In this document: one piece after another, positions 1 through 21,199 of the stretch
Numbering within the stretch: the stretch's first letter is position 1
Layout of the letters: each line of letters starts with the position of its first letter
Virus record (IMG/VR): IMGVR_UViG_2541047774_000002
DNA: 21,199 bases
Origin: a virus
Taxonomy: Duplodnaviria; Heunggongvirae; Uroviricota; Caudoviricetes
Reading direction: 5' to 3' (one strand)
The notes under the pieces: generated by a model
Told to the model about the DNA's origin: nothing
The model's input: the letters and a program-made list of their open reading frames with translations, nothing else
The model's database searches: none
Program-made: the position numbers and the translations under genes

Positions 1-1254
1 ATGCTGGAACAAATGGGCATTGCCGCGAAGCAAGCCTCGTATAAATTAGCGCAACTCTCCAGCCGCGAAAAAAATCGCGTGCTGGAAAAAATCGCCGATG
101 AACTGGAAGCACAAAGCGAAATCATCCTCAACGCTAACGCCCAGGATGTTGCTGACGCGCGTGCCAATGGCCTTGGCGAAGCGATGCTTGACCGTCTGGC
201 ACTGACGCCCGCACGGCTGAAAGGCATTGCCGATGATGTGCGCCAGGTGTGTAACCTCGCCGATCCGGTGGGGCAGGTAATCGATGGCAGCGTACTGGAC
301 AGCGGCCTGCGTCTTGAGCGTCGTCGCGTACCGCTGGGGGTTATTGGCGTGATTTATGAAGCGCGCCCGAACGTGACGGTTGATGTCGCTTCGCTGTGCC
401 TGAAAACCGGTAACGCAGTGATTCTGCGTGGCGGTAAAGAAACCTGTCGCACTAACGCGGCAACGGTGGCGGTGATTCAGGACGCCCTGAAATCCTGTGG
501 CTTACCGGTGGGTGCCGTGCAGGCGATTGATAATCCTGACCGTGCGCTGGTCAGTGAAATGCTGCGTATGGATAAATACATCGACATGCTGATCCCGCGT
601 GGTGGCGCTGGTTTGCATAAACTGTGCCGCGAACAGTCGACGATCCCGGTGATCACAGGTGGTATAGGCGTATGCCATATTTATGTTGATGAAAGTGTAG
701 AGATTGCTGAAGCATTAAAAGTGATCGTCAACGCGAAAACTCAGCGTCCGAGCACATGTAATACGGTAGAAACGTTGCTGGTGAATAAAAACATCGCCGA
801 TAGCTTCCTGCCCGCATTAAGCAAACAAATGGAGGAAAGCGGCGTGGCATTACACGCAGATGCAGCTGCGCTGGCGCAGTTGCAGACAGGCCCCGCGAAG
901 GTGGTGGCTGTTAAAGCGGAAGAGTATGACGATGAGTTTCTGTCATTAGATTTGAACGTCAAAATCGTCAGTGATCTTGACGATGCCATCGCCCATATTC
1001 GTGAACACGGCACACAACACTCCGATGCGATCCTGACCCGCGATATGCGCAACGCCCAGCGTTTTGTTAACGAAGTGGATTCGTCCGCTGTTTACGTTAA
1101 CGCCTCTACGCGTTTTACCGACGGCGGCCAGTTTGGACTAGGTGCGGAAGTGGCGGTAAGCACACAAAAACTCCACGCGCGTGGCCCAATGGGGCTGGAA
1201 GCACTGACCACTTACAAGTGGATCGGTATTGGTGATTACACCATTCGTGCGTAA
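1..1254 (+). CDS. proA: gamma-glutamyl phosphate reductase
   Basis: 417-aa ORF starting at window base 1; sequence recognised as enterobacterial ProA ([21 protein letters not shown]...); lies directly upstream of thrW as in E. coli. Identity from memory, not from a search. Confidence 0.95.
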
Positions 1255-1368
1255 ATAAAACCGGGTGATGCAAAAGTAGCCATTTGATTCACAAGGCCAT
1301 TGACGCATCGCCCGGTTAGTTTTAACCTTGTCCACCGTGATTCACGTTCGTGAACATGTCCTTTCAGG

Positions 1369-1444
1369 GCCGATATAGCTCAGTTGGTAGAGCAGCGCAT
1401 TCGTAATGCGAAGGTCGTAGGTTCGACTCCTATTATCGGCACCA
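1369..1444 (+). tRNA. thrW: tRNA-Thr, anticodon CGT
   Basis: 76-nt sequence GCCGATATAGCTCAGTTGGTAGAGC...GGTTCGACTCC...CCA; anticodon CGT at tRNA positions 34-36; D-loop and T-loop (GGTTCGA) consensus; encoded 3' CCA. Confidence 0.95.
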
Positions 1445-1461
1445 TTCAAACATCTCCCCAA

Positions 1462-1537
1462 GTCTACTAAAGTCTTTCAAAACCCCTTATAATCCACGTA
1501 TTAAAGCCCCGTTCGTCTTTTGACGTCTACTAAAGTC
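1462..1537. repeat. two 13-bp direct repeats GTCTACTAAAGTC (1462-1474, 1525-1537), each followed by yyTCAAAAyC; candidate integrase arm-type sites / attL
   Basis: Exact 13-bp repeat read twice, 63 bp apart, in the 165-bp gap between the tRNA 3' end and the integrase start. Confidence 0.4.
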
Positions 1538-1609
1538 CCTCAAAATCTACGGTCAGATGGGGGTACTTATGGGGGTATTTGCTGTTCGGTTTAGTGGAGG
1601 TACCCCCAA

Positions 1610-2824
1610 GTGAAACTCAATGCCCGTCAAATAGACACAGCCAAGCCAAAAGAGAAGGCTTACAAGCTGGCCGATGGTGGCGGTTTGTATCTCTTGGTAA
1701 AACCTAATGGAGGTAAATACTGGCGACTTAAATATCGTGTAGCTGGTAAAGAGAAGCTATTGGCACTAGGTGTGTATCCTGAGGTTACTCTAGCCGATGC
1801 TCGGGCAAAACGTGAAGATGCGAAAAGAGGTATCGCTGGTGGTATCGATCCGATGGAAGCGAAACGAGAGGAAAAGATTGCCCGGGAAACGCAGTTAAAC
1901 AACACCTTCAAAGATATTGCCCTTGAGTGGCACAGTAGCAAATTAAAAAAATGGTCTGCTGGTTATGCTTCAGACATCCTCGAAGCCTTCAACAAAGATG
2001 TGTTCCCTTACATTGGCAAAAAACCAATCGCCGAAATCAAACCACTTGAACTTCTGAATGTGCTGCGGCGCATCGAGGGGCGAGGTGCTACAGAAAAAGC
2101 CAAAAAAGTGAGGCAGCGGTGCGGGGAAGTTTTCCGCTATGCAATAGTCACTGGTCGCGCAGAGTATAACCCTGCACCAGACCTTACTAGCGCGATGCAA
2201 GGCCATGAATCTAATCATTACCCTTTCCTTACAGCCAAAGAATTACCTGATTTTTTCAAGGCATTGTCCAGTTACTCAGGAAGCGCATTGGTTGTTATGG
2301 CGGCTCGTCTACTGATTATCACCGGCTTGCGAACTGGCGAACTACGTGGCGCATTATGGGATGAAATTGATTTCAACAAGGCTATCTGGGAGATACCCGC
2401 TTCACGTATGAAAATGCGGCGGCCTCATATTGTGCCATTGTCTGAGCAGGCTCTTTCGCTTATTGGGAAGATTAGAGAAATAACAGGCAATTACCCTCTT
2501 ATGTTTCCCGGGCGCAATGATCCAAGGAAAACAATGAGTGAGGCCAGCATAAACCAAGTGTTTAAGCGCATTGGCTACGCTGGACGTGTAACTGGTCATG
2601 GGTTCCGGCACACTATGAGTACGATTTTGCATGAGCAGGGCTATAACACTGCGTGGATAGAAACACAGCTCGCTCACGTTGATAAGAACTCAATTCGTGG
2701 CACATACAACCATGCGCAATATCTGGATGGAAGGCGGGAGATGCTTCAATGGTATGCCGACTATATGGATTCTCTCGAGCATGGCGGAAATGTGGTGCAT
2801 ATGGTGTTTGAAAAACACGCATGA
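1610..2824 (+). CDS. tyrosine integrase, P4-type (N-terminal arm-binding domain plus catalytic core)
   Basis: GTG start with GGAGG about 10 nt upstream; 404 aa; N-terminus LADGGGLYLLVKPNGGKYWRLKYRVAGKEKLLALGVYPEV typical of P4-family integrases; C-terminal HGFRHT and RGTYNHAQY motifs (His-x-x-Arg, Tyr nucleophile); sits next to a tRNA 3' end. Confidence 0.9.
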   Translation: MKLNARQIDTAKPKEKAYKLADGGGLYLLVKPNGGKYWRLKYRVAGKEKLLALGVYPEVTLADARAKREDAKRGIAGGIDPMEAKREEKIARETQLNNTFKDIALEWHSSKLKKWSAGYASDILEAFNKDVFPYIGKKPIAEIKPLELLNVLRRIEGRGATEKAKKVRQRCGEVFRYAIVTGRAEYNPAPDLTSAMQGHESNHYPFLTAKELPDFFKALSSYSGSALVVMAARLLIITGLRTGELRGALWDEIDFNKAIWEIPASRMKMRRPHIVPLSEQALSLIGKIREITGNYPLMFPGRNDPRKTMSEASINQVFKRIGYAGRVTGHGFRHTMSTILHEQGYNTAWIETQLAHVDKNSIRGTYNHAQYLDGRREMLQWYADYMDSLEHGGNVVHMVFEKHA

Positions 2825-3132
2825 AACAACTGGACAAGTGTACAGAGGTTTACTAAAGTATAGGGGAGTAGATTGATAAAAACTCACAGAGGATTGCTAT
2901 TTACCAGTTAGCCTTGGAGAAGGGCAATCGCTCTTTTATAAACGAAGGTGTATTGAGCCTTCTACGCTGCTGAAAAGCGGAATGTTCTTTAACAGGCTTT
3001 GGCGCTGACAAAGCGCAATTGTTCTTTAAAACTACTGGATGTCACGCCTAATAGCGTGATCCTGCCGAAATGCAGGGTAGCTCTACCCTTGTGGAGCAAA
3101 CAAACCAAAACAATCTGACTATCTTTTATAAA

Positions 3133-3163
3133 AGACCGCAATATGTTTTTCATATTGTGGTCT
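3133..3163. promoter_or_regulatory. inverted repeat AGACCGCAATATG-ttttt-CATATTGTGGTCT (one mismatch) upstream of alpA; candidate operator or hairpin
   Basis: 13-bp arms with a 5-nt loop read in the 430-bp int-alpA intergenic region; function unknown. Confidence 0.3.
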
Positions 3164-3251
3164 TTGGCGTATTCGACATTTGACGCAAATAAAACTCTCG
3201 CCATTCGTTGCAGGAGGGGGTTATTGCGTCATTAGTACAGGATATTAATAA

Positions 3252-3455
3252 ATGGCTAATTACAATTCATTAATTCGTCTCTCTGAAGTTCAAAGGCGAA
3301 CTGGTTATAGCAAAGCATGGATTTATCGTCTTATTAGTCAGGGGAGGTTCCCTAAACAGGTAAAAATTGGAAGTCGGGCTATTGCTTTTGTTGAGTCTGA
3401 AATAGATGAATGGATTGAGAAGTGTATATTAGAATCTAGAGACGAGGTGGCCTGA
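3252..3455 (+). CDS. alpA: AlpA-family HTH transcriptional regulator (excisionase-like)
   Basis: 67 aa; LIRLSEVQRRTGYSKAWIYRLISQGRFPKQVKIGSRAIAFVESEIDEWI matches the AlpA/Vis pattern (HTH, then FP-x-P-V-K-I/L-G-x-R-x-x-x-W, then E-x-E-x-W); position after int is typical of P4/PICI-like elements. Confidence 0.8.
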   Translation: MANYNSLIRLSEVQRRTGYSKAWIYRLISQGRFPKQVKIGSRAIAFVESEIDEWIEKCILESRDEVA

Positions 3456-3886
3456 TGGAAAAGAAAAACCGCCCATTACAGGCGGCTAATTCAGATATTC
3501 GCGTATCTGATATTACGCCCCTTACAAAATCCCTTCAAGCACCAAAGCGCACACCGAAAAAGCATCGTGCCCGAGTCTATATGCTGCGTACTGGTATAGA
3601 GGGATGGACAGAAAACGACATTCTTCGCTACTGCCGTCTGTCTTCTGGTCGTAACTATGCAACAGAGTTAGAACGCCAGCTTGGAATCACTCTGGAGCGT
3701 ATCGACGAAAAGAATCCTGATGGTATCGGAACACACCTTCGCTACCGTTTCTCCTGCCGTGGTGATGTTCTGAAAGTGATCACTCATATTAACCATCTTG
3801 CGAACATAAATGATCACAACGGACTTTCTCAGCAGGAAATTGCCGACATTCTGAAACTCTACCCGGACGCGTTTAACGCCGCTTAA
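3455..3886 (+). CDS. hypothetical protein, 143 aa, basic N-terminus
   Basis: Start overlaps alpA stop (TGATG); ordinary amino-acid composition; no motif I can name. Confidence 0.6.
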   Translation: MEKKNRPLQAANSDIRVSDITPLTKSLQAPKRTPKKHRARVYMLRTGIEGWTENDILRYCRLSSGRNYATELERQLGITLERIDEKNPDGIGTHLRYRFSCRGDVLKVITHINHLANINDHNGLSQQEIADILKLYPDAFNAA

Positions 3887-3898
3887 CGGAGACTGAAA

Positions 3899-4732
3899 AT
3901 GAACATCGAAAAAAGCAGATTAATTTCTGAGGCCGCCCCTCATCTGAACGCCTCTCTGAGCACAATTAACGGTAATGAATTTGCCGCAATTGTCCCGGTT
4001 ATTCCTGGTCATATCGGTGGGCGTGAAACCAATATTGTTAGCGCAAAAGCGTTACACAAAGCGTTGGGCGTGGGAAAAGACTTCTCTACATGGATCACTG
4101 ATCGCATCTCTGAATATGACTTCACCATTGGGCACGATTACTCAGTCCATAAAACTATTTCCCCAAATTTGGGGAAAAGCCCGAATGGCGCGGCTTACAG
4201 CAAGATTAAGCAGTCTGGCAGACCCGGCAAAGACTATCTGTTAAGTGTCGGAATGGCGAAAGAACTGGCAATGATCGAACGCAATGATCAGGGTCGCGCT
4301 ATCCGCCGTTATTTCATCCAGTGCGAGGAAGAATTACAGCGTAGCGTTCCTGAAATCGCCGCCCGCTATCGTCGCCAGCTAAAAGCCCGTATCAGTGCCG
4401 CAAACAACTTTAAGCCAATGTGCGATGCGCTGAATATGGCCCGTGCCGAGCAGGGGAAAACGACGCAGCAACACCACTACACAAACGAGAGCAATATGAT
4501 TTCTCGTATCGTTCTTGGTGGGCTAACTGCTAAGCAGTGGGCGCGGATAAATGGCTATTCTGGCGAACCTCGCGACCATATGAACGCAGAACAACTTGAG
4601 CACCTCTCATATCTCGAAAGCACCAATATCACGTTAATTGATATGGGCATGGAATATGAGCAGCGCAAAGGAGAACTCACCCGCCTGTCGCAACGCTGGC
4701 TCGCTAAGCGTCTGGAGGTGGTCCATGTTTAA
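3899..4732 (+). CDS. phage antirepressor-like protein (Bro-N/KilAC-type, tentative)
   Basis: 277 aa; GGAGACTG RBS; central segment DYLLSVGMAKELAMIERNDQGRAIRRYFIQCEEEL resembles antirepressor/KilA-type DNA-binding proteins; family assignment is from memory. Confidence 0.55.
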   Translation: MNIEKSRLISEAAPHLNASLSTINGNEFAAIVPVIPGHIGGRETNIVSAKALHKALGVGKDFSTWITDRISEYDFTIGHDYSVHKTISPNLGKSPNGAAYSKIKQSGRPGKDYLLSVGMAKELAMIERNDQGRAIRRYFIQCEEELQRSVPEIAARYRRQLKARISAANNFKPMCDALNMARAEQGKTTQQHHYTNESNMISRIVLGGLTAKQWARINGYSGEPRDHMNAEQLEHLSYLESTNITLIDMGMEYEQRKGELTRLSQRWLAKRLEVVHV

Positions 4733-4907
4733 GCCGACAGGAACACCACAACCTCAAAAACGCTACAAGGATGCCCACGGAGCACTCGTTACTGTCGAAA
4801 GCGTGTCTCACAACCGAGTGACGTTTTATCGCGACGGGTATCAATCGCCATGCGTACAACCGCTGGCGCGCTTCATGAAGGAGTTCGCGGAGGTTAACAA
4901 ATGCTAA
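4725..4907 (+). CDS. small hypothetical protein (60 aa)
   Basis: ATG 6 nt after a strong GGAGGTGG SD, overlapping the stop of the preceding gene; the track ORF 4638-4907 probably starts here. Confidence 0.45.
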   Translation: MFKPTGTPQPQKRYKDAHGALVTVESVSHNRVTFYRDGYQSPCVQPLARFMKEFAEVNKC

Positions 4908-5338
4908 CCGTCCAGAAGAAGATATTTTCACTGGCTGGTATGTCGCCAAAATCCAGCAATATGACAGCAAAGTCTGGCATTAATACAGCAGATACAAGCA
5001 AAGTTTATCATTTTCTGGTGGTGGGAGCGGATGCCTTAACTATGTCAGAAATTACGGTCGATGGTGTTAGCGTTGAGAAGGTCGGCGGCTGCGCCAGAGA
5101 ATTTCTGGTCGTAGATGGCTTTCTCTGCTCGCGTAGTGACTCCACAAAAACCTTCGTCCACACGCGCGACGTTAACGAAATGAGCGCGATGTATTGTGCA
5201 TCTGGTGCTTCCAATAGTGAGTTTTCGGAGTCCATAAAAAAGAGCTTGCCGTTATGCGGCAACACGGTTTATGGTTATAAGGCACCTCATAAAACGGGTG
5301 CCGGGTTTCGCAGCCCGGAAATGTACGAGGCGACACAT

Positions 5339-5360
5339 GACGCGCCGAGCGTCTTTTTTT
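5339..5360 (+). terminator. possible rho-independent terminator (GACGC-gccga-GCGTC then TTTTTTT)
   Basis: 5-bp stem, 5-nt loop, 7 T; the stem is short so this is weak. Confidence 0.3.
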
Positions 5361-5562
5361 GTGCCGTTAGCCAGACTCACACTTTTTTCAGTGATGCGGT
5401 TATAATCCGCGTCGCTTGCAAAATTATGGTGGGCTGGACAGGGCAGCCGAAAGGCTGGCCGGTTTCCTTGTACGCCGGTACTGCGAACTCTGTTCAGTCC
5501 ACCACCAGCGAGTTTCGCAGCTCCGGTGGTGGGAAGAATTCCCAGTACAAGGAGGCTGCCAC

Positions 5563-5757
5563 ATGCTGGCTACTACCCCTACCCAAAAACCGCAATTTAT
5601 CTGGATTATCGCCGCAGTTCGCCGCGATTGCCCGACAATTACCGCCAAAATTCATCATATTGCTGCCGAGTCTGAACGCGATGCTCGCCGTTCTCTGGTG
5701 CGCGATCACGTCTGCTTTTTTGCTGGTCGTATCCGCATGGAGGTGGCACATGATTAA
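5563..5757 (+). CDS. small hypothetical protein (64 aa)
   Basis: ATG preceded by a near-consensus SD AAGGAGG at 5549-5555; first gene of a translationally coupled chain that runs to the primase; function unknown. Confidence 0.5.
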   Translation: MLATTPTQKPQFIWIIAAVRRDCPTITAKIHHIAAESERDARRSLVRDHVCFFAGRIRMEVAHD

Positions 5758-5968
5758 AACCTACGATGTGCATATGGATCCCCTCGAACGCACAAGCCAG
5801 ATCATCACACTGACAGAAGTGATTAATGACATTCTGGTGAGCAACTCTCCCTCACGAGACGAAAAACTGAAGGCGTTACTCGCGATATTGGATCTCGCCG
5901 TTCGTGACGTTCATTTCCTGCTGGAAGGTGGCGAAATGCCAGGAAAAACGGGGGCAACCAATGAATAA
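5750..5968 (+). CDS. hypothetical protein (72 aa)
   Basis: ATG overlaps the upstream stop (ATGATTAA); GGAGG upstream; this is the 3' segment of the 355-aa track ORF, whose upstream part I reject. Confidence 0.5.
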   Translation: MIKTYDVHMDPLERTSQIITLTEVINDILVSNSPSRDEKLKALLAILDLAVRDVHFLLEGGEMPGKTGATNE

Positions 5969-6155
5969 CTCAATTAATGCCCCTCGACTTACGTCCGCAC
6001 TTCAATTAATCGAGCAAGCAGCGGCTGTCCTGGTTGCTGTCAGTCTTTCGGCTGAAGAAATGGACGCTGCTGATGTCGTGGATGCGATTAAAGCGTGCTC
6101 ATCTTTGGTTAACGATGCTCGTGCAGAGCTGGTAATTCTTGGGGGTGAAAAATGA
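5961..6155 (+). CDS. hypothetical protein (64 aa)
   Basis: ATG overlapping the upstream stop (ATGAATAA); alternative start at 5904 in the track. Confidence 0.45.
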   Translation: MNNSINAPRLTSALQLIEQAAAVLVAVSLSAEEMDAADVVDAIKACSSLVNDARAELVILGGEK

Positions 6156-6415
6156 ATATCAACTTAATTTATCGTCATCCGTGTGAGCTGGAAATTGAAT
6201 CATTGCTGAGCCGTGAAGAGCCATATCCAGACACATTCACTCTTGCAGATCGCACGACTGAACGGCTTACCAGAGCGCGCACAGGTCTGGTTCATGTGAT
6301 GAATGAGATTCTTCCATCGGTGGGAGGGGAACAGGCGACAGTAATCACTAGCTGGCTACAAAAAGTTACCTCTCTGATAGATATCAGTTTAATCGATGCG
6401 GAGAGTGCGAAATGA
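6152..6415 (+). CDS. hypothetical protein (87 aa)
   Basis: ATGA start/stop overlap with the upstream gene; acidic protein. Confidence 0.55.
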   Translation: MNINLIYRHPCELEIESLLSREEPYPDTFTLADRTTERLTRARTGLVHVMNEILPSVGGEQATVITSWLQKVTSLIDISLIDAESAK

Positions 6416-6633
6416 CCAACATCCAGCTCATTGAAGCACAATGTCGCATCGAACAGGTTCAGACTGTTTTAGGGTTCTGGCTTGAAGGGGCCAGCCCCAG
6501 CAACAGAGACAAGTTAATGATTGGCGCGGTTATGTCACTGCTCAATGGCGTACCAGAAGCTATTCAGGAAGCAGACGAATTGTTGGGCAAATATGAGTTA
6601 CAGAATCATTCAGGCGAGGCGAAACATGAATAA
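6412..6633 (+). CDS. hypothetical protein (73 aa)
   Basis: ATGA overlap with the upstream gene. Confidence 0.55.
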   Translation: MTNIQLIEAQCRIEQVQTVLGFWLEGASPSNRDKLMIGAVMSLLNGVPEAIQEADELLGKYELQNHSGEAKHE

Positions 6634-7228
6634 TTTCTTAACTTTCCATGCAGAAGCAACGCCTGACGGCGTAAACATCATGTACCGCAGCAACGATGGA
6701 ATGACAGAACGCGTTGAGGCCGTCTCATATATTGATGCCGTAAATCGTCTGGATGCCGGGGATTATGACGATAAACCAGATGAAGGTATGTCAATACATC
6801 TCGCTATAGCCGATGGCGGCAACCAGGGATATTTCGATTACACATCACAGCATAACGTCATTATGTGGAGATGGCTGATCGCAACAGTATTCATGCTGGA
6901 AATGAGAGAGGAAAACGGCACTGTCAGCATCATTGATGATACTGGCAATCCTTCCGAAGTGGCTGTTTATTCCAACGGCATCGTCGCCATGCCGCTGTAT
7001 CCAGTAGCAGAGCGCCTCGCTATGGCAAACAACATTGAGGGCGCGATGATAGAACGTTTTGGCATCGAGTCTGGCACAGAACGCGCCATCATTTTCTACA
7101 GAGCCATGATGGATGTGGAACAAGGAGCACTGACTCCATTTGGTCGTGAAACGCTTGCTGAACTTCACAACAGCTTTATAGCTGAACTGAATGAAAACGG
7201 CATGCCAGCGGAACCAGTGACGCACTGA
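6626..7228 (+). CDS. hypothetical protein (200 aa)
   Basis: ATG at 6626 overlaps the upstream stop; the track's alternative start at 6521 is less likely because it would overlap the preceding gene by more than 100 nt. Confidence 0.55.
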   Translation: MNNFLTFHAEATPDGVNIMYRSNDGMTERVEAVSYIDAVNRLDAGDYDDKPDEGMSIHLAIADGGNQGYFDYTSQHNVIMWRWLIATVFMLEMREENGTVSIIDDTGNPSEVAVYSNGIVAMPLYPVAERLAMANNIEGAMIERFGIESGTERAIIFYRAMMDVEQGALTPFGRETLAELHNSFIAELNENGMPAEPVTH

Positions 7229-7238
7229 GGATGGAACC

Positions 7239-7580
7239 ATGATTACTAAAAATTTCCGACTGAATGCGCTGGCAAATAAGTATGCGTCGGCACTGTATAA
7301 CCACATTACCTCCACCAGCGGCGGGGACTATTTCATGGTTGATGCGGACGGCGAGGCCGTCCGTGTGGAAATCGTCAATGGAGTAAAAGGCGTTCGCAGC
7401 CTGATCGATAGCTACACACTAGCAACCATGAAAGTGTTCTACCCGCAGTGGGAAACCGTGGGGATCGAGCTTCTTGATCGTTGCGTCACTAAGGACGGAT
7501 TGACTGACGTTGGGCGCGAGATATGGCAAAGCATGGTTAATGACATGGGCGCAACTGTAGCGGGAGGTTCTCATGCGTGA
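7239..7580 (+). CDS. hypothetical protein (113 aa)
   Basis: ORF with GAGG about 8 nt upstream; same operon. Confidence 0.6.
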   Translation: MITKNFRLNALANKYASALYNHITSTSGGDYFMVDADGEAVRVEIVNGVKGVRSLIDSYTLATMKVFYPQWETVGIELLDRCVTKDGLTDVGREIWQSMVNDMGATVAGGSHA

Positions 7581-7944
7581 AAATGCAGAAATGGCGCTTA
7601 GCTCCGCAATCGGAGAGCAGGTGGCAAAGATTGCTGGTGCTGTGTGGATTCATAACCTTCATTCTACTGGTGAAGAGAAAATGGCAATTCAGACGCCAGA
7701 GGGACGCACCATTACTACATCTCTGAAGCCGTCAGATGTTTGTGATCTGATTTGCGCATTCATGTACCCAGCAATGAGGACTGCCCACGGCGATAAGTGG
7801 AAACTTGCGACAACCGCTGAATTTGATATGTGGCTAAACAATGATGGCATGCTGACTGATTACGGAATAACCAAGTGGCAGATGCTGGTTAGCCATATCG
7901 CAAACGCTATAGACCACGTGGGGTACGGTGATGCGAAACATTGA
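7573..7944 (+). CDS. hypothetical protein (123 aa)
   Basis: Overlaps both neighbours; same operon, immediately upstream of the primase. Confidence 0.6.
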   Translation: MRENAEMALSSAIGEQVAKIAGAVWIHNLHSTGEEKMAIQTPEGRTITTSLKPSDVCDLICAFMYPAMRTAHGDKWKLATTAEFDMWLNNDGMLTDYGITKWQMLVSHIANAIDHVGYGDAKH

Positions 7945-10687
7945 TCTTATCCGTCAGGTTATCAGTGCGTCTGAAAACAACTGGCCTCATGTGCTGGGCT
8001 GCCTGAACATAAATGTCCCTGACTCTCCGCGCCGTCATGCTCCCTGCCCTGCATGTGGGGGCAAAGATCGATTCCGGTTCGATGACAACGGGCGCGGTAG
8101 CTTCATCTGTAATCAGTGCGGCGCTGGTGATGGGCTGGATTTAATTAAACGCGTAAATAACTGCGACACAACAGAGGCGGCGCTTCTTGCCGCTGATGTT
8201 CTGGGTATTGATTACCGGACAACGGAAACACCAGAAGCCACCAGCCAGAAACGGGAACAACTGGAAACCGAGCGCCAGCGACGCGAACAGGAGCGCCTGA
8301 AAAGGGCAGAGAAGGATGAACAACAAAGACGGGATACGTTTTCCCGTCAGTTTGATGACATGCGCAGAAAGGCTGTAAACGGCAAATCTGATTATCTGGT
8401 TGCGAAAGGGGTAGGTGATTTTACATTCCCCGTGTTGCCCGATGGATCTCTGTTGCTGGCGCTGGTGGATAAATCCGGCGCAGTCACAGCAGCACAGACA
8501 ATTACCTCACATGGTGAAAAAAGACTCCTGACAGGTTCAGCAAAGCGGGGGGCATATCACGCCATAAACGCACCAGAAACAACACAGAGCATCTTAATCG
8601 CAGAAGGGCTGGCAACGGCATTATCTGCCCATTTAATTCGTCCAGAGGCGCTGACAGTGGCGGCGATTGATGCCGGGAACCTGTTATATGTCGCCCAGGT
8701 ACTGCGGGATAAATTTCCTTCAGCACAAATTATCATTGCTGCGGATAACGACCACAGCGAAGGAAGACAAAACACGGGGAGAATAGCAGCAGAAAAAGCA
8801 GCTTTATCTGTTTCTGGATGGGTGGCATTACCCCCGACAGATCACAAAGCAGACTGGAATGATTACCACCAAAAACACGGCATTAAATGCGCCACAGAAG
8901 CGTTCAATAAGTCAATGTACCAACCACAGGGTAATGGCGTGAAACAGGAGCCACAGACCATTGAGGGAAGCGATTTTAAGGTTATGGATACCGACCCACT
9001 GAAACCAAGAATAGAAAGCCGCGAGGATGGTATTTATTGGGTATCTCCGAGAGCTGACAGTCAGAGTGGAGAAATCATCAATAACGAAAGCTGGTTATGT
9101 TCTCCGTTAAGCGTTATCGGTACTGGCAGAGACGATAAAGACCAGTATCTCATTCTTCGCTGGCTGTCGTTTGGTTCTGAAACGCCGACAACCGCTGCCA
9201 TTCCACTGGCTGATATTGGTGAACGTGAAGGATGGCGCACACTTAAAGCTGGTGGGGTAAATGTCACGACCAAAAGCAGCCTCAGAGCAATACTGGCAGA
9301 CTGGCTACAACGCAGTGGCTCTCGTGAATTGTGGCGTGTTGCTCATGCCACTGGCTGGCAATGCGGAGCGTACATCATGCCTGATGGGGAAATCATCGGA
9401 ACACCTGAAAATCCTGTGCTGTTCAGCGGGAGAAGCTCAGCCGCAGCCGGATATACCGTCTCAGGGAGCGCGAAAAGCTGGCGTGATAACGTGGCGCGTC
9501 TGGCCTTTGGTAACTATTCAATGATGACCGGGATCGGCGCAGCACTGGCAGCGCCATTGATTGGGCTGGTGGGCGCTGACGGGTTCGGCATTCATTTCTA
9601 TGAGCAGTCGAGCGCAGGTAAGACCACCACGGCAAACGTGGCGAGCAGCTTATACGGCAACCCTGATTTACTGCGGCTGACGTGGTACGGAACCGCGCTG
9701 GGGCTGGCAAATGAAGCTGCCGCCCACAATGACGGACTAATGCCGCTTGATGAAGTTGGTCAGGGCGCTGATCCTGTCAGTGTTTCACAGTCTGCCTATG
9801 CGTTATTTAACGGTGTAGGGAAACTGCAAGGCGCTAAAGATGGTGGAAACCGGGATCTAAAACGCTGGCGTACAGTGGCAATCAGCACCGGAGAAATGGA
9901 TTTAGAAACATTTATCGCTACTTCCGGGCGAAAAACCAAAGCCGGGCAACTGGTGCGACTGCTGAATATTCCGTTGAGTAAAGCAGTACGCTTTCACGAT
10001 TACCAGAACGGAAAACAGCACGCAGACGCACTGAAAGACGCTTACCAGCATCACCACGGCGCAGCCGGGCGTGAGTGGATTAAATGGCTGACAGACCACC
10101 AGCAACAGGCAATTAAAACTGTTCGTGACTGCGAAAGCAGATGGAGAAGTCTGATCCCATCCGATTATGGTGAGCAGGTTCACCGTGTAGCCGCGCGATT
10201 TGCCATTCTGGAGGCCGCATTGCTGTTAGGCGAGGTTGTAACAGGCTGGGATGCTCAGACATGCCGTGATGCGATACAGCACAGCTATAACGCATGGTTG
10301 CGCGAGTTCGGCACAGGTAACAAAGAGCATCAGCAGATTATTGAACAAACGGAGGCATTTCTTAATGCCTATGGGCTTAGCCGTTTTGCACCATTTCCAT
10401 ACAGCCCGGCAGATTTGCCCATCAAAGATTTAGCCGGATACCGTCAGCGTGGAGAACATGACGAAAGCCCAATGATTTTCTACACATTCCCGGCCACATT
10501 TGAAAAGGAGATCGCATGTGGTTTCAACGCAAAACAGTTTGCTGAAGTGTTGAAAAAAGCCGGGATGCTAACCCCACCAAACAGCGGTCGTGGATACCAA
10601 AGAAAATCACCACGTATTCAGGGACGACAAATAAACGTTTATGTACTCAATTACCAGCCAGGAGATTATAACTCATCTGAAGAATGA
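7928..10687 (+). CDS. replicative primase-helicase (zinc-ribbon + Toprim + P-loop NTPase), P4-alpha/PICI-Pri-like
   Basis: 919 aa; N-terminal Cys4 motif CPACGG...CNQCG; Toprim-like acidic motif IIIAADNDHSEG; Walker A EQSSAGKTT and Walker-B-like GLMPLDEVGQ in the C-terminal half; followed directly by iterons. Confidence 0.9.
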   Translation: MMRNIDLIRQVISASENNWPHVLGCLNINVPDSPRRHAPCPACGGKDRFRFDDNGRGSFICNQCGAGDGLDLIKRVNNCDTTEAALLAADVLGIDYRTTETPEATSQKREQLETERQRREQERLKRAEKDEQQRRDTFSRQFDDMRRKAVNGKSDYLVAKGVGDFTFPVLPDGSLLLALVDKSGAVTAAQTITSHGEKRLLTGSAKRGAYHAINAPETTQSILIAEGLATALSAHLIRPEALTVAAIDAGNLLYVAQVLRDKFPSAQIIIAADNDHSEGRQNTGRIAAEKAALSVSGWVALPPTDHKADWNDYHQKHGIKCATEAFNKSMYQPQGNGVKQEPQTIEGSDFKVMDTDPLKPRIESREDGIYWVSPRADSQSGEIINNESWLCSPLSVIGTGRDDKDQYLILRWLSFGSETPTTAAIPLADIGEREGWRTLKAGGVNVTTKSSLRAILADWLQRSGSRELWRVAHATGWQCGAYIMPDGEIIGTPENPVLFSGRSSAAAGYTVSGSAKSWRDNVARLAFGNYSMMTGIGAALAAPLIGLVGADGFGIHFYEQSSAGKTTTANVASSLYGNPDLLRLTWYGTALGLANEAAAHNDGLMPLDEVGQGADPVSVSQSAYALFNGVGKLQGAKDGGNRDLKRWRTVAISTGEMDLETFIATSGRKTKAGQLVRLLNIPLSKAVRFHDYQNGKQHADALKDAYQHHHGAAGREWIKWLTDHQQQAIKTVRDCESRWRSLIPSDYGEQVHRVAARFAILEAALLLGEVVTGWDAQTCRDAIQHSYNAWLREFGTGNKEHQQIIEQTEAFLNAYGLSRFAPFPYSPADLPIKDLAGYRQRGEHDESPMIFYTFPATFEKEIACGFNAKQFAEVLKKAGMLTPPNSGRGYQRKSPRIQGRQINVYVLNYQPGDYNSSEE

Positions 10688-10712
10688 GCTTCTTCATGTG
10701 CGTAGAAAAGGT

Positions 10713-10823
10713 GTTGGTTCAGTTGGTTCAGTTGGTTCAATTTGTAAATAGTATTGTTTTATAAGGATTTTATTCTTTTTATTGAACCAACACTGAACCA
10801 ACAACACGGTATTTTGAACCAAC
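10713..10823. repeat. iteron cluster / putative replication origin: 3 tandem GTTGGTTCA (10713-10739), AT-rich spacer, 3 inverted TGAACCAAC (10783-10791, 10794-10802, 10815-10823)
   Basis: Repeats counted directly; iterons flanking an AT-rich core directly downstream of a primase-helicase gene is standard satellite/plasmid origin architecture. Confidence 0.6.
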
Positions 10824-10873
10824 ACAATGTGACTGAATTGATGCGCACAACACCTGGCTGGCATCAGAGAGTG

Positions 10874-10950
10874 TTTTACGAGACTTTCGTAAAATCCTGT
10901 GTACAAGGGCGTGACGTTTTTGAAAGTGGGCACTACGAAATTTTCGTAGT
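10874..10950. promoter_or_regulatory. two related palindromes: TTTTACGA-n5-TCGTAAAA (10874-10894) and perfect 19-bp ACTACGAAA-T-TTTCGTAGT (10932-10950); candidate operator pair
   Basis: Shared TACGA(A/G)A...TTTCGTA half-sites about 40 bp apart; neither is followed by a T-run, so they are more likely protein-binding sites than terminators. Confidence 0.35.
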
Positions 10951-11143
10951 TCAAAAAACAGCCTCTGAGAAGTTGTTATGCCTGTTCAGCAAACCATCCA
11001 CATAGCTGATCGCGAATCAAATTACCAATGGAGCCAGAAGCAAGGGCAGAACTGAAAAGCGCCTGCCGTGAAGAGTAATGCGACACCATAAATATAGTTT
11101 TTAGAGTCCATAAAAAACCTGTCAAAACCTGACACACAGAACG

Positions 11144-11177
11144 ATGCCACCAGCTACTGAGCGGTGGCATTTTTTTG
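11144..11177 (+). terminator. rho-independent terminator (ATGCCACC-loop-GGTGGCAT then TTTTTT)
   Basis: Perfect 8-bp stem, 11-nt loop, 6-7 T on the + strand; separates the replication module from the downstream operon. Confidence 0.6.
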
Positions 11178-11271
11178 TGCTATTTGTTTCATATTTTGCA
11201 ATTACGATGATGAATATTGCGATTTGTGAAACTATAATAACTGTTGTTTTATACAGTTCTAAGGGGGCGTT

Positions 11272-11433
11272 ATGGCTATTTCAGTAAAGCCGGTATTGAT
11301 AAGTGAGAAGCAAATGGAAGCGATAAAGAAAATTCAGGAAGAGCAGCGTAAAAAATCAGGAATTGGAGTAGCGCCAACTCTGCATGAAATTGCACGAGGG
11401 TTAATAGATAAGGCGCTGGCAGGCTGTATGTGA
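11272..11433 (+). CDS. small protein (53 aa), possible small DNA-binding regulator
   Basis: Not in the ORF track (under 60 aa). ATG 5 nt after AAGGGGG; translation read by hand: MAISVKPVLISEKQMEAIKKIQEEQRKKSGIGVAPTLHEIARGLIDKALAGCM; stop 16 nt before the next gene; sits right after an AT-rich promoter-like region. Confidence 0.4.
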   Translation: MAISVKPVLISEKQMEAIKKIQEEQRKKSGIGVAPTLHEIARGLIDKALAGCM

Positions 11434-11449
11434 AAATGGATGGCATCGC

Positions 11450-11911
11450 ATGGAACTAAAATTTATTGATAACCCTGTGCGATTACAGGCCTTTCTTAAC
11501 GAGCCAGGCAATACCGAAAATATTGTTGAGCCGGGGCACACGTACTACATCAAGCCTGATGCGGTATATCTCGGCATCTACGAAGGATTAGTGCTGGCTG
11601 GCGTTCATGAAGTGCGTAACTTCTGGCATAGCGTTGTTGAATGCCATGCGGTGTACGACCCCGGATTCCGTGGTGAATATGCACTGCAAGGGCATCGATT
11701 ATTCTGCAAATGGCTTCTCGAAAACTCACCATTCCTTAACAGCATCACTATGGTTCCTGACACCACGAAATATGGACGGGCAATTATCCGTTTGCTTGGC
11801 GCTACCCGTGTTGGTCACCTTGATGATGCTTATATCAGATGTGGTAAACCCGTCGGCGTAACGCTTTATCAGTTAACTCGGCAACAATATAAGGAATTCA
11901 GCGAATGTTAA
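11450..11911 (+). CDS. hypothetical protein (153 aa); possible accessory protein of an ejection-protein module (P22 gp14-like position)
   Basis: Normal globular composition; stop overlaps the start of the 699-aa gene (ATGTTAA); the positional assignment is inference only. Confidence 0.7.
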   Translation: MELKFIDNPVRLQAFLNEPGNTENIVEPGHTYYIKPDAVYLGIYEGLVLAGVHEVRNFWHSVVECHAVYDPGFRGEYALQGHRLFCKWLLENSPFLNSITMVPDTTKYGRAIIRLLGATRVGHLDDAYIRCGKPVGVTLYQLTRQQYKEFSEC

Positions 11912-14004
11912 TTACCCATATAGCTCATAAACATCTCAATCGTGCCGTATACGAAAAAGGCGGTGATGGTGGTGCCTCTAAAGCTCAGGCGAAGGCCCAG
12001 CAGCAGGCAATTGATTTGCAGCGCGAGCAGTGGAATACGGTGATGAATAATCTCAAGCCGTATGCAGAAGTCGGATTGCCTGCTTTACAACAACTGCAAG
12101 GACTGATGACTCTGGAAGGGCAGAATAAAGCCGCGAATGATTTCTTTGGTTCTGGTTTATATAAAACACAGGCAGATCAGGCCCGTTATCAGAACCTTGT
12201 CTCAGCAGAAGCTACCGGGGGGCTTGGCTCAACAGCTACCAGTAACCAGTTATCTTCCATTGCGCCCATGCTTTATAACAATTGGCTCAGTGGGCAAATG
12301 CAAAATTATGGAAACCTGCTAAATGTCGGGATGAATGCGGCATCAGGGCAGGCAACAGCAGGGCAAAACTACGCCAATAATACCGGGCAACTCTTGCAGG
12401 GGCTTGGCGCTATTCGTGCAGGTCAGGCGCAGCAGCCATCCAGTCTTGCGCGTGGTATTGGTGGGGCGGCATCAGGCGCTTTAGCGGGTGCGCAACTTGG
12501 TTCCGTTGTTCCGGGTATAGGTAATGTCGCCGGGGCTATTGGTGGTGGGCTTATTGGTCTTGTTGGGGGGGCTTGGATTCTAATGGCGACATGGCAACTT
12601 GGCGGGCTGCCTAGCATGGCACCGCAAAATGATAATGCTCCTCGTTCTTCCGTTCCTCAGCCTGTGCAGTATCAGCAGCACCCAAACGTAGGTTTAATGG
12701 CGCTACAGGGGCTAAGAGGCGTTGCTGAGATTAATCAGCAGGCACGTCAACAACAGCGTAAAGCAGAGTTTCAGAAAGCATATGCCGGGGCTTTTGAGTC
12801 TGGAGACAGAAACAAAATGCGCAGTCTTATTTCTGAGTATCCAGAAGAATTTGAAAGCGTTCAGAAAGGGATGGGCTTTATTGATGACGACCAGAGAAAT
12901 TCTATTGGTCATCTTGCGACTAGTGCTCAAATCGCATCTTCGCTCGGAACTGGGGCATTTGGAAAATTCATAGCAGATAACGAAGATGAAATGCGTCGCT
13001 TGGGAATTTCTCCTGAGTCTGTTGCCGAAATGCATGTTAATGATCCACAGGGATTCCAGCGGCTTGCTGGTAGTATGGCACTGTTTTCTCTCGGTCATGA
13101 GAAGTATTTCGATATCAAAGATCAAATGGAAGGTCGGGATATTGAGCGTGGCAAGTTGGCAGAGACAATCCGCAGCAATCAGGCTGGCGAAGCACTTCAG
13201 GCGAGAGGGCAGGATATTAGCCGAGCAAATGCGTTAACGTCAGCATATGCACCAACAGCAGCAATGCAGAATTACAATCAGTACGCTCAAATGTTAAAGG
13301 CGGATCCAGAGGGGGCGGCGGCATTTGCGGCAGCGGCTGGAATTAATACAAACGCCAAAAAATTAATGAGTGTTAGAGAAAACGATGATGGCACTGTCAC
13401 AAAATACTACACAGACGGAAGTGAAGAGCAGGGAAAACTAAACCAGCCAATATCTGGAGATGGGTTTCGTCCAATAGCTTTGCCAACAGCCCAAAAGATC
13501 ATGGAAAAGTCGCCAGAAGGGGCTAAAAAAGCTGCTGGATTTGCATACAGGGTTAGGGATGCTCTTGATTCAATAGATACACTGAAAGACCAGCTTAGCC
13601 CACAGCGAGTGGCGATCATTAATAATGCTTTGGGTAATGGGACGCTGGCTAACTTAACGCTCAGCCCAACAGAGCAGCAATACGTTGTTAATGCTAATGA
13701 CGCAATAATGGCAATACTCCGTCAGGAAACAGGGGCAGCTATCGCACCTGCTGAAATGTCAAAATATTATCAAATGTATTTCCCTCAGCCTGGCGACTCC
13801 ACAAAAACCATTGATACCAAGCGCCGGAAGATGGAAAACCAGTTCAATTCGCTGAAAGCTGCTTCTGGTCGAGCTTATGATGCTTTGCGGGTTATTTCAG
13901 CAGTTGACAGAGGAACTTCTTCTTCGTCGCAGACATTGCCGCAATCTGAGCAGGTATCACAGCCAGCAGCCAGCAGTAACTTTTCTTCACTATGGGGTGA
14001 TTAA
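11905..14004 (+). CDS. large low-complexity protein (699 aa); candidate phage ejection / internal-virion (DNA-transfer) protein
   Basis: N-terminal EKGGDGG followed by a Q/A-rich coiled-coil-like stretch; Q/N/G/A-rich low-complexity region; glycine-zipper hydrophobic segment GSVVPGIGNVAGAIGGGLIGLVGGAWILMATW; essentially no Cys; translationally coupled on both sides. Confidence 0.75.
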   Translation: MLITHIAHKHLNRAVYEKGGDGGASKAQAKAQQQAIDLQREQWNTVMNNLKPYAEVGLPALQQLQGLMTLEGQNKAANDFFGSGLYKTQADQARYQNLVSAEATGGLGSTATSNQLSSIAPMLYNNWLSGQMQNYGNLLNVGMNAASGQATAGQNYANNTGQLLQGLGAIRAGQAQQPSSLARGIGGAASGALAGAQLGSVVPGIGNVAGAIGGGLIGLVGGAWILMATWQLGGLPSMAPQNDNAPRSSVPQPVQYQQHPNVGLMALQGLRGVAEINQQARQQQRKAEFQKAYAGAFESGDRNKMRSLISEYPEEFESVQKGMGFIDDDQRNSIGHLATSAQIASSLGTGAFGKFIADNEDEMRRLGISPESVAEMHVNDPQGFQRLAGSMALFSLGHEKYFDIKDQMEGRDIERGKLAETIRSNQAGEALQARGQDISRANALTSAYAPTAAMQNYNQYAQMLKADPEGAAAFAAAAGINTNAKKLMSVRENDDGTVTKYYTDGSEEQGKLNQPISGDGFRPIALPTAQKIMEKSPEGAKKAAGFAYRVRDALDSIDTLKDQLSPQRVAIINNALGNGTLANLTLSPTEQQYVVNANDAIMAILRQETGAAIAPAEMSKYYQMYFPQPGDSTKTIDTKRRKMENQFNSLKAASGRAYDALRVISAVDRGTSSSSQTLPQSEQVSQPAASSNFSSLWGD

Positions 14005-16109
14005 TGGCTAAAGCATGGAAAGATGTTATCGCCTCTCCACAGTATCAGGCGTTAGCACCAGAACAAAAAGCGCAGGCTCAGGAGCAATACTTCAATGAAG
14101 TCGTTGCCCCGCAAGCCGGAGAAAGTGTAGAGCAGGCTAAGCAGGCTTTTTATGCTGCCTATCCACTACCATCAACGAATGAAATAGACCGATCCCAATC
14201 AGCAACTCAAAATATTCAACATACATCATCTGATAATTCTCTTGCGTCAGGGTATGCAAAGTTAGCTACTCAGCAAAGAGAGGGGCTTGAGCGTTCAGCA
14301 GAACAGGGAGCCAGTCTTGGGGCTGCGATGCGCGATGCTATAACAGGCGAAAGCCGAATGACTCCAGAGATGGAGAGACTGCAAAATGTCACCTCTGCCC
14401 CAGAATTGAACTCACTAAGCATGGATGCCCTAAAGGCTGGATGGTCTCAACTTTTCGGCTCTGACGCGTCTCAGGAAAAGATTCTTCAGGGAATGGGGGC
14501 GACATTAAGGCAGGATGAGAAGGGGAATACTATCGTTTCTCTGCCATCAGGTGATTATGCCCTGAACAAGCCGGGTTTATCACCGCAAGACCTGACTTCG
14601 TTTCTTGCTAATGCGTTGGCGTTTACACCAGTGGGCAGGGCTGGAACGGTGCTTGGTGCCATAGGAAAATCAGCAGCTACAGATTTAGCACTACAGGGAG
14701 CCACCAGCCTTGCTGGTGGAGAAGATATTGATCCGTTACAAACGGTAATTTCTGCTGGCATTGGTGGTATTGGTAAGGGGCTGGAAAATACAGCGAGTGC
14801 GGTTTCGAGGGCTGTTCGTGGTGATATGTCGCCTGAAGCAAAGGCTGCTGTCGACTTTGCATCGGAAAGAAATCTGCCGTTAATGACCAGTGACATGCTG
14901 AAAGATAAAACCTTTATGCAGAGTCAGGCTCAGACATTAGGCGAAAGAGTTCCTTTTTTTGGAACCGGTAAGAATCGGCTGAATCAACAACAAGCACGAG
15001 AAAATTTAGTCAGAACATTTAGCGATGGTCTGGGTGGCATTTCTGATAAACAGCTTTATGAATCTGCGACTAAAGGGCAACAAAAATTCATTGAGGCAGC
15101 AGGAAAGCGATATAACCGCATAATTGACGCTATGGGGGATACCCCTGTCGATCTCTCAAACACGGTAAAAGCTATCGACAATCAGATTGCCGTGTTAAGC
15201 CGCCCGGGCAAATCTCAGGATAGAGCCGCGGTAAAAGTCTTGCAGCAATTTAAAGACGATATCACCAGCGGACCAAATGACCTGCGTCTGGCGAGGGAAA
15301 ACAGAACCGATCTTCGAAAGCGATTTATGGCGTCATCTGACACTGTTGATAAAGATACGCTCCAGAAAGCCAGCGATATTATCTACAAGGCATATACGGC
15401 GGATATGAAAAAAGCCGTAGCCAAAAATCTTGGAGCAGACGAAGCCATTAATATGGCAAGGGTTGATCGCTCATGGTCTAAATTCAATGACATGATGGGA
15501 AGAACGCGCGTTCAAAAGGCAATAGCCAGCGGCAAGGCCACGCCTGAGGATGTAACAAAACTCGTTTTTAGCCAAAGCCCATCAGAACGTTCTCAGCTTT
15601 ACAGGCTTCTGGATGACAATGGTAGGCAAAACGCACGAGCAGCCATAGTTCAGAATGCTGTAGATAAGGCGACTGATCCGTCTGGAAATATCAGTGTTGA
15701 GAAGTTTATTAATGCGTTACACCGGAACAGGAAGCAATCAGCAACTTTCTTTAAAGGCGTACATGGAAAGGAACTGGACGGCGTTATTAAATACCTCAAC
15801 GATACAAGACACGCGGCAAAAGCGAACGTTCAAAACTTAAATGGTCAGCAGCTTTATGGATTGTTAGTTGGTGGTGGCATCATAAACGCAGCAGTATTAG
15901 CGGGGATGCTAAAAACGGCTGCGTTTGTTGTTCCTGCTGCTGGTGCCGTAGGCGGAGCAGCGAAGGCATACGAAAGCCCTGTTATACGAAATGCCTTGTT
16001 ACGTCTGGCAAATACGCCAAAAGGTAGCACAGCATATGACAGAGCGATCAGTACGGTCACACAATCGCTCACCAGAGTCGCACAGGCATCACAAAAAGAA
16101 GCTCAATAA
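14004..16109 (+). CDS. large low-complexity protein (701 aa); candidate phage ejection / internal-virion protein
   Basis: TAATG overlap with the upstream gene; A/Q/K/S/G-rich, largely helical-looking; C-terminal Gly/Ala-rich hydrophobic segment LLVGGGIINAAVLAGMLKTAAFVVPAAGAVGGAAKA; no Cys; followed by a terminator. Confidence 0.75.
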   Translation: MAKAWKDVIASPQYQALAPEQKAQAQEQYFNEVVAPQAGESVEQAKQAFYAAYPLPSTNEIDRSQSATQNIQHTSSDNSLASGYAKLATQQREGLERSAEQGASLGAAMRDAITGESRMTPEMERLQNVTSAPELNSLSMDALKAGWSQLFGSDASQEKILQGMGATLRQDEKGNTIVSLPSGDYALNKPGLSPQDLTSFLANALAFTPVGRAGTVLGAIGKSAATDLALQGATSLAGGEDIDPLQTVISAGIGGIGKGLENTASAVSRAVRGDMSPEAKAAVDFASERNLPLMTSDMLKDKTFMQSQAQTLGERVPFFGTGKNRLNQQQARENLVRTFSDGLGGISDKQLYESATKGQQKFIEAAGKRYNRIIDAMGDTPVDLSNTVKAIDNQIAVLSRPGKSQDRAAVKVLQQFKDDITSGPNDLRLARENRTDLRKRFMASSDTVDKDTLQKASDIIYKAYTADMKKAVAKNLGADEAINMARVDRSWSKFNDMMGRTRVQKAIASGKATPEDVTKLVFSQSPSERSQLYRLLDDNGRQNARAAIVQNAVDKATDPSGNISVEKFINALHRNRKQSATFFKGVHGKELDGVIKYLNDTRHAAKANVQNLNGQQLYGLLVGGGIINAAVLAGMLKTAAFVVPAAGAVGGAAKAYESPVIRNALLRLANTPKGSTAYDRAISTVTQSLTRVAQASQKEAQ

Positions 16110-16113
16110 CTGG

Positions 16114-16137
16114 TTAGCCATGGATGGCTAATTTTTG
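16114..16137 (+). terminator. rho-independent terminator (TTAGCC-atggat-GGCTAA then TTTTTG) in the 18-bp gap between convergent genes
   Basis: 6-8 bp stem followed by a T-run on the + strand; the stop codon of the convergent minus-strand gene lies inside the hairpin. Confidence 0.5.
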
Positions 16138-16487
16138 TTCTTTGCTCTCATCCATAGGTAAAGAAGGGAAAGAACAAGACAAAAAACAGAGAATAGATAA
16201 CCTACCTCATATGGTGCGCCAAAAAAATTAGCTATTGATACGGGCAAAAAAGCTGAGGCGATCAAAATTGAAAGGCAAAAAATAAGCCCAGTAATATAGT
16301 TTATTAAATTCTTAAATGAGAAACGTTTTGCTTGATTTACGGTCTTAACGAACGATCGCTTAACGACGGATAAAAGCAAATAGATGGCGACAGTTGCTAA
16401 TGCCCCTTTCCACCAGTCTGGATATAGTTTTGCGACAATCAGACCAAGGAAAACCGTAAGCGTAAACTGACCGCCGTATGTAGCCAT
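16128..16487 (-). CDS. small integral membrane protein (3-4 predicted TM helices); 5' end interrupted by the IS66-family insertion
   Basis: Hydrophobic segments ALATVAIYLLLSVV, ITGLIFCLSILIASAFLPV, VGYLFSVFCLVLSLLYLWM; the first 11 codons of the track ORF (16456-16487) lie inside the IS left inverted repeat, so the native gene continues beyond the IS (see findings). Confidence 0.5.
   Translation of the reverse strand: MATYGGQFTLTVFLGLIVAKLYPDWWKGALATVAIYLLLSVVKRSFVKTVNQAKRFSFKNLINYITGLIFCLSILIASAFLPVSIANFFGAPYEVGYLFSVFCLVLSLLYLWMRAKNKN
16448..16455. repeat. target-site duplication GGAAAACC (left copy)
   Basis: 8 bp immediately outside the IS left end, identical to 18988-18995. Confidence 0.8.
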
Positions 16488-16540
16488 CAGACGAGAATTG
16501 GTAACTTAGACGCCCATCTGATATAGACGGACATCTAAGT

Positions 16541-16966
16541 ATGGAATTACAGGACTGGCGAAAAGAACCTCGTAAAAACTATTCGAATGAATTCAAACTT
16601 CGTATGGTGGAACTGGCATCACAACCTGGAGCTTGTGTTGCACAGATTGCACGTGAAAATGGCGTCAATGATAATGTTATTTTCAAATGGCTCAGGCTCT
16701 GGCAGAACGAAGGGCGTGTTTCGCGGCGTCTTCCGGTAACGACCTCTTCTGACACTGGCGTTGAATTATTACCTGTAGAAATAACGCCGGATGAGCAGAA
16801 AGAACCTGTGGCGGCCATTGCGCCGTCTTTATCCACTTCCACTCAGACCAGAGTCAGTGCCAGTTCCTGCAAGGTGGAATTCCGTCACGGTAACATGACG
16901 CTGGAAAATCCATCGCCAGAGCTGCTCACAGTGTTGATCCGTGAACTGACCGGGAGGGGAAGATGA
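16541..16966 (+). CDS. IS66-family accessory protein TnpA (orf1)
   Basis: 141 aa; N-terminal HTH-like region; stop overlaps the tnpB start (ATGA). Confidence 0.85.
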   Translation: MELQDWRKEPRKNYSNEFKLRMVELASQPGACVAQIARENGVNDNVIFKWLRLWQNEGRVSRRLPVTTSSDTGVELLPVEITPDEQKEPVAAIAPSLSTSTQTRVSASSCKVEFRHGNMTLENPSPELLTVLIRELTGRGR

Positions 16967-17313
16967 TCTCACTCCCATCAGGTACCCGTATCTGGCTCGT
17001 TGCCGGCGTTACCGATATGCGTAAATCCTTCAACGGACTGGGAGAACAGGTACAACATGTGCTGAATGATAATCCCTTCTCCGGTCACCTGTTTATCTTC
17101 CGTGGCCGACGGGGTGACACCGTCAAAATTCTTTGGGCTGATGCTGATGGTCTGTGCCTGTTCACCAAACGCCTGGAGGAAGGCCAGTTTATCTGGCCTG
17201 CGGTACGTGACGGCAAGGTATCCATTACCCGCTCGCAACTGGCAATGCTCCTCGATAAGCTGGACTGGCGTCAGCCAAAAACATCCAGCCGTAACTCACT
17301 GACAATGTTGTAA
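16963..17313 (+). CDS. IS66-family Orf2 / TnpB
   Basis: 116 aa; sequence recognised as the IS66 Orf2 family (LPSGTRIWLVAGVTDMRKSFNGL...); size and position typical. Confidence 0.9.
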   Translation: MISLPSGTRIWLVAGVTDMRKSFNGLGEQVQHVLNDNPFSGHLFIFRGRRGDTVKILWADADGLCLFTKRLEEGQFIWPAVRDGKVSITRSQLAMLLDKLDWRQPKTSSRNSLTML

Positions 17314-17343
17314 AAAACTCCTGACCGCATTATAAAAACGGTC

Positions 17344-18957
17344 ATGAGTCAGAAATACCTCATTCGCATCGCAGAGCTGGAAAGGTTGCTCTCTGAGCAG
17401 GCTGAAGCCCTCCGTCAGAAAGACCAGCAACTGAGTCTGGTTGAAGAGACGGAAGCCTTCCTGCGCTCTGCACTGACACGTGCCGAAGAAAAGATCGAAG
17501 AAGATGAACGGGAAATAGAACATCTGCGGGCTCAGATAGAAAAACTGCGCCGGATGCTGTTCGGTACCCGTTCTGAAAAACTGCGTCGTGAAGTTGAACT
17601 GGCTGAGGCTCTGCTGAAACAACGTGAACAGGACAGCGATCGTTACAGTGGGCGGGAAGACGATCCTCAGGTTCCCCGCCAGTTGCGACAGTCGCGCCAT
17701 CGTCGTCCGTTACCGGCACACCTTCCCCGTGAAATACACCGCCTGGAGCCAGAAGAAAGCTGTTGCCCGGAGTGTGGCGGTGAGCTGGATTATCTGGGGG
17801 AAGTCAGCGCTGAACAGCTGGAACTGGTGAGCAGTGCCCTGAAAGTGATCCGCACAGAACGGGTAAAAAAAGCCTGTACAAAATGTGACTGTATTGTTGA
17901 AGCACCGGCGCCGTCCCGCCCGATAGAGCGTGGTATCGCGGGCCCCGGATTACTTGCCCGCGTGTTAACGGGAAAATACTGCGAACATCTGCCACTGTAT
18001 CGTCAGAGTGAAATCTTTGCCCGCCAGGGTGTCGAACTGAGCCGGGCCTTACTCTCCAACTGGGTTGACGCGTACTGCCAGTTAATGACACCGGTGAATG
18101 ATGCCCTGTACCGTTATGTAATGAACACCCGCAAGGTTCACACTGATGACACACCGGTAAAGGTACTGGCACCGGGTCAGAAAAAGGCGAAAACAGGGCG
18201 TATCTGGACGTATGTCCGGGATGATCGCAATGTGGGTTCGTCATCTCCTCCAGCGGTCTGGTTCGCGTACTCGCCGAACCGGCAGGGGAAACACCCGGAG
18301 CAACACCTCCGCCCCTTCCGGGGTATCCTGCAGGCGGATGCGTTCACAGGTTACGACAGGTTGTTCAGTGCAGAACGTGAAGGTGGTGCACTGACAGAAG
18401 TTGCGTGCTGGGCCCATGCCCGGCGAAAAATCCACGATGTATACATCAGCAGCAAAAGTGCGACGGCAGAAGAAGCCCTGAAGCGAATCAGTGAACTGTA
18501 CGCCATCGAGGATGAAATACGGGGATTACCGGAGTCAGAGCGTCTTGCCGTCAGGCAGCAGCGAAGCAAAGTGTTACTGACGTCGCTGCATGAATGGATG
18601 GTGGAGAAGAATGGTACGCTGTCGAAAAAATCCAGACTGGGCGAAGCGTTCAGCTATGTACTGAATCAGTGGGATGCCCTCTGTTATTACAGTGATGACG
18701 GTCTGGCGGAGGCGGATAATAATGCTGCGGAAAGAGCGCTTCGTGCAGTCTGTCTCGGAAAGAAAAACTTTATGTTCTTTGGCAGCGATCACGGCGGCGA
18801 GCGTGGAGCACTGTTGTACGGGCTGATCGGCACCTGCCGTCTGAACGGTATCGATCCGGAAGCGTATCTGCGCCATATCCTGAGCGTACTGCCGGAATGG
18901 CCTTCCAACCGAGTTGACGAACTCCTGCCATGGAACGTAGTACTCACCAATAAATAA
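17344..18957 (+). CDS. IS66-family transposase TnpC
   Basis: 537 aa; N-terminal coiled-coil/leucine-zipper region; zinc-finger CCPECGG...CTKCD; C-terminal DDE-type catalytic region; stop abuts the right inverted repeat. Confidence 0.9.
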   Translation: MSQKYLIRIAELERLLSEQAEALRQKDQQLSLVEETEAFLRSALTRAEEKIEEDEREIEHLRAQIEKLRRMLFGTRSEKLRREVELAEALLKQREQDSDRYSGREDDPQVPRQLRQSRHRRPLPAHLPREIHRLEPEESCCPECGGELDYLGEVSAEQLELVSSALKVIRTERVKKACTKCDCIVEAPAPSRPIERGIAGPGLLARVLTGKYCEHLPLYRQSEIFARQGVELSRALLSNWVDAYCQLMTPVNDALYRYVMNTRKVHTDDTPVKVLAPGQKKAKTGRIWTYVRDDRNVGSSSPPAVWFAYSPNRQGKHPEQHLRPFRGILQADAFTGYDRLFSAEREGGALTEVACWAHARRKIHDVYISSKSATAEEALKRISELYAIEDEIRGLPESERLAVRQQRSKVLLTSLHEWMVEKNGTLSKKSRLGEAFSYVLNQWDALCYYSDDGLAEADNNAAERALRAVCLGKKNFMFFGSDHGGERGALLYGLIGTCRLNGIDPEAYLRHILSVLPEWPSNRVDELLPWNVVLTNK

Positions 18958-18987
18958 GCGTCAATACGGTGCTCCGTTGACGCTTAC

Positions 18988-18995
18988 GGAAAACC
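18988..18995. repeat. target-site duplication GGAAAACC (right copy)
   Basis: 8 bp immediately outside the IS right end, identical to 16448-16455. Confidence 0.8.
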
Positions 18996-19037
18996 ATGAT
19001 GACAGCCTGAGCATTCACACCAACCCTCCCTTTAGCT

Positions 19038-19418
19038 TTGTTTAGAATGGCAATCATCATATATCCAAGACATGGCATTTGGTACATAGCTTGGGTCGGG
19101 ATTTCAAATCCGATCCCCGTTGATGGGGCCGTTACAGTACGCGCATATCCGCTTTATGTGAAACAGGAAGATTTTTCTGATATCACTGCCACAGCAAAAC
19201 ACCAATTTCGAGACAAGTACGCGCGCGAGGGGTATCAGTTGCAAAAAATTTTGCAACTACGTCCGACCAGTATGCACACGATGGCGGGGGGATACCATAA
19301 AACTGTTCTCTACATGAGACAGAGTGGTGGTGATGTGTTGATTATCGACGTATATGCGCACAGGACGCGCTATGACGATGTTTTATGCGGGTACACCAAT
19401 CACATGTATCTGGTGTGA
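19038..19418 (+). CDS. questionable hypothetical ORF (126 aa)
   Basis: Track ORF only; no clear SD; its 5' part overlaps the reconstructed upstream region of the IS-interrupted membrane gene on the opposite strand; may be a gene fragment or non-coding. Confidence 0.25.
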   Translation: MFRMAIIIYPRHGIWYIAWVGISNPIPVDGAVTVRAYPLYVKQEDFSDITATAKHQFRDKYAREGYQLQKILQLRPTSMHTMAGGYHKTVLYMRQSGGDVLIIDVYAHRTRYDDVLCGYTNHMYLV

Positions 19419-20051
19419 TAAATCGCGTTACATGACCTCTCATGTTGTACTGGTGGTTATCACGACGTTCTGAATCTGGCCTTTGCCTGGTATTTTGCGA
19501 CAAGTACGCGCGCGTAGCATCGAAATAATCGGATGGCGTATGCTGCTGGTAATATGAAGACCGATAGCATTAACCGTAAGGAGAAAGACTTCTCGATAAC
19601 GGCAAGGGGGCTGAATTGCGAGGCGAGATTAAGCAACTGTCTTGAACGTAAAAATCATGGAGCAACATGATGGTACGATTCATTCCATTCTTCGTTCTTT
19701 CTGAGCATTGCGTTCAGGCTTAGTCAAAATTAGTGTTGCGAGCGGACCTATTAGTAATTGTTGGTGCGATGCGTCTGTTATGGATTGTTATGGTTGTGGC
19801 AGGCCTGATTAATATCCAGTATGACCACCAGCTATGAGAGGCCACCTCAGTGGTTCGCAGTTGCAGGTTTGCACTCAGGTTCGCAGGGTTTTGGCTACTT
19901 TCACGTGCGAACCTGCAGAATTGCAAAGGACAACTAAGTCCTCTGGTCAACTCCCGGTTTATGAGCGACACAGTCCGCCTGGCGCATCGTTTTCGTCGAG
20001 CGCGCCCATCAGCTTGTCCATGGACTATCCACCACTCGATATTAAAGCTAA

Positions 20052-20237
20052 TCATTGGTTGCCAGCCCGCGAATCAAGTTTGTTCTGGATCCAAGCTTCA
20101 ACCTCCTCAAGCGACCATCTAGCTGATCTACCAATTTTAACTGGCTGTGGAAACGTGCCCGTCTTAACCCATGAGTAGATTGCCGTTTTCTTGAAGCCCG
20201 TTCTGAGCATGACTTCGCTTAATTTGATAAGGCGCAT
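20052..20237 (-). CDS. alpA: AlpA-family HTH regulator / excisionase-like (second copy, opposite strand)
   Basis: 61 aa; IKLSEVMLRTGFKKTAIYSWVKTGTFPQPVKIGRSARWSLEEVEAWI matches the AlpA pattern; no integrase or primase adjacent, so it looks like a remnant of a second element. Confidence 0.75.
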   Translation of the reverse strand: MRLIKLSEVMLRTGFKKTAIYSWVKTGTFPQPVKIGRSARWSLEEVEAWIQNKLDSRAGNQ

Positions 20238-20487
20238 AGAGGCTCCTCTGCTTTAGATTAAGCATAGTGACAATCTGGCTTTGGGTGGTATCCAAAAGCG
20301 AGGTATCCATGTTGGTATCCACCAAAACGCTGTTTACCAAAAAGTTACCACCGGAACAGGACATTTTGAGCTGTAACTTAACACATAGCATATGGAGTTC
20401 ACGCATAGACTTCACGCACAACGGCTCTGGCCAGTGAAGAATCACCCTGGCTGGCAATATAATGCCGATCACCATCAGAGGGGAATC

Positions 20488-20680
20488 CATGACACCACGA
20501 GAAATCGAGCTGCTGACCATTGCCAAGCTGGAGCATGGCGGCCACCAGCTCAGCCCGGCAGAACTGCGGGAATTAAGGCGCCAGCTGGCAGAGGGCCCTG
20601 TAATAGCCAGGCGGTACCGCGAAATGATGACCAGCCCCGCATATCGCTGGAGCAAACCAGCGCCGCTCCGTGCGCGGTGA
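20488..20680 (+). CDS. small hypothetical protein (63 aa, Arg-rich)
   Basis: In-frame ATG inside the track ORF 20462-20680 with GAGGGG about 8 nt upstream; function unknown. Confidence 0.4.
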
Positions 20681-20754
20681 GCAGCACCTAACCAGCACTA
20701 GACAAGCCCTGTGCTGGTGGATGTCCCTCATAATTAGCGGTTTTTAAACGGCGT

Positions 20755-20875
20755 GTTGGTTCACGGCCTCTTTTTGTTGGTTCAAAAATGGGGTGTGTTG
20801 GTTCACTTTTTGCGAATAATTCTTTTAAAAACAATACTCTTTACAAATTGAACCAACTGAACCAACTGAACCAAC
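20755..20875. repeat. second iteron cluster, inverted relative to 10713-10823: 3 spaced GTTGGTTCA (20755-20763, 20776-20784, 20797-20805), AT-rich spacer, 3 tandem TGAACCAAC (20849-20875)
   Basis: Repeats counted directly; 20841-20885 is nearly the exact reverse complement of 10701-10745. Confidence 0.6.
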
Positions 20876-20911
20876 ACCTTTTTGCTTATCTATATAGTCT
20901 GAGAGGCAGAA

Positions 20912-21199
20912 ATGATAAGGGACAGGAAAGCTGAAGATCTGGAGTCAAAAGGGCTATACCGGAGAGCTGCCGCACGATGGGCAGAAGTCATGATGCTGGC
21001 AGATGGCGATAAAGAACGTGAACATGCAGCAAACAGACGCTCTGAATGTATCCGTAAGGCGGCACGCCAACCAGCAACTACAGACAGATTCGGAGATTTA
21101 AGACAGGCAGTTAAGCGAACTCATTCGGCTCTTGGTATGGATGAGGAAGCGAGAGGGTACTTCAGGCGTTATCGCGATAAAGATTGCCAGAGACAGTAA
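20912..21199 (+). CDS. PerC-like small transcriptional regulator (tentative)
   Basis: 95 aa ending at the window edge with a TAA stop; N-terminus MIRDRKAEDLESKGLYRRAAARWAEVM resembles PerC-family proteins of enterobacterial prophages; assignment from memory. Confidence 0.5.
   Translation: MIRDRKAEDLESKGLYRRAAARWAEVMMLADGDKEREHAANRRSECIRKAARQPATTDRFGDLRQAVKRTHSALGMDEEARGYFRRYRDKDCQRQ

Follow-up and report, generated by a model that had tools for sequence, protein, structure and literature searches.

The stretch of DNA analysed here (the window, 21,199 nucleotides) has a tRNA gene closely followed by an integrase gene at positions 1369-2824, and this locus raises the question of whether it marks the edge of one integrated element or of several that have accumulated at the same tRNA gene. 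The segment is very probably the left junction (attL plus integrase) of a 20,247-bp phage-inducible chromosomal island (PICI), a kind of phage satellite, of the EcCIMP1 type, inserted in the 3' end of thrW. EcCIMP1 is the PICI of E. coli MP1 (Pick, Stadel & Raivio, ISME J 2025; PMC11773190; GenBank OR778291 / CP139039). The island is a variant of this published element and forms one mobile unit; the island boundary recognised by the sequence-only reading is therefore correct. The left end comprises the following features:

1-1254, plus strand: proA, the 5' chromosomal flank, so named in the annotation of near-identical E. coli genomes (GC 0.54)
1369-1444, plus strand: thrW, an intact tRNA-Thr(CGT) (ARAGORN; Rfam tRNA, 71.8 bits)
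1428-1446, plus strand: attL core TCCTATTATCGGCACCATT, repeated at attR as TCCTATTATCG-CACCATT
1462-1608, no strand assigned: candidate P'-arm integrase sites, with GTCTACTAAAGTC twice as a direct repeat (1462-1482 and 1525-1545)
1558 (plus), 1570 (plus) and 1601 (minus): candidate arm octamer TGGGGGTA, putatively bound by the integrase
1610-2824, plus strand: P4-family tyrosine integrase of 404 aa with a GTG start (Pfam; identical to EcCIMP1 IntS_1)

The tRNA-Thr(CGT) gene at 1369-1444 is the sole tRNA gene that ARAGORN identifies in the window, with Rfam in agreement, and it lies 3' of proA, matching the order in annotated E. coli genomes. The integrase gene begins 165 nt past thrW, the distance originally given for it. 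A GC profile along the window, which had been suggested as a check, gives 0.54 for proA and 0.478 for the island minus IS66. The native yagP'/paoD region forms the right-hand flank past attR, and at least 80% of the window is found at one place in 69 E. coli genomes, with conserved synteny.

The attL core covers the last T-loop base, the 3' half of the T stem, the acceptor 3' strand, CCA and two further nucleotides, confirming the expected overlap of attL with the thrW 3' end. A search of the whole window for a second thrW 3' end, using CCTATTATCGGCACCA with up to 3 mismatches, returned 1429-1444 only; the 10-nt core TCCTATTATC with 1 mismatch allowed matched only at position 1428, and the one-G-shorter attR form was not found on either strand of the window. 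The claims that the window holds no attR and that the island runs beyond 21199 thus both stand, yet the island does so by just 476 nt. In assembly GCA_000457775.1 (locus L101), which is 100% identical to window positions 1905-21199, the direct repeat that was to be sought downstream occurs as TCCTATTATCG-CACCATT at 19771-19788 of L101, equivalent to window position 21675 and 476 nt past both the window end and the perC stop codon. This attR copy equals the attL core minus one G and is likewise present in JL05, 1943 and MP1. Assembly GCA_000457775.1 was identified by an exact match to the unusual gp7-gp20 fusion protein; a search of complete E. coli genomes with the IS66 junction gave no match. 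The element measures 20,247 bp with IS66 and approximately 17.7 kb without it. Comparison with strains having an empty thrW, also proposed beforehand, identified the exact empty site, thrW contiguous with TTAAAATCAAAGAG, in 948 of 5426 E. coli genomes.

Direct repeats of the core at both ends, a specific att site and an integrase at one end are characteristic of PICIs, and the short block running from the T loop/T stem to the tRNA 3' end, with thrW kept intact, corresponds to integration of the P4 type. The sublocation rule for tRNA-gene integration is reportedly that of Williams 2002. The core of EcCIMP1 was published as TCCTATTATC (PMC11773190). Judging from the single G/GG difference between the two ends, strand exchange by Int would take place within the 7-nt CACCATT segment, which would account for the host GG in attL and the single G of the element in attR; the GG found at both ends in the Lonsdalea relative counts against this crossover position. 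The expected attP junction is ...TTTTGT TCCTATTATCG(G)CACCATT CAAACATC...

The integrase combines an N-terminal Arm-DNA-bind_3 (DUF4102) domain (1.4e-28), a central Phage_int_M domain (1.3e-34) and a C-terminal catalytic Phage_integrase domain (1.1e-26), and the N-terminal and central domains of CP4-like and CPS-53 integrases in the PDB match it. It is 42% identical to P4 Int over its full length (405 columns, E 3e-116), with R241, H330-x-x-R333, H356 and Y366 aligned to identical P4 Int residues. The start codon agrees with RefSeq in near-identical genomes, and the first residues, MKLNARQ, align with the N-terminus of P4 Int. Identity to the Sf6, HK620 and Kapi1 integrases is approximately 49%, and to the Int of EcCIMP1 in MP1 it is 100% at the amino acid level. 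Comparison with P22 Int gave no meaningful match, and comparison with IntF of CP4-6 gave weak local similarity alone. The assignment to the P4 type therefore holds, and membership of a different family, the finding that was to overturn the original interpretation, was tested and is not the case. Deletion of intS_1, which encodes a protein identical to the one here, abolishes excision and transfer of EcCIMP1 (PMC11773190). All relatives with at least 83% Int identity, in 8 species, adjoin tRNA-Thr(CGT), with the integrase gene 165-167 nt downstream, and the Int clades at 76% and 64% identity are located at tRNA-Arg genes; among satellite relatives the integrase clade matches the tRNA target exactly.

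The octamer TGGGGGTA occurs three times in the window, where 0.35 copies would be expected, and each time within 1462-1608; in L004 and L101 two more are located upstream of attR, at a distance of 70-82 nt, with none elsewhere. The arm-site layout is alike in the Leclercia, Lonsdalea and Kluyvera relatives. Int may be predicted to bind at the core and at TGGGGGTA/GTCTACTAAAGTC arm sites on either side of attP.

EcCIMP1 excises, circularises and is transduced as one unit of 19,963 bp; a P22-like phage mobilises it, its excision is helper-dependent (Kapi1) and requires int and alpA, its attP junction has been sequenced, and superinfection immunity has been published for it (PMC11773190). The island shares with it the core TCCTATTATC and the site at the tRNA-Thr gene adjoining proA, the gene order, in which the second alpA is reversed and perC comes last, and a near-identical backbone: identity is 100% for Int, AlpA and AlpA2 and 99.6% for the primase, and at the nucleotide level MP1 is 99.0% identical to window positions 1-12743 and 98.4% to 19093-20995. 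This places the island with EcCIMP1, from which it differs in cargo (ejection alleles, perC and IS). From the middle of gp20 the ejection module (12743-19093) is a different allele from that of MP1, gp7 and gp20 are fused here, and the gp16-like protein has 701 aa, in comparison with a 906-aa protein with a lytic-transglycosylase domain in MP1. The IS is an IS66 here and an IS1 on the published map of the MP1 region (PMC11773190). The right end is shorter than in EcCIMP1 and does not have the pRiA4b ORF-3 genes; attR here abuts the chromosome, but the MP1 element is followed by a second, decayed island. Because the ejection module and perC alleles are unlike those of MP1, the behaviour of the island may differ. 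The pac-bearing terS fragment, the isrK/C4 RNA region and the full P22-type ejection cassette described below are not mentioned in the EcCIMP1 paper (PMC11773190).

The regulatory genes and RNAs are distributed over both ends of the island:

3252-3455, plus strand: alpA, 67 aa, master activator and excision cofactor (Pfam Phage_AlpA, 7e-20)
3899-4732, plus strand: AntA/AntB-type antirepressor-like gene, conserved in relatives (Pfam AntA, 1e-21)
5282-5359, plus strand: isrK-like RNA (Rfam isrK, 69 bits; gathering threshold 50)
5422-5509, plus strand: C4/CI-type antisense RNA (Rfam C4, 81.1 bits; gathering threshold 45)
5563-5757, plus strand: icd-like small ORF of 64 aa, whose product is the same as the 'Icd-like protein' that RefSeq lists for MP1
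20052-20237, minus strand: alpA2, an Xis-like second AlpA gene (alpA_1 of EcCIMP1; Pfam Phage_AlpA, 1.9e-13)
20912-21199, plus strand: PerC-family regulator gene, the last before attR (Pfam PerC, 2.4e-32)

AlpA is 100% identical to the AlpA of EcCIMP1, which is required for excision and transfer (PMC11773190). AlpA2 is 43% identical to the Kapi1 excisionase and 100% to the EcCIMP1 copy, which is dispensable for excision of the island and can back up the Xis of the helper (PMC11773190). PerC has 52% identity to EcCIMP1_025 and is thus an allele other than that of MP1. The isrK and C4 models match the cI region of P4 as well as the window, and the order of the pair is the same in P4, suggesting immunity of the CI type; 5282-5509 is accordingly a putative P4- and P1-like RNA immunity region, which lies inside an over-called 355-aa 'ash' ORF (4901-5968) and has the icd-like ORF downstream of its C4-like RNA. 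In the resident state the P4-like C4/CI antisense RNA would silence the operon from icd to the primase gene. A P22-like helper in lytic growth would turn on alpA, and AlpA together with Int would then excise the island.

Replication depends on three further features:

7931-10687, plus strand: primase/replicase with Zn-ribbon, TOPRIM and DUF927 domains (Pfam)
10713-10823, no strand assigned: iteron cassette 1, the presumed origin, directly after the primase gene
20755-20875, no strand assigned: iteron cassette 2, which repeats cassette 1 in inverted orientation and has six perfect 9-mers

The N-terminal 360 aa of the primase are 33% identical to P4 alpha, and the protein, 99.6% identical to that of EcCIMP1, has relatives across Enterobacterales. 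Cassette 1 is composed of three tandem copies of GTTGGTTCA, an AT-rich spacer and three inverted copies. The 65-nt arms of the two cassettes are 92% complementary, and the 12 perfect iteron 9-mers of the window all fall within them. The same pair occurs in Leclercia and Cedecea islands and, partly degenerate, in Lonsdalea. Interpretation of the second set as belonging to a second satellite was rejected, since relatives in other genera carry the same pair; on these sequences, the second cassette is a trait of the satellite family across genera. The TOPRIM/DUF927 primase would replicate the island from the two inverted cassettes, in a two-origin model comparable to P4 ori and crr. The order of int, alpA just downstream, and then primase/replicase with an adjacent origin is the layout of a PICI.

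Between the two cassettes lie the genes that resemble those of P22, followed by an insertion sequence:

11450-11911, plus strand: gp14-like gene
11905-14004, plus strand: gp7-like gene fused to a gp20-like gene (Pfam P22_gp7)
14004-16109, plus strand: gp16-like gene (precomputed Pfam Phage_P22_gp16)
16456-18987, plus strand: IS66-family element with tnpA, tnpB and tnpC (Pfam IS66 domains; terminal inverted repeats)

The first three lines form a full P22-type ejection-protein cassette (11450-16109, plus strand), with Pfam matches to DUF2824, P22_gp7 and Inj_translocase and a match to phrog_770, DNA transfer protein (2.5e-163). The gp14-like protein has 84% amino acid identity to Kapi1_055 (81% nucleotide identity over 596 nt), and the best phage match of the gp16-like protein is 66%. 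The IS66 element is flanked by an 8-bp duplication, GGAAAACC, is not present at that position in strains 1943 and JL05, and disrupts a 129-aa minus-strand ORF; it is the only nested insertion and a later passenger. This insertion, like the fusion of gp7 to gp20, could compromise the function of the island. The disrupted ORF gave no match, either with the truncated window copy in Pfam or with the intact 129-aa copy of L004 in PHROGs, and neither database matched the ORFs at 3455-3886, 7573-7944, 11272-11433, 19038-19418 and 19720-20055. Searches of the element with Pfam and PHROGs revealed no capsid, portal, large terminase, tail or lysis genes. The island thus has the size of a PICI (roughly 10-20 kb) and, like a PICI, no capsid, tail or lysis genes, with the qualification that it carries four homologues of virion-internal ejection proteins.

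No TerS, Rpp, Ppi or capsid-size packaging/interference module of the kind found in PICIs was detected by Pfam or PHROGs. The EcCIMP1 paper likewise reports no such module and assigns the element to 'Type C' of the de Sousa scheme (PMC11773190). One further feature bears on packaging:

5049-5159, minus strand: captured fragment (111 nt) of a P22-type small-terminase gene, with a 28-nt pac core at 5128-5155

The fragment is 87% identical to P22 nt 4-110, a segment that includes the annotated pac site (4-25), and 93.7% identical to terS from three IMG/VR phages whose pac variant is identical to the one here; a P22-like prophage of the ST131 strain MB1159 also has a terS with GAAGGTTTTTGTGGAGTCACTA. 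The pac site fits the published P22 pseudo-pac pattern (PMC10996546) at 16 of 17 positions, and once G is also allowed at the tenth position, this pattern matches the window just once. For the degenerate pac 28-mer, too, the window contains a single occurrence (0 expected). A second pac at 13795-13809, an exact 15-nt repeat of part of the pac core, was rejected as it fails the 28-nt pattern even with 3 mismatches. An exact 15-mer repeat in 21 kb is at about chance level (our own estimate, p about 0.2). TerS proteins searched against the relatives (tblastn, 1e-4) gave nothing, and DNA-level searches were needed. Among 66 relative loci, a pac-like site and an ejection cassette occur together in two, Escherichia L023 (with a slightly different pac variant) and Leclercia L052, and a pac-like site alone in one more, Serratia L081.

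The fragment at 5049-5159 is likely to be a packaging signal; alternatively, it could be a relic. The balance tilts slightly towards the idea that EcCIMP1-type satellites may package without a terminase or redirecting protein, by means of the 111-nt pac-bearing terS piece and their own P22-type ejection proteins. The helper terminase would recognise the captured P22-type pac at 5128-5155 and fill helper capsids by headful packaging, and the island would provide its own gp14/gp7/gp20/gp16-type ejection proteins. With a P22 headful of about 43 kb, a head would contain about 2.1-2.4 island copies. If so, efficient helpers would have to be sought among P22-like phages whose terS/pac variant matches, and Kapi1 would not be one of them. 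The island contains no Kapi1 terS DNA, and the Kapi1 terS is of a different type with no pac-like DNA in common; transfer of EcCIMP1 measured with Kapi1 was very low, which under this packaging model would be because Kapi1 does not have the matching variant. What is proposed here is mimicry of a helper packaging signal, in which a satellite with no terminase of its own carries the signal of its helper. P4 carries a P2-type cos and SaPIbov5 the cos of its helper, and the Vibrio PLE reportedly has an ICP1-like pac (preprint). In contrast to these known mimics, the candidate here is a 111-nt piece of a terS gene, in antisense, inside a regulatory region. The EcCIMP1 paper left the packaging mechanism open, and the pac fragment, the dual iterons and the antisense-RNA region make the question experimentally approachable.

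The modules listed in the sequence-only reading (AlpA, AntA, the TOPRIM/DUF927 primase, homologues of P22 gp14, gp7, gp20 and gp16, IS66, a second AlpA, PerC and two iteron sets) are all real, but the tandem or nested acquisitions deduced from their mixture are mostly not borne out and apply to IS66 alone, with its 8-bp target duplication. It is improbable that the 19.7 kb form an array of at least two independent acquisitions at the thrW hotspot, namely a satellite replication module, a P22-like remnant and a second satellite. Such an array could account for the two AlpA genes, the two iteron cassettes in opposite orientation, the P22-like relatives of the ejection genes, Xis-like alpA2, Int and pac fragment, the orientation of the ejection operon, which is that of a P22 prophage at thrW, and the replacement of the ejection module by another allele in MP1; true tandem thrW arrays exist in MP1 and 22AR0118, with a further island after an internal att copy. 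However, the window has no internal att copy, there is a single attL/attR pair, and the arm-type octamers lie at the two outer ends only. The MP1 unit excises whole, as one circle (PMC11773190), the dual inverted cassettes recur in relatives from other genera that have neither ejection genes nor alpA2, and synteny is kept in the 69 E. coli genomes. A chimeric origin in the distant past is possible; a present-day array it is not.

A decayed P22-like prophage at the P22 attachment site, the 'incomplete prophage' of prophage finders, is less probable still, and the EcCIMP1 authors withdrew the same interpretation (PMC11773190). Although thrW is the attB of P22 and some 46 nt of it are common to the P22 attP region, the identity block of the island is confined to 18-19 nt at the very 3' end and does not span the ~46 nt that begin in the anticodon loop, and the island's integrase has no meaningful similarity to P22 Int. 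The gp14/7/20/16 homologues and the terS fragment are present, but the missing capsid, portal, large terminase, tail and lysis genes set the element apart from Lederbergvirus, and its replication and regulation modules are P4/PICI-like. There is hardly any chance that the island represents a variant of CP4-6, a cryptic prophage of K-12 with which it shares the tRNA gene and the right flank yagP/paoD: this is refuted by the location of IntF at the far right end, its weak local similarity to the island integrase and the duplication of 49 nt of thrW, and no annotated gene product is common to both. Reading the locus as a single EcCIMP1-type element, the main gain is a correct annotation, as a single mobile unit of 20.2 kb whose ends are defined, with one IS in addition, and neither an 'incomplete prophage' nor a stack of islands.

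Comparison with other satellites shows a mosaic of shared traits. In common with P4 are the integrase family (42% identity), integration at a tRNA 3' end, arm repeats flanking the core, an AlpA/Vis-type regulator, the isrK and C4/CI RNA pair, the N-terminal primase domains (33% identity) and two separated sets of the same iteron (ori and crr in P4). When all window proteins were compared with P4 by tblastn, only int, the cI/'ash' region and the alpha N-terminus matched. Unlike P4, the C-terminal part of the replicase is DUF927, ejection-protein genes are carried, and the type of helper would be P22-like (pac, headful), not P2-like (cos); no sid, psu, delta or epsilon was found in the island, which separates it from P4-like satellites. 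With EcCICFT073 and EcCIEDL933, two Gram-negative PICIs, the island shares the layout int - alpA - primase - origin and a PerC-family gene, helper-induced alpA being counted as a further shared trait. In contrast to both, it has no Rpp, TerS or capsid-morphogenesis module, and it carries the pac-site fragment, the ejection cassette, the second AlpA and the second iteron cassette.

P22 and CP4-6 do use the same tRNA gene as attB, as had been pointed out, yet the parallel covers the tRNA gene only. About 46 nt of thrW recur in the P22 attP region and the CP4-6 repeat has 49 nt, both blocks (~46-49 nt) extending from the anticodon loop, whereas the 18-19 nt of the island start in the T loop; the P22 and CP4-6 integrases are also unrelated to that of the island. 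Three unrelated integrase systems thus use thrW: those of P22 and CP4-6, and the P4-type one described here.

The left junction of the island comprises three features, given here in window coordinates.

1-1254, proA, at the start of the window
1369-1444, tRNA-Thr(CGT) (thrW), the sole tRNA gene after proA
1610-2824, integrase ORF of 404 codons with a GTG start

The tRNA occupies the position of thrW in annotated E. coli genomes, and RefSeq gives an identical start for the integrase ORF in near-identical genomes. The ORF start at 1610 places the integrase gene 165 nt past the tRNA, as the sequence-only reading had stated. That reading had also noticed no second thrW 3' end in the window, and this observation is confirmed: a 16-mer of the thrW end, searched with up to three mismatches, matches only at 1429-1444, the 10-nt core with one mismatch allowed matches only at 1428, and the one-G-shorter thrW end, the form that attR takes elsewhere, was not found on either strand of the window.

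In the near-identical islands of strains JL05 and 1943, the right end is TCCTATTATCG-CACCATT, the thrW end minus one G, after which comes the native flank: TTAAAATCAAAGAG, yagP' (a LysR gene in truncated form) and paoD. The IS66 junction of the window was not found in any complete E. coli genome. An exact-protein match to an unusual 699-aa gp7-gp20 fusion led to scaffold KE699955.1 (291509-313608) of assembly GCA_000457775.1, probably the source genome; the scaffold is identical to window 1905-21199 at 19,295 of 19,295 positions. The repeat of the thrW end that had been proposed to lie downstream is found on this scaffold, which runs past the window end: the attR core begins 476 nt beyond, at equivalent position 21675, giving an element size of 20,247 bp, and attR directly adjoins the chromosome. 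A comparison with strains whose thrW site is empty had also been suggested: a constructed sequence in which thrW runs straight into the right flank is found uninterrupted, at 100% identity, in 948 of the 5426 E. coli genomes, which fixes both island boundaries. Strand exchange would take place within CACCATT, with attL retaining the host GG and attR the element's single G.

This element is an EcCIMP1 variant and a single mobile unit. EcCIMP1 of E. coli MP1 measures 19,963 bp and is located in the tRNA-Thr gene adjoining proA, with the core TCCTATTATC. Without the P22-like phage Kapi1, which transduces it, EcCIMP1 neither excises nor circularises, and both excision/circularisation and transduction need its own int and first alpA (PMC11773190). 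This literature settles the question of one unit or several. Int, AlpA and the second AlpA are 100% identical between MP1 and the window, and the primase is 99.6% identical. At the nucleotide level, 1-12743 and 19093-20995 are 99.0% and 98.4% identical, respectively, whereas the two islands carry different alleles of perC and of 12743-19093, a stretch that runs from distal gp20 through gp16 and onward. In another strain, the int-alpA spacer differs and an extra DUF6387 gene is present. These allele differences are modular exchange between sister islands, not tandem insertion. At least 80% of the window is found in one place in 69 complete E. coli genomes. The finding is the attL end of an already known satellite, an accurate observation that is ordinary in kind; the insertion site and its core, the two ends, the family of the integrase and the identity with a functional PICI are established here or in print.

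The modules of apparently different ancestry had been read as tandem or nested acquisitions at thrW. Such tandem accretion is real in some lineages, given the extra island DNA past attR in two strains: in MP1, attR leads into a second, decayed island, and the DNA there holds a truncated integrase gene (86% similar) and a vat/MarR island; in 22AR0118, CP4-6-like ykfI genes follow. Tandem units at thrW in other strains have an att copy between them. For the island in the window, the composite reading is not borne out beyond IS66, as the octamer TGGGGGTA is present only at the ends and EcCIMP1 moves as a unit. This octamer occurs three times in the window (0.35 expected), always between thrW and the int start; in strain 1943 and GCA_000457775.1, another two copies are situated 70-82 nt before attR, and none was found between the two end clusters in either. 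Together, the TGGGGGTA and GTCTACTAAAGTC repeats resemble the arm-type sites of one attP, distributed over its two arms in the manner of P4, and may serve the integrase as such. The second iteron set had also been taken as a sign of further acquisition. All 12 perfect GTTGGTTCA 9-mers of the window fall within two iteron cassettes.

10713-10823, iteron cassette 1: three tandem and three inverted copies of GTTGGTTCA, one set on either side of an AT-rich spacer
20755-20875, iteron cassette 2: same make-up, reverse complement of cassette 1

The cassettes are inverted and approximately 10 kb apart, with 65-nt arms that are 92% complementary. Among relatives found through the primase, Leclercia adecarboxylata carries the same inverted pair, as does Cedecea davisae, and in Lonsdalea britannica it is partly degenerate, so the pair is a family trait; cassette 2 as the trace of a second satellite was rejected because of this conservation in other genera. 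Leclercia, Lonsdalea and Kluyvera intermedia share attL, attR and the arm octamers with the island. The pair is reminiscent of P4, in which one iteron occurs in ori (adjoining vis) and crr (after alpha), and by analogy the two cassettes are comparable to ori and crr and may both serve in replication of the island.

The composite reading thus holds for IS66 alone, which is a simple insertion and the only nested element.

16456-18987, IS66, with the 8-bp duplication GGAAAACC at both sides

Strains 1943 and JL05 have no IS66 at this site. The element interrupts a 129-aa ORF (16128-16487, minus strand), in the place that corresponds to sieA in P22. Nearby insertions in other strains include IS3 in JL05 and IS66 within the gp16-like gene in 22AR0118; the island seems either to attract insertions here or to tolerate them.

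The integrase was rightly labelled P4-type: it has the domains Arm-DNA-bind_3, Phage_int_M and Phage_integrase, it shares 42% identity with P4 Int over the full length (E 3e-116), and the catalytic residues R241, H330-x-x-R333, H356 and Y366 align with identical residues in P4 Int. The closest phage integrases, at about 49% identity, are those of Sf6, HK620, CUS-3 and Kapi1. The parallel drawn with P22 and CP4-6 stands for the shared tRNA gene but not for the integrases, as neither P22 Int nor IntF of CP4-6 has meaningful similarity to that of the island. The P22 attP region has about 46 nt in common with thrW, from the anticodon loop onward, and CP4-6 duplicates 49 nt of thrW, whereas for the island the shared stretch measures only 18-19 nt and lies at the very 3' end of the gene. 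Among relatives found through the primase (loci L023-L088), integrase clades and tRNA targets track each other: integrases at least 83% identical all lie 165-167 nt 3' of tRNA-Thr(CGT), in eight species, while clades at 76-77% and 64% identity are located at tRNA-Arg(CCT) and tRNA-Arg(TCT), respectively. These relatives have the replication backbone in common, and the region past the primase is highly variable.

For specialists, the parts that deserve attention are the probable RNA immunity region, the pac fragment, the proposed paired origins and the ejection cassette. The first two overlap a single annotated protein.

4901-5968, 'ash family' ORF, 355 aa, annotated protein
5049-5159 (core 5128-5155), minus strand, P22-type terS fragment with pac site, antisense inside the 'ash' ORF
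5282-5359, plus strand, isrK-like RNA (Rfam, 69 bits)
5422-5509, plus strand, C4 antisense RNA (Rfam, 81 bits)
5563-5757, plus strand, icd-like ORF of 64 aa, 3' of the C4 match

Both RNA matches lie inside the 'ash' ORF, and the P4 cI region has the isrK and C4 pair in the same order. In this annotation, a P4- or P1-type RNA immunity region has probably been over-translated as protein, and the isrK/C4/icd layout points to such immunity acting on the operon running up to the primase.

P22 nt 4-110, the part of the small-terminase gene in which the pac site is annotated, is 87% identical to window 5049-5155 (minus strand), and P22-type terS in 116 further phage records gives a similar match. The 22-nt pac version of the island, GAAGGTTTTTGTGGAGTCACTA, is exact in three IMG/VR phage contigs, within full-length terS genes (89.5% protein identity to P22 gp3) that match 5049-5159 at 93.7% over 111 nt. 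A degenerate 28-nt pac pattern has one match in the window (zero expected) and is also found in EcCIMP1 of MP1. The P22 pseudo-pac pattern has been published with 17 positions (PMC10996546); the island site agrees at 16 of 17, and the pattern relaxed at one position has a single window match. Similar pac-like stretches, again lacking the remainder of terS, are also found in relatives: the Leclercia island has two, one of which fits the strict pattern, and a Serratia relative has them in tandem. The fragment, which is not mentioned in the EcCIMP1 paper (PMC11773190), is a candidate packaging signal of a satellite without a terminase gene and would direct headful packaging. Kapi1 carries terS of another type, and the pac/terS-fragment DNA of the island was not found in it, which fits the very low transfer with Kapi1 reported by the EcCIMP1 authors and their comment that they do not know how the island is packaged. 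Full-length P22-type terS is present in 258 of 5426 E. coli genomes, and these genes include a 99.8% match to the cognate variant. A 15-nt exact repeat of part of the pac-like core, GACTCCACAAAAACC, at 13795-13809 in the gp20-like gene (same orientation), was set aside, being near chance level in 21 kb and having no fit to the longer pattern.

Past the primase and iteron cassette 1 lies a complete P22-type ejection cassette (gp14-like (DUF2824), gp7-like, gp20-like and gp16-like), whose proteins the island may put to use. Window 11450-12039, covering the gp14-like gene and the gp7-like start, is 81% identical to Kapi1 27948-28536 over 596 nt. It is the only nucleotide-level similarity of the island to this published helper, and suggests a fairly recent exchange. 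The gp16-like protein has a best phage match of only 66%. Of the 66 related loci, those with the cassette are all from Escherichia, except for one from Leclercia. Within 11905-14004, a G7 run at 12565-12571 (G6 in other strains) produces a frameshift 17 nt before the gp7-like stop, joining the gp7-like and gp20-like products in the 699-aa protein. This fusion recurs on six contigs that come from several assemblies and read sets, and is therefore a real allele rather than a sequencing error.

Follow-up and report, generated by a model that had tools for sequence, protein, structure and literature searches.

The right half of the interval at 4908-5562 of the DNA analyzed here (21,199 nt, hereafter the window) is, as judged from comparison with homologous sequences, very probably a P4-type immunity switch made up of a C4/CI antisense RNA and two target sites. 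Switches of this kind are already known; what is new here is a further member with its own specificity. Taking the explanation as a whole, we are also confident that the interval is the switch of a P4-like, PICI-type satellite island integrated at tRNA-Thr. The first-pass annotation had placed a P4-family CI/C4-type RNA between the regulatory genes and the primase operon and had suggested an Rfam covariance scan for C4 and isrK; the scan recovered both families at full length, each well above its gathering score. The comparison across homologous islands, also suggested there, revealed both the C4/isrK pair and covariation between the C4 loop and its targets.

The isrK-type RNA (RF01394; equivalent to the c4-a1b1 motif and to seqA plus terminator t1 of P4) extends over 5282-5359 on the plus strand and matches the full model with 69 bits against a gathering score of 50. 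The separate c4-a1b1 model (RF03163) gave 22.5 bits at 5269-5321, against a cutoff of 46.7, and was above the cutoff in two homologous loci. As a short RNA, a member of the isrK family would also be expected to bind Hfq. Two 5' hairpins are followed by the upstream antisense target and then by an intrinsic terminator, and the helices are 97-98% paired, with compensatory changes. The terminator hairpin GACGC-GCCGA-GCGTC plus T7 at 5339-5360 (plus strand; stem 5339-5353), which had been noticed from the letters, is present, agrees with the terminator call, the isrK model and the helix pairing, and corresponds to P4 t1. The C4/CI-type antisense RNA (RF01695) follows at 5422-5509 on the same strand, scoring 81.1 bits against a gathering score of 45 and covering model positions 1-87 of 87. 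It consists of a closing stem (5427-5443 with 5488-5504; 99.5% paired), a GNRA hairpin (5444-5457) and a target-recognition hairpin (5458-5479, loop 5463-5474), both inner hairpins being 100% paired, and its 3' arm terminates in ACCACCAG (5500-5507). A member of the C4 family would be expected to be a stable molecule of about 77-80 nt, processed by RNase P from a longer leader transcript, and to confer immunity through premature termination or a translational block of the operon downstream. The CAGCC-GAAA-GGCTG hairpin had been recognized earlier, although at about 5431-5444 rather than at its actual position; all five of its pairs are altered on both sides among the homologues. Pooled over the C4 and isrK helices, pairing is 99% and compensatory changes are seen at 20 pairs, and the region 5270-5580 folds far better than shuffled sequences (z = -6.84). 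Downstream, the leader hairpin proposed from the sequence, CCACCACC (5499-5506) with GGTGGTGG (5526-5533), spans 5499-5533 on the plus strand, includes a 3-bp inner helix and is 100% paired across 22 distinct sequences, with six pairs changed on both sides. Its 5' arm doubles as the 3' arm of the closing stem of C4, so that only one of the two structures can form at a time.

The antisense segment of C4 (5465-5473, UCCUUGUAC) has two targets on the plus strand. The upstream target (b1 or seqA-like), GTACGAGG at 5323-5330, lies 8 nt before the terminator stem; the downstream target (b2 or seqC-like), GTACAAGGA at 5545-5553, overlaps the Shine-Dalgarno sequence of the icd gene, AAGGAGG at 5549-5555, which had been correctly identified beforehand together with the ATG at 5563. 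Positions 5466-5473 pair with the upstream site in 96% of alignment cells compared to 60% in shuffles, with a covariation score of 0.925 versus 0.224 and none of 500 shuffles scoring as high. For 5465-5473 and the downstream site, 87.9% of cells are paired versus 59.6% in shuffles, with 54 double-change cells versus 18.8, and again none of 500 shuffles reached this level; the downstream pairing is shifted by one register in four aligned sequences, which lowers the score for this site. Slid controls of the loop-target pairing gave only 31-57% paired cells. Covariation of this type shows that the predicted antisense pairing is under selection. Two further candidates were considered and rejected. 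A second antisense contact between GGCAGCC (5443-5449) and GGCTGCC (5554-5560) fails because the stem varies freely while GAGGCTGC is invariant, and a fourth copy of GTACAAGG, at 10901, is at chance level and is without a Shine-Dalgarno context.

The isrK and C4 pair occurs in the same geometry 5' of an Icd-like gene in 19 of 19 related loci as well as in phage P4, and the 22 distinct homologous sequences contain at least 10 loop specificities. Eight E. coli copies differ little in the flanking genes (1-5% variable), while variability reaches 37% in isrK, 90% in the spacer, 51% in C4 and 45% in the leader, a profile that is the pattern of an exchangeable specificity cassette. The module occurs in thousands of E. 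coli genomes: of 5,426 complete genomes, 2,739 match at least part of 4725-5600, mostly isrK-C4, and in 480 the match covers 80% or more. RefSeq labels read only 'ash family protein' or denote a long 'Icd-like protein' CDS; the functional units are a pair of small RNAs with their targets, and the 64-aa gene. This natural series of matched loop/target triplets, with at least 10 specificities in near-identical flanks, could be used for studying how antisense specificities diversify and how satellites avoid cross-repression.

The immunity transcript is predicted to start from a promoter at 5247-5275 on the plus strand (P_isrK, the counterpart of P4 PLE), with a -35 hexamer TTGCCG at 5247-5252, a 17-bp spacer, a -10 hexamer TATGGT at 5270-5275 and a predicted start at about 5282. 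The hexamers and their spacing are kept in the 19 loci and in P4 (TTGCCT ... TATAGT), which is consistent with a promoter function. An inverted repeat, TTGCCGTTATGCGGCAA at 5246-5262, overlaps the -35, and an A-tract motif on the plus strand, GAGTCCATAAAAAA at 5228-5241, lies directly 5' of it and has an exact second copy at 11104-11117. The first-pass annotation had instead pointed to the TATAAT at 5401-5406, with a weak -35. These letters are present, but as the main promoter this site was rejected: it received no call in the promoter scan, has no -35 and is lost from about half of the homologues, the conserved promoter being the one upstream of isrK. TATAAT sits in the TTATAAT loop of a hairpin at 5390-5416 (plus strand) with moderate covariation (80% paired versus 68% in shuffles; 17 double-change cells versus 8.4), and this hairpin, missing from 6 of the 22 distinct aligned sequences, is possibly a second promoter or an RNA element.

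A long ORF of 355 aa (4901-5968, plus strand), called 'ash family protein' in RefSeq, runs through all of these elements. Its start overlaps the DUF4222 stop codon (ATGCTAA; stop at 4905-4907), and in every homologous locus the start overlaps or abuts the upstream stop. The frame passes through a variable segment, the promoter, isrK, C4 and the icd region, where it is out of frame with icd, and then enters the frame of a 72-aa gene. No stop interrupts it in any of the 19 loci or in P4, while the other two frames contain 1-6 stops in the 19 loci. The spacing from isrK to C4 is 140, 98, 101, 125 or 128 nt (185 nt in P4) and is always 2 modulo 3. The ORF aligns over aa 116-220 with the P4 eta-frame ORF and, by sequence, is the analogue of P4 eta. 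The earlier view that the interval holds no credible protein therefore needs amending in part, as the ORF from 4901 is open in every homologue, stands in a fixed frame relative to both RNAs and has a start coupled to the upstream gene. Conservation of the 355-aa frame without conserved structure had been named as grounds against an RNA region; the frame is conserved and so is the structure, and the two coexist as they do in P4 eta/cI.

One could argue from these data that the region mainly encodes a functional Ash/Eta protein and that the RNA matches are secondary to coding constraint. Pfam Phage_ASH (PF10554), a 'Bro network' domain, matches aa 124-232 (nt 5270-5596) with 99.2 bits against a gathering score of 26, RefSeq annotates the ORF, and the open frame and coupled start in all homologues would fit a coding role. 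In addition, an N-terminal motif, xAVQxKxFxLAG, recurs, as judged by eye, in several loci, and of the 16 variable sites in 4908-5048, 10 fall at third codon positions, an enrichment. However, the Ash match falls exactly on isrK, C4 and the leader; what it matches is the promoter, isrK, C4 and the leader in translation, and it cannot be taken to show a folded protein domain. The compensatory stem changes, e.g., those at all five pairs of the GNRA hairpin, rewrite the encoded residues, which indicates selection on base pairs and not on amino acids. The N-terminal 123 aa, considered as an independent protein, belong to no Pfam or PHROG family; there are just 38 clusters of close relatives, with variable ends (at 130-216 aa), and this part is non-homologous between species. 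The C-terminal continuation depends on the lineage, the ORF being in frame with icd in 12 of the 19 loci and out of frame in 7. From C4 to the ATG, the 12 in-frame loci have 139, 142 or 145 nt (1 modulo 3) and the window has 141 nt (0 modulo 3), so that its ORF reads icd out of frame by 1 nt and stops at 5968. The product would differ, but translation across the region is still possible. We therefore regard a mainly protein-coding role as improbable and retain the RNA switch, overlapped by a translated frame, as our interpretation.

The genes around the switch are syntenic with the P4 left operon. The first gene after it encodes a 64-aa Icd/Kil-like protein (5563-5757, plus strand; NF033153, 71.7 bits) that is 44% identical to P4 Kil (E = 4e-11), and it is followed by the 72-aa gene of unknown function (5750-5968, plus strand), which has its own ATG, lies in the frame of the long ORF and has RefSeq neighbors with separate annotations. 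An alpA-antA-DUF4222 operon lies upstream and the primase downstream. The parts of the switch are ordered and spaced as in P4 (PLE - seqA/t1 - cI - seqC - kil/eta); in P4, Rfam places isrK at 8692-8615 and C4 at 8507-8420, the promoter hexamers align with those of the window, and a primase operon lies downstream in both. As in the window, the P4 CI loop has two complementary sites, one before t1 and one on the kil Shine-Dalgarno sequence, and a long ORF coupled to an upstream alpA-type gene spans the module. The two differ in loop specificity (CCUUGUAC in the window, CCUGUGAA in P4), in isrK-to-C4 spacing (140 versus 185 nt) and in the frame of the long ORF, which is in frame with kil in P4 but out of frame with icd and fused to the frame of the next gene in the window. 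Unlike P4, the window has three extra genes (a 143-aa ORF, antA and DUF4222) between alpA and the module, and it contains none of the P4 sid/delta/psu genes, carrying P22-type genes instead.

By analogy with P4, P1 and Gifsy-1, we infer how the RNAs may be processed, how termination would act and how translation would override it. In the quiescent state, the conserved promoter (-35 at 5247, -10 at 5270) would constitutively start transcripts at about 5282, many of which would end at 5339-5360 and yield an isrK-type RNA of about 78 nt. Transcripts reading through would contain the C4/CI RNA (5422-5509), which would be excised and stable, and the loop of its second hairpin (5465-5473) would pair with the two sites on transcripts of its own operon while these are being made. 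Contact with the upstream site (5323-5330) would promote termination nearby and would also curb C4 production, while pairing at the downstream site (5545-5553) would mask the icd ribosome-binding site; the untranslated RNA would then be terminated, leaving the downstream small genes and the primase silent. On induction, transcription would come from the alpA-antA-DUF4222 operon, and ribosomes would enter the long ORF (from 4901) by coupling and cross isrK, C4 and the icd region, preventing the RNA structures and termination. Translation through the module would, in this way, turn on the replication genes despite immunity. Briani et al. are said to have found in 2000 that, in P4, CI together with seqA enhances termination at t1.

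The same parts could work in the opposite sense, as a trigger rather than a lock, if isrK RNA acted in trans or as a sponge for C4 and turned on icd and the downstream genes, as in Gifsy-1. The isrK model is matched in full, and the upstream site is as complementary to the C4 loop as the downstream site is, so that free isrK RNA could titrate C4. When supplied in trans, Gifsy-1 IsrK switches on translation of the ORF downstream of it and of the antirepressor (PMC4825925), and the supplement of the study by Weinberg (PMC2864571), in which the c4 and c4-a1b1 motifs are described, cites a proposal that a1/b1 competes with a2/b2. Against this, activation of this type is compatible with the lock described above, since both use the same parts, and the synteny (alpA on the 5' side, the Icd/Kil gene and then the primase operon on the 3' side) is that of P4. 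We consider a trigger of the Gifsy-1 type unlikely, though worth keeping in mind, and prefer the P4-like lock. The role of the upstream site itself may be either that of a termination aid, as in the P4 view, or that of a decoy relieving repression, as in the P1/Gifsy-1 view.

The Gifsy-1 IsrK/STnc1160 region of Salmonella resembles the window in its arrangement: after an isrK-type RNA with a leaky terminator come a processed RNA of about 80 nt and, overlapping it, a translated ORF. IsrK was described as a structural homologue of P4 seqA, the processed RNA lying downstream of it (PMC4825925). Nucleotides of the Gifsy-1 overlapping ORF are conserved while its amino acids are not (PMC4825925). 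In Gifsy-1, however, the cargo is the antirepressor gene anrP, the effect shown is activation by IsrK in trans, and neither an Icd-like gene nor a primase operon is described in that report (PMC4825925). The immI region of P1/P7 (c4 - icd - ant) belongs to the same family, RF01695, and follows the same a1/b1 and a2/b2 logic; there, too, the downstream target sits on the ribosome-binding site of icd. The P1-like phages D6 and RCS47 match the window over 5265-5587 with about 69% identity, and the heteroimmunity of P1 and P7 is mirrored by the swapping of specificities in the family of the window. In P1, the gene after icd is the antirepressor; in the window, the AntA/AntB gene is upstream and the controlled operon leads to the primase. 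The P1 promoter is also controlled by the C1 repressor, whereas no such operator was identified in the window.

The reading of the whole of 4908-5562 as an RNA region holds for the structured part at about 5282-5562 but not for 4908-5246, which has no structure signal (folding z = -0.45) and no match in the Rfam scan of the segment, and which differs between species. Within it, the minus strand of 5049-5155 is a 107-nt fragment homologous to gene 3 (small terminase) of P22 (nt 268-374); it is 86.9% identical to P22 (E = 3e-28) and 87.8% identical to the sequence of an E. coli phage. The match ends at the annotated 22-bp P22 pac site, where the fragment starts, and includes a pac-like 28-mer on the minus strand, GAAGGTTTTTGTGGAGTCACTACGCGAG at 5128-5155, with six mismatches to P22; the core is identical to P22 at 16 of 22 positions, and phage Bas106 agrees at 22 of 28 positions (counted by eye). 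A published pseudo-pac pattern from PMC10996546 is matched at 16 of 17 positions, although with one mismatch it also occurs at five other places in the window. The minus-strand ORF at 5008-5265 (85 aa) was rejected as a small-terminase remnant, as it gave no BLASTP alignment to P22-like TerS and no PHROG match; the TerS-like frame differs from the frame of this ORF and is closed after about 43 codons.

It is possible, at a chance we place just under even, that 5049-5155 is an inert scar, left behind when the island recombined with a P22-like prophage. The imperfect core (16 of 22) would agree with this, and a search of the phage collection for a phage with the island's exact pac-core variant found none. 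P22 and the island also share the tRNA-Thr region, which contains the P22 attB, and this makes contact and recombination likely. An inert scar does not readily account for the start of the fragment exactly at the pac site or for its retention in all eight diverged E. coli copies examined. Other island lineages are without the 107-nt fragment yet have one to three pac-like 28-mers at the same place on the opposite strand, where such 28-mers are 36-fold enriched over the rest of the loci. The island pac units stand closer to E. coli P22-like phages (pac region GAAGGTTTTTCTGACGTCAC) than to Salmonella P22, the two alleles found in the islands have different phage terS alleles as their counterparts (P22/APC_JM3.2 at 87-88% and Bas106 at 91.6%), and the island carries P22-type ejection genes. 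These observations lead us to propose, tentatively and at somewhat less than an even chance, that about 5040-5246 may be the packaging signal of the island family, a swappable slot for mimics of P22-like pac sites inside the translated eta-like ORF, a short way 5' of the immunity promoter. The proposal carries with it, at the same joint level of caution, that the Enterobacteriaceae islands may be satellites of headful P22-like phages that bring their own ejection proteins. Full-text literature searches did not find a P22-like helper and satellite with such a packaging strategy. Should the pac-like element prove functional, a common ExPEC island at thrW would be tied to P22-like helpers, and the spread of the island would be explained.

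The wider context is that of the Gram-negative PICIs (EcCICFT073 type), which share the layout of the island: an integrase at a tRNA, alpA, a Bro/Ant zone, a primase with an iteron-rich ori, and captured late genes (PMC6092414, PMC10111431). Matches to C4 and isrK in the Bro zone have already been reported, and use of the packaging site of a helper is an established strategy of these elements (PMC6092414, PMC10111431). C4 and isrK profiles detect relatives of CI and seqA in Gram-negative PICIs, and translation of eta prevents termination (PMC10111431). The E. coli PICIs described so far have a lambdoid cos, in contrast to the window, with its candidate headful pac of P22-like podoviruses and its P22-type ejection proteins. 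In the window, the integrase adjoins tRNA-Thr, AlpA (PF05930) is encoded together with a primase that combines Zn-ribbon, Toprim and DUF927 domains, there are iteron-like repeats at 10715-10830, and the only virion genes seen are those for the P22-type ejection proteins. A search for attR with the 3' end of the tRNA found none in the window; attR and the right end of the island lie outside it. In strain NC101, the island adjoins the vat toxin island.

In the interval 4908-5562, the first-pass annotation had proposed an RNA region of about 650 nt. A structured part does exist, but its size is about 280 nt, because 5270-5580 is much more strongly folded than shuffled sequence (z = -6.84) whereas 4908-5246 is not (z = -0.45) and matched nothing in Rfam, even with a permissive cutoff. 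Both RNA families suggested for the region, C4/CI and isrK, were matched over their full length: isrK RNA at 5282-5359 (69 bits; gathering score, 50) and C4 antisense RNA at 5422-5509 (81.1 bits; gathering score, 45). These elements lie upstream of icd, the Icd-like gene at 5563-5757, with unchanged geometry in all 19 loci of other Enterobacteriaceae that were fetched via their Icd-like gene. Conservation of the RNA structure, put forward earlier as a check, is evident from a 23-sequence alignment, in which the six isrK/C4 helices are 99% paired and 20 pairs have changes on both sides. The terminator hairpin with its T7 run (5339-5360), the TATAAT (5401-5406) and the AAGGAGG that precedes the ATG at 5563 are present as described, while the GNRA hairpin exists but lies at 5444-5457, about 13 nt to the right of its original placement. 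The CCACCACC/GGTGGTGG hairpin is also real (100% paired, six compensatory pairs); it shares one 3' arm with the C4 closing stem, such that the two structures compete. The proposal of a P4-family CI/C4-type immunity RNA in the leader of the primase operon is supported.

In the second C4 hairpin, the loop (5465-5473, UCCUUGUAC) has two complementary sites: GTACAAGGA at 5545-5553, which overlaps the Shine-Dalgarno sequence of icd, and GTACGAGG at 5323-5330, 8 nt before the isrK terminator. The downstream target is the a2/b2 of P1 and seqC of P4, and the upstream target is a1/b1 and seqA. Loop and targets change jointly across homologues, as in CCGAUAAC with GUUAUCGG and GUUGUCGG, or UCUGUGGAA with UUCCACAGA and UCCACAG. 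Pairing of the loop with the downstream site was 87.9% versus 59.6% for shuffles (double-change cells, 54 versus 18.8), and with the upstream site 96% versus 60% (covariation score, 0.925 versus 0.224). None of the shuffles reached the observed values, and sliding the partner by 1 to 3 columns left pairing at only 31-57%. Variability among eight E. coli copies of the island was 1-5% in the flanking genes, 37% in isrK, 90% in the spacer, 51% in C4 and 45% in the leader; four specificities are found when a ninth, more diverged copy (locus L005) is included. The isrK/C4 module behaves as an exchangeable immunity cassette, like P1 versus P7.

Conservation extends to the promoter region. Nearly all loci have the sequence AAAAAAG(G/A)GC-TTGCCG-N17-TATGGT-N6 before isrK position 1, and this sequence aligns with TTGCCT-N18-TATAGT of P4; on this sequence evidence, the -35 at 5247-5252 and the -10 at 5270-5275 were taken as a putative constitutive promoter of the PLE type. 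The TATAAT at 5401 is kept in approximately half of the loci, is gone from 6 of 22 distinct aligned sequences and is part of a hairpin loop; covariation of that hairpin is moderate. Directly upstream of the -35 is one of two exact copies of GAGTCCATAAAAAA (5228-5241), each preceded by GTTTT. The second copy (11104-11117) has the ori-like repeats on its left and the P22-type late genes on its right. After it come the palindromic CCTGTCAAAACCTGACA, which other loci contain as well in their variable segments, and, at about 11143-11178, a terminator-like hairpin.

The long ORF spanning the module (4901-5968, 355 aa) is labelled 'ash family protein' in RefSeq. Its Pfam Phage_ASH match covers aa 124-232, i.e., nt 5270-5596, which comprise the promoter, isrK, C4 and the leader; the Pfam model corresponds to the translated RNA module. 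Compensatory stem changes in isrK/C4 alter the encoded residues, and therefore conservation acts on base pairs, not amino acids. The frame itself is conserved. From isrK position 1 to the icd ATG it is free of stops in 19 of 19 loci, the other two frames having 1 to 6 stops, and the isrK-to-C4 spacings (140, 98, 101, 125 and 128 nt; 185 nt in P4) all equal 2 modulo 3. One E. coli copy has lost 42 nt without a change of frame, and the ORF start always overlaps or abuts the stop of the upstream gene. This is the arrangement of P4 eta, the ORF of which aligns with the window ORF across the module. PGAP labels of the locus are inconsistent: the 355-aa 'ash family protein' in the window becomes, in the homologues L004 and L005, either a pseudogene of that name with an Icd-like CDS annotated on its own after it or an 'Icd-like protein' of 290 aa, and an ncRNA feature is annotated in none of these three RefSeq versions. 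In two species, DUF4222 and the eta-like ORF are separated by what looks like a true gene, 165-181 aa long (L014:1371-1868 and L016:1570-2115). Its N-terminal motif, xAVQSKGxPxAG, is also present at the start of the window ORF, which suggests that the window lineage retained no more than the first codons of this gene.

Unlike the P4 arrangement, the long ORF of the window is out of frame with icd, because the SD-ATG spacer is 1 nt shorter; this is also so in 7 of the 19 loci, the remaining 12 being in frame. The window ORF meets no stop across icd and further on shares the frame of the 72-aa gene. Among the seven out-of-frame loci, six (all but L019) have no stop in the alternative frame over icd, as would be expected if ribosomes had to continue translation beyond a terminator within the icd region.

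The window is an E. coli chromosomal island, identical over 4700-6200 to strain 582 (100%) and nearly so to NC101 (99.9%), with an insertion site adjoining proA and tRNA-Thr (tRNA, 1369-1441). Its left-side genes are all on the + strand: integrase (1610-2824), AlpA-type regulator (3252-3455), a 143-aa ORF, AntA/AntB antirepressor (3899-4732), DUF4222 (4725-4907), the interval in question, the Icd-like gene with a chain of small genes, and a Zn-ribbon/Toprim/DUF927 primase (7931-10687), beyond which come iteron-like repeats, P22-type ejection-protein genes and an IS66 element. Gram-negative phage-inducible chromosomal islands (PICIs) and the P4 left operon have the same layout. P4 also has both RNA elements upstream of kil (isrK, 8692-8615; C4, 8507-8420), and its Kil is 44% identical to the Icd-like protein. 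The supplement of Weinberg et al. (PMC2864571) describes 'c4-a1b1', a motif with two hairpins, which coincide with those of isrK. Hershko-Shalev et al. (PMC4825925) identified IsrK as a structural homologue of P4 seqA and observed a processed RNA of ~80 nt downstream of IsrK. A passage of PMC10111431, citing Forti et al. 1999, has P4 eta coupled to an upstream alpA-type gene, its translation from the upstream promoter preventing termination, and Kil as a short form translated from an internal promoter. The system is of a known kind (P4 CI/seqA, P1 C4, IsrK), previously noted in Gram-negative PICIs; the version in this island is a further member with its own specificity and an out-of-frame eta variant. 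By analogy with P4, P1 and Gifsy-1, from which we infer RNA processing, termination and override, the PLE-type promoter would constantly make short isrK transcripts and, by read-through, C4 RNA. C4 would reinforce termination by pairing with the upstream site and block icd translation by pairing with the downstream site, leading to termination before the replication genes, while on transcripts of the alpA operon the eta-like ORF would carry translation across the module, so that they would escape C4 control.

The left half differs in character. Between species, 4940-5216 has no homology and differs in length by hundreds of nucleotides; both neighbours, DUF4222 and the promoter, are conserved. 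The 123 aa encoded there matched no family, and close relatives alone were found, with ends at variable lengths. On the - strand, 5049-5155 matches nt 268-374 of P22 gene 3 (small terminase) with 86.9% identity (E = 3e-28), starting exactly at the annotated 22-bp pac site. This fragment is kept in all eight E. coli copies examined as two alleles, one closest to P22/APC_JM3.2 (87-88%) and the other to Bas106 and IME10, two P22-like phages of E. coli (91.6% across the same 107 nt). Of the variable sites within the fragment, 10 of 20 occupy third positions of codons read in the terS frame, a preference that, on small numbers, fits exchange with phage genes. The pac core of the window is identical to that of P22 at 16 of 22 positions and nearer to the E. 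coli phage core (GAAGGTTTTTCTGACGTCAC); no phage with its exact variant was found. Other island lineages are without the 107-nt fragment but have, at the same location before the immunity promoter, between one and three pac-like 28-mers, which lie on the opposite (+) strand (L011:2071-2158, L012:2114-2141, L013:1843-1870 and L005:1982-2009). The 450 nt preceding isrK hold such 28-mers at 36 times the density of the rest of the loci. PICIs with the pac or cos site of their helper are known (PMC6092414). A role as a packaging signal is plausible on these findings and the presence of P22-type ejection genes in the island, and this element is a more novel lead than the immunity switch.

Further features lie to the right. 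Directly after the primase gene, iteron-like repeats at 10715-10830 (GGTTCAGTTGGTTCAGTTGGTTCA; TGAACCAACAC, three copies) on both sides of an AT-rich stretch are probably the replication origin of the island. The P22-type virion ejection genes (11450-16109) comprise those for DUF2824 and for a 699-aa protein in which domains of P22_gp7 and of the injectosome translocase (gp20) are united, together with a 701-aa ORF that matched nothing in Pfam. The 699-aa version looks like a fusion or rearranged allele, since the gp7-like and gp20-like genes are separate in NC101. A complete IS66-family element (16541-18957; HTH_Tnp_1 ORF, TnpB_IS66 and DDE transposase) is inserted past the ejection genes and is not at the corresponding position in NC101. 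To its right, within an ORF without a family match, is a further pac-like 28-mer at 19167-19194 (+), GAAGATTTTTCTGATATCACTGCCACAG, with 9 mismatches to P22 pac.

What the first reader, a model, noticed from the sequence alone, without database searches (positions are those of the whole stretch)
5563..10687. Chain of eight small, translationally coupled genes of unknown function feeding into the primase-helicase
From 5563 to 7944 eight ORFs (64-200 aa) are arranged head-to-tail, several with overlapping start/stop codons (ATGA, ATGAATAA), and run directly into the 919-aa primase-helicase. None carries a motif I can name. In satellites and PICIs, the genes between the regulatory switch and the replication gene commonly include helper-interference, derepression and anti-defense functions, and are poorly characterised in most lineages.
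Basis: partly seen in the sequence, partly recalled or inferred. Interest (0 to 1): 0.45.

Follow-up and report, generated by a model that had tools for sequence, protein, structure and literature searches.

The report
RNA-gated early operon of a phage satellite
The eight small genes are real and form the early operon of a known E. coli phage-parasitic island (an EcCIMP1-type PICI); a P4/P1-type antisense-RNA switch sits just upstream, the first gene is an Icd/Kil-like division inhibitor, and the other seven are fast-evolving acidic accessory proteins of unknown function.

Summary
Observation confirmed. Eight head-to-tail ORFs (5563-7944) with 4- or 8-nt start/stop overlaps run into a Zn-ribbon/Toprim/DUF927 primase-helicase. 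All show pN well below pS, and they recur in related islands of many Enterobacterales genera.

The locus is not new. Window 1-12743 is 99% identical to EcCIMP1, a PICI at tRNA-Thr that the P22-like phage Kapi1 mobilises (PMC11773190).

Two C4 segments pair with the ORF1 leader, one across its Shine-Dalgarno. There are 11 specificity types across loci, all with compensatory changes. ORF1 is Icd-like and 43% identical to the P4 kil region. A 355-codon eta-like frame (4901-5968) reads through both RNAs and ends as ORF2.

ORF2-8 match no characterised family, PDB fold or defence model. They are acidic, mosaic and dispensable for the primase. ORF7 and ORF8 are paralogs. Their domain also occurs fused to an ORF6N/Bro domain and to ORF6. 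ORF8-type genes co-occur with P22-like ejection genes.

The best reading is helper- or host-interaction accessory genes under P4-type RNA immunity. This is a new member of a known kind, of modest interest.

The parts
3252..3455 (+). alpA (AlpA-family regulator); first gene of the translationally coupled series
   Evidence: Pfam Phage_AlpA 7.4e-20. In EcCIMP1 alpA is required for excision and transfer (PMC11773190).
3455..3886 (+). 143-aa conserved hypothetical protein (U2)
   Evidence: No Pfam hit. Present in most related loci.
3899..4732 (+). AntA/AntB antirepressor-family protein
   Evidence: Pfam AntA 1.1e-21.
4725..4907 (+). DUF4222 protein; its stop overlaps the ATG of the eta-like frame
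   Evidence: Pfam DUF4222 6.1e-25; sequence read.
4901..5968 (+). eta-like read-through frame (355 codons). It spans isrK, C4, the leader and ORF1 (out of frame), and shares its frame and stop with ORF2.
   Evidence: Pfam Phage_ASH 1.4e-28 maps to nt 5270-5596. An equivalent open frame is conserved in all 24 loci. P4 eta logic is described in PMC10111431.
5246..5275 (+). conserved promoter-like element (TTGCCG, 18 nt, TATGGT) 7 nt upstream of the isrK 5' end
   Evidence: Alignment of 19 loci. Function is inferred; the element is below the threshold of the scan tool.
5282..5359 (+). isrK-family RNA (P4 seqA equivalent) with a1/b1 target sites and an intrinsic terminator (5339-5353 plus T run)
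   Evidence: Rfam RF01394, 69 bits; terminator; a1/b1 complementarity to C4 covaries across loci.
5422..5509 (+). C4 antisense RNA (P4 CI / P1 c4 equivalent); b' loop 5465-5473, a' segment 5481-5487
   Evidence: Rfam RF01695, 81.1 bits. The same two families hit P4 at CI and seqA.
5514..5560 (+). ORF1 leader carrying the C4 target sites: a2 5514-5520 and b2 5545-5553, which overlaps the SD (AAGGAGG)
   Evidence: 11 specificity types, cognate pairing 8-10 nt, non-cognate mean 3.9 nt.
5563..5757 (+). ORF1, Icd-like / P4 Kil-like protein (64 aa, pI 9.5). Its first ~130 nt are the most C-rich, G-poor stretch of the chain (rut-like).
   Evidence: NCBIfam NF033153 3.7e-20; 43% identity to the P4 kil region; GC skew -0.36.
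5750..5968 (+). ORF2, 72 aa, acidic; also the C-terminal part of the eta-like frame
   Evidence: Orthologues at 28-57% identity, pN below pS. Not called by PGAP.
5961..6155 (+). ORF3, 64 aa, acidic; rare family
   Evidence: No family hit above threshold.
6152..6415 (+). ORF4, 87 aa, acidic. The family is found in 20 loci, with tandem and double-length forms.
   Evidence: The PDB profile search found nothing.
6412..6633 (+). ORF5, 73 aa, acidic (phrog_20558, unknown function)
6626..7228 (+). ORF6, 200 aa, strongly acidic (net charge -21), phrog_1515. Homologues occur in early operons of temperate phages.
7239..7580 (+). ORF7, 113 aa (phrog_37628); confident model of a four-helix plus beta-hairpin fold with no known relative
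7573..7944 (+). ORF8, 123 aa, diverged paralog of ORF7; overlaps the primase start by 14 nt; co-occurs with P22-like ejection genes
   Evidence: hhalign 95.6%, E 1.2e-8; co-occurrence.
7931..10687 (+). primase-helicase (Zn ribbon, Toprim, DUF927 with Walker A)
   Evidence: Pfam; phrog_1139 2.4e-178; the N-terminal half is 33% identical to P4 alpha.
10713..10823 (.). origin-like iteron cluster (GTTGGTTCA, 3 direct and 3 inverted copies) in AT-rich DNA
   Evidence: 12 copies in the window against 0.18 expected.
11153..11178 (+). first strong + strand intrinsic-terminator-like site after the isrK terminator; probable operon end
20755..20875 (.). second cluster of the same iteron (3 direct and 3 inverted copies), 10 kb away

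Best explanation
The eight ORFs are the distal part of one long, translationally coupled early operon of an EcCIMP1-type PICI integrated at tRNA-Thr. The order is alpA, U2, antA, DUF4222, eta-like frame, ORF1-8, primase, then the origin.

Expression is gated by a P4/P1-type RNA immunity module.
1. A conserved promoter-like element just upstream of isrK would give a transcript that mostly stops at the isrK terminator.
2. That transcript is processed to the stable C4 RNA.
3. C4 pairs through two single-stranded segments with a1/b1 in isrK and with a2/b2 in the ORF1 leader. The b2 site covers the ORF1 Shine-Dalgarno.
4. With ORF1 untranslated, its C-rich, G-poor 5' part is exposed and Rho would terminate. 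ORF2-8 and the primase therefore stay off.
5. When the helper phage activates alpA, transcripts from upstream are translated through the RNA region in the eta-like frame. This overrides the block and delivers ORF2/ORF3-8 and the primase.

Proposed gene roles:
- ORF1 is an Icd/Kil-like division inhibitor and also the leader ORF whose translation licenses downstream transcription.
- ORF2-8 are fast-evolving, acidic, mosaic accessory proteins that most likely bind helper or host proteins (antirepressor-network, takeover or interference factors). They are probably not replication factors.
- ORF7 and ORF8 are paralogs of a small domain that also occurs fused to ORF6N/Bro modules.
- ORF8-type copies go with P22-like helper gene sets.

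What is shown here: gene reality, the RNA families, the covarying complementarity, the eta-like frame, the mosaicism, the paralogy and the co-occurrence.

What is inferred: promoter use, Rho termination, the override by translation, and the biochemical role of ORF2-8.
For: Identity of the island:
- 99% identity to EcCIMP1 over window 1-12743.
- EcCIMP1 is helper-induced, alpA-dependent and transduced by Kapi1 (PMC11773190).

RNA switch:
- Rfam C4 at 81 bits and isrK at 69 bits. The same two families hit P4 at CI and seqA.
- C4 loop 5465-5473 is complementary to 5545-5553, over the SD. C4 5481-5487 is complementary to 5514-5520 and to 5307-5313 in isrK.
- Across 24 loci there are 11 loop/tail types. 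Cognate pairing is 8-10 nt; non-cognate pairing averages 3.9 nt.
- A promoter-like element is conserved.
- The strongest C>G tract lies at 5560-5694.
- Between 5353 and 11153 the only + strand terminator-like site is a weak one at 9575.

eta-like frame:
- An open frame of 188-385 codons crosses both RNAs in all loci. It ends at the Icd stop or at the stop of gene 2.
- Its ATG overlaps the DUF4222 stop.
- The P4 eta/kil/CI logic is summarised in PMC10111431.

ORF1: NCBIfam Icd-like and 43% identity to the P4 kil region.

Accessory nature of ORF2-8:
- pN is below pS, but amino-acid identity is only 40-65% where the primase is about 80%.
- Distribution across loci is patchy.
- Three loci have only Icd plus one small ORF ahead of a 74-75% identical primase.
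- pI values are 4.2-5.6 and ORF6 has net charge -21.
- ORF6 and ORF7 homologues lie in early operons of temperate phages, not beside this type of primase.
- Natural fusions exist: ORF6+ORF7 (P0253) and ORF6N+ORF7-like (P0281).
- ORF7 and ORF8 are paralogs.
- ORF8 co-occurs with DUF2824/gp7/gp20/gp16-like genes in 7 of 8 lineages, against 0 of 54 ORF8-less loci.

Precedent: in ECOR61, Tn5 insertions in an Icd-like gene and the two small overlapping ORFs next to it suppress cell death triggered by a phage gene. All six linked genes, including a primase, were needed to rebuild the effect (bioRxiv 10.1101/2023.04.06.535777).
Against: - No expression data exist for this locus. Promoter use, C4 processing, Rho dependence and the eta-type override are transferred from P4/P1 work, not measured here.
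- ORF8 overlaps the primase start, and ORF6/ORF7 sit next to the primase in most loci. That is what a replication cofactor would also look like.
- The ORF8-ejection module association is not corrected for shared ancestry.
- Identity of the ECOR61 locus with this one was not checked.
Confidence: 0.6

Rival explanations
1. ORF6, ORF7 and ORF8 are replication accessory proteins of the primase-helicase, such as a copy-number regulator like P4 Cnr, a loader or an origin-recognition helper. On this view they feed into the primase because they work with it.
For: - They sit immediately upstream of the primase, and ORF8 overlaps the primase start by 14 nt.
- P4 has cnr (ORF106) in the same position.
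- ORF6 and an ORF7/8-type gene precede the primase in most of the 24 C4-bearing loci.
- ORF8-like is the only gene between U2 and the primase in L083 and L088.
Against: - There is no similarity to Cnr/DUF5375: hhalign probability 0.3-2% and no Pfam hit among 109 family members.
- L013, L016 and L038 lack ORF6-8 but keep a primase about 74% identical.
- ORF6 and ORF7 homologues lie in phage early operons far from, or without, this primase.
- The ORF7-like domain is fused to an ORF6N/Bro-type domain in P0281.
- ORF8 presence follows the ejection-gene module, not primase similarity, which ranges 53-83% in ORF8 islands.
Confidence: 0.2
2. The Icd-like gene, the small ORFs and the primase together form an abortive-infection or superinfection-exclusion module. 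A protein of an incoming phage perturbs the RNA switch or a chain protein, Icd/Kil and its partners are expressed, and the cell stops dividing or dies.
For: - In ECOR61, suppressor insertions hit an Icd-like gene and the two overlapping small ORFs next to it. Six linked genes, including a primase, were needed to reconstitute the effect.
- A P4-like prophage behaves similarly with Abc1 as trigger.
- EcCIMP1 adds superinfection immunity against Kapi1, and the responsible gene is unknown.
Against: - PADLOC finds no defence model in ORF1-8.
- The ECOR61 sequence was not compared with this window.
- Toxicity could be a by-product of derepressing a satellite early operon rather than a selected defence function.
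- Transposon effects on the small ORFs could be polar.
Confidence: 0.15
3. Some of the eight ORFs, especially ORF2 and ORF3, are not genes but chance open frames or by-products of the eta-like frame.
For: - PGAP does not call ORF2.
- ORF2 lies wholly inside the 355-codon frame.
- ORF3 was found in only a few loci.
Against: - ORF2 and ORF3 have their own SD-like motifs and overlap-coupled starts.
- pN is below pS against orthologues of 28-57% identity in several genera.
- ORF2-like genes follow Icd with the same 8-nt overlap in independent islands.
Confidence: 0.05

Closest known systems
EcCIMP1, a PICI of E. coli MP1 (Pick, Stadel and Raivio 2025, PMC11773190)
   Same: It is the same island backbone. 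Window 1-12743 is 99.0% identical, at the same tRNA-Thr/proA site, with the same int, alpA, antA, eight-ORF chain, primase and DUF2824. EcCIMP1 is experimentally helper-induced and alpA-dependent.
   Different: The late zone differs between 12743 and 19093. It carries a fused gp7+gp20-like gene, a 701-aa gene and an IS66 insertion. The paper does not discuss the small ORFs, Icd, isrK/C4 or the eta-like frame.
Left (early) operon and RNA immunity of satellite phage P4: vis, PLE, seqA, CI, kil/eta, epsilon, orf151, cnr, alpha
   Same: The order is the same: an AlpA-like gene, an isrK/seqA-type RNA, a C4/CI-type RNA, a Kil/Icd-like first ORF, small genes and then the primase. A long frame reads through the RNAs, as eta does. 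The iterons lie in two clusters, like ori and crr.
   Different: - ORF2-8 have no similarity to epsilon, orf151 or cnr.
- The helicase part is DUF927, and only the N-terminal half resembles alpha.
- No sid/delta/psu genes are present.
- The helper is P22-like, not P2.
- Here the eta-like frame is out of frame with Kil/Icd and in frame with ORF2.
immI region of phages P1 and P7: a1/b1, c4, a2/b2, icd, ant
   Same: A C4 RNA has two recognition segments, with targets both upstream and downstream. The downstream target covers the SD of an Icd-like ORF that is translationally coupled to what follows. The comparison with P1 rests on established knowledge (Citron and Schuster 1990; Biere et al. 1992).
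   Different: The downstream cargo is seven small ORFs and a primase, not the ant1/2 antirepressor. The AntA-family gene lies upstream of the switch.
isrK-orf45-anrP locus of Salmonella Gifsy-1 (PMC4825925)
   Same: An isrK RNA with its own promoter and a leaky intrinsic terminator, a processed downstream RNA (STnc1160), and an ATGA-coupled downstream ORF.
   Different: In Gifsy-1, IsrK acts in trans as an activator of antirepressor translation. Here the conserved, covarying pairing points to C4-type repression at the Icd SD.
ECOR61 Icd-like / small-ORF / primase cell-death locus (Silas et al., bioRxiv 10.1101/2023.04.06.535777)
   Same: An Icd-like gene annotated with an N-terminal extension is followed by overlapping ORFs of about 62-64 codons and linked to a DNA primase. 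The small ORFs are genetically implicated.
   Different: Sequence identity with this window was not tested. The gene lengths are not the same. A defence role is not shown for EcCIMP1-type islands.

Membership tests
Gram-negative PICI (phage-inducible chromosomal island) | Tyrosine integrase at one end, next to the attachment site | tested here: met
   Integrase 1610-2824 (Pfam), next to tRNA-Thr 1369-1444. The att core TCCTATTATC is at 1428-1437.
Gram-negative PICI (phage-inducible chromosomal island) | alpA regulator downstream of int and co-oriented with the operon | tested here: met
   Phage_AlpA 7.4e-20 at 3252-3455.
Gram-negative PICI (phage-inducible chromosomal island) | Own primase/replicase with an adjacent origin | tested here: met
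   Zn ribbon, Toprim and DUF927; iterons at 10713-10823.
Gram-negative PICI (phage-inducible chromosomal island) | Helper-dependent excision, replication and packaging | not testable with these tools
   Shown experimentally for EcCIMP1, which is 99% identical over 1-12743 (PMC11773190). Not shown for this variant, whose late zone carries an IS66.
Gram-negative PICI (phage-inducible chromosomal island) | Both att repeats and a size of roughly 10-20 kb | tested here: inconclusive
   Only attL is inside the window. The right end lies beyond 21199.
P4-like satellite (SatelliteFinder core: int, alpA, alpha, epsilon, sid, delta, psu) | sid, delta and psu capsid-size and late-control genes | tested here: not met
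   Pfam found none in the large downstream ORFs, and the RefSeq annotation of the EcCIMP1 right arm has none. The small ORFs at 19-21 kb were not all scanned.
P4-like satellite (SatelliteFinder core: int, alpA, alpha, epsilon, sid, delta, psu) | epsilon (helper derepressor) and cnr between the immunity region and alpha | tested here: not met
   No BLASTP or hhalign similarity of ORF2-8 to epsilon, orf151 or cnr.
P4-like satellite (SatelliteFinder core: int, alpA, alpha, epsilon, sid, delta, psu) | CI/seqA RNA immunity with kil/eta | tested here: met
   C4 and isrK, which also hit P4 CI and seqA. ORF1 is 43% identical to the kil region. The eta-like frame is present.
P1/P7 immI (c4-icd-ant) | C4 RNA with two segments complementary to sites flanking it, the downstream site covering the icd SD | tested here: met
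   covariation across 11 types.
P1/P7 immI (c4-icd-ant) | Antirepressor gene (ant) translationally coupled downstream of icd | tested here: not met
   The downstream genes are ORF2-8 and the primase. The AntA-family gene is upstream at 3899-4732.
Icd-like cell-division inhibitor (NCBIfam NF033153) | Score above the curated cut-off | tested here: met
   ORF1 scores 71.7 bits against a cut-off of 25. Division inhibition itself was not tested.
P4 Cnr / DUF5375 (PF17345) | Sequence or profile similarity of the gene upstream of the primase | tested here: not met
   hhalign probability 0.3% (ORF7/8) and 2% (ORF6). No Pfam hit in 109 family members.
Known anti-phage defence systems (PADLOC-DB 2.0) | Any ORF1-8 product matching a defence-system model | tested here: not met
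   Only chance-level hits with E at or above 0.009.
Bro / antirepressor domain network | Domain shared with proteins that carry Bro-N, ORF6N or KilA-N modules | tested here: inconclusive
   The ORF7-like domain is fused C-terminally to ORF6N in P0281 (E 1.7e-7; Pfam ORF6N 1.1e-13). It lies next to an ORF6N gene in phage phi467. That is one clear fusion lineage, and no function has been tested.

The most novel reading that the evidence does not exclude
The ORF7/ORF8 domain family has only about 65 clusters among 1.84 billion representatives and no PDB or BFVD fold relative. It could be a new class of helper-specificity effectors of satellites: small stand-alone antirepressor-network modules that recognise a protein of one helper type. 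ORF8-type copies would be dedicated to P22-like helpers, since they travel with captured P22 ejection genes across different island backbones. This island carries both ORF7 and ORF8 types. Alternatively or in addition, the Icd-plus-small-ORF chain could be the effector arm of a satellite-borne abortive-infection response like the ECOR61 locus.
Probability: 0.25. Interest if true: 0.6.

Novelty: new member of a known kind. Interest (0 to 1): 0.35.

Why it matters
- PICIs of this type occur in about 17% of complete E. coli genomes (931 of 5426 have a match), and how they talk to their helpers is largely unknown.
- P4-type RNA immunity with at least 11 exchangeable specificities gates the early operon of P22-dependent PICIs. 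That gives a concrete, testable control circuit for EcCIMP1, where only alpA had been studied.
- It also gives a short list of candidate genes for the two unexplained EcCIMP1 phenotypes, helper recognition and superinfection immunity. The candidates are ORF1, ORF2, ORF6/7 and especially ORF8.
- It flags an annotation problem. The 'ash family protein' and 'Icd-like with N-terminal extension' calls overlie two RNA genes.

Tried and rejected
1. ORF2-5 as a tandem array of paralogous helical hairpins. Pairwise BLASTP was weak. Family-against-family hhalign gave at best 40% (ORF5 vs F8) and under 5% among ORF2-5. Not supported.
3. P4 Cnr, epsilon and orf151 similarity. None. The precomputed PF17345 flags on a few ORF6 homologues were not reproduced.
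5. PDB sequence-profile searches for the ORF4, ORF5, ORF6 and ORF7/8 families. Nothing.
6. PADLOC. Nothing.
7. tblastn of ORF1 against the phage collection. No match at 1e-3, as the query is short. Homology rests on NCBIfam and the direct P4 comparison.
8. Checking whether the ECOR61 locus is the same island. The contig QOYT01000045.1 is not in any collection I could read.
9. Sigma-70 scan. No + strand promoter inside the chain. The conserved isrK promoter-like element scores 8 of 12, below the tool's threshold.

Full report
**1. Observation**

The window holds proA (1-1254), tRNA-Thr(CGT) (1369-1444) and a P4-type integrase (1610-2824). A long run of + strand genes follows.

The junctions are ATGATTAA, ATGAATAA, ATGA, ATGA, ATGAATAA, a 10-nt spacer, ATGCGTGA, and a 14-nt overlap with the primase ATG at 7931. 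Each start has a purine-rich SD-like motif.

The primase carries Zn_Ribbon_Prim, Toprim_3 and DUF927 domains.

Against orthologues from other genera, non-synonymous differences are far below synonymous ones for all eight ORFs. RefSeq annotates seven of the eight in E. coli MP1; ORF2 is not called.

**2. What the element is**

Megablast finds the 5200-10700 stretch in 931 of 5426 complete E. coli genomes, and 355 of them hold at least 80% of it.

Window 1-12743 is 99.0% identical to the E. coli MP1 chromosome at proA/tRNA-Thr. That region is EcCIMP1, a 19,963-bp PICI. EcCIMP1 excises only when the P22-like helper Kapi1 is induced. It needs its alpA and int genes, is transduced by Kapi1, and adds superinfection immunity against Kapi1 (PMC11773190). 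The paper leaves the small ORFs as hypothetical and does not mention Icd, C4 or isrK.

The window's late zone differs from EcCIMP1 between 12743 and 19093. It holds a fused P22 gp7+gp20-like gene, a 701-aa gene and an IS66.

**3.

Rfam finds isrK at 5282-5359 (69 bits) and C4 antisense RNA at 5422-5509 (81 bits), 54 nt upstream of ORF1. The same two models hit phage P4 exactly at seqA and CI. Their presence in Gram-negative PICIs was noted before (PMC10111431).

In the window:
- The loop of C4 hairpin 2 (5465-5473, UCCUUGUAC) is perfectly complementary to 5545-5553, which overlaps the ORF1 SD (AAGGAGG).
- A second single-stranded C4 segment (5481-5487) is complementary to 5514-5520 and to the loop of the second isrK hairpin (5307-5313).

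I used the primase to fetch 77 related loci from Enterobacterales. In the 24 with a detectable C4, I found 11 different loop/tail combinations. In every one the leader sites carry the matching complement, 8-10 nt for cognate pairs. Non-cognate pairs average 3.9 nt. The isrK sites covary in the same way. This is direct comparative evidence for the a1/b1, a'/b', a2/b2 architecture known from P1/P7 immI and P4.

Three further features fit that model:
- A promoter-like element (A-tract, TTGCCG, 18 nt, TATGGT) is conserved 7 nt upstream of the isrK 5' end.
- isrK ends in an intrinsic terminator.
- The first 130 nt of ORF1 are the most C-rich, G-poor part of the chain, with GC skew -0.36. This is what a Rho loading site exposed by a translation block would look like.

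Between 5353 and 11153 there is no convincing + strand intrinsic terminator. The chain and the primase are therefore one transcription unit. It ends after an iteron-rich, AT-rich origin-like region at 10713-10823.

**4. ORF1 and the eta-like frame**

[quoted passage not shown] It is 43% identical to the 65 C-terminal residues of the old P4 'cI protein' ORF, which is the kil position.

Pfam Phage_ASH matches a different frame, at nt 5270-5596. That stretch is precisely the two RNA genes plus the leader. It belongs to a 355-codon open frame, 4901-5968, whose ATG overlaps the stop of the upstream DUF4222 gene.

In all 24 loci one frame of 188-385 codons stays open from upstream of isrK through C4. 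In 17 loci it is in frame with Icd, which is the P4 eta/kil nested arrangement. In the window and six other loci (L001, L002, L006, L015, L031, L043) it crosses Icd out of frame and ends at the stop of the second chain gene, ORF2 here.

In P4, eta is translated only from the upstream, late-activated promoter, and its translation prevents CI-dependent termination (summarised in PMC10111431). By analogy there are two routes into the chain:
- An RNA-repressible route from the isrK promoter through ORF1.
- An alpA-driven, immunity-insensitive route through the eta-like frame.

This step is inference.

**5. ORF2-8**

No characterised family matches any of them. Pfam, NCBIfam and PADLOC give nothing. 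PHROGs gives only families of unknown function.

All seven are acidic, with pI 4.2-5.6. ORF6 has net charge -21.

Their distribution is mosaic. After Icd come one to eight small overlapping ORFs drawn from at least 15 families. L013, L016 and L038 have only Icd plus one 69-73-aa ORF ahead of a primase about 74% identical.

The small proteins are 40-65% identical where the primase is about 80% identical.

*ORF7 and ORF8.* They are diverged paralogs: hhalign of separate profiles gives 95.6%, E 1.2e-8. The family is tiny, with 65 clusters among 1.84 billion representatives. It includes two informative fusions. P0253 is ORF6-like plus ORF7-like. P0281 is an ORF6N (Bro/KilA-N-type) domain plus ORF7-like. 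In phage phi467 an ORF6N gene directly precedes the ORF7 homologue, with an ORF6 homologue just upstream and no primase nearby.

**6. A lead on specificity**

ORF8-type genes are rare, with 21 clusters at 90% identity.

- Among the primase-anchored loci, only the window, L001, L002 and L031 have ORF8. Only these four have the DUF2824/gp7/gp20 module.
- Of six further ORF8-bearing islands, five carry P22_gp7 plus Inj_translocase, usually with DUF2824 and a gp16-like SLT protein. These islands come from Kluyvera, Serratia, Citrobacter and two metagenome assemblies, and they sit at several different integration sites.
- Counting lineages gives 7 of 8 ORF8 lineages with the module, against 0 of 54 ORF8-less loci. 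Fisher's exact test gives 1.6e-8, not corrected for phylogeny.
- Primase identity in these islands ranges from 53% to 83%. ORF8 therefore follows the captured P22-like genes rather than the primase lineage.
- In L083 and L088 the isrK-C4-Icd-ORF2-ORF4-like chain sits downstream of primase and SSB and runs into the ejection genes. ORF8-like alone precedes the primase. The RNA-gated chain is thus a portable module, not an appendage of the primase.

**7. Comparison with the known**

The closest known thing is EcCIMP1 itself. Functionally the region is the counterpart of the P4 left operon and of P1 immI, but ORF2-8 are unrelated to epsilon, orf151 or cnr.

There is a functional precedent in ECOR61. 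Cell death triggered by a phage accessory gene was suppressed by insertions in an Icd-like gene and the two small overlapping ORFs beside it. All six linked genes, including a primase, were needed to rebuild the effect (bioRxiv 10.1101/2023.04.06.535777). I could not test whether that locus is orthologous to this one.

**8. Verdict**

- The interpretation misses the Icd-like identity of ORF1, the RNA switch and the eta-like frame.
- The element is already described.
- What is added here: covariation evidence for 11 immunity specificities, two eta-frame variants, the ORF7/8 paralogy and fusions, and the ORF8-ejection module association.
- Interest is modest. The most novel reading still open is that ORF7/8 are helper-specificity effectors, or that the chain is a satellite-borne abortive-infection arm.

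Noticed in passing
window 10713-10823 and 20755-20875: The 9-mer GTTGGTTCA occurs 12 times (0.18 expected by chance), in two clusters 10 kb apart. Each cluster has three direct and three inverted copies. The first lies directly after the primase in AT-rich DNA. This resembles the bipartite ori/crr origin of P4.
   Followed up: partly
window 5270-5596 (frame of 4901-5968): Pfam Phage_ASH (PF10554) and the PGAP 'ash family protein' pseudogene map exactly onto the isrK and C4 RNA genes and the ORF1 leader. [quoted passage not shown] Transposon or deletion phenotypes assigned to such CDSs may really be RNA phenotypes.
   Followed up: partly
window 4901-5968; loci L006, L015, L031, L043 compared with 17 others: The eta-like read-through frame comes in two versions. 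In one it is in frame with Icd, as in P4 eta/kil. In the other it is shifted, crosses Icd in another frame and ends as the second chain gene. The shift arises in the short spacer between C4 and the Icd ATG.
   Followed up: partly
L083 15063-17015 and L088 15390-17015: In these Kluyvera-type islands the isrK-C4-Icd-small-ORF chain lies downstream of primase and SSB and runs into hyp53-DUF2824-gp7-gp20-gp16-like genes. The RNA-gated chain can therefore gate late or ejection genes instead of the primase.
   Followed up: partly
window 11450-16109: The island carries P22-like virion ejection genes: DUF2824 (gp14-like), a 699-aa fusion of gp7-like and gp20-like (Inj_translocase) domains, and a 701-aa protein with no Pfam hit. 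In EcCIMP1 gp7-like and gp20-like are separate genes, followed by a 906-aa SLT/gp16-like protein. It is unusual for a satellite to supply ejection proteins.
   Followed up: partly
window 16541-18957: There is an IS66-family element (three ORFs: HTH_Tnp_1, a 116-aa ORF at 16963-17313 that was not scanned, and DDE_Tnp_IS66) in the late zone, inside the stretch (12743-19093) where this island differs from EcCIMP1. It may have inactivated late functions.
   Followed up: no
window 1428-1437: The EcCIMP1 att core TCCTATTATC occurs once, in the 3' part of tRNA-Thr (attL). The right-hand copy is not in the window, so the island extends beyond 21199.
   Followed up: yes
loci L020, L025, L027 (two adjacent copies); L006, L054 (167-171 aa): The ORF4 family occurs as tandem pairs and as double-length proteins whose C-terminal half matches the second gene of the pairs. 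The family has undergone fusion or fission.
   Followed up: no
L007 leader vs L008 C4 loop: One non-cognate pair shows a 10-nt complementarity: the L008 C4 loop against a site just upstream of the L007 b2 site. It could be a remnant of an immunity-type switch or chance.
   Followed up: no

Follow-up and report, generated by a model that had tools for sequence, protein, structure and literature searches.

Two inverted iteron clusters about 10 kb apart as probable arms of one origin in an EcCIMP1-type phage-inducible chromosomal island

The stretch of DNA analysed here (21,199 nucleotides in all, referred to below as the window) carries one iteron in two inverted clusters about 10 kb apart, and the question it raises is whether these clusters belong to a single origin of replication or to two different elements. 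Chromosomal islands of the phage-inducible kind (PICIs) are widespread drivers of gene transfer, and their origin has so far been treated as one short site beside the pri-rep gene. A preliminary description of the window had proposed one replicon with two sites, comparable to ori and crr of P4 and pushed apart by cargo, and had mentioned as alternatives a second, degraded satellite and an inversion switch.

Exact copies of the iteron word GTTGGTTCA numbered 12 in the window and were confined to two segments, 10713-10823 and 20755-20875. By chance 0.18 copies were expected, and 12 copies were reached in none of 100 dinucleotide-preserving shuffles. The organisation of the two clusters is reported in Table 1. 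In each, three head-to-tail iterons repeating every 9 bp lie on one side of a 43-bp spacer and three spaced iterons, on the other strand, lie on its other side, so that the common architecture of three copies, AT-rich core and three copies, noticed earlier, is indeed found at both loci. A+T content is 86% in the proximal spacer and 79% in the distal one, compared to 51% for the whole window. The spaced copies nevertheless differ in their start-to-start steps, which are 11 and 21 bp at the first locus, versus 21 and 21 bp at the second. A 43-mer, AAAAGGTGTTGGTTCAGTTGGTTCAGTTGGTTCAATTTGTAAA, present at 10706-10748, has its exact reverse complement at 20840-20882, some 5 nt away from the limits first proposed, and pairwise alignment extended this inverted repeat to 65 nt with 92% complementarity. 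Only the first cluster adjoins the primase-helicase gene, lying directly 3′ of it, as had been described. The distance between proximal and distal arms is 10,109 bp, of which 2,535 bp correspond to an IS66-family element.

Table 1. Features of the window, in order of position.
Feature	Position	Strand	Basis
tRNA-Thr (CGT), with the left attachment site (core TCCTATTATC) as its 3′ end	1369..1444	+	core given in PMC11773190
Tyrosine integrase of the island	1610..2824	+	Pfam Phage_integrase, Arm-DNA-bind_3, Phage_int_M
AlpA-type helix-turn-helix regulator	3252..3455	+	annotation in relatives, tblastn, PMC11773190
Pri-Rep primase-helicase	7928..10687	+	Pfam Zn-ribbon, Toprim, DUF927
Arm 1 of the 65-nt inverted repeat	10706..10770		repeat alignment
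Proximal arm, three head-to-tail GTTGGTTCA iterons	10713..10739	+	exact word search
Proximal AT-rich spacer, presumed unwinding site	10740..10782		86% A+T
Proximal arm, three spaced iterons starting at 10783, 10794 and 10815	10783..10823	-	word search
CCTGGCTGG motif, marking where cargo begins	10853..10861	+	sequence comparison
Cargo: P22-like DNA-transfer (ejection) genes (DUF2824, gp7+gp20 fusion, gp16-like)	11450..16109	+	Pfam
IS66-family insertion sequence, three ORFs	16454..18988	+	2,535 bp
Second AlpA/excisionase-like gene (alpA_1 of EcCIMP1)	20052..20237	-	Pfam Phage_AlpA, PHROG excisionase families, PMC11773190
Distal arm, three spaced iterons starting at 20755, 20776 and 20797 (21-bp phasing)	20755..20805	+	
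Distal AT-rich spacer (79% A+T), whose end TCTTTACAAAT shows conservation across genera	20806..20848		
Arm 2 of the 65-nt inverted repeat	20818..20882		repeat alignment
Distal arm, head-to-tail triplet of iterons in inverse orientation to 10713-10739	20849..20875	-	word search
PerC-family regulator, last gene ahead of attR	20912..21199	+	Pfam, relatives' annotation

On sequence comparison, the window is one EcCIMP1-type PICI located at tRNA-Thr next to proA. Identity to EcCIMP1 of E. coli strain MP1 was 99.0% over positions 108-12743 of the window and 98.4% over positions 19093-20995, and MP1 carries both iteron clusters within the limits of EcCIMP1. The helper phage that mobilises this island is Kapi1, which is P22-like (Pick, Stadel & Raivio, ISME J 2025, PMC11773190). 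According to the same paper, it excises and is transduced as a single unit: the sequenced attP junction gives a 19,963-bp circle, which Kapi1 induces and transduces. The paper makes no mention of an origin or of iterons. The proposal that both clusters lie in one mobile element is therefore borne out, since the 99%-identical EcCIMP1 excises as one circle holding both. The window and EcCIMP1 share the attachment site (tRNA-Thr between proA and yagU), the backbone (int, alpA, AntA, Ash, DUF927 primase, DNA-transfer genes, inverted alpA_1 and PerC) and the two clusters. They differ by the gp20/gp16 allele and the 3′ end of PerC, and the window has in addition the IS66 insertion and a fusion of gp7 with gp20, caused by a one-base frameshift. 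The same two-cluster island was also found at another chromosomal site, dinD/yicG.

In most respects, the gene content is that of a Gram-negative PICI as defined by Fillol-Salom et al. 2018. The integrase gene is at one end, beside the tRNA-Thr site, the AlpA-type regulator is downstream of int, the core ORFs are all on the plus strand, and the end of the primase gene is followed by two iteron sets around the AT-rich spacer. No capsid, tail or lysis gene was found in the window, but three to four of its genes encode homologues of P22 ejection proteins, which are virion-internal. The AlpA-type regulator is the master activator in EcCIMP1 (PMC11773190); its counterpart in the window is 47% identical to the Pfam-confirmed AlpA encoded at 20052-20237. 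A small plus-strand ORF at 20462-20680 had no Pfam match, and its PHROGs matches were only to families of unknown function. Past the end of the window, relatives show only PerC, attR and then chromosomal genes, with attR about 0.5 kb beyond this end (located in relative L002).

The primase-helicase starts with a Zn-ribbon and Toprim primase similar to P4 alpha, followed by a DUF927 helicase similar to SaPI Rep. Its N-terminal domain is 33% identical to P4 alpha over about 350 aa (BLASTP, E 2e-41), and no BLASTP similarity to alpha was detected beyond residue ~360. The nearest solved relatives of the helicase part are 8tch_A, a SaPI “Pathogenicity island protein” (E 6e-12), and 5dgk, an SCCmec helicase, and DUF927 is found in place of the P4-type (D5/DUF5906) helicase and origin-binding C-terminal half.

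P4 alpha binds both ori and crr, and both are needed in cis. In the P4 record, crr is at 4291-4590, next to alpha, and the ori repeats are at 9310-9413, the two regions being 4.7 kb apart. The likeness to P4 put forward initially holds for the structure. In both cases a single iteron word is present in two regions kilobases apart in a small circular replicon, the tight arrays (period about 9-10 bp) are mutually inverted, one region is directly 3′ of the primase-helicase gene, and the primase domains are homologous. The likeness stops at two points: the primase-adjacent region of P4 is crr, made of two direct 120-bp repeats, and BLASTP detected no similarity between alpha, in its helicase and origin-binding part, and the window protein, which is of the DUF927, SaPI Rep/MCM-like type.

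In the canonical PICI and SaPI origins, an AT-rich region just 3′ of rep is flanked by iterons of opposite direction (Fillol-Salom et al. 2018, PMC6092414; Qiao et al. 2022, PMC9371898), and each of the two clusters here shows such opposed iterons around an AT-rich spacer. These origins have in common with the present locus the opposed iterons around an AT-rich region directly 3′ of pri-rep, and, as initiator, a helicase that loads itself and has a recognition domain at its C-terminus. Moreover, the origin of EcCICFT073, a functionally tested PICI, is likewise bounded by inverted tight arrays (12011-12028 and 12219-12236, with 190 bp between them), made of another word. In contrast to these origins, the arms here are separated by 7.6-10.1 kb of DNA that contains genes, and a separate AT-rich spacer is present in each arm. 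Initiator-binding clusters split by one or several genes are known from Helicobacter pylori (oriC1/oriC2), P1 (incC/incA) and F (incB/incC), and are thought to loop or pair. The initiators of these systems are different (DnaA, RepA and RepE, respectively), and their spacing is fixed, whereas the cargo slot is variable here. The control iterons of P1 and F also lack an unwinding element, whereas the distal arm, unlike a copy-control array of the P1 incA kind, has an AT-rich 43-bp spacer with iterons on both sides.

Related loci were compared. Among 62 loci whose primases are related, tight iteron arrays form an inverted pair in at least 31; the two arrays are 202-375 bp apart in 19 loci (compact pairs) and separated by 1.1-10.1 kb of variable cargo in 12 others (split pairs). 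The count of pairs is a lower bound, because 10 loci, for the most part compact origins whose middle unit is degenerate, were not assigned by the automatic classifier. For 20 related loci, the proximal cluster alone was seen in the downstream sequence covered (at most 10 kb), beyond which most of their right ends lie, and one arm may suffice in some of them; the att cores were too short for mapping attR, and right ends were located for few of these loci. In the compact relatives, the arms are about 200 bp apart, directly 3′ of pri-rep, and the outer head-to-tail triplets face each other. Sequence just beyond the distal array is homologous between compact and split forms, and the CCTGGCTGG motif comes after the proximal arm in compact as well as split origins of several lineages. 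The earlier suggestion that the inter-origin segment was expanded by cargo and IS66 agrees with the presence of an origin of about 250 bp in many relatives. All 13 split loci examined for it keep the AT-rich spacer and the full origin layout at the distal arm. Eight compact origins have a GC-rich distal spacer (32-40% A+T), and melting at the distal arm is for this reason not plausible in all cases. The split layout recurs across enterobacteria and is so far undescribed for EcCIMP1-type islands. In O111 strains, the distal arm survives inside a rearranged remnant.

Six iteron words were found among the DUF927 lineages, and the word was always identical in both arms. It co-varies with a short C-terminal motif of the primase-helicase (GRGYQRKSPRIQGRQ in the window): RKS-PRI is found with GTTGGTTCA, GRV--RE with GTTGTCTCA, and the other words likewise have their own motif. 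In an island whose helicase has another kind of C-terminus, a separate word, ACCTRTACCA, is found, again in two inverted clusters, about 1 kb apart. As a further sign of specificity, no copy of the iteron was found in the helper phage Kapi1. Conservation of the distal arm was measured at 11 loci from several genera. Identity to the window was 93% in iteron columns, 63% in the other columns of the cluster and 46% in the flanks; across genera, the iterons are conserved and the spacers have diverged. From such alignments, we count the conservation of the distal iterons as a sign of selection.

Because paired arrays with the same word in both arms are found in a single element, we propose one replicon with a split double origin, P4 ori/crr-like in its arrangement. 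We estimate at about 0.7 the probability that the two clusters are the two arms of the origin of one island, the distal arm acting in cis, as a looping partner or as a second initiation site. The primase-helicase of the island would bind both arms via its C-terminal recognition motif. As opposed iterons are kept around an AT-rich spacer, each arm could be melted and load the helicase, as proposed for SaPI/PICI origins. During replication of the excised circle, the distal arm would act in cis, and may either pair with the proximal arm by protein-mediated looping, as with P4 ori and crr, or be a second initiation site. The cargo of this lineage (P22-like ejection genes, the excisionase-like gene and, in this window, IS66) would then sit between the arms of the origin.

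The alternative that deserves most attention, although we consider it rather unlikely, is that the distal cluster serves for control or as an operator: primase-helicase bound there would either limit copy number by pairing with the proximal arm (handcuffing, as known at P1 incA and F incC) or regulate the divergent neighbours (PerC and minus-strand genes). The cluster does sit between divergently oriented genes. Some 100 bp from it, seven relatives have the start of a conserved ORF of about 150 aa on the minus strand (this ORF had no Pfam match, and matched only PHROGs families of unknown function), and a conserved TTTTGCTTAT(C)TATATA stretch follows the tight array, about 30 bp ahead of the PerC start codon. 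The cluster also persists in an island with a swapped primase: in E. coli SCU-306, the replication module is replaced by one of another type, and the GTTGGTTCA arm beside PerC is still present, with only one mutated unit. A distal arm can therefore survive for a time without its cognate primase, or may have another use. However, a scan for the sigma-70 consensus found no promoter at either cluster, which leaves the operator idea without sequence support, and a control site would not lead one to expect the full origin layout with its AT-rich spacer in every split locus, nor a distal arm that stays constant while the neighbouring genes vary by lineage. Less probable again is a non-functional duplicate of the origin, kept similar by occasional gene conversion. 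Exchange of this sort would fit ETEC1747, in which the two 55-nt arms are 100% identical and have in common a private A-to-G change in the middle unit, and a Serratia locus in which a variant of the middle unit is common to both arms. Yet the distal spaced iterons have a phasing of their own, with spacers unrelated to those of the proximal arm, and they are conserved across genera while the spacers between them diverged. Since the spacing of the spaced iterons and the spacer sequences differ, copying from the proximal arm cannot explain the conservation of the distal one.

The two alternatives mentioned at the outset fared worst. An origin belonging to a second, degraded satellite in inverted orientation would agree with the AlpA-like gene present nearby on the minus strand, but this gene resembles the excisionase of the helper phage (PMC11773190), both clusters are inside the experimentally mapped EcCIMP1 circle, and the same pair of arrays exists without cargo in 19 loci. 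Furthermore, no primase was found past the window in relatives, whose flanks hold PerC, attR and chromosomal genes; we rejected this explanation, which is now very improbable. Just as improbable is a recombination switch inverting the 10-kb cargo segment. The long inverted repeat that it calls for exists, and the arms show signs of having exchanged sequence, but no gene for an invertase was found in the window (Pfam). When the predicted inversion junction, 1,039 nt long, was compared with 5,426 complete E. coli genomes, 509 of them had parts of it and none gave a match covering at least 80%, so that no inversion isomer was found among them.

The split double origin, if correct, suggests that in a large enterobacterial PICI lineage the origin is a pair of inverted arms that can be separated by kilobases without loss, and that new cargo accumulates between the separated arms. 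The paired arms provide a sequence signature to delimit such islands and their cargo, and the C-terminal motif of the primase-helicase is a predicted specificity motif. EcCIMP1 and Kapi1 form an available genetic system in which the role of the distal arm could be addressed, be it a second origin, an enhancer like P4 crr or a control site. Should no more than the ordinary reading be true, a solid annotation is still obtained, that of a single satellite with a duplicated origin arm and not of two elements.

A more ambitious form of the split origin is possible, though we hold it doubtful. The gap between the arms would be a dedicated cargo slot, the arms would cooperate over up to 10 kb by primase-helicase looping like P4 ori and crr, the distal arm would be essential, and the cargo would lie inside the replication initiation loop. 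As part of this same tentative proposal, helper-derived DNA-delivery genes (for P22-type ejection proteins, tape-measure proteins and transglycosylases) would have been placed repeatedly in the slot, in different genera. In the window, the ejection-gene cargo is similar to Lederbergvirus phages, the helper Kapi1 included. The segment 18990-20760 had no meaningful phage match. The IS66-family element is bracketed by an 8-bp target duplication, GGAAAACC, at 16446-16453 and 18989-18996.

In the 21,199-base window, 12 copies of the nonamer GTTGGTTCA are present where 0.18 would be expected, and all of them fall within two clusters, named here the proximal and the distal arm (Table). Each arm is made of three head-to-tail iterons (the tight array), a 43-bp spacer and three spaced iterons on the opposite strand, the spacers being 86% (first cluster) and 79% (second) A+T, compared to 51% for the window. 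The arms are mutually inverted, with 43 nt perfectly complementary (10706-10748 versus 20840-20882) within a 65-nt inverted repeat (92%). They differ in structure only by how their spaced copies are phased: the steps are 11 and 21 bp in the first cluster and 21 bp twice in the second. The inverted architecture given in the preliminary description was correct, its coordinates being off by a few bases.

Features of the window and of related loci (L-numbers designate retrieved sequences)
Feature	Position	Strand	Remark
proA, tRNA-Thr	left edge of window		
Tyrosine integrase	1610-2824		
AlpA-like regulator, AntA protein, Ash protein, then small ORFs			between integrase and primase-helicase
Primase-helicase (Pri-Rep)	7928-10687		919 aa; Zn-ribbon, Toprim, DUF927
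CATGTGCGTAG-like motif	10694-10705		between primase stop codon and first iteron
First iteron cluster (proximal arm)	10713-10823		after primase-helicase gene
CCTGGCTGG motif; CTGGCTGG motif	10853-10861		
Palindrome CTACGAAATTTTCGTAG	10932-10950		~110 bp beyond proximal arm
P22 DUF2824/gp7/gp20/gp16 DNA-ejection protein homologues	11450-16109		
Small membrane-protein gene		minus	between ejection genes and IS66
IS66-family element	16454-18988		target duplication GGAAAACC
AlpA/excisionase-like gene	20052-20237	minus	
72-aa ORF	20462-20680	plus	just inside distal arm
Second iteron cluster (distal arm)	20755-20875		between AlpA/excisionase-like gene and PerC
PerC-family gene	20912-21199		
Conserved ~150-aa ORF	L004 13423-13878	minus	equivalents in L005, L023, L024, L029, L063, L064
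Other CTGGCTGG motif sites	L005 6016-6027, 6087-6098		compact origins, e.g. L007 ~12975
Primase-helicase modularity	L005 3516-5867		compared with window 7928-10687; loci L053-L068
Inter-arm cargo examples	L024 14632-18042; L023 14448-16250, 12984-13867		

Repeated words were sought just past the primase stop codon in 77 loci encoding primase relatives, taken from species-representative genomes. Iterons were found there in almost all loci, in two recurring arrangements. The compact one consists of a head-to-tail array, an AT-rich spacer, inverted spaced iterons, the CCTGGCTGG motif, further spaced iterons and a second, inverted head-to-tail array, with 202-375 bp between tight arrays; it was scored in at least 19 loci, a lower bound since the script missed several more. 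In the split one (12 loci, window included), the same two arms are parted by 1.1, 2.3, 4.8, 5.8, 6.9, 7.2, 7.6, 8.5, 8.6, 8.8, 9.0 or 10.1 kb. Both forms share a homologous flank (ACCTTTTTGCTTAT..TATATA) directly beyond the distal tight array, and in the window the CCTGGCTGG motif lies exactly where the cargo starts. EcCICFT073, a PICI (phage-inducible chromosomal island) for which plasmid replication from the pri-ori segment has been demonstrated, has an unrelated primase, a different word (CTRTCTACC) and the same bounded layout of inverted tight pairs, 190 bp apart. From these sequence comparisons, we infer that the two clusters of the window are the two arms of a normally single origin region.

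Several smaller features were seen near the arms. The CATGTGCGTAG-like motif is conserved at the same position in most related lineages, and the CTGGCTGG motif is found 3′ of the proximal arm across lineages with differing iteron words, even differing helicase type; in two Serratia loci it is lengthened to a Chi sequence (GCTGGTGG). An Erwinia island (L065, 3988-4050) has seven head-to-tail iterons in its proximal array, not three, so the tight array can expand. Two copies (ACGAAAATTTCGTAG) similar to the palindrome CTACGAAATTTTCGTAG lie between PerC and attR in the relative L002 (~21790-21850), and may be, like it, binding sites for an island regulator. At the position of the plus-strand 72-aa ORF, RefSeq instead annotates a 45-aa minus-strand ORF; the former is probably the real gene, as islands of Cedecea, Serratia, Rosenbergiella and Pantoea encode proteins related to its product, which has no family match. 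Seven islands of several genera carry a conserved minus-strand ORF of ~150 aa starting ~100 bp from the distal arm, with no Pfam family and absent from the window.

The island itself and the PICI origin type are already known (PMC6092414, PMC9371898, PMC11773190). At least 80% of the window is present at the same site in 69 complete E. coli genomes, and by sequence its island matches EcCIMP1 of E. coli MP1 (99.0% identity over 108-12743, 98.4% over 19093-20995). EcCIMP1 lies at tRNA-Thr between proA and yagU, requires the presence of the P22-like helper Kapi1 to excise, forming a 19,963-bp circle whose junctions were sequenced, and is transduced by Kapi1 (Pick, Stadel and Raivio, PMC11773190). 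That paper remarks on an unusual second alpA at the island's other end, and makes no mention of an origin or iterons. Both clusters are present in the MP1 sequence within the EcCIMP1 limits, and the same pair is found at a second integration site, adjoining dinD/yicG; they are therefore parts of one mobile element. The distal cluster had alternatively been attributed to a second satellite, which a second primase beyond the window would have favoured. None is present in the right flanks of two annotated relatives, where PerC is followed by ~0.5 kb, then by attR, which repeats the tRNA end (TTCCTATTATCGCACCA), and by chromosomal genes (a LysR fragment, paoD). It had also been proposed that the repeats could mediate inversion of the 10 kb between them. 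A 1,039-nt query for the predicted junction found no match covering at least 80% in 5,426 complete E. coli genomes, so that an inverted cargo is neither fixed nor common.

Compared with the window in 11 loci of several genera, the distal arm is 93% identical in iteron columns, 63% in other in-cluster columns and 46% in flanks; values for the proximal arm (11 loci) are 99%, 64% and 48%. Copying from the proximal arm cannot account for the conservation of the distal spaced iterons, since these are phased differently and separated by unrelated spacers. In all 13 loci whose arms lie over 300 bp apart (the split ones plus L052, at 374 bp), the distal spacer is AT-rich (75-88% A+T) and ends in TCTTTACAAAT; in eight compact loci it is GC-rich instead. 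The two 55-nt arms of ETEC1747 show 100% identity and have a private middle-unit change in common, which points to occasional gene conversion between arms. Only the proximal arm was seen in 20 loci, for which the available sequence mostly stops short of the right end. In E. coli O111 strains (L084, strain 11128, ~12600-15300), the island is reduced to an inverted right-end fragment among IS elements at the thrW site, keeping the membrane gene, alpA_1, the distal arm, PerC and downstream genes.

Iteron words vary with lineage (GTTGGTTCA, GTTGTCTCA, GTCGGTTCA, ACGGGTTAY, ACTTATCCC, GTGGGTTAT), the same word being present in both arms at every paired locus, and they track a short motif ~25 residues from the primase C-terminus: GRGYQRKS-PRIxGRQ with GTTGGTTCA, GRGYQGRV--REDGRQ with GTTGTCTCA, DRLKKKALKKMGGKQ with ACGGGTTAY, and KGVTRKT-LRIDGKQ in 4 of 5 loci with GTCGGTTCA, the fifth (L025) having GRGYQRKT-PRIDGRQ. 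Apart from this motif, the neighbouring helicase region of the GTTGTCTCA group is ~90% identical to that of the GTTGGTTCA group. The E. coli SCU-306 island has a primase C-terminal half of another type (DUF5906) and its own word, ACCTRTACCA, in two inverted clusters bracketing two ORFs; its GTTGGTTCA arm adjoining PerC is retained despite the non-cognate primase. The primase-helicase is modular: in SCU-306 its N-terminal primase domain (86% identical) is combined with another helicase half, the DUF927 half is also found behind other N-termini, and it is the C-terminal half that the origin accompanies. In the literature searched, we found no account of the split paired-arm organisation or its spread in Enterobacterales, nor of the inter-arm cargo slot or the predicted primase specificity motif.

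The arrangement had been likened to P4 ori/crr. The annotated P4 record places crr, a pair of 120-bp direct repeats containing type-1 iterons, immediately 3′ of the alpha gene, with 4.7 kb between crr and the ori iterons. The tight arrays of crr and ori are inverted relative to each other, as in the window; the analogy is thus structurally apt, except that the primase-adjacent cluster corresponds to crr, not ori. The arm order in the excised circle, with the distal arm upstream of PerC-att-int-alpA...pri-rep and the proximal arm downstream of pri-rep, echoes P4 ori-operon-crr. At the protein level, the primase half matches P4 alpha (33% identity), but the helicase/recognition half is not of P4 type, matching the solved staphylococcal "Pathogenicity island protein" 8tch_A (E 6e-12) and the SCCmec helicase 5dgk. 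In SaPI Reps the C-terminal domain reads iterons, which at SaPI origins run in opposite directions either side of an AT-rich region, one hexamer likely being loaded per side. By analogy with these Reps, and from the co-variation of word and motif, Pri-Rep would bind both arms, and each split-form arm would have the features needed for melting and helicase loading. The distal arm may fire autonomously, loop with the proximal arm, or mainly limit copy number or control neighbouring genes. SCU-306, the O111 remnant and the 20 loci showing only a proximal arm over the sequence available cut against a strict requirement for it.

The window cargo follows the gene order at the right end of a P22-like genome (DUF2824, gp7, gp20, gp16, then a minus-strand membrane gene) and is joined to the excisionase-like gene (Kapi1 counterparts at 27948-32582 and 91-291 of L086); it looks like a fragment captured from a helper-type phage and missing the tailspike-to-int region. 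Two close relatives have six G where the window has seven (12565-12571); the added base, which reflects either a true frameshift or an error in sequencing the homopolymer, merges the gp7-like and gp20-like ejection genes into a single 699-aa ORF (11905-14004). In other genera the inter-arm segment encodes a tape-measure protein, an SLT transglycosylase protein, SSB and a ProQ/FinO protein; this satellite family seems to gather DNA-delivery proteins from its helpers.

Follow-up and report, generated by a model that had tools for sequence, protein, structure and literature searches.

Why would a phage satellite encode its own set of DNA-ejection proteins? The question is raised by the locus analyzed here, a stretch of 21,199 nt (hereafter the window), in which a preliminary description had noticed an operon with two products of about 700 residues resembling the ejection (E) proteins of P22-like phages. 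A satellite-borne ejection-protein set, one of several readings it had offered, is the best supported of them.

The alignments identify the window as a variant of EcCIMP1, a PICI already published for E. coli and integrated at thrW. At the DNA level, the EcCIMP1 locus of E. coli MP1 shares 99.0% identity with window positions 1-12743 and 98-99% with positions 19093-20995. The attachment site and the backbone comprise the following features:

1369-1444, + strand: tRNA-Thr (thrW), the island attachment site (ARAGORN)
1428-1437: att core TCCTATTATC, as defined in PMC11773190, with a single match in the window
1610-10687, + strand: PICI backbone, assigned from its ORFs, the annotation of a near-identical locus, the Pfam match of the primase and the 99.0% identity to EcCIMP1
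1610-2824, + strand: integrase
3252-3455, + strand: AlpA-type HTH protein
3899-4732, + strand: AntA/B antirepressor-like protein
4901-5968, + strand: ash-family ORF
7928-10687, + strand: TOPRIM-DUF927 primase (Pfam)

This backbone, which also includes small ORFs, displays the hallmarks of PICIs, i.e. a tRNA-adjacent integrase, an AlpA-type regulator, a primase/replicase and a single orientation. Together with the 99.0% identity to EcCIMP1, it bears out the satellite context that had been proposed. The left copy of the att core stands alone within the window and, with the IS66 insertion described below, the island would run past position 21199. Genes for capsid, terminase, tail or lysis functions were found neither among those annotated at near-identical loci nor by Pfam and PHROG searches of the ORFs tested, the window stopping short of the right end of the island, and psu, delta and sid are not annotated in the near-identical loci. 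A C4-type RNA (P4/P1-like in the window), isrK, ash and an icd-like feature are all that is common with P4-type satellites. For EcCIMP1, it has been shown experimentally that excision is helper-dependent and that transfer is mediated by the P22-like phage Kapi1 (Pick, Stadel & Raivio, 2025, ISME J, PMC11773190). In the same study, genes of the island were labeled 'DNA transfer' or DUF2824-like and a packaging role was guessed (PMC11773190). With this publication, and with RefSeq names already given to these proteins ('phage DNA ejection protein', 'injection protein', 'DUF2824'), the locus is less novel than had been assumed.

Downstream of the backbone, four ORFs with overlapping start and stop codons (ATGTTAA at 11905-11911, TAATG at 14000-14004) are found on the plus strand between terminator-like hairpins, as had been described:

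11272-11433, + strand: orf53, a small island-specific protein of 53 aa, first gene of the operon
11450-11911, + strand: gp14 homolog (DUF2824, 'head morphogenesis'), 153 aa
11905-14004, + strand: 699-aa ORF containing gp7 and gp20
11905-12583, + strand: gp7 homolog (ejection channel, outer-membrane component)
12583-14004, + strand: gp20 homolog (component of the periplasmic tunnel), 473 aa when started at its own ATG (12583)
14004-16109, + strand: gp16-type ejection ('DNA transfer' or 'injection') protein, 701 aa, intact in the window

Family matches indicate that the cassette is made of true P22-type ejection genes, gp14/DUF2824, gp7, gp20 and a gp16-type gene, in the P22 order. The gp14 homolog matches PF11039 (207 bits) and phrog_651 and shares 84% identity with Kapi1_055. 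Within the 699-aa ORF, residues 16-222 match PF25688 (P22_gp7) with 238.9 bits for a cut-off of 28, while the gp20 part matches PF16928 (Inj_translocase, the gp20 N-terminal 'injectosome translocase' domain) with 196.1 bits for a cut-off of 29.7, and phrog_917 across its full length. The 701-aa protein has no match in the local Pfam copy; it matches phrog_770 ('DNA transfer protein') over its whole length (E = 2.5e-163), with ~30% identity to the gp16 of the P22 group (E = 4e-39, tblastn) and 66% to a protein of phage N7. From residue 69 to residue 701 it shares 94% identity with the gp16 of CUS-3-like prophages having a full structural context, and the exact 701-aa sequence is present on 603 contigs. 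NCBIfam returned no match for any cassette protein. The gene order 14-7-20-16, with overlapping stops and starts, is that of Kapi1. The features that had first suggested ejection proteins are also present: both large ORFs are devoid of cysteine, A/G/Q/S-rich and of low complexity, each contains one hydrophobic Gly-rich segment (residues ~201-230 and ~616-650, respectively), and the motif YEKGGDGG begins at residue 16 of the 699-aa ORF. The assignment to P22-type ejection proteins is thus upheld by Pfam for gp7, gp20 and gp14 and by PHROG for the 701-aa protein; among the outcomes that had been named as speaking against it, such as an absence of similarity to E-proteins or a match to a known defense system, none was obtained.

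The 699-aa ORF had been regarded as a fusion of gp7 and gp20. Its content is indeed gp7 plus gp20; the fused architecture is, on comparison with other copies, a strain-private +1 frameshift, to be seen as damage, or as a variant that is tolerated at best, rather than as a design. The ORF owes its existence to a single additional G in the run at 12565-12571 (G7 in the window versus G6 elsewhere), which removes the last 3 codons and the stop of gp7 and leads to read-through into gp20. Residues 1-222 coincide with those of the 225-aa gp7 in strain 6409, where gp20 is a separate 473-aa protein 100% identical to that of the window. The exact 699-aa product occurs on 3 contigs, all named E. coli HVH 121, versus about 1000 contigs for each of the separate 225-aa and 473-aa products, and all other copies examined encode two separate proteins. 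The operon, described as having four genes, therefore normally has five. We also considered that frameshifting at the G-run might be programmed or phase-variable; this finds no support, G7 being present in 0/258 matching records from 5,426 complete E. coli genomes.

The first gene, orf53, is not phage-derived. DNA homology with P22-like phages starts exactly at 11450, the start codon of gp14, and homology to islands with other cassette types extends to ~11420, placing orf53 in the island backbone. It has no phage homolog and no match in Pfam, PHROG, NCBIfam or PADLOC. Homologs are found in Citrobacter, Serratia, Klebsiella and Salmonella, and its dN/dS is 0.13. The AF2 model, an extended N-terminus followed by two helices, yielded no significant fold match; this topology is compatible with a ribbon-helix-helix regulator, an idea for which sequence and fold matches are absent.

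The cassette is predicted to form a separate transcription unit, running from a terminator through a LexA-box promoter, orf53, gp14, gp7, gp20 and gp16 to a second terminator, with the following putative control elements:

11144-11176, + strand: upstream terminator-like hairpin ATGCCACC...GGTGGCAT with a T7 run
11210-11238, + strand: sigma-70-type promoter, with a weak -35 (ATGAAT, 11210-11215), a 17-nt spacer and a perfect -10 (TATAAT, 11233-11238)
11239-11258, + strand: predicted LexA (SOS) box AACTGTTGTTTTATACAGTT, core CTGT-N8-ACAG at 11241-11256
16112-16140, + strand: 3'-end terminator-like hairpin with a T-run at 16112-16133, common to the operon and to a convergent minus-strand ORF

The upstream hairpin, which would end the replication unit and set the cassette operon apart from it, is kept with its T-run in aligned islands of E. 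coli, Leclercia and Citrobacter. As terminator-like sites in the region show no excess (8 observed versus 6.5 expected from shuffles), weight rests on where they lie and on the fact that other genera have kept the upstream one. The promoter was found by eye and by alignment, its -10 being invariant in 6/7 aligned islands from five genera; an automatic consensus scan returned none ahead of the 53-aa ORF because the -35 matches at 3/6 positions only. A strong Shine-Dalgarno sequence follows at 11261-11267.

The predicted LexA box begins 1 nt past the -10 (its core, 2 nt past) and stops 13 nt short of the orf53 ATG. Its core pattern occurs once in the window, versus 0.18 expected, and at the identical position in 12/12 E-cassette island loci examined, from four genera; as a positive control, the known SOS gene dinD in the L003 island locus was also detected. 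DNA damage thus appears to switch the cassette operon on, and we infer regulation by LexA from this box, which the EcCIMP1 paper does not mention (PMC11773190). Similarly, operon I of SaPIs is a packaging operon under LexA control (PMC5052747), a likeness that extends to the promoter of the E-cassette operon through its predicted LexA box.

What is new here is that the E-cassette emerges from these comparisons as a conserved module of the EcCIMP1-type island family. Carriers amount to ~328 + 214 of 5,426 complete E. coli genomes (~10%), so that about one genome in ten holds the cassette in a satellite island. Islands with a different integrase and site (L003, integrated between yicC and dinD) or a different replicase (L004) show the same succession of orf53, gp20 and gp16, as do islands of Leclercia, Serratia and Citrobacter, whose backbone identity is only 52-68%. 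The minimal island cassette is gp20 plus gp16, and the cassette is always preceded by the island-specific 53-aa ORF. This breadth was obtained through orf53 homologs; a contig scan from the gp20 alignment, with narrow peptide patterns, gave 2 loci. In Klebsiella relatives, the same slot holds injection-transglycosylase-like and baseplate-hub-like genes, and TerS-like genes occur only there, no small terminase or capsid-size gene being detected in the E. coli cassette by Pfam or PHROG. It had been noted that thrW is the P22 attB and that the cassette could have originated there. Given the L003 site, the other genera and the start of phage homology at the gp14 ATG, this does not explain the cassette; a prophage remnant at the P22 attB was likewise rejected, since the same island ORF precedes the cassette elsewhere than at thrW and outside E. 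coli.

The cassette alleles are mosaic and, as judged from alignments, common to islands and to real P22-like prophages. The window and EcCIMP1 diverge at a breakpoint at 12743, inside gp20, and homology to the L002/L003 cassette stops at 16127. The N-terminal segment of the L002-type gp20 shares ~97% DNA identity with its counterpart in a complete P22-like prophage. Comparison of neighborhoods, as had been suggested, showed the cassette recurring in islands and its gp16 type also in complete CUS-3-like prophages; the latter account for the two outliers that led us to reject an island restriction of the window gp16 type (398 carriers; island contexts 181 + 214). EcCIMP1 itself differs from Kapi1, with identities of 83% for gp14, 57% for gp7, 26% for gp20 and, over part of the length, 24% for gp16.

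Compared with EcCIMP1, the window shares the thrW site, the att core and the backbone of integrase, alpA, antirepressor, ash and primase, and its orf53, gp14 and gp7 are 98-100% identical at the protein level. By contrast, from 12744 onward it has another gp20 body, a 701-aa gp16 type in place of a 906-aa SLT-gp16, another downstream small ORF, the IS66 insertion and the private gp7-gp20 frameshift. The clusters of P22, Sf6, CUS-3, HK620 and Kapi1 resemble the cassette in families, order, translational coupling, mosaicism and low-complexity, Cys-free composition; however, no portal, coat, gp4, gp10, gp26 or tailspike gene surrounds the island cassette, some islands hold gp20 and gp16 only, and the Q-antiterminated late operon of the phages is replaced by an island ORF and a predicted LexA-box promoter. 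SaPI operon I likewise lies downstream of the replication module and carries virion-related genes from, or aimed at, the helper, although these are unrelated TerS, capsid-size and Pti genes instead of ejection proteins. Capsid-forming PICIs and P4-type satellites likewise supply a virion part themselves, which serves capsid formation or size determination there and would serve the DNA-delivery conduit here; the window further contains an ash-family gene and the P4/P1-like C4 RNA.

Beyond gp16, the position is hypervariable between islands, and in the window it contains:

16128-16487, - strand: remnant of an ORF for a 129-aa membrane protein, oriented toward gp16
16456-18987, + strand: IS66-family insertion with three ORFs (Pfam HTH_Tnp_1, TnpB_IS66, DDE_Tnp_IS66)

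The insertion, which lies outside the module, has an 8-bp target duplication and breakpoints defined by alignment to strain 6409. It removed the N-terminus of the minus-strand ORF, the remainder matching residues 15-129 of the 129-aa ORF of that strain with 95% identity. A SieA-like exclusion protein was considered for this ORF, for which phage, Pfam and PADLOC matches are all absent; PADLOC gave no match for the cassette or its neighbors either.

What, then, does the operon do? Its organization and distribution make it reasonably probable that it is a helper-exploitation operon of EcCIMP1-type PICIs, encoding an SOS-inducible ejection-protein set that would be loaded into helper capsids. In a resting cell, LexA would keep the operon off. 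DNA damage would induce a resident P22-like helper prophage and cleave LexA, upon which the island would make its own ejection proteins and these would be loaded into helper procapsids. Once a particle with island DNA adsorbs, gp7 at the outer membrane, gp20 in the periplasm and gp16 at the inner membrane would form the DNA conduit. The likely pay-off would be a cognate gp20 and gp16 pair of the island's own, unlike that of the helper, which would alter particle entry, e.g. sensitivity to SieA-type exclusion in lysogenic recipients. That island proteins enter virions, and that this brings a selective benefit, we infer with the following precedents in mind. Foreign E-proteins assemble and function in P22 virions, gp20 and gp16 must be cognate while gp7 is interchangeable, and SieA sensitivity is set by gp16 and gp20 (Leavitt et al. 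2024, PMC10883804). The cognate requirement matches the minimal island cassette of gp20 plus gp16. Non-cognate combinations assemble into virions yet are non-functional (PMC10883804), so mixed helper and island sets could be incompatible. EcCIMP1 left Kapi1 titers from induced lysogens unchanged and its transfer frequency was very low (PMC11773190), suggesting that any effect is subtle or that Kapi1 is a poor helper. The MP1 transcriptome paper makes no gene-level statement about the cassette. The terminator upstream of the operon is a point against helper exploitation.

Other functions have to be weighed against this one. Entry exclusion, in which the island E-proteins or the product of the adjacent variable small envelope ORF would reside in the host envelope, disturb channel assembly by an incoming P22-like phage and so guard the cell against superinfection, would account for a hypervariable envelope-protein ORF after gp16, where P22-like phages hold sieA or other morons, and SieA does act on gp20 and gp16 (PMC10883804); the variable ORF encodes a membrane protein, a secreted protein or a lipoprotein. 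Such immunity is nevertheless unlikely, as a predicted LexA-repressed promoter fits a constitutive barrier poorly, a complete co-adapted set, with the assembly factor gp14 among its members, exceeds what a decoy needs, the alleles are common to working prophages, PADLOC gives no matches and the small ORFs are unlike any phage protein. The fact that non-cognate gp20/gp16 pairs assemble without functioning (PMC10883804) could also be exploited against the helper, whose procapsids would be flooded to give poorly infectious virions. The island proteins are very unlike those of the demonstrated helper Kapi1, and SaPI operon I, also LexA-controlled, is mostly an interference module (PMC5052747). We hold interference to be quite improbable, since EcCIMP1 had no effect on Kapi1 titers from induced lysogens (PMC11773190) and poisoned particles would carry island DNA too, so that the island would harm itself.

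Finally, the cassette could be without function: an ancestral island would have acquired part of a P22-like late operon on a single occasion, and this part would now be decaying. One cassette gene is damaged in 3/6 E. coli-type loci inspected in detail (the gp7-gp20 frameshift of the window, a frameshifted gp16 in strain 6409 and a gp20 interrupted by a stop in SEC470), IS insertions break gp16 in some genomes and an IS66 insertion adjoins the cassette of the window; selection on the chromosome is thus not strict. However, the cassette is kept in four genera and at several integration sites, its ORFs being mostly intact (9/12 island loci checked), its alleles have been repeatedly replaced, and its capture is precise, with borders at the start codon of gp14 (or gp20) and at the terminator after gp16, downstream of a conserved promoter predicted to be regulated. 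The dN/dS between island copies, 0.13-0.30, also argues against neutral decay, although the alleles are evidently exchanged with phages and may have been under purifying selection there. On balance, a mere leftover is very improbable.

If the proteins are loaded into helper particles, as the helper-exploitation reading supposes, the island would represent molecular piracy targeting DNA delivery instead of capsid size or packaging, with a bearing on the co-evolution of exclusion systems and ejection proteins. The predicted LexA control provides a simple experimental handle, for which the MP1/Kapi1/EcCIMP1 system is already available. Annotations should treat the 699-aa 'fusion' as a private frameshift, and such loci are not degraded P22 prophages. 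A bolder proposal, rather doubtful at present, is that EcCIMP1-type satellites routinely re-arm helper virions with gp20 and gp16 of a different allele, thereby entering cells that exclude the E-proteins of the helper. The recipients meant are, for example, lysogens with SieA-type exclusion, which are of most use to a satellite. Satellites would then be a reservoir and a driver of the extreme mosaicism of podovirus ejection proteins, and they would generally follow a strategy of bringing their own DNA-delivery proteins, which the injection-transglycosylase-like and baseplate-hub-like genes of the Klebsiella relatives fit.

The window carries a PICI of the EcCIMP1 type whose gp20/gp16 allele differs and which also has an IS66 insertion and a private gp7–gp20 fusion. 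It is entered at a tRNA-Thr gene (thrW, 1369-1444), proA lying at the same window end, followed by genes for an integrase, an AlpA-type HTH protein, an AntA/B-like protein, an ash-family ORF and a TOPRIM-DUF927 primase. The satellite context proposed in the preliminary description is borne out by near-identity to the EcCIMP1 locus of E. coli MP1 (99.0% over 1-12743 and 98.4% over 19093-20995), and the EcCIMP1 att core is found at 1428-1437. EcCIMP1 has been shown to excise only in the presence of the P22-like phage Kapi1, to require its own int and alpA, to be transferred by Kapi1 at low frequency and to increase superinfection immunity of lysogens (Pick, Stadel & Raivio 2025, PMC11773190).

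Downstream of the primase, four ORFs were found at the coordinates initially claimed, with both start/stop overlaps (ATGTTAA and TAATG) and with terminator-like hairpins followed by T-runs at 11144-11176 and 16112-16133.

Operon ORFs in the window
11272-11433, plus strand: orf53, 53 aa
11450-11911, plus strand: gp14-type ORF, 153 aa
11905-14004, plus strand: gp7+gp20 ORF, 699 aa
14004-16109, plus strand: gp16-type ORF, 701 aa

Both large products are devoid of cysteine, rich in A/G/Q/S and contain a single Gly-rich hydrophobic stretch, and the YEKGGDGG motif starts at residue 16 of the 699-aa ORF. The sequence description was thus accurate, apart from the frameshift caveat discussed below. The assignment of these products to P22-type ejection proteins is likewise sustained by Pfam and PHROG matches and by gene order, in which the operon agrees with Kapi1 and other P22-like phages. 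The 153-aa protein matches DUF2824, the family of P22 gene 14, at 207 bits, and the 699-aa ORF contains P22_gp7 (239 bits, residues 16-222) followed by a gp20 'injectosome translocase' domain (196 bits), PHROGs concurring with both. The 701-aa protein is covered over its full length by phrog_770 'DNA transfer protein' (E = 2.5e-163) and shares ~30% identity with P22-group gp16 and 66% with the phage N7 protein. Its residues 69-701 are 94% identical to gp16 of CUS-3-like prophages, where the gene lies in the full context portal-coat-gp4-gp10-gp26-gp14-gp7-gp20-gp16. Two publications describe gp7, gp20 and gp16 as the builders of the trans-envelope channel, for which the tail hub acts as template (PMC13622523, PMC8954989).

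The 699-aa ORF does contain both gp7 and gp20, as had been suggested, its fused state hinging on one added G in the run 12565-12571 (G7). In the near-identical locus of strain 6409, the run is G6 and the TAA stop of gp7 (225 aa) overlaps the ATG of gp20 (473 aa); G6 is also present in MP1 and Escherichia sp. MOD1-EC7003. G7 was absent from all 258 records that matched in the 5,426 complete E. coli genomes searched. The exact product (EQR45430.1) is recorded on just 3 contigs, which bear the name of E. coli HVH 121 (4-6877826), probably the source strain of the window, as against ~1000 contigs for each of the separate 225-aa and 473-aa proteins. The fusion is therefore assigned to a strain-private frameshift, that is, a lesion. 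This frameshift is probably real and not an artefact, since the same product is held by an independent read assembly. The operon in its normal form comprises five genes.

DNA homology to P22-like phages sets in precisely where gp14 begins (start codon, 11450). Homology to islands with other cassette types extends to ~11420. No phage homolog of orf53 was found, and orf53 belongs to the island backbone. In three related E. coli islands (L002, L003 and L004), an orf57 precedes gp20 (488 aa) and gp16 (701/705 aa) without gp14 and gp7, so that the minimal cassette form is gp20+gp16. L002 is located at thrW, L003 has a different integrase and lies between yicC and dinD, and the replicase of L004 is DUF5906. 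The presence of the cassette at yicC–dinD and in other genera does away with the rationale that thrW is the P22 attB. EcCIMP1 itself differs in carrying gp14, gp7, a gp20 of 439 aa and a protein of 906 aa in which an SLT domain is joined to a gp16 body of the Kapi1 type. This architecture recurs in three further genera, where divergence of the backbone far exceeds that of the cassette (in Leclercia, the primase is 68% identical).

Related cassettes in other genera
Leclercia adecarboxylata island: same cassette architecture
Serratia nevei island: orf53, gp20, SLT-gp16
Citrobacter island: orf53, gp14, gp7, gp20, SLT-gp16

The SLT lytic-transglycosylase domain is N-terminal on the Kapi1-type gp16 body in the MP1 (L005 12598-15318, minus strand), Serratia (L009 10526-13357), Citrobacter (L015 11609-14305) and Leclercia (L008 11317-14013) islands.

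Among 5,426 complete E. coli genomes, the orf53–gp14 junction is found in 328 and the orf57–gp20 junction in 214. dN/dS among island copies is 0.13-0.30, and all cassette genes are intact in 9/12 island loci checked, the remaining three being the window, strain 6409 with a frameshifted gp16 and SEC470 with a stop in gp20. Alleles common to islands and complete prophages (~97% DNA identity for the gp20 N-terminal segment, 94% protein identity for gp16) support that cassette–phage exchange is ongoing; restriction of the window's gp16 type to islands was rejected on the same gp16 match. In two Klebsiella michiganensis islands, more distant homologs of orf53 stand ahead of genes for other proteins of the virion genome-delivery type and for small-terminase-like proteins. 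L011 (9001-11649) encodes a 605-aa phrog_7694 protein with a relationship to injection transglycosylase, and L013 (9001-13639) a baseplate-hub-like protein. No P22-type E genes follow orf53 in these two islands. With its K. michiganensis counterpart filled by other delivery-type genes, the slot downstream of orf53 behaves as a helper-exploitation module of the island.

Between the upstream terminator and orf53 lie predicted promoter elements and a LexA box.

Promoter region
11210-11215: -35 ATGAAT, weak
17 nt: spacer between -35 and -10
11233-11238: -10 TATAAT, perfect
11239-11258: LexA-box 20-mer AACTGTTGTTTTATACAGTT, starting 1 nt past the -10; core CTGT-N8-ACAG at 11241-11256

The core occurs once in the 21-kb window (0.18 expected) and is present at the same position in 12/12 E-cassette island loci from Escherichia, Leclercia, Serratia and Citrobacter, the sole further match in those loci lying upstream of the known SOS gene dinD. 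In both K. michiganensis islands, the core is degenerate. We infer that the operon is SOS-inducible through this predicted box; LexA is not mentioned in the EcCIMP1 paper (PMC11773190). The arrangement is close in logic to operon I, the SaPI packaging module, which is LexA-controlled (Ubeda et al. 2007, as cited in PMC5052747), although gene content differs and LexA control is here predicted from sequence.

Among the readings initially offered, a satellite-borne ejection-protein set fares best, and we consider it moderately likely that the cassette is an SOS-inducible set of this kind, loaded into helper-built capsids. Such loading is feasible since ejection proteins of Sf6, L, CUS-3 and HK620 assemble and function in P22 virions, where a cognate gp20+gp16 pair is obligatory while gp7 is interchangeable (Leavitt et al. 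2024, PMC10883804), and the minimal island cassette matches this cognate-pair requirement. Sensitivity to SieA exclusion is decided by gp16 and gp20 changes (PMC10883804), and EcCIMP1 gp20 and gp16 share 26% identity and, over part of the length, 24% identity with those of its helper Kapi1. A plausible pay-off would be changed particle entry properties, among them an ability to evade exclusion by lysogenic recipients.

An exclusion module would fit the reported EcCIMP1 immunity phenotype, but the promoter is predicted to be LexA-repressed and no defence-family match was obtained, making this reading improbable. Interference with the helper is slightly less probable again, Kapi1 titres being unchanged, and a decaying leftover is very unlikely given cross-genus conservation, low dN/dS and a conserved regulated promoter. 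What stands of the earlier interpretation is the presence of ejection proteins in a satellite, and not the fusion as an architecture, the attB rationale or the novelty, which was overstated: RefSeq already labels the products 'DUF2824 family protein', 'phage DNA ejection protein' and 'injection protein'. The cassette as a conserved cross-genus module, its gp20+gp16 minimal form and the conserved SOS box at its promoter appear not to be described in the literature searched. The MP1/Kapi1 system would allow a direct test of what ejection proteins encoded by a satellite do.

Directly after gp16, at the site occupied in P22-like phages by sieA or other morons, an opposite-strand ORF differs wholly between islands.

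Post-gp16 ORFs
Window, 16128-16487, minus strand
L002, 16782-17180, minus strand
L005 (MP1), 11749-12447, minus strand

Their products, a TM protein, a signal-peptide protein and a lipoprotein-like 232-aa protein, gave no phage, Pfam or PADLOC match; these ORFs are candidate sources of the immunity phenotype reported for EcCIMP1. In the window, the 119-aa ORF is the truncated remainder of a 129-aa minus-strand membrane-protein ORF, whose N-terminal part was the target of an IS66-family element (16456-18987, three ORFs, 8-bp target duplication). Further downstream, related islands carry defence-type or toxin cargo, namely Abi_2, RnlA/RnlB, an SLFN/AlbA_2 protein, Fic and Abi_C (L009 15650-16612; L010 16949-18162; L011 14575-15723; L013 15498-18192).

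Rfam matches to isrK (69 bits, 5282-5359) and C4 antisense RNA (81 bits, 5422-5509), both on the plus strand within the annotated 'ash family' ORF region, where the MP1 island has an Icd-like gene, suggest P1/P4-type RNA immunity in this PICI. Finally, a ~120-bp inverted pair (10706-10827 and 20772-20882) with repeated TGAACCAACA-like motifs has one arm directly 3' of the primase gene and the other directly before perC. Part of it is also found at unannotated sites in other E. coli genomes, and it may be an iteron/origin or regulator-binding region.

Follow-up and report, generated by a model that had tools for sequence, protein, structure and literature searches.

A predicted four-helix membrane protein in the sieA position of a P22-type ejection module on a putative EcCIMP1-like satellite

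Introduction

What role might a small membrane protein play when its gene lies, in opposite orientation, directly behind a set of phage DNA-ejection genes? The question is raised by a 21,199-nucleotide stretch of viral DNA (IMG/VR record IMGVR_UViG_2541047774_000002), the whole of which is here called the window. In it, a 701-aa gene with its stop at 16109 is followed, after 18 bp, by a convergent minus-strand open reading frame (ORF) at 16128-16487. A preliminary description had noted this arrangement and proposed that, if the upstream module encodes ejection (E) proteins, the small gene takes the position of sieA in P22 and could specify a prophage-encoded exclusion factor.

SieA of P22 blocks the entry of DNA from superinfecting phages. 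Three types of SieA (A, B and C) have been described (Leavitt et al. 2024, PMC10883804), and mutations that escape SieA lie in the C-terminal parts of gp16 and gp20 (PMC10883804). It is not yet understood how ejection proteins that differ so widely are recognised by SieA (PMC10883804). Here, the site behind gene 16 is called the slot, and the small gene that lies there in the window the slot gene.

The host element and its ejection module

The window begins with proA (1-1254), the tRNA-Thr gene thrW (1369-1444) and an integrase gene (1610-2824), and continues through an AntA-type antirepressor, Ash, a TOPRIM/DUF927 primase (7928-10687), the P22-type ejection module, the slot ORF and an insertion sequence (IS). 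On the right side lie an AlpA-type gene (20052-20237, minus strand) and PerC (from 20912). An att core, TCCTATTATC, is found in tRNA-Thr at 1428-1437. By blastn, identity to the EcCIMP1 element of E. coli MP1 is 99.2% over 608-12743 of the window and 98.4% over 19093-20995, and the two elements share the integrase at tRNA-Thr, the att core, AntA, Ash, primase, DUF2824, gp7, alpA_1 and PerC over about 14 kb. The integrase at tRNA-Thr, the att core, AlpA, the primase and PerC, along with the absence of capsid, tail and lysis genes, are the features of EcCIMP1-like PICIs. Judged by this gene content and by its 98-99% identity to EcCIMP1, the host element is classed as an EcCIMP1-like PICI satellite at thrW and not as the prophage that had been assumed. 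The island (1369-21199) encodes a full P22-type ejection set (gp14-like, gp7, gp20 and gp16), but capsid, tail and lysis genes are absent from it.

The E-protein character of the upstream module, left conditional in the preliminary description, is borne out. The DUF2824 (P22 gp14-like), gp7 and gp20 genes were recognised through Pfam, and the 701-aa protein through PHROG 770 and by tblastn against P22 gene 16 (E about 7e-50); P22 gp16 is only 30% identical to it (Table 1). At about 12565-12571, alignment to an otherwise identical locus (L002) reveals a run of seven G residues where such loci have six. Because this extra base shifts the end of gp7 into the gp20 frame, gp7 and gp20 read as a single 699-aa ORF (11905-14004). 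The difference is due either to a true frameshift, which would inactivate or fuse the genes, or to an error in sequencing.

The PICI EcCIMP1, which the P22-like phage Kapi1 mobilises (Pick et al. 2025, PMC11773190), adds to the superinfection immunity of Kapi1 lysogens through a mechanism that is unexplained, and its authors report none of the known defence systems in it (PMC11773190). The window copy differs from EcCIMP1 in that a gp20-gp16-slot cassette has been exchanged as a unit, and it has ISEc23 and the gp7 frameshift in addition. EcCIMP1 of MP1 encodes instead a 906-aa gp16 with a transglycosylase domain and lacks the four-transmembrane (4-TM) slot gene; its slot (L015 4632-5330) holds a co-directional gene for a 232-aa lipoprotein with the lipobox LLAGC. 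Since the MP1 slot gene is a different one, the published immunity phenotype cannot be credited to the 4-TM protein, and this attribution was rejected. By analogy of position, the 232-aa lipoprotein would be the obvious candidate for the EcCIMP1 superinfection immunity against Kapi1.

Anatomy of the interrupted gene

The slot ORF of the window is not an intact gene. The minus-strand ORF of 119 aa is chimeric, with an IS-derived start joined to a genuine gene body, and the native gene is complement(16128..16455 + 18996..19018), which encodes 116 aa from a GTG start behind the ribosome-binding site GGGAGGG. The ORF noted in the preliminary description thus does exist, but it does not encode the native product. 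Between the two parts of the gene lies ISEc23, whose termini read GTAAGCG...CGCTTAC and which cuts the gene after codon 8. The insertion is flanked by two copies of GGAAAACC, of which uninterrupted loci have one only.

Supporting this reconstruction, 16128..16455 is 100% identical to uninterrupted E. coli copies and matches WP_000560496.1 once the over-extended N-terminus of that entry is removed. RefSeq annotates WP_000560496.1 with 129 aa for the uninterrupted copies (loci L001 and L002). The native product is taken to be 116 aa, and not 129, because all homologues start with MN(A/G)Q, nearly all behind a strong (A)GGAGG. In a megablast comparison with 5,426 complete E. coli genomes, the 100% identity stops at 16455, the remainder of the query matching IS copies elsewhere; the ISEc23 insertion at this site is absent from all 5,426.

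Ahead of the chimeric ORF there is no Shine-Dalgarno sequence, and a scan of the upstream minus strand gave no promoter-like site. Upstream of the native start, a stricter consensus promoter scan found nothing, and the hexamer picked up by a relaxed scan is a weak promoter candidate only. As ISEc23 severs the promoter, ribosome-binding site and codons 1-8 from the body of the gene, the slot gene is most probably silent here, and the copy in the window is probably inactive.

The hairpin that had been described as a terminator shared by the two convergent genes is present in the gap between them. A U-run follows it directly on the plus strand, which gives it the look of a terminator for the gp16 operon. 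The minus-strand U-run is displaced, and the idea of a shared terminator is therefore only partly supported. A plus-strand ORF upstream of the slot gene (19038-19418, 126 aa) was rejected as a gene: RefSeq has no annotation for it, and comparison with a locus 94-98% identical gave two indels and substitutions spread evenly across codon positions.

Table 1. Positions of the slot gene, its interruption and the neighbouring ejection module in the window
Feature	Position	Strand	Basis
DUF2824 protein (P22 gp14-like), first ejection-module gene	11450..11911	+	Pfam
gp7 and gp20 ejection genes as a single ORF	11905..14004	+	Pfam P22_gp7, Inj_translocase
gp16-type ejection (DNA transfer) protein, 701 aa	14004..16109	+	PHROG 770
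Hairpin, 9 bp, between the convergent genes	16112..16133	+	spans the gap, overlaps the slot-gene stop codon
Slot gene, 3' part: codons 9-116 and stop	16128..16455	-	translation, family alignment
Target-site duplication, left copy, 8 bp, GGAAAACC	16448..16455	.	junction reading
ISEc23 (IS66 family; tnpA, tnpB, tnpC), 2,532 bp	16456..18987	+	100% identical to annotated ISEc23 copies
IS-derived start of the chimeric 119-aa ORF: first 32 nt, 11 codons MATYGGQFTLT	16456..16487	-	junctions, translation
Target-site duplication, right copy, 8 bp, GGAAAACC	18988..18995	.	junction reading
Slot gene, 5' part: codons 1-8 MNAQAVIM, GTG at 19018-19016	18996..19018	-	IS-junction sequence
Shine-Dalgarno GGGAGGG, 5 nt ahead of GTG	19024..19030	-	sequence reading
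Candidate -10 hexamer TATGAT, 37 nt upstream of the start, without a good -35	19056..19061	-	relaxed scan
Swapped cassette: most of gp20, gp16, slot gene and 75 bp upstream	12744..19092	.	blastn vs MP1

A small family of genuine genes

Outside the window, the gene occurs in 229 of the 5,426 complete E. coli genomes, always on the chromosome, and is uninterrupted in 227 of them. Its dN/dS of 0.12-0.38 indicates purifying selection. The start MN[A/G]Q is conserved in all family members, and an (A)GGAGG motif precedes it in six of seven family loci (L010 being the exception) as well as in the alternative L006 allele described below. Conservation, the shared start and Shine-Dalgarno sequence and the dN/dS values establish that the slot gene is a genuine coding gene and not a chance ORF.

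The family is nonetheless tiny and confined to Enterobacterales. An exhaustive HMMER profile search of 1.84 billion representative proteins returned seven clusters only, and a second profile search, of 5.8 billion proteins, added no members. Those found come from E. coli, Salmonella, Edwardsiella, Yersinia and gut metagenomes, and they keep the same length and architecture at identities as low as about 37%. Among 50,697 phage records, tblastn with the slot protein gave no match, nor did blastn of phage records with the slot region of the E. coli S88 prophage. With a GC content of 38%, against 46-51% in its flanks and neighbours, the gene is AT-rich and moron-like.

In public assemblies, no fewer than six distinct forms of the gene that are truncated or chimeric were noticed (proteins P0010, P0014 and P0016-P0019), some of which recur in dozens of sequences. 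Although part of them may be artefacts of assembly, these forms suggest that the gene has been inactivated repeatedly, and such natural variants suggest that it is dispensable.

The moron-like composition and independent orientation would also suit a lysogenic-conversion or host-physiology membrane protein, such as a small transporter subunit or an envelope modifier. The slot holds lipoproteins and secreted proteins in other elements, and host-directed cargo such as PerC is carried by these PICIs (PMC11773190). On the other side, the slot protein matches no GtrA, transporter or housekeeping family (Pfam GtrA was not detected at E<=1, and no gtrB or gtrC adjoins the gene, as would be expected of a GtrA-like flippase), and the family is found only in the gp16-side slot, nowhere else among the 1.8 billion representatives. 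A conversion or host-physiology role is thus quite unlikely.

The predicted protein

The 116-aa slot protein has four hydrophobic helices by hydropathy, at the upper end of the three to four expected from the preliminary description. The same four appear in an AlphaFold model at residues 3-18, 23-52, 55-85 and 90-115. This model is of modest quality (pLDDT 64); a first one, with a pLDDT of 53, was unusable. Hydropathy and charge distribution together predict a positive-inside pattern, in which both termini and a basic loop, KRSFVKTVNQAKRFSFK, would be cytoplasmic. The two predicted periplasmic turns that join the helices, PDWWKG and GAPYEVG, are very short. The residues K-L-Y-P that close helix 1 are among those invariant in the family, and the short, basic C-terminus takes the family form ...LLYLW(x)R(x)KNKN.

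A small, multi-pass protein with a short basic C-terminus could in principle be a holin, an antiholin or another lysis protein. A Foldseek search of the model against BFVD found nothing below E=0.3, and holins are among its weak, non-significant structural neighbours; Pfam Phage_holin_3_6 gave E=0.98, and holin-family matches were non-significant throughout. Genomic context argues against a lysis role. No endolysin or spanin gene adjoins the slot gene, the PICI is devoid of lysis genes, and none lies near the slot in the prophages. The slot is far from the side of the structural genes, where a lysis cassette would be expected: in the HS1 prophage, the holin, lysozyme and lysis genes are about 15 kb from the slot that holds SieA type B. 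A dual-start arrangement of the holin kind (Met1/Met8) was considered and rejected, since Met8 is not conserved in the family. A function in lysis is accordingly extremely improbable.

The sieA slot and its occupants

Whether the slot gene truly corresponds in position to sieA depends on the layout of P22 itself. There, sieA lies on the minus strand, convergent to gene 16 and 23 bp after it, which settles the orientation about which the preliminary description had been doubtful; sieA type B of the HS1 prophage has the same geometry. The slot gene follows this pattern closely. In every one of the nine loci examined outside E. coli, and in those inspected within E. coli, it lies convergent to one gp16 subtype and 17-23 bp after it, and the gp16 proteins beside family members are 60-94% identical to that of the window. 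Moreover, two complete P22-like prophages, one in E. coli S88 (at argW) and one in Yersinia enterocolitica, carry it between gene 16 and the tailspike gene (the gene 9 homologue), in convergent orientation to gene 16. Both prophages carry portal, scaffold, coat, gp4, gp10, gp7, gp20 and gp16, and in the S88 prophage the immI region is also located between gene 16 and the tailspike. The sieA position is thus indeed the one occupied by this family. In the loci inspected, the slot was held either by the 4-TM gene or by sieA, never by both.

Other phages fill the slot differently. Phage N7, with the same gp16 subtype as the family, has a 1-TM protein there; Brookers and Gally each have a convergent lipoprotein; and in Sf6, whose gp16 is more distant, the slot is empty. 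Because N7 combines the same gp16 subtype with another slot gene, the coupling between gp16 and the slot gene is not obligatory, and it may be simple physical linkage.

A 2.27-kb block, from gp16 to just upstream of the slot-gene start, is 93.5% identical at the nucleotide level between the PICI and the S88 prophage. This block common to phage and PICI starts at about gp16 codon 77, and the gp7 and gp20 proteins of the two elements are only about 55% identical. On these sequence comparisons, the E-protein cassette is regarded as a mosaic that has been exchanged with P22-like prophages.

A third allele (P0022, L006 4505-4945) was also observed. Its upstream DNA is 94% identical and its first 21 or so codons are shared, through LGLIVAKLYP; after these, the L006 allele (P0021, P0022) continues with an unrelated 4-TM body and lies beside an unrelated 705-aa protein. 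The mosaic joint falls within the coding sequence. A different body beside a different 705-aa neighbour indicates that the slot gene travels with gp16.

These patterns bear on the idea that the slot protein serves the element's own ejection module, either by shielding the membrane of the producing cell from its own gp16 or by assisting the insertion of E-proteins as particles of the element enter a cell in which it is already present. Such a service is in keeping with gp16 (from about codon 77) and the slot gene forming one mosaic block common to phage and PICI, with the swapping of gp20, gp16 and the slot gene as a unit, and with the alternative allele that has a different body beside a wholly different 705-aa neighbour. 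However, the convergent orientation, the separate Shine-Dalgarno sequence and the intervening terminator speak for a gene that is regulated apart from the late operon. N7, whose gp16 is of the same subtype, and Sf6, whose gp16 is more distant, function without the slot gene, and the gene is frequently truncated in nature. Service to the element's own module is, in consequence, decidedly improbable.

Relation to SieA and other membrane proteins

Does occupation of the same position reflect common ancestry with SieA? The comparisons made give no sign of it. BLASTP of the slot protein gave non-significant E-values against P22 SieA (0.93) and HS1 type B (4.2), and hhalign of the slot family gave probabilities of 1.9% against SieA type A and 0.1% against types A and B together. 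The Pfam set that was scanned does not hold the SieA (PF26849) and gp16 models, and SieA was judged instead through precomputed Pfam assignments, in which PF26849 falls on SieA homologues and on no member of the slot family, and through our own profile comparisons. The conserved C-terminal cytoplasmic motif of SieA, FxRYPxEAxxFNK (PMC10883804), is visible in the SieA alignment and absent from the slot family. Homology to SieA, which the preliminary description had put forward as a check, thus failed to appear, and on these searches the slot protein has no detectable homologue in SieA types A or B.

A short local resemblance was seen between residues 52-70 of the slot protein (RFSFKNLINYITGLIF) and residues 67-85 of P22 SieA (KFSPERFENRITDALGLI), at the entry from loop to helix. 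It recurs in BLASTP and in two hhalign runs but is never significant, and since these runs are not independent it was discounted.

The likeness to SieA is one of arrangement. As with P22 SieA, the gene is convergent, about 20 bp after gene 16 and ahead of the immI/tailspike region, and it encodes a small, predicted multi-pass inner-membrane protein with its own translation signals. In contrast to SieA (164-212 aa), the slot protein has 116 aa, without the large charged cytoplasmic loop and the C-terminal motif, and it is also carried on PICI satellites.

The same silence was met in other collections. The intact slot protein matched nothing significantly in Pfam, PHROGs, PADLOC or NCBIfam, and a PADLOC-DB v2 scan returned 0 families at E<=1. 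The homologies that would have spoken against an exclusion role in the eyes of the preliminary description, to a holin, a housekeeping protein or an unrelated membrane family, are thus not significant in any of these four collections. Several small inner-membrane proteins of phages and prophages, such as T4 Imm and HK97 gp15, act at genome translocation. Blockers of this type differ from the slot protein in phage group and genome position, and the PHROG scan, which should cover Imm/HK97 gp15-type families, showed no similarity to it.

A possible block to DNA entry

Which function, then, fits a SieA-like position without SieA-like sequence? The surroundings of the slot look like an accessory or defence hotspot. 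Abi_2, Fic, M78-peptidase and YafO-type genes occur in the nearby variable region of related elements, and Abi_2 genes lie just past the slot gene in related PICIs at yicC-dinD and in Edwardsiella. The slot protein could accordingly be another membrane-acting defence protein or toxin, for example a RexB- or SieB-like depolarising abortive effector, or one directed at phages that are not P22-like, and would then not block the E-protein conduit. This would agree with a small multi-pass membrane protein of moron-like GC content, encoded at the edge of such a variable region and dissimilar to SieA. Set against it are the lack of any PADLOC or PHROG match to a known Abi or Rex component and the lack of a conserved partner gene adjoining the slot gene. 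As gp16 is the sole conserved neighbour, the context points to the DNA-entry apparatus and not to general abortive infection. A defence or toxin function of this broader kind is fairly unlikely.

The reading we prefer, tentatively and as a possibility somewhat short of an even chance, is that the slot protein would be a functional analogue of SieA, by position and context. The slot gene forms part of the P22-type ejection-protein module, convergent to gene 16 in the sieA slot, and P22-like prophages and EcCIMP1-like PICI satellites exchange it along with one gp16 subtype. Produced under its own signals in lysogens or in satellite carriers, the protein would be seated in the inner membrane, where it would hinder the gp20/gp16 DNA-delivery conduit of incoming P22-like phages. 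We infer this from the slot position, the orientation, the nature of the other occupants and the structure of the cassette. The geometry is that of P22 sieA, and elsewhere the slot holds SieA or other envelope proteins. In addition, the swapped cassette spans gp16 and gp20, the proteins hit by SieA-escape mutations (PMC10883804). Against the SieA-like reading stand the lack of SieA homology and of a consensus promoter, the existence of N7 without the gene, the natural truncations, the absence of the slot gene from the characterised EcCIMP1 and the lack of a Pfam, PHROG, PADLOC or NCBIfam match.

A wider proposal, which we regard as possible but doubtful, is that the slot family would add a fourth class to the inner-membrane blockers of DNA entry, one without sequence relationship to SieA, travelling in a matched cassette with gp16 (and the C-terminal part of gp20) and common to P22-like prophages and their PICIs. 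If this were true, satellites could exclude helper-type phages at the step of the ejection conduit while carrying their own E-protein set.

The significance of the locus lies in a second, unrelated and much smaller membrane protein in the sieA slot, one that is physically coupled to a single gp16 type and is found on phages as well as on their satellites. Such a protein would provide a compact comparative system for learning which portion of the gp16/gp20 conduit is the target at the inner membrane. Its position also suggests that exclusion factors of the cell envelope are generally concentrated in the slot between gene 16 and gene 9. Were the gene to have no phage phenotype, it would simply be an IS-inactivated hypothetical membrane moron.

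Other features of the element

Three further observations concern the element and its integration site. Rfam matches above the gathering score were found for isrK (5282-5359, plus strand, 69 bits) and for the C4 antisense RNA (5422-5509, plus strand, 81 bits). The two matches fall within the 355-aa 'Ash' ORF (4901-5968), and a Pfam Ash domain is assigned to the same nucleotides. This overlap suggests a P1/P7-type c4-icd-ant immunity arrangement in a PICI, and it makes the annotation of an Ash protein doubtful.

Further right, a perfect 10-bp inverted repeat (AGTTGCAAAA-AA-TTTTGCAACT), which could serve as an operator or as a terminator, is located at 19237-19258. The conserved stretch around it, between the slot gene and alpA_1, spans about 1 kb (19058-20051) and is unannotated.

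At thrW of E. coli HS (L022, 43838 onward), the P22-like prophage HS1, with its SieA of type B, is followed by a second integrase gene. A helper-type prophage and another element may be arranged there in tandem at one att site.

What the first reader, a model, noticed from the sequence alone, without database searches (positions are those of the whole stretch)
16448..19156. IS66-family insertion with perfect 8-bp TSD interrupts the 5' end of a convergent membrane-protein gene
The IS ends (GTAAGCGT... at 16456 and ...ACGCTTAC at 18987) are flanked by identical GGAAAACC octamers (16448-16455 and 18988-18995), which indicates a simple and probably recent transposition. Removing the IS and one TSD copy in silico joins 16455 to 18996. 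The minus-strand membrane ORF then stays in frame upstream through 18996-19153 with no stop, with candidate start codons at 19060 and 19087 and an ATG formed exactly at the junction. The native gene was therefore probably longer than the 119-aa track ORF, whose first 11 codons are IS sequence. The insertion may have inactivated the gene or put it under IS-derived signals.
Basis: seen in the sequence. Interest (0 to 1): 0.5.

Follow-up and report, generated by a model that had tools for sequence, protein, structure and literature searches.

The report
ISEc23 insertion knocks out prophage membrane gene
A well-known E. coli jumping gene (ISEc23) has recently landed in codon 11 of a small, uncharacterised prophage membrane-protein gene and almost certainly switched it off, which is an ordinary event.

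Summary
Window 16456-18987 is a complete 2532-bp IS66-family element (tnpA, tnpB, tnpC). It differs by one base from copies annotated ISEc23 and is flanked by a perfect 8-bp duplication, GGAAAACC. Removing the IS and one repeat in silico gives a sequence 100% identical over 1061 bp to the uninterrupted site in E. coli 582. None of 5426 complete E. coli genomes carries either junction, so the insertion is simple, recent and strain-specific.

Six loci from three genera, plus homologues of 36-38% identity that begin MNxQ, place the start at GTG 19018, preceded by a GGGAGGG ribosome-binding site. The starts proposed at 19060, 19087 and the junction ATG are not supported. The native protein is 116 aa, shorter than the 119-aa chimeric ORF. 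The IS sits in codon 11, between promoter, ribosome-binding site and start codon on one side and 106 codons on the other. No IS-derived expression signals were found, so a null allele is most likely.

The one mildly interesting point is the target. It belongs to a tiny unannotated family of predicted four-helix proteins that lay tail-to-tail with a P22 gp16-type ejection-protein gene wherever the neighbour was visible. That is the sieA position, but there is no detectable homology to SieA.

The parts
16448..16455 (.). Left copy of the 8-bp target-site duplication, GGAAAACC
   Evidence: a single copy is present in empty-site genomes
16456..18987 (+). Complete ISEc23 (IS66 family), 2532 bp. It has one private or rare base, A at 18074, which gives TnpC C244Y.
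   Evidence: full-length copies annotated ISEc23, listed at 100.0% identity; one mismatch to four copies, same termini; the A variant is in 18 of 5426 genomes
16456..16479 (+). Left terminal inverted repeat (IRL), GTAAGCGTAAACTGACCGCCGTAT
   Evidence: 19/24 match to the reverse complement of the right end, with the first 8 identical
16541..16966 (+). tnpA, accessory helix-turn-helix protein, 141 aa
   Evidence: PF01527 at 5e-12, NF047595 at 83 bits against a cut-off of 74
16963..17313 (+). tnpB, IS66 Orf2-type accessory protein, 116 aa
   Evidence: PF05717 at 1e-36, NF033819
17344..18957 (+). tnpC, IS66 DDE transposase, 537 aa
   Evidence: PF03050 at 7e-97 plus the zf-IS66, LZ and C-terminal domains, NF033517 at 9e-135
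18964..18987 (-). Right terminal inverted repeat (IRR)
18988..18995 (.). Right copy of the 8-bp target-site duplication, GGAAAACC
16128..16455 (-). Promoter-distal part of the interrupted membrane-protein gene. It runs from the last base of native codon 8 to the TAG stop and lacks a native start codon and ribosome-binding site.
   Evidence: the intact gene is WP_000560496.1 in empty-site genomes
18988..19018 (-). Promoter-proximal stub of the gene. It holds the conserved GTG start (19018-19016), codons 1-10 and the first base of codon 11. As inserted, it reads on into IRR to a TGA at 18944-18946, giving a 24-aa peptide MNAQAVIMVFRKRQRSTVLTLIYW.
19024..19030 (-). Shine-Dalgarno sequence GGGAGGG, 5 nt upstream of the GTG start
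   Evidence: GGAGG, GGAGA or GGGAGGG followed by N5 and GTG is conserved in all six loci, and nothing further upstream is conserved between the different genomic contexts
16128..16487 (-). Chimeric 119-aa ORF. The ATG at 16487 and the next 31 nt come from IRL, fused in frame to native codons 9-116. There is no Shine-Dalgarno sequence and no promoter-like site.
   Evidence: this exact product is absent from a collection of 153 billion gene positions
14004..16109 (+). Neighbour: P22 gp16-type ejection (injection) protein gene, 701 aa. It is convergent with the target gene, and the two stop codons are 18 bp apart with a shared hairpin at 16112-16133.
   Evidence: phrog_770 at 2.5e-163; 30% identity to P22 gp16, E = 5e-51; terminator-like hairpin

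Best explanation
A copy of the known insertion sequence ISEc23 (IS66 family; TnpA and TnpB accessory proteins plus a TnpC DDE transposase) transposed into the chromosome of this strain and duplicated 8 bp of target, GGAAAACC.

The target is a 116-aa gene for a predicted four-helix membrane protein. It starts at GTG 19018 behind a GGGAGGG ribosome-binding site and is read on the minus strand. It lies tail-to-tail with a P22 gp16-type ejection-protein gene inside a P4-like island integrated next to thrW.

The IS entered codon 11. The promoter, ribosome-binding site, start codon and first 10 codons are now 2.5 kb away from the remaining 106 codons. Translation from the native start ends after 24 residues inside the IS right end. 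The distal part can be read only from an ATG inside the IS left end, which has no ribosome-binding site and no recognisable outward promoter. The gene is therefore most probably a null allele.

Shown: the identity, boundaries and duplication of the IS; the empty site; the position of the true start; and the uniqueness of the insertion. Inferred: loss of expression, and any biological role of the target. Its position suggests a prophage-expressed membrane protein that acts on incoming P22-type ejection proteins, like SieA.
For: - IS anatomy and family domains.
- Full-length copies annotated ISEc23, listed at 100.0% identity, in thousands of E. coli records. Four of them checked base by base differ from the window copy at one position.
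- Identical termini and perfect 8-bp duplications at four other copies.
- The in-silico excision product is 100% identical over 1061 bp to E. coli 582; 124 genomes cover at least 80% of it. The intact gene is annotated there.
- Neither junction is present in 5426 complete genomes. The chimeric product is not on record anywhere.
- Start codon. SD-N5-GTG is conserved in six loci from three genera. Upstream there are indels, and Yersinia has an in-frame stop 12 codons before the GTG. The junction ATG is ATA in L010 and ATT in L013. Four representatives at 36-38% identity align from residue 1 with invariant M1, N2 and Q4.
- No promoter-like site on the minus strand in the IS left end, and promoter-like sites overall are no more frequent than in shuffled sequence.
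- The invariant motif LGLIVAKLYP starts immediately after the insertion point.
Against: - Expression was not measured. Weak antisense transcription inside the IS could reach the distal part. The chimeric ORF keeps 108 of 116 native residues and still has a hydrophobic first segment, so residual function cannot be excluded.
- RefSeq annotates the intact gene as 129 aa, starting at window 19057.
- The consensus promoter scan also found no promoter for the intact gene, so its silence on the IS end is weak evidence.
- ISfinder itself could not be queried. The name ISEc23 rests on RefSeq annotation of near-identical copies.
Confidence: 0.88

Rival explanations
1. The native gene is longer than the chimeric ORF, at 129-139 aa, and starts at ATG 19057, 19060 or 19087. 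On this reading the IS removes 21-31 N-terminal residues.
For: The minus-strand frame is open up to 19153. RefSeq aa and some callers 130 or more. The upstream stretch is near-identical in a second E. coli variant, L013.
Against: Nothing upstream of the Shine-Dalgarno sequence is conserved in Edwardsiella, Yersinia or other E. coli prophage contexts. There are indels, and L004 has an in-frame stop. Distant homologues start at MNxQ. No Shine-Dalgarno sequence precedes 19057 or 19060, whereas GGGAGGG-N5 precedes the GTG. Close E. coli variants show amino-acid changes in the extension (K to N, R to M, G to E).
Confidence: 0.07
2. The true start is the ATG re-formed at the junction (18997), giving 109 aa. 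On this reading the IS sits essentially at the start codon or in the leader rather than inside the ORF.
For: Gene callers chose this start in Edwardsiella and Yersinia (P0012 and P0016).
Against: That codon is ATA in L010 and ATT in L013, and I or T in distant homologues. The seven codons before it are conserved at the protein level, with N2 and Q4 invariant. Even on this model the duplication splits the ATG from the body, because the left copy reads ACG, so the gene is still severed.
Confidence: 0.03
3. The insertion created a functional chimeric gene. The 119-aa ORF, with 11 IS-derived codons, is expressed from IS-borne signals and still makes a working membrane protein.
For: The in-frame ATG at 16487 keeps all invariant residues. 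The chimeric N-terminus is still hydrophobic.
Against: No Shine-Dalgarno sequence precedes 16487. No outward promoter-like site was found. The insertion is found in no other genome, so there is no sign of selection or spread.
Confidence: 0.07
4. This is not a simple transposition. The IS arrived by recombination between two IS copies, or it is an assembly artefact.
For: ISEc23 is multicopy in E. coli (median 3 places per genome), which invites recombination and misassembly.
Against: The perfect 8-bp duplication and the exact colinearity of both flanks with an uninterrupted site are the signature of direct transposition. Recombination between two copies would leave non-matching flanks.
Confidence: 0.02

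Closest known systems
ISEc23 (IS66 family insertion sequence of E. coli)
   Same: Length 2532 bp, identical termini, tnpA-tnpB-tnpC organisation and an 8-bp duplication. It differs at one base from the four common copies checked.
   Different: One base differs: A at window 18074, giving TnpC C244Y. This variant is shared with only 18 of 5426 genomes, mostly on plasmids, several from cattle isolates. This insertion site is not seen elsewhere.
P22 SieA (superinfection exclusion protein A, PF26849)
   Same: The target gene occupies the same slot. It lies immediately downstream of and convergent with the gp16 ejection-protein gene: 18-bp gap here, 22 bp in P22. It also lies between gp16 and the tailspike in complete P22-like prophages. 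It is a small, multi-helix hydrophobic protein. SieA escape mutations map to gp16 and gp20 (PMC10883804).
   Different: No detectable sequence relationship: hhalign probability is 0.3% for a single sequence and 2.2% for profile against profile. It is 116 aa against 164 aa. The conserved SieA motif FxRYPxEAxxFNK is absent. No function has been tested.
WP_000560496.1, hypothetical protein of E. coli thrW islands
   Same: This is the intact allele of the interrupted gene, identical over the shared residues.
   Different: It is annotated with a 13-codon N-terminal extension (129 aa) that comparative evidence does not support.

Membership tests
IS66 family / ISEc23 | DDE transposase of the IS66 type (TnpC) with zinc-finger and leucine-zipper N-terminal domains | tested here: met
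   PF03050 at 7e-97, with PF13005, PF13007 and PF13817; NF033517 at 449.6 bits against a cut-off of 180
IS66 family / ISEc23 | Upstream accessory genes tnpA (helix-turn-helix) and tnpB (IS66 Orf2), overlapping or tightly spaced in one orientation | tested here: met
   tnpA is 16541-16966, tnpB is 16963-17313 with a 4-nt overlap, and tnpC starts at 17344
IS66 family / ISEc23 | Imperfect terminal inverted repeats beginning GTAAGCG | tested here: met
   8/8 at the tips and 19/24 overall. That this tip is typical of the family is from my own knowledge.
IS66 family / ISEc23 | 8-bp target-site duplication | tested here: met
   for the window; for four other copies, each with a different perfect 8-mer
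IS66 family / ISEc23 | Near-identity to the ISEc23 reference entry in ISfinder | not testable with these tools
   ISfinder is not available. The proxy is a one-base difference from RefSeq copies whose transposase is named 'IS66-like element ISEc23 family'.
SieA superinfection-exclusion family (PF26849) | Sequence homology to P22 SieA types A, B or C | tested here: not met
   hhalign probability 0.3% and 2.2% against type A. Types B and C were not tested.
SieA superinfection-exclusion family (PF26849) | Conserved cytoplasmic motif FxRYPxEAxxFNK near the C-terminus (PMC10883804) | tested here: not met
   The motif is absent from all family members in alignments A4 and A6.
SieA superinfection-exclusion family (PF26849) | Gene located between homologues of P22 genes 16 and 9, read convergently with gene 16 | tested here: met
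   L004, L010 and L011 are P22-like prophages (L010/L011 with coat and gp14/gp7/gp20/gp16 genes on one side and a Head_binding tailspike gene beyond; L004 likewise without the coat gene in view). A convergent gp16-like neighbour is also present in L003, L015, L016 and L017.
SieA superinfection-exclusion family (PF26849) | Inner-membrane protein with several transmembrane helices | tested here: inconclusive
   Hydropathy gives four hydrophobic segments. The AlphaFold model has four helices but a mean pLDDT of 57.8. Localisation is not testable here.
SieA superinfection-exclusion family (PF26849) | Blocks DNA delivery by superinfecting P22-like phages | not testable with these tools
   This needs plating and potassium-efflux assays of the kind used in PMC10883804.

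The most novel reading that the evidence does not exclude
The interrupted gene founds a very small, unannotated family: 7 clusters at 50% identity among 1.84 billion proteins. Its 115-120-aa members are predicted four-helix membrane proteins. Wherever the downstream neighbour was visible, the gene lay tail-to-tail with a P22 gp16-type ejection-protein gene, both in complete P22-like prophages and in P4-like thrW islands that carry only ejection-protein genes. It could be a superinfection-exclusion protein that is not homologous to SieA and acts on the gp16/gp20 DNA-delivery conduit. This window would then hold a natural IS knock-out of it.
Probability: 0.3. Interest if true: 0.5.

Novelty: already known. 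Interest (0 to 1): 0.15.

Why it matters
In itself it matters little. IS insertions that inactivate accessory prophage genes are routine in E. coli, and the element is a catalogued one.

The follow-up has two practical uses. First, it corrects the start of a recurrent RefSeq hypothetical protein from 129 aa to 116 aa with a GTG start. Second, it flags an uncharacterised membrane-protein family that replaces sieA next to the gp16 ejection-protein gene. If that family excludes P22-like phages, strains with and without this IS would differ in phage sensitivity, and the family would add a second, unrelated solution to the SieA problem.

Tried and rejected
- Pfam, PHROGs, NCBIfam and PADLOC scans of the target protein gave nothing meaningful. 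The local Pfam copy also failed to hit the gp16-like protein, so it probably lacks the newest models such as PF26808 and PF26849.
- tblastn of the 116-aa protein against 50,697 phage records: no match.
- A PDB profile search of the family: no match.
- The AlphaFold2 model built from a 10-sequence alignment has a mean pLDDT of 57.8. That is too poor for a fold search, so none was run.
- Rfam on 15900-21199 and tRNA scanning found no RNA element at or near the site. The tRNA-like look of 19095-19125 was not confirmed.
- Consensus promoter scans found neither an IS outward promoter nor the native promoter. They are therefore uninformative on expression.
- An exact look-up of the chimeric 119-aa product in public assemblies found nothing.
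- A literature search for satellites carrying ejection-protein genes surfaced no paper combining those terms among the eight results shown.
Full report
**1. The observation.**
- GTAAGCGT begins at 16456 and ACGCTTAC ends at 18987, so the element is 2532 bp.
- The octamers 16448-16455 and 18988-18995 are both GGAAAACC. The identity stops there: CAA or TAC lies to the left, GTA or ATG to the right.
- The two ends are inverted repeats, 8/8 at the tips and 19/24 overall.
- The element carries three same-strand ORFs:
  - tnpA, 16541-16966, HTH_Tnp_1;
  - tnpB, 16963-17313, IS66 Orf2, PF05717 at 1e-36;
  - tnpC, 17344-18957, DDE_Tnp_IS66 at 7e-97, with the IS66 zinc-finger, zipper and C-terminal domains.
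- NCBIfam agrees.

**2. Identity of the element.**
Full-length matches are found in thousands of E. coli records, 3333 of them covering at least 80% of the query. There the transposase is annotated 'IS66-like element ISEc23 family'. I extracted four such copies with their flanks.
- All four have the same first and last bases and their own perfect 8-bp duplications: GCTCTTTC, TTAACAAG, ACAACAAC and CTCATAAC. No target consensus is evident.
- The window copy differs from these four at one position: A instead of G at window 18074, which changes TnpC Cys244 to Tyr.
- A 55-nt probe centred on that base finds the A variant in only 18 of 5426 genomes. Of the 26 places, 19 are on plasmids, and several of the listed isolates come from cattle.

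**3. Proof that this is a simple insertion.**
- I joined 16455 to 18996 in silico and searched 1061 bp of the product against all complete E. coli genomes. Strain 582 matches at 100% over the full length, eight more genomes match at 99.8-99.9%, and 124 genomes cover at least 80%.
- Two 600-bp probes, one across each junction, find no genome with more than the IS half or the flank half. None of the 5426 genomes carries this insertion.
- The chimeric 119-aa product is not on record in a collection of 153 billion gene positions.
- Taken together: perfect duplication, flanks identical to an empty site, an IS one base away from widespread copies, and no other carrier. This is a recent, strain-specific transposition.

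**4. The target gene and its true start.**
In empty-site genomes RefSeq annotates a 129-aa hypothetical protein, WP_000560496.1. Its start corresponds to window 19057. Gene callers elsewhere chose 130, 129, 116 or 109 aa.

I fetched the DNA of homologues from Edwardsiella tarda (L003), Yersinia enterocolitica (L004), E. coli P22-like prophages (L010 and L011), two metagenomic contigs (L012 and L013) and others. I then aligned the 120 nt upstream of the gene.
- Conservation begins abruptly at a Shine-Dalgarno sequence (AAGGAGG, GGAGA or GGGAGGG) followed by 5 nt and GTG.
- Upstream of that the sequences are unrelated except in L013, an E. coli variant whose upstream stretch is near-identical to the window's. 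They differ by indels, and Yersinia has an in-frame stop 12 codons before the GTG.
- The codon that forms the junction ATG in the window is ATA in L010 and ATT in L013.
- An exhaustive HMM search of 1.84 billion representative proteins found only seven clusters. The four distant ones (36-38% identity, 115-120 aa) align from residue 1, with M1, N2 and Q4 invariant.

The start is therefore GTG 19018-19016, with GGGAGGG at 19030-19024, and the native protein is 116 aa (MNAQAVIMVFLGL...). The open frame further upstream, to the TAA at 19154-19156, and the ATGs at 19057, 19060 and 19087 are real. They are not supported as coding.

**5. What the insertion does.**
- The duplication covers the last base of codon 8, codons 9 and 10, and the first base of codon 11.
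- On the promoter side, translation from GTG 19018 runs through ten native codons into the IS right end. It stops at 18944-18946 after 24 residues.
- On the other side, codons 9-116 remain but the ATG of codon 8 now reads ACG.
- That ATG has no purine-rich ribosome-binding site.
- The consensus scan finds no outward promoter on the minus strand of the IS left end, and promoter-like sites overall are at the level of shuffled sequence. The same scan also fails to find the native promoter in an empty-site locus, so it is weak evidence.
- The invariant block LGLIVAKLYP begins right after the insertion point. The chimeric N-terminus is still hydrophobic, so a trace of function cannot be excluded if the ORF were translated.
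- My reading is a null or near-null allele. This step is inferred, not shown.

**6. Context and possible role of the target.**
- The window runs through these features in order:
  - proA;
  - tRNA-Thr (CGT), 1369-1444;
  - integrase, 1610-2824;
  - AntA-like and Ash-like genes;
  - DUF927 primase, 7928-10687;
  - P22 gp14-like gene (DUF2824);
  - gp7 and gp20 homologues;
  - gp16-like gene, 14004-16109;
  - the target gene, then the IS;
  - AlpA-family regulator (minus strand);
  - PerC.
- The same island sits between thrW and the pao genes in strains 582 and XJW9B263.
- The target gene's stop is 18 bp from the gp16-like stop, and a hairpin lies between them.
- In phage P22 that position is occupied by sieA, 22 bp from gene 16 and convergent with it.
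- Every homologue whose downstream neighbour was visible lies tail-to-tail with a gp16-type gene:
  - P22-like prophages, with the tailspike gene beyond (L004, L010, L011);
  - a primase-bearing island in Edwardsiella (L003);
  - three short contigs whose convergent neighbour is 61-63% identical to the window gp16-like protein (L015, L016, L017).
- In L012 the contig ends just after the gene, and it sits near an Arc/Mnt-like gene. In L013 the convergent 705-aa neighbour was not scored against gp16.
- The target family is nevertheless not SieA by sequence. hhalign gives 0.3% for a single sequence and 2.2% for profile against profile, and the SieA motif FxRYPxEAxxFNK is absent.
- No Pfam, PHROG, PADLOC, PDB or phage-record match exists. 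The structure model is too uncertain to use, with a mean pLDDT of 57.8.
- 'Works like SieA' is therefore a positional hypothesis, to which I give about 0.3.

**7. Verdict.**
The finding is real and correctly classified, but ordinary: a catalogued IS has inactivated an accessory prophage gene in one strain. The residual interest lies in the uncharacterised gene family in the sieA slot and in the island that carries only ejection-protein genes. Neither is part of the IS finding itself.

Noticed in passing
window 12565-12571 (within ORF 11905-14004): A run of seven G stands where E. coli XJW9B263 has six. The extra base fuses the P22 gp7-like gene (225 aa) and the gp20-like gene (473 aa) into one 699-aa ORF. 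This is either a homopolymer sequencing error or a genuine frameshift in the ejection-protein genes.
   Followed up: partly
window 1369-21199 (whole thrW island); also L003 and L015: The backbone is that of a P4-like or satellite-like island: integrase next to thrW, AlpA, DUF927 primase, Ash, AntA and PerC. It carries P22-type gp14, gp7, gp20 and gp16 ejection-protein genes, but no capsid or tail gene was among the ORFs I scanned. Primase, SSB, gp20, gp16 and the membrane gene recur together in Edwardsiella tarda. At least 80% of window 10688-16455 is present in 180 of 5426 E. coli genomes. The one literature search I ran surfaced no description of satellites carrying ejection proteins.
   Followed up: partly
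window 18074: The ISEc23 copy carries A where the four common copies I checked have G, giving TnpC C244Y. The variant occurs in only 18 of 5426 complete genomes, mainly on plasmids, several from cattle isolates. This hints at a plasmid source for this copy. Whether the change affects transposase activity is unknown.
   Followed up: partly
window 19047-19418 (+): A divergent ORF is annotated in some genomes as the 123-aa hypothetical protein WP_001444474.1. Its start overlaps the RefSeq 129-aa start of the target gene by 11 nt. Its homologues differ by frameshifts and internal deletions, so its coding status is doubtful. If it is real, the IS right end is now 59 bp upstream of it, and tnpC read-through could drive it.
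   Followed up: partly
window 19206-19222 and 19498-19514: GACAAGTACGCGCGCG occurs as a direct repeat about 290 bp apart in the region between the target gene and the AlpA gene. Deletion variants among homologues of the + ORF seem to end near similar repeats.
   Followed up: no
L001 16138-17351; L002 1-759; hits H106 and H107: Other strains carry different IS elements in the same island: an IS3-family element between a truncated primase gene and a truncated gp16-like gene in strain 582, an IS66-family element just upstream of the gp16-like gene in 22AR0118, and an ISEc22-family element within the matched stretch in EC26. The ejection-protein module of this island is being degraded repeatedly.
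   Followed up: no
L013 4505-4945: An E. coli variant of the target gene shares the upstream region and the first ~20 codons from the GTG start almost exactly with the window allele. It then drops to about 40% identity, which indicates a mosaic recombination joint inside the gene.
   Followed up: no
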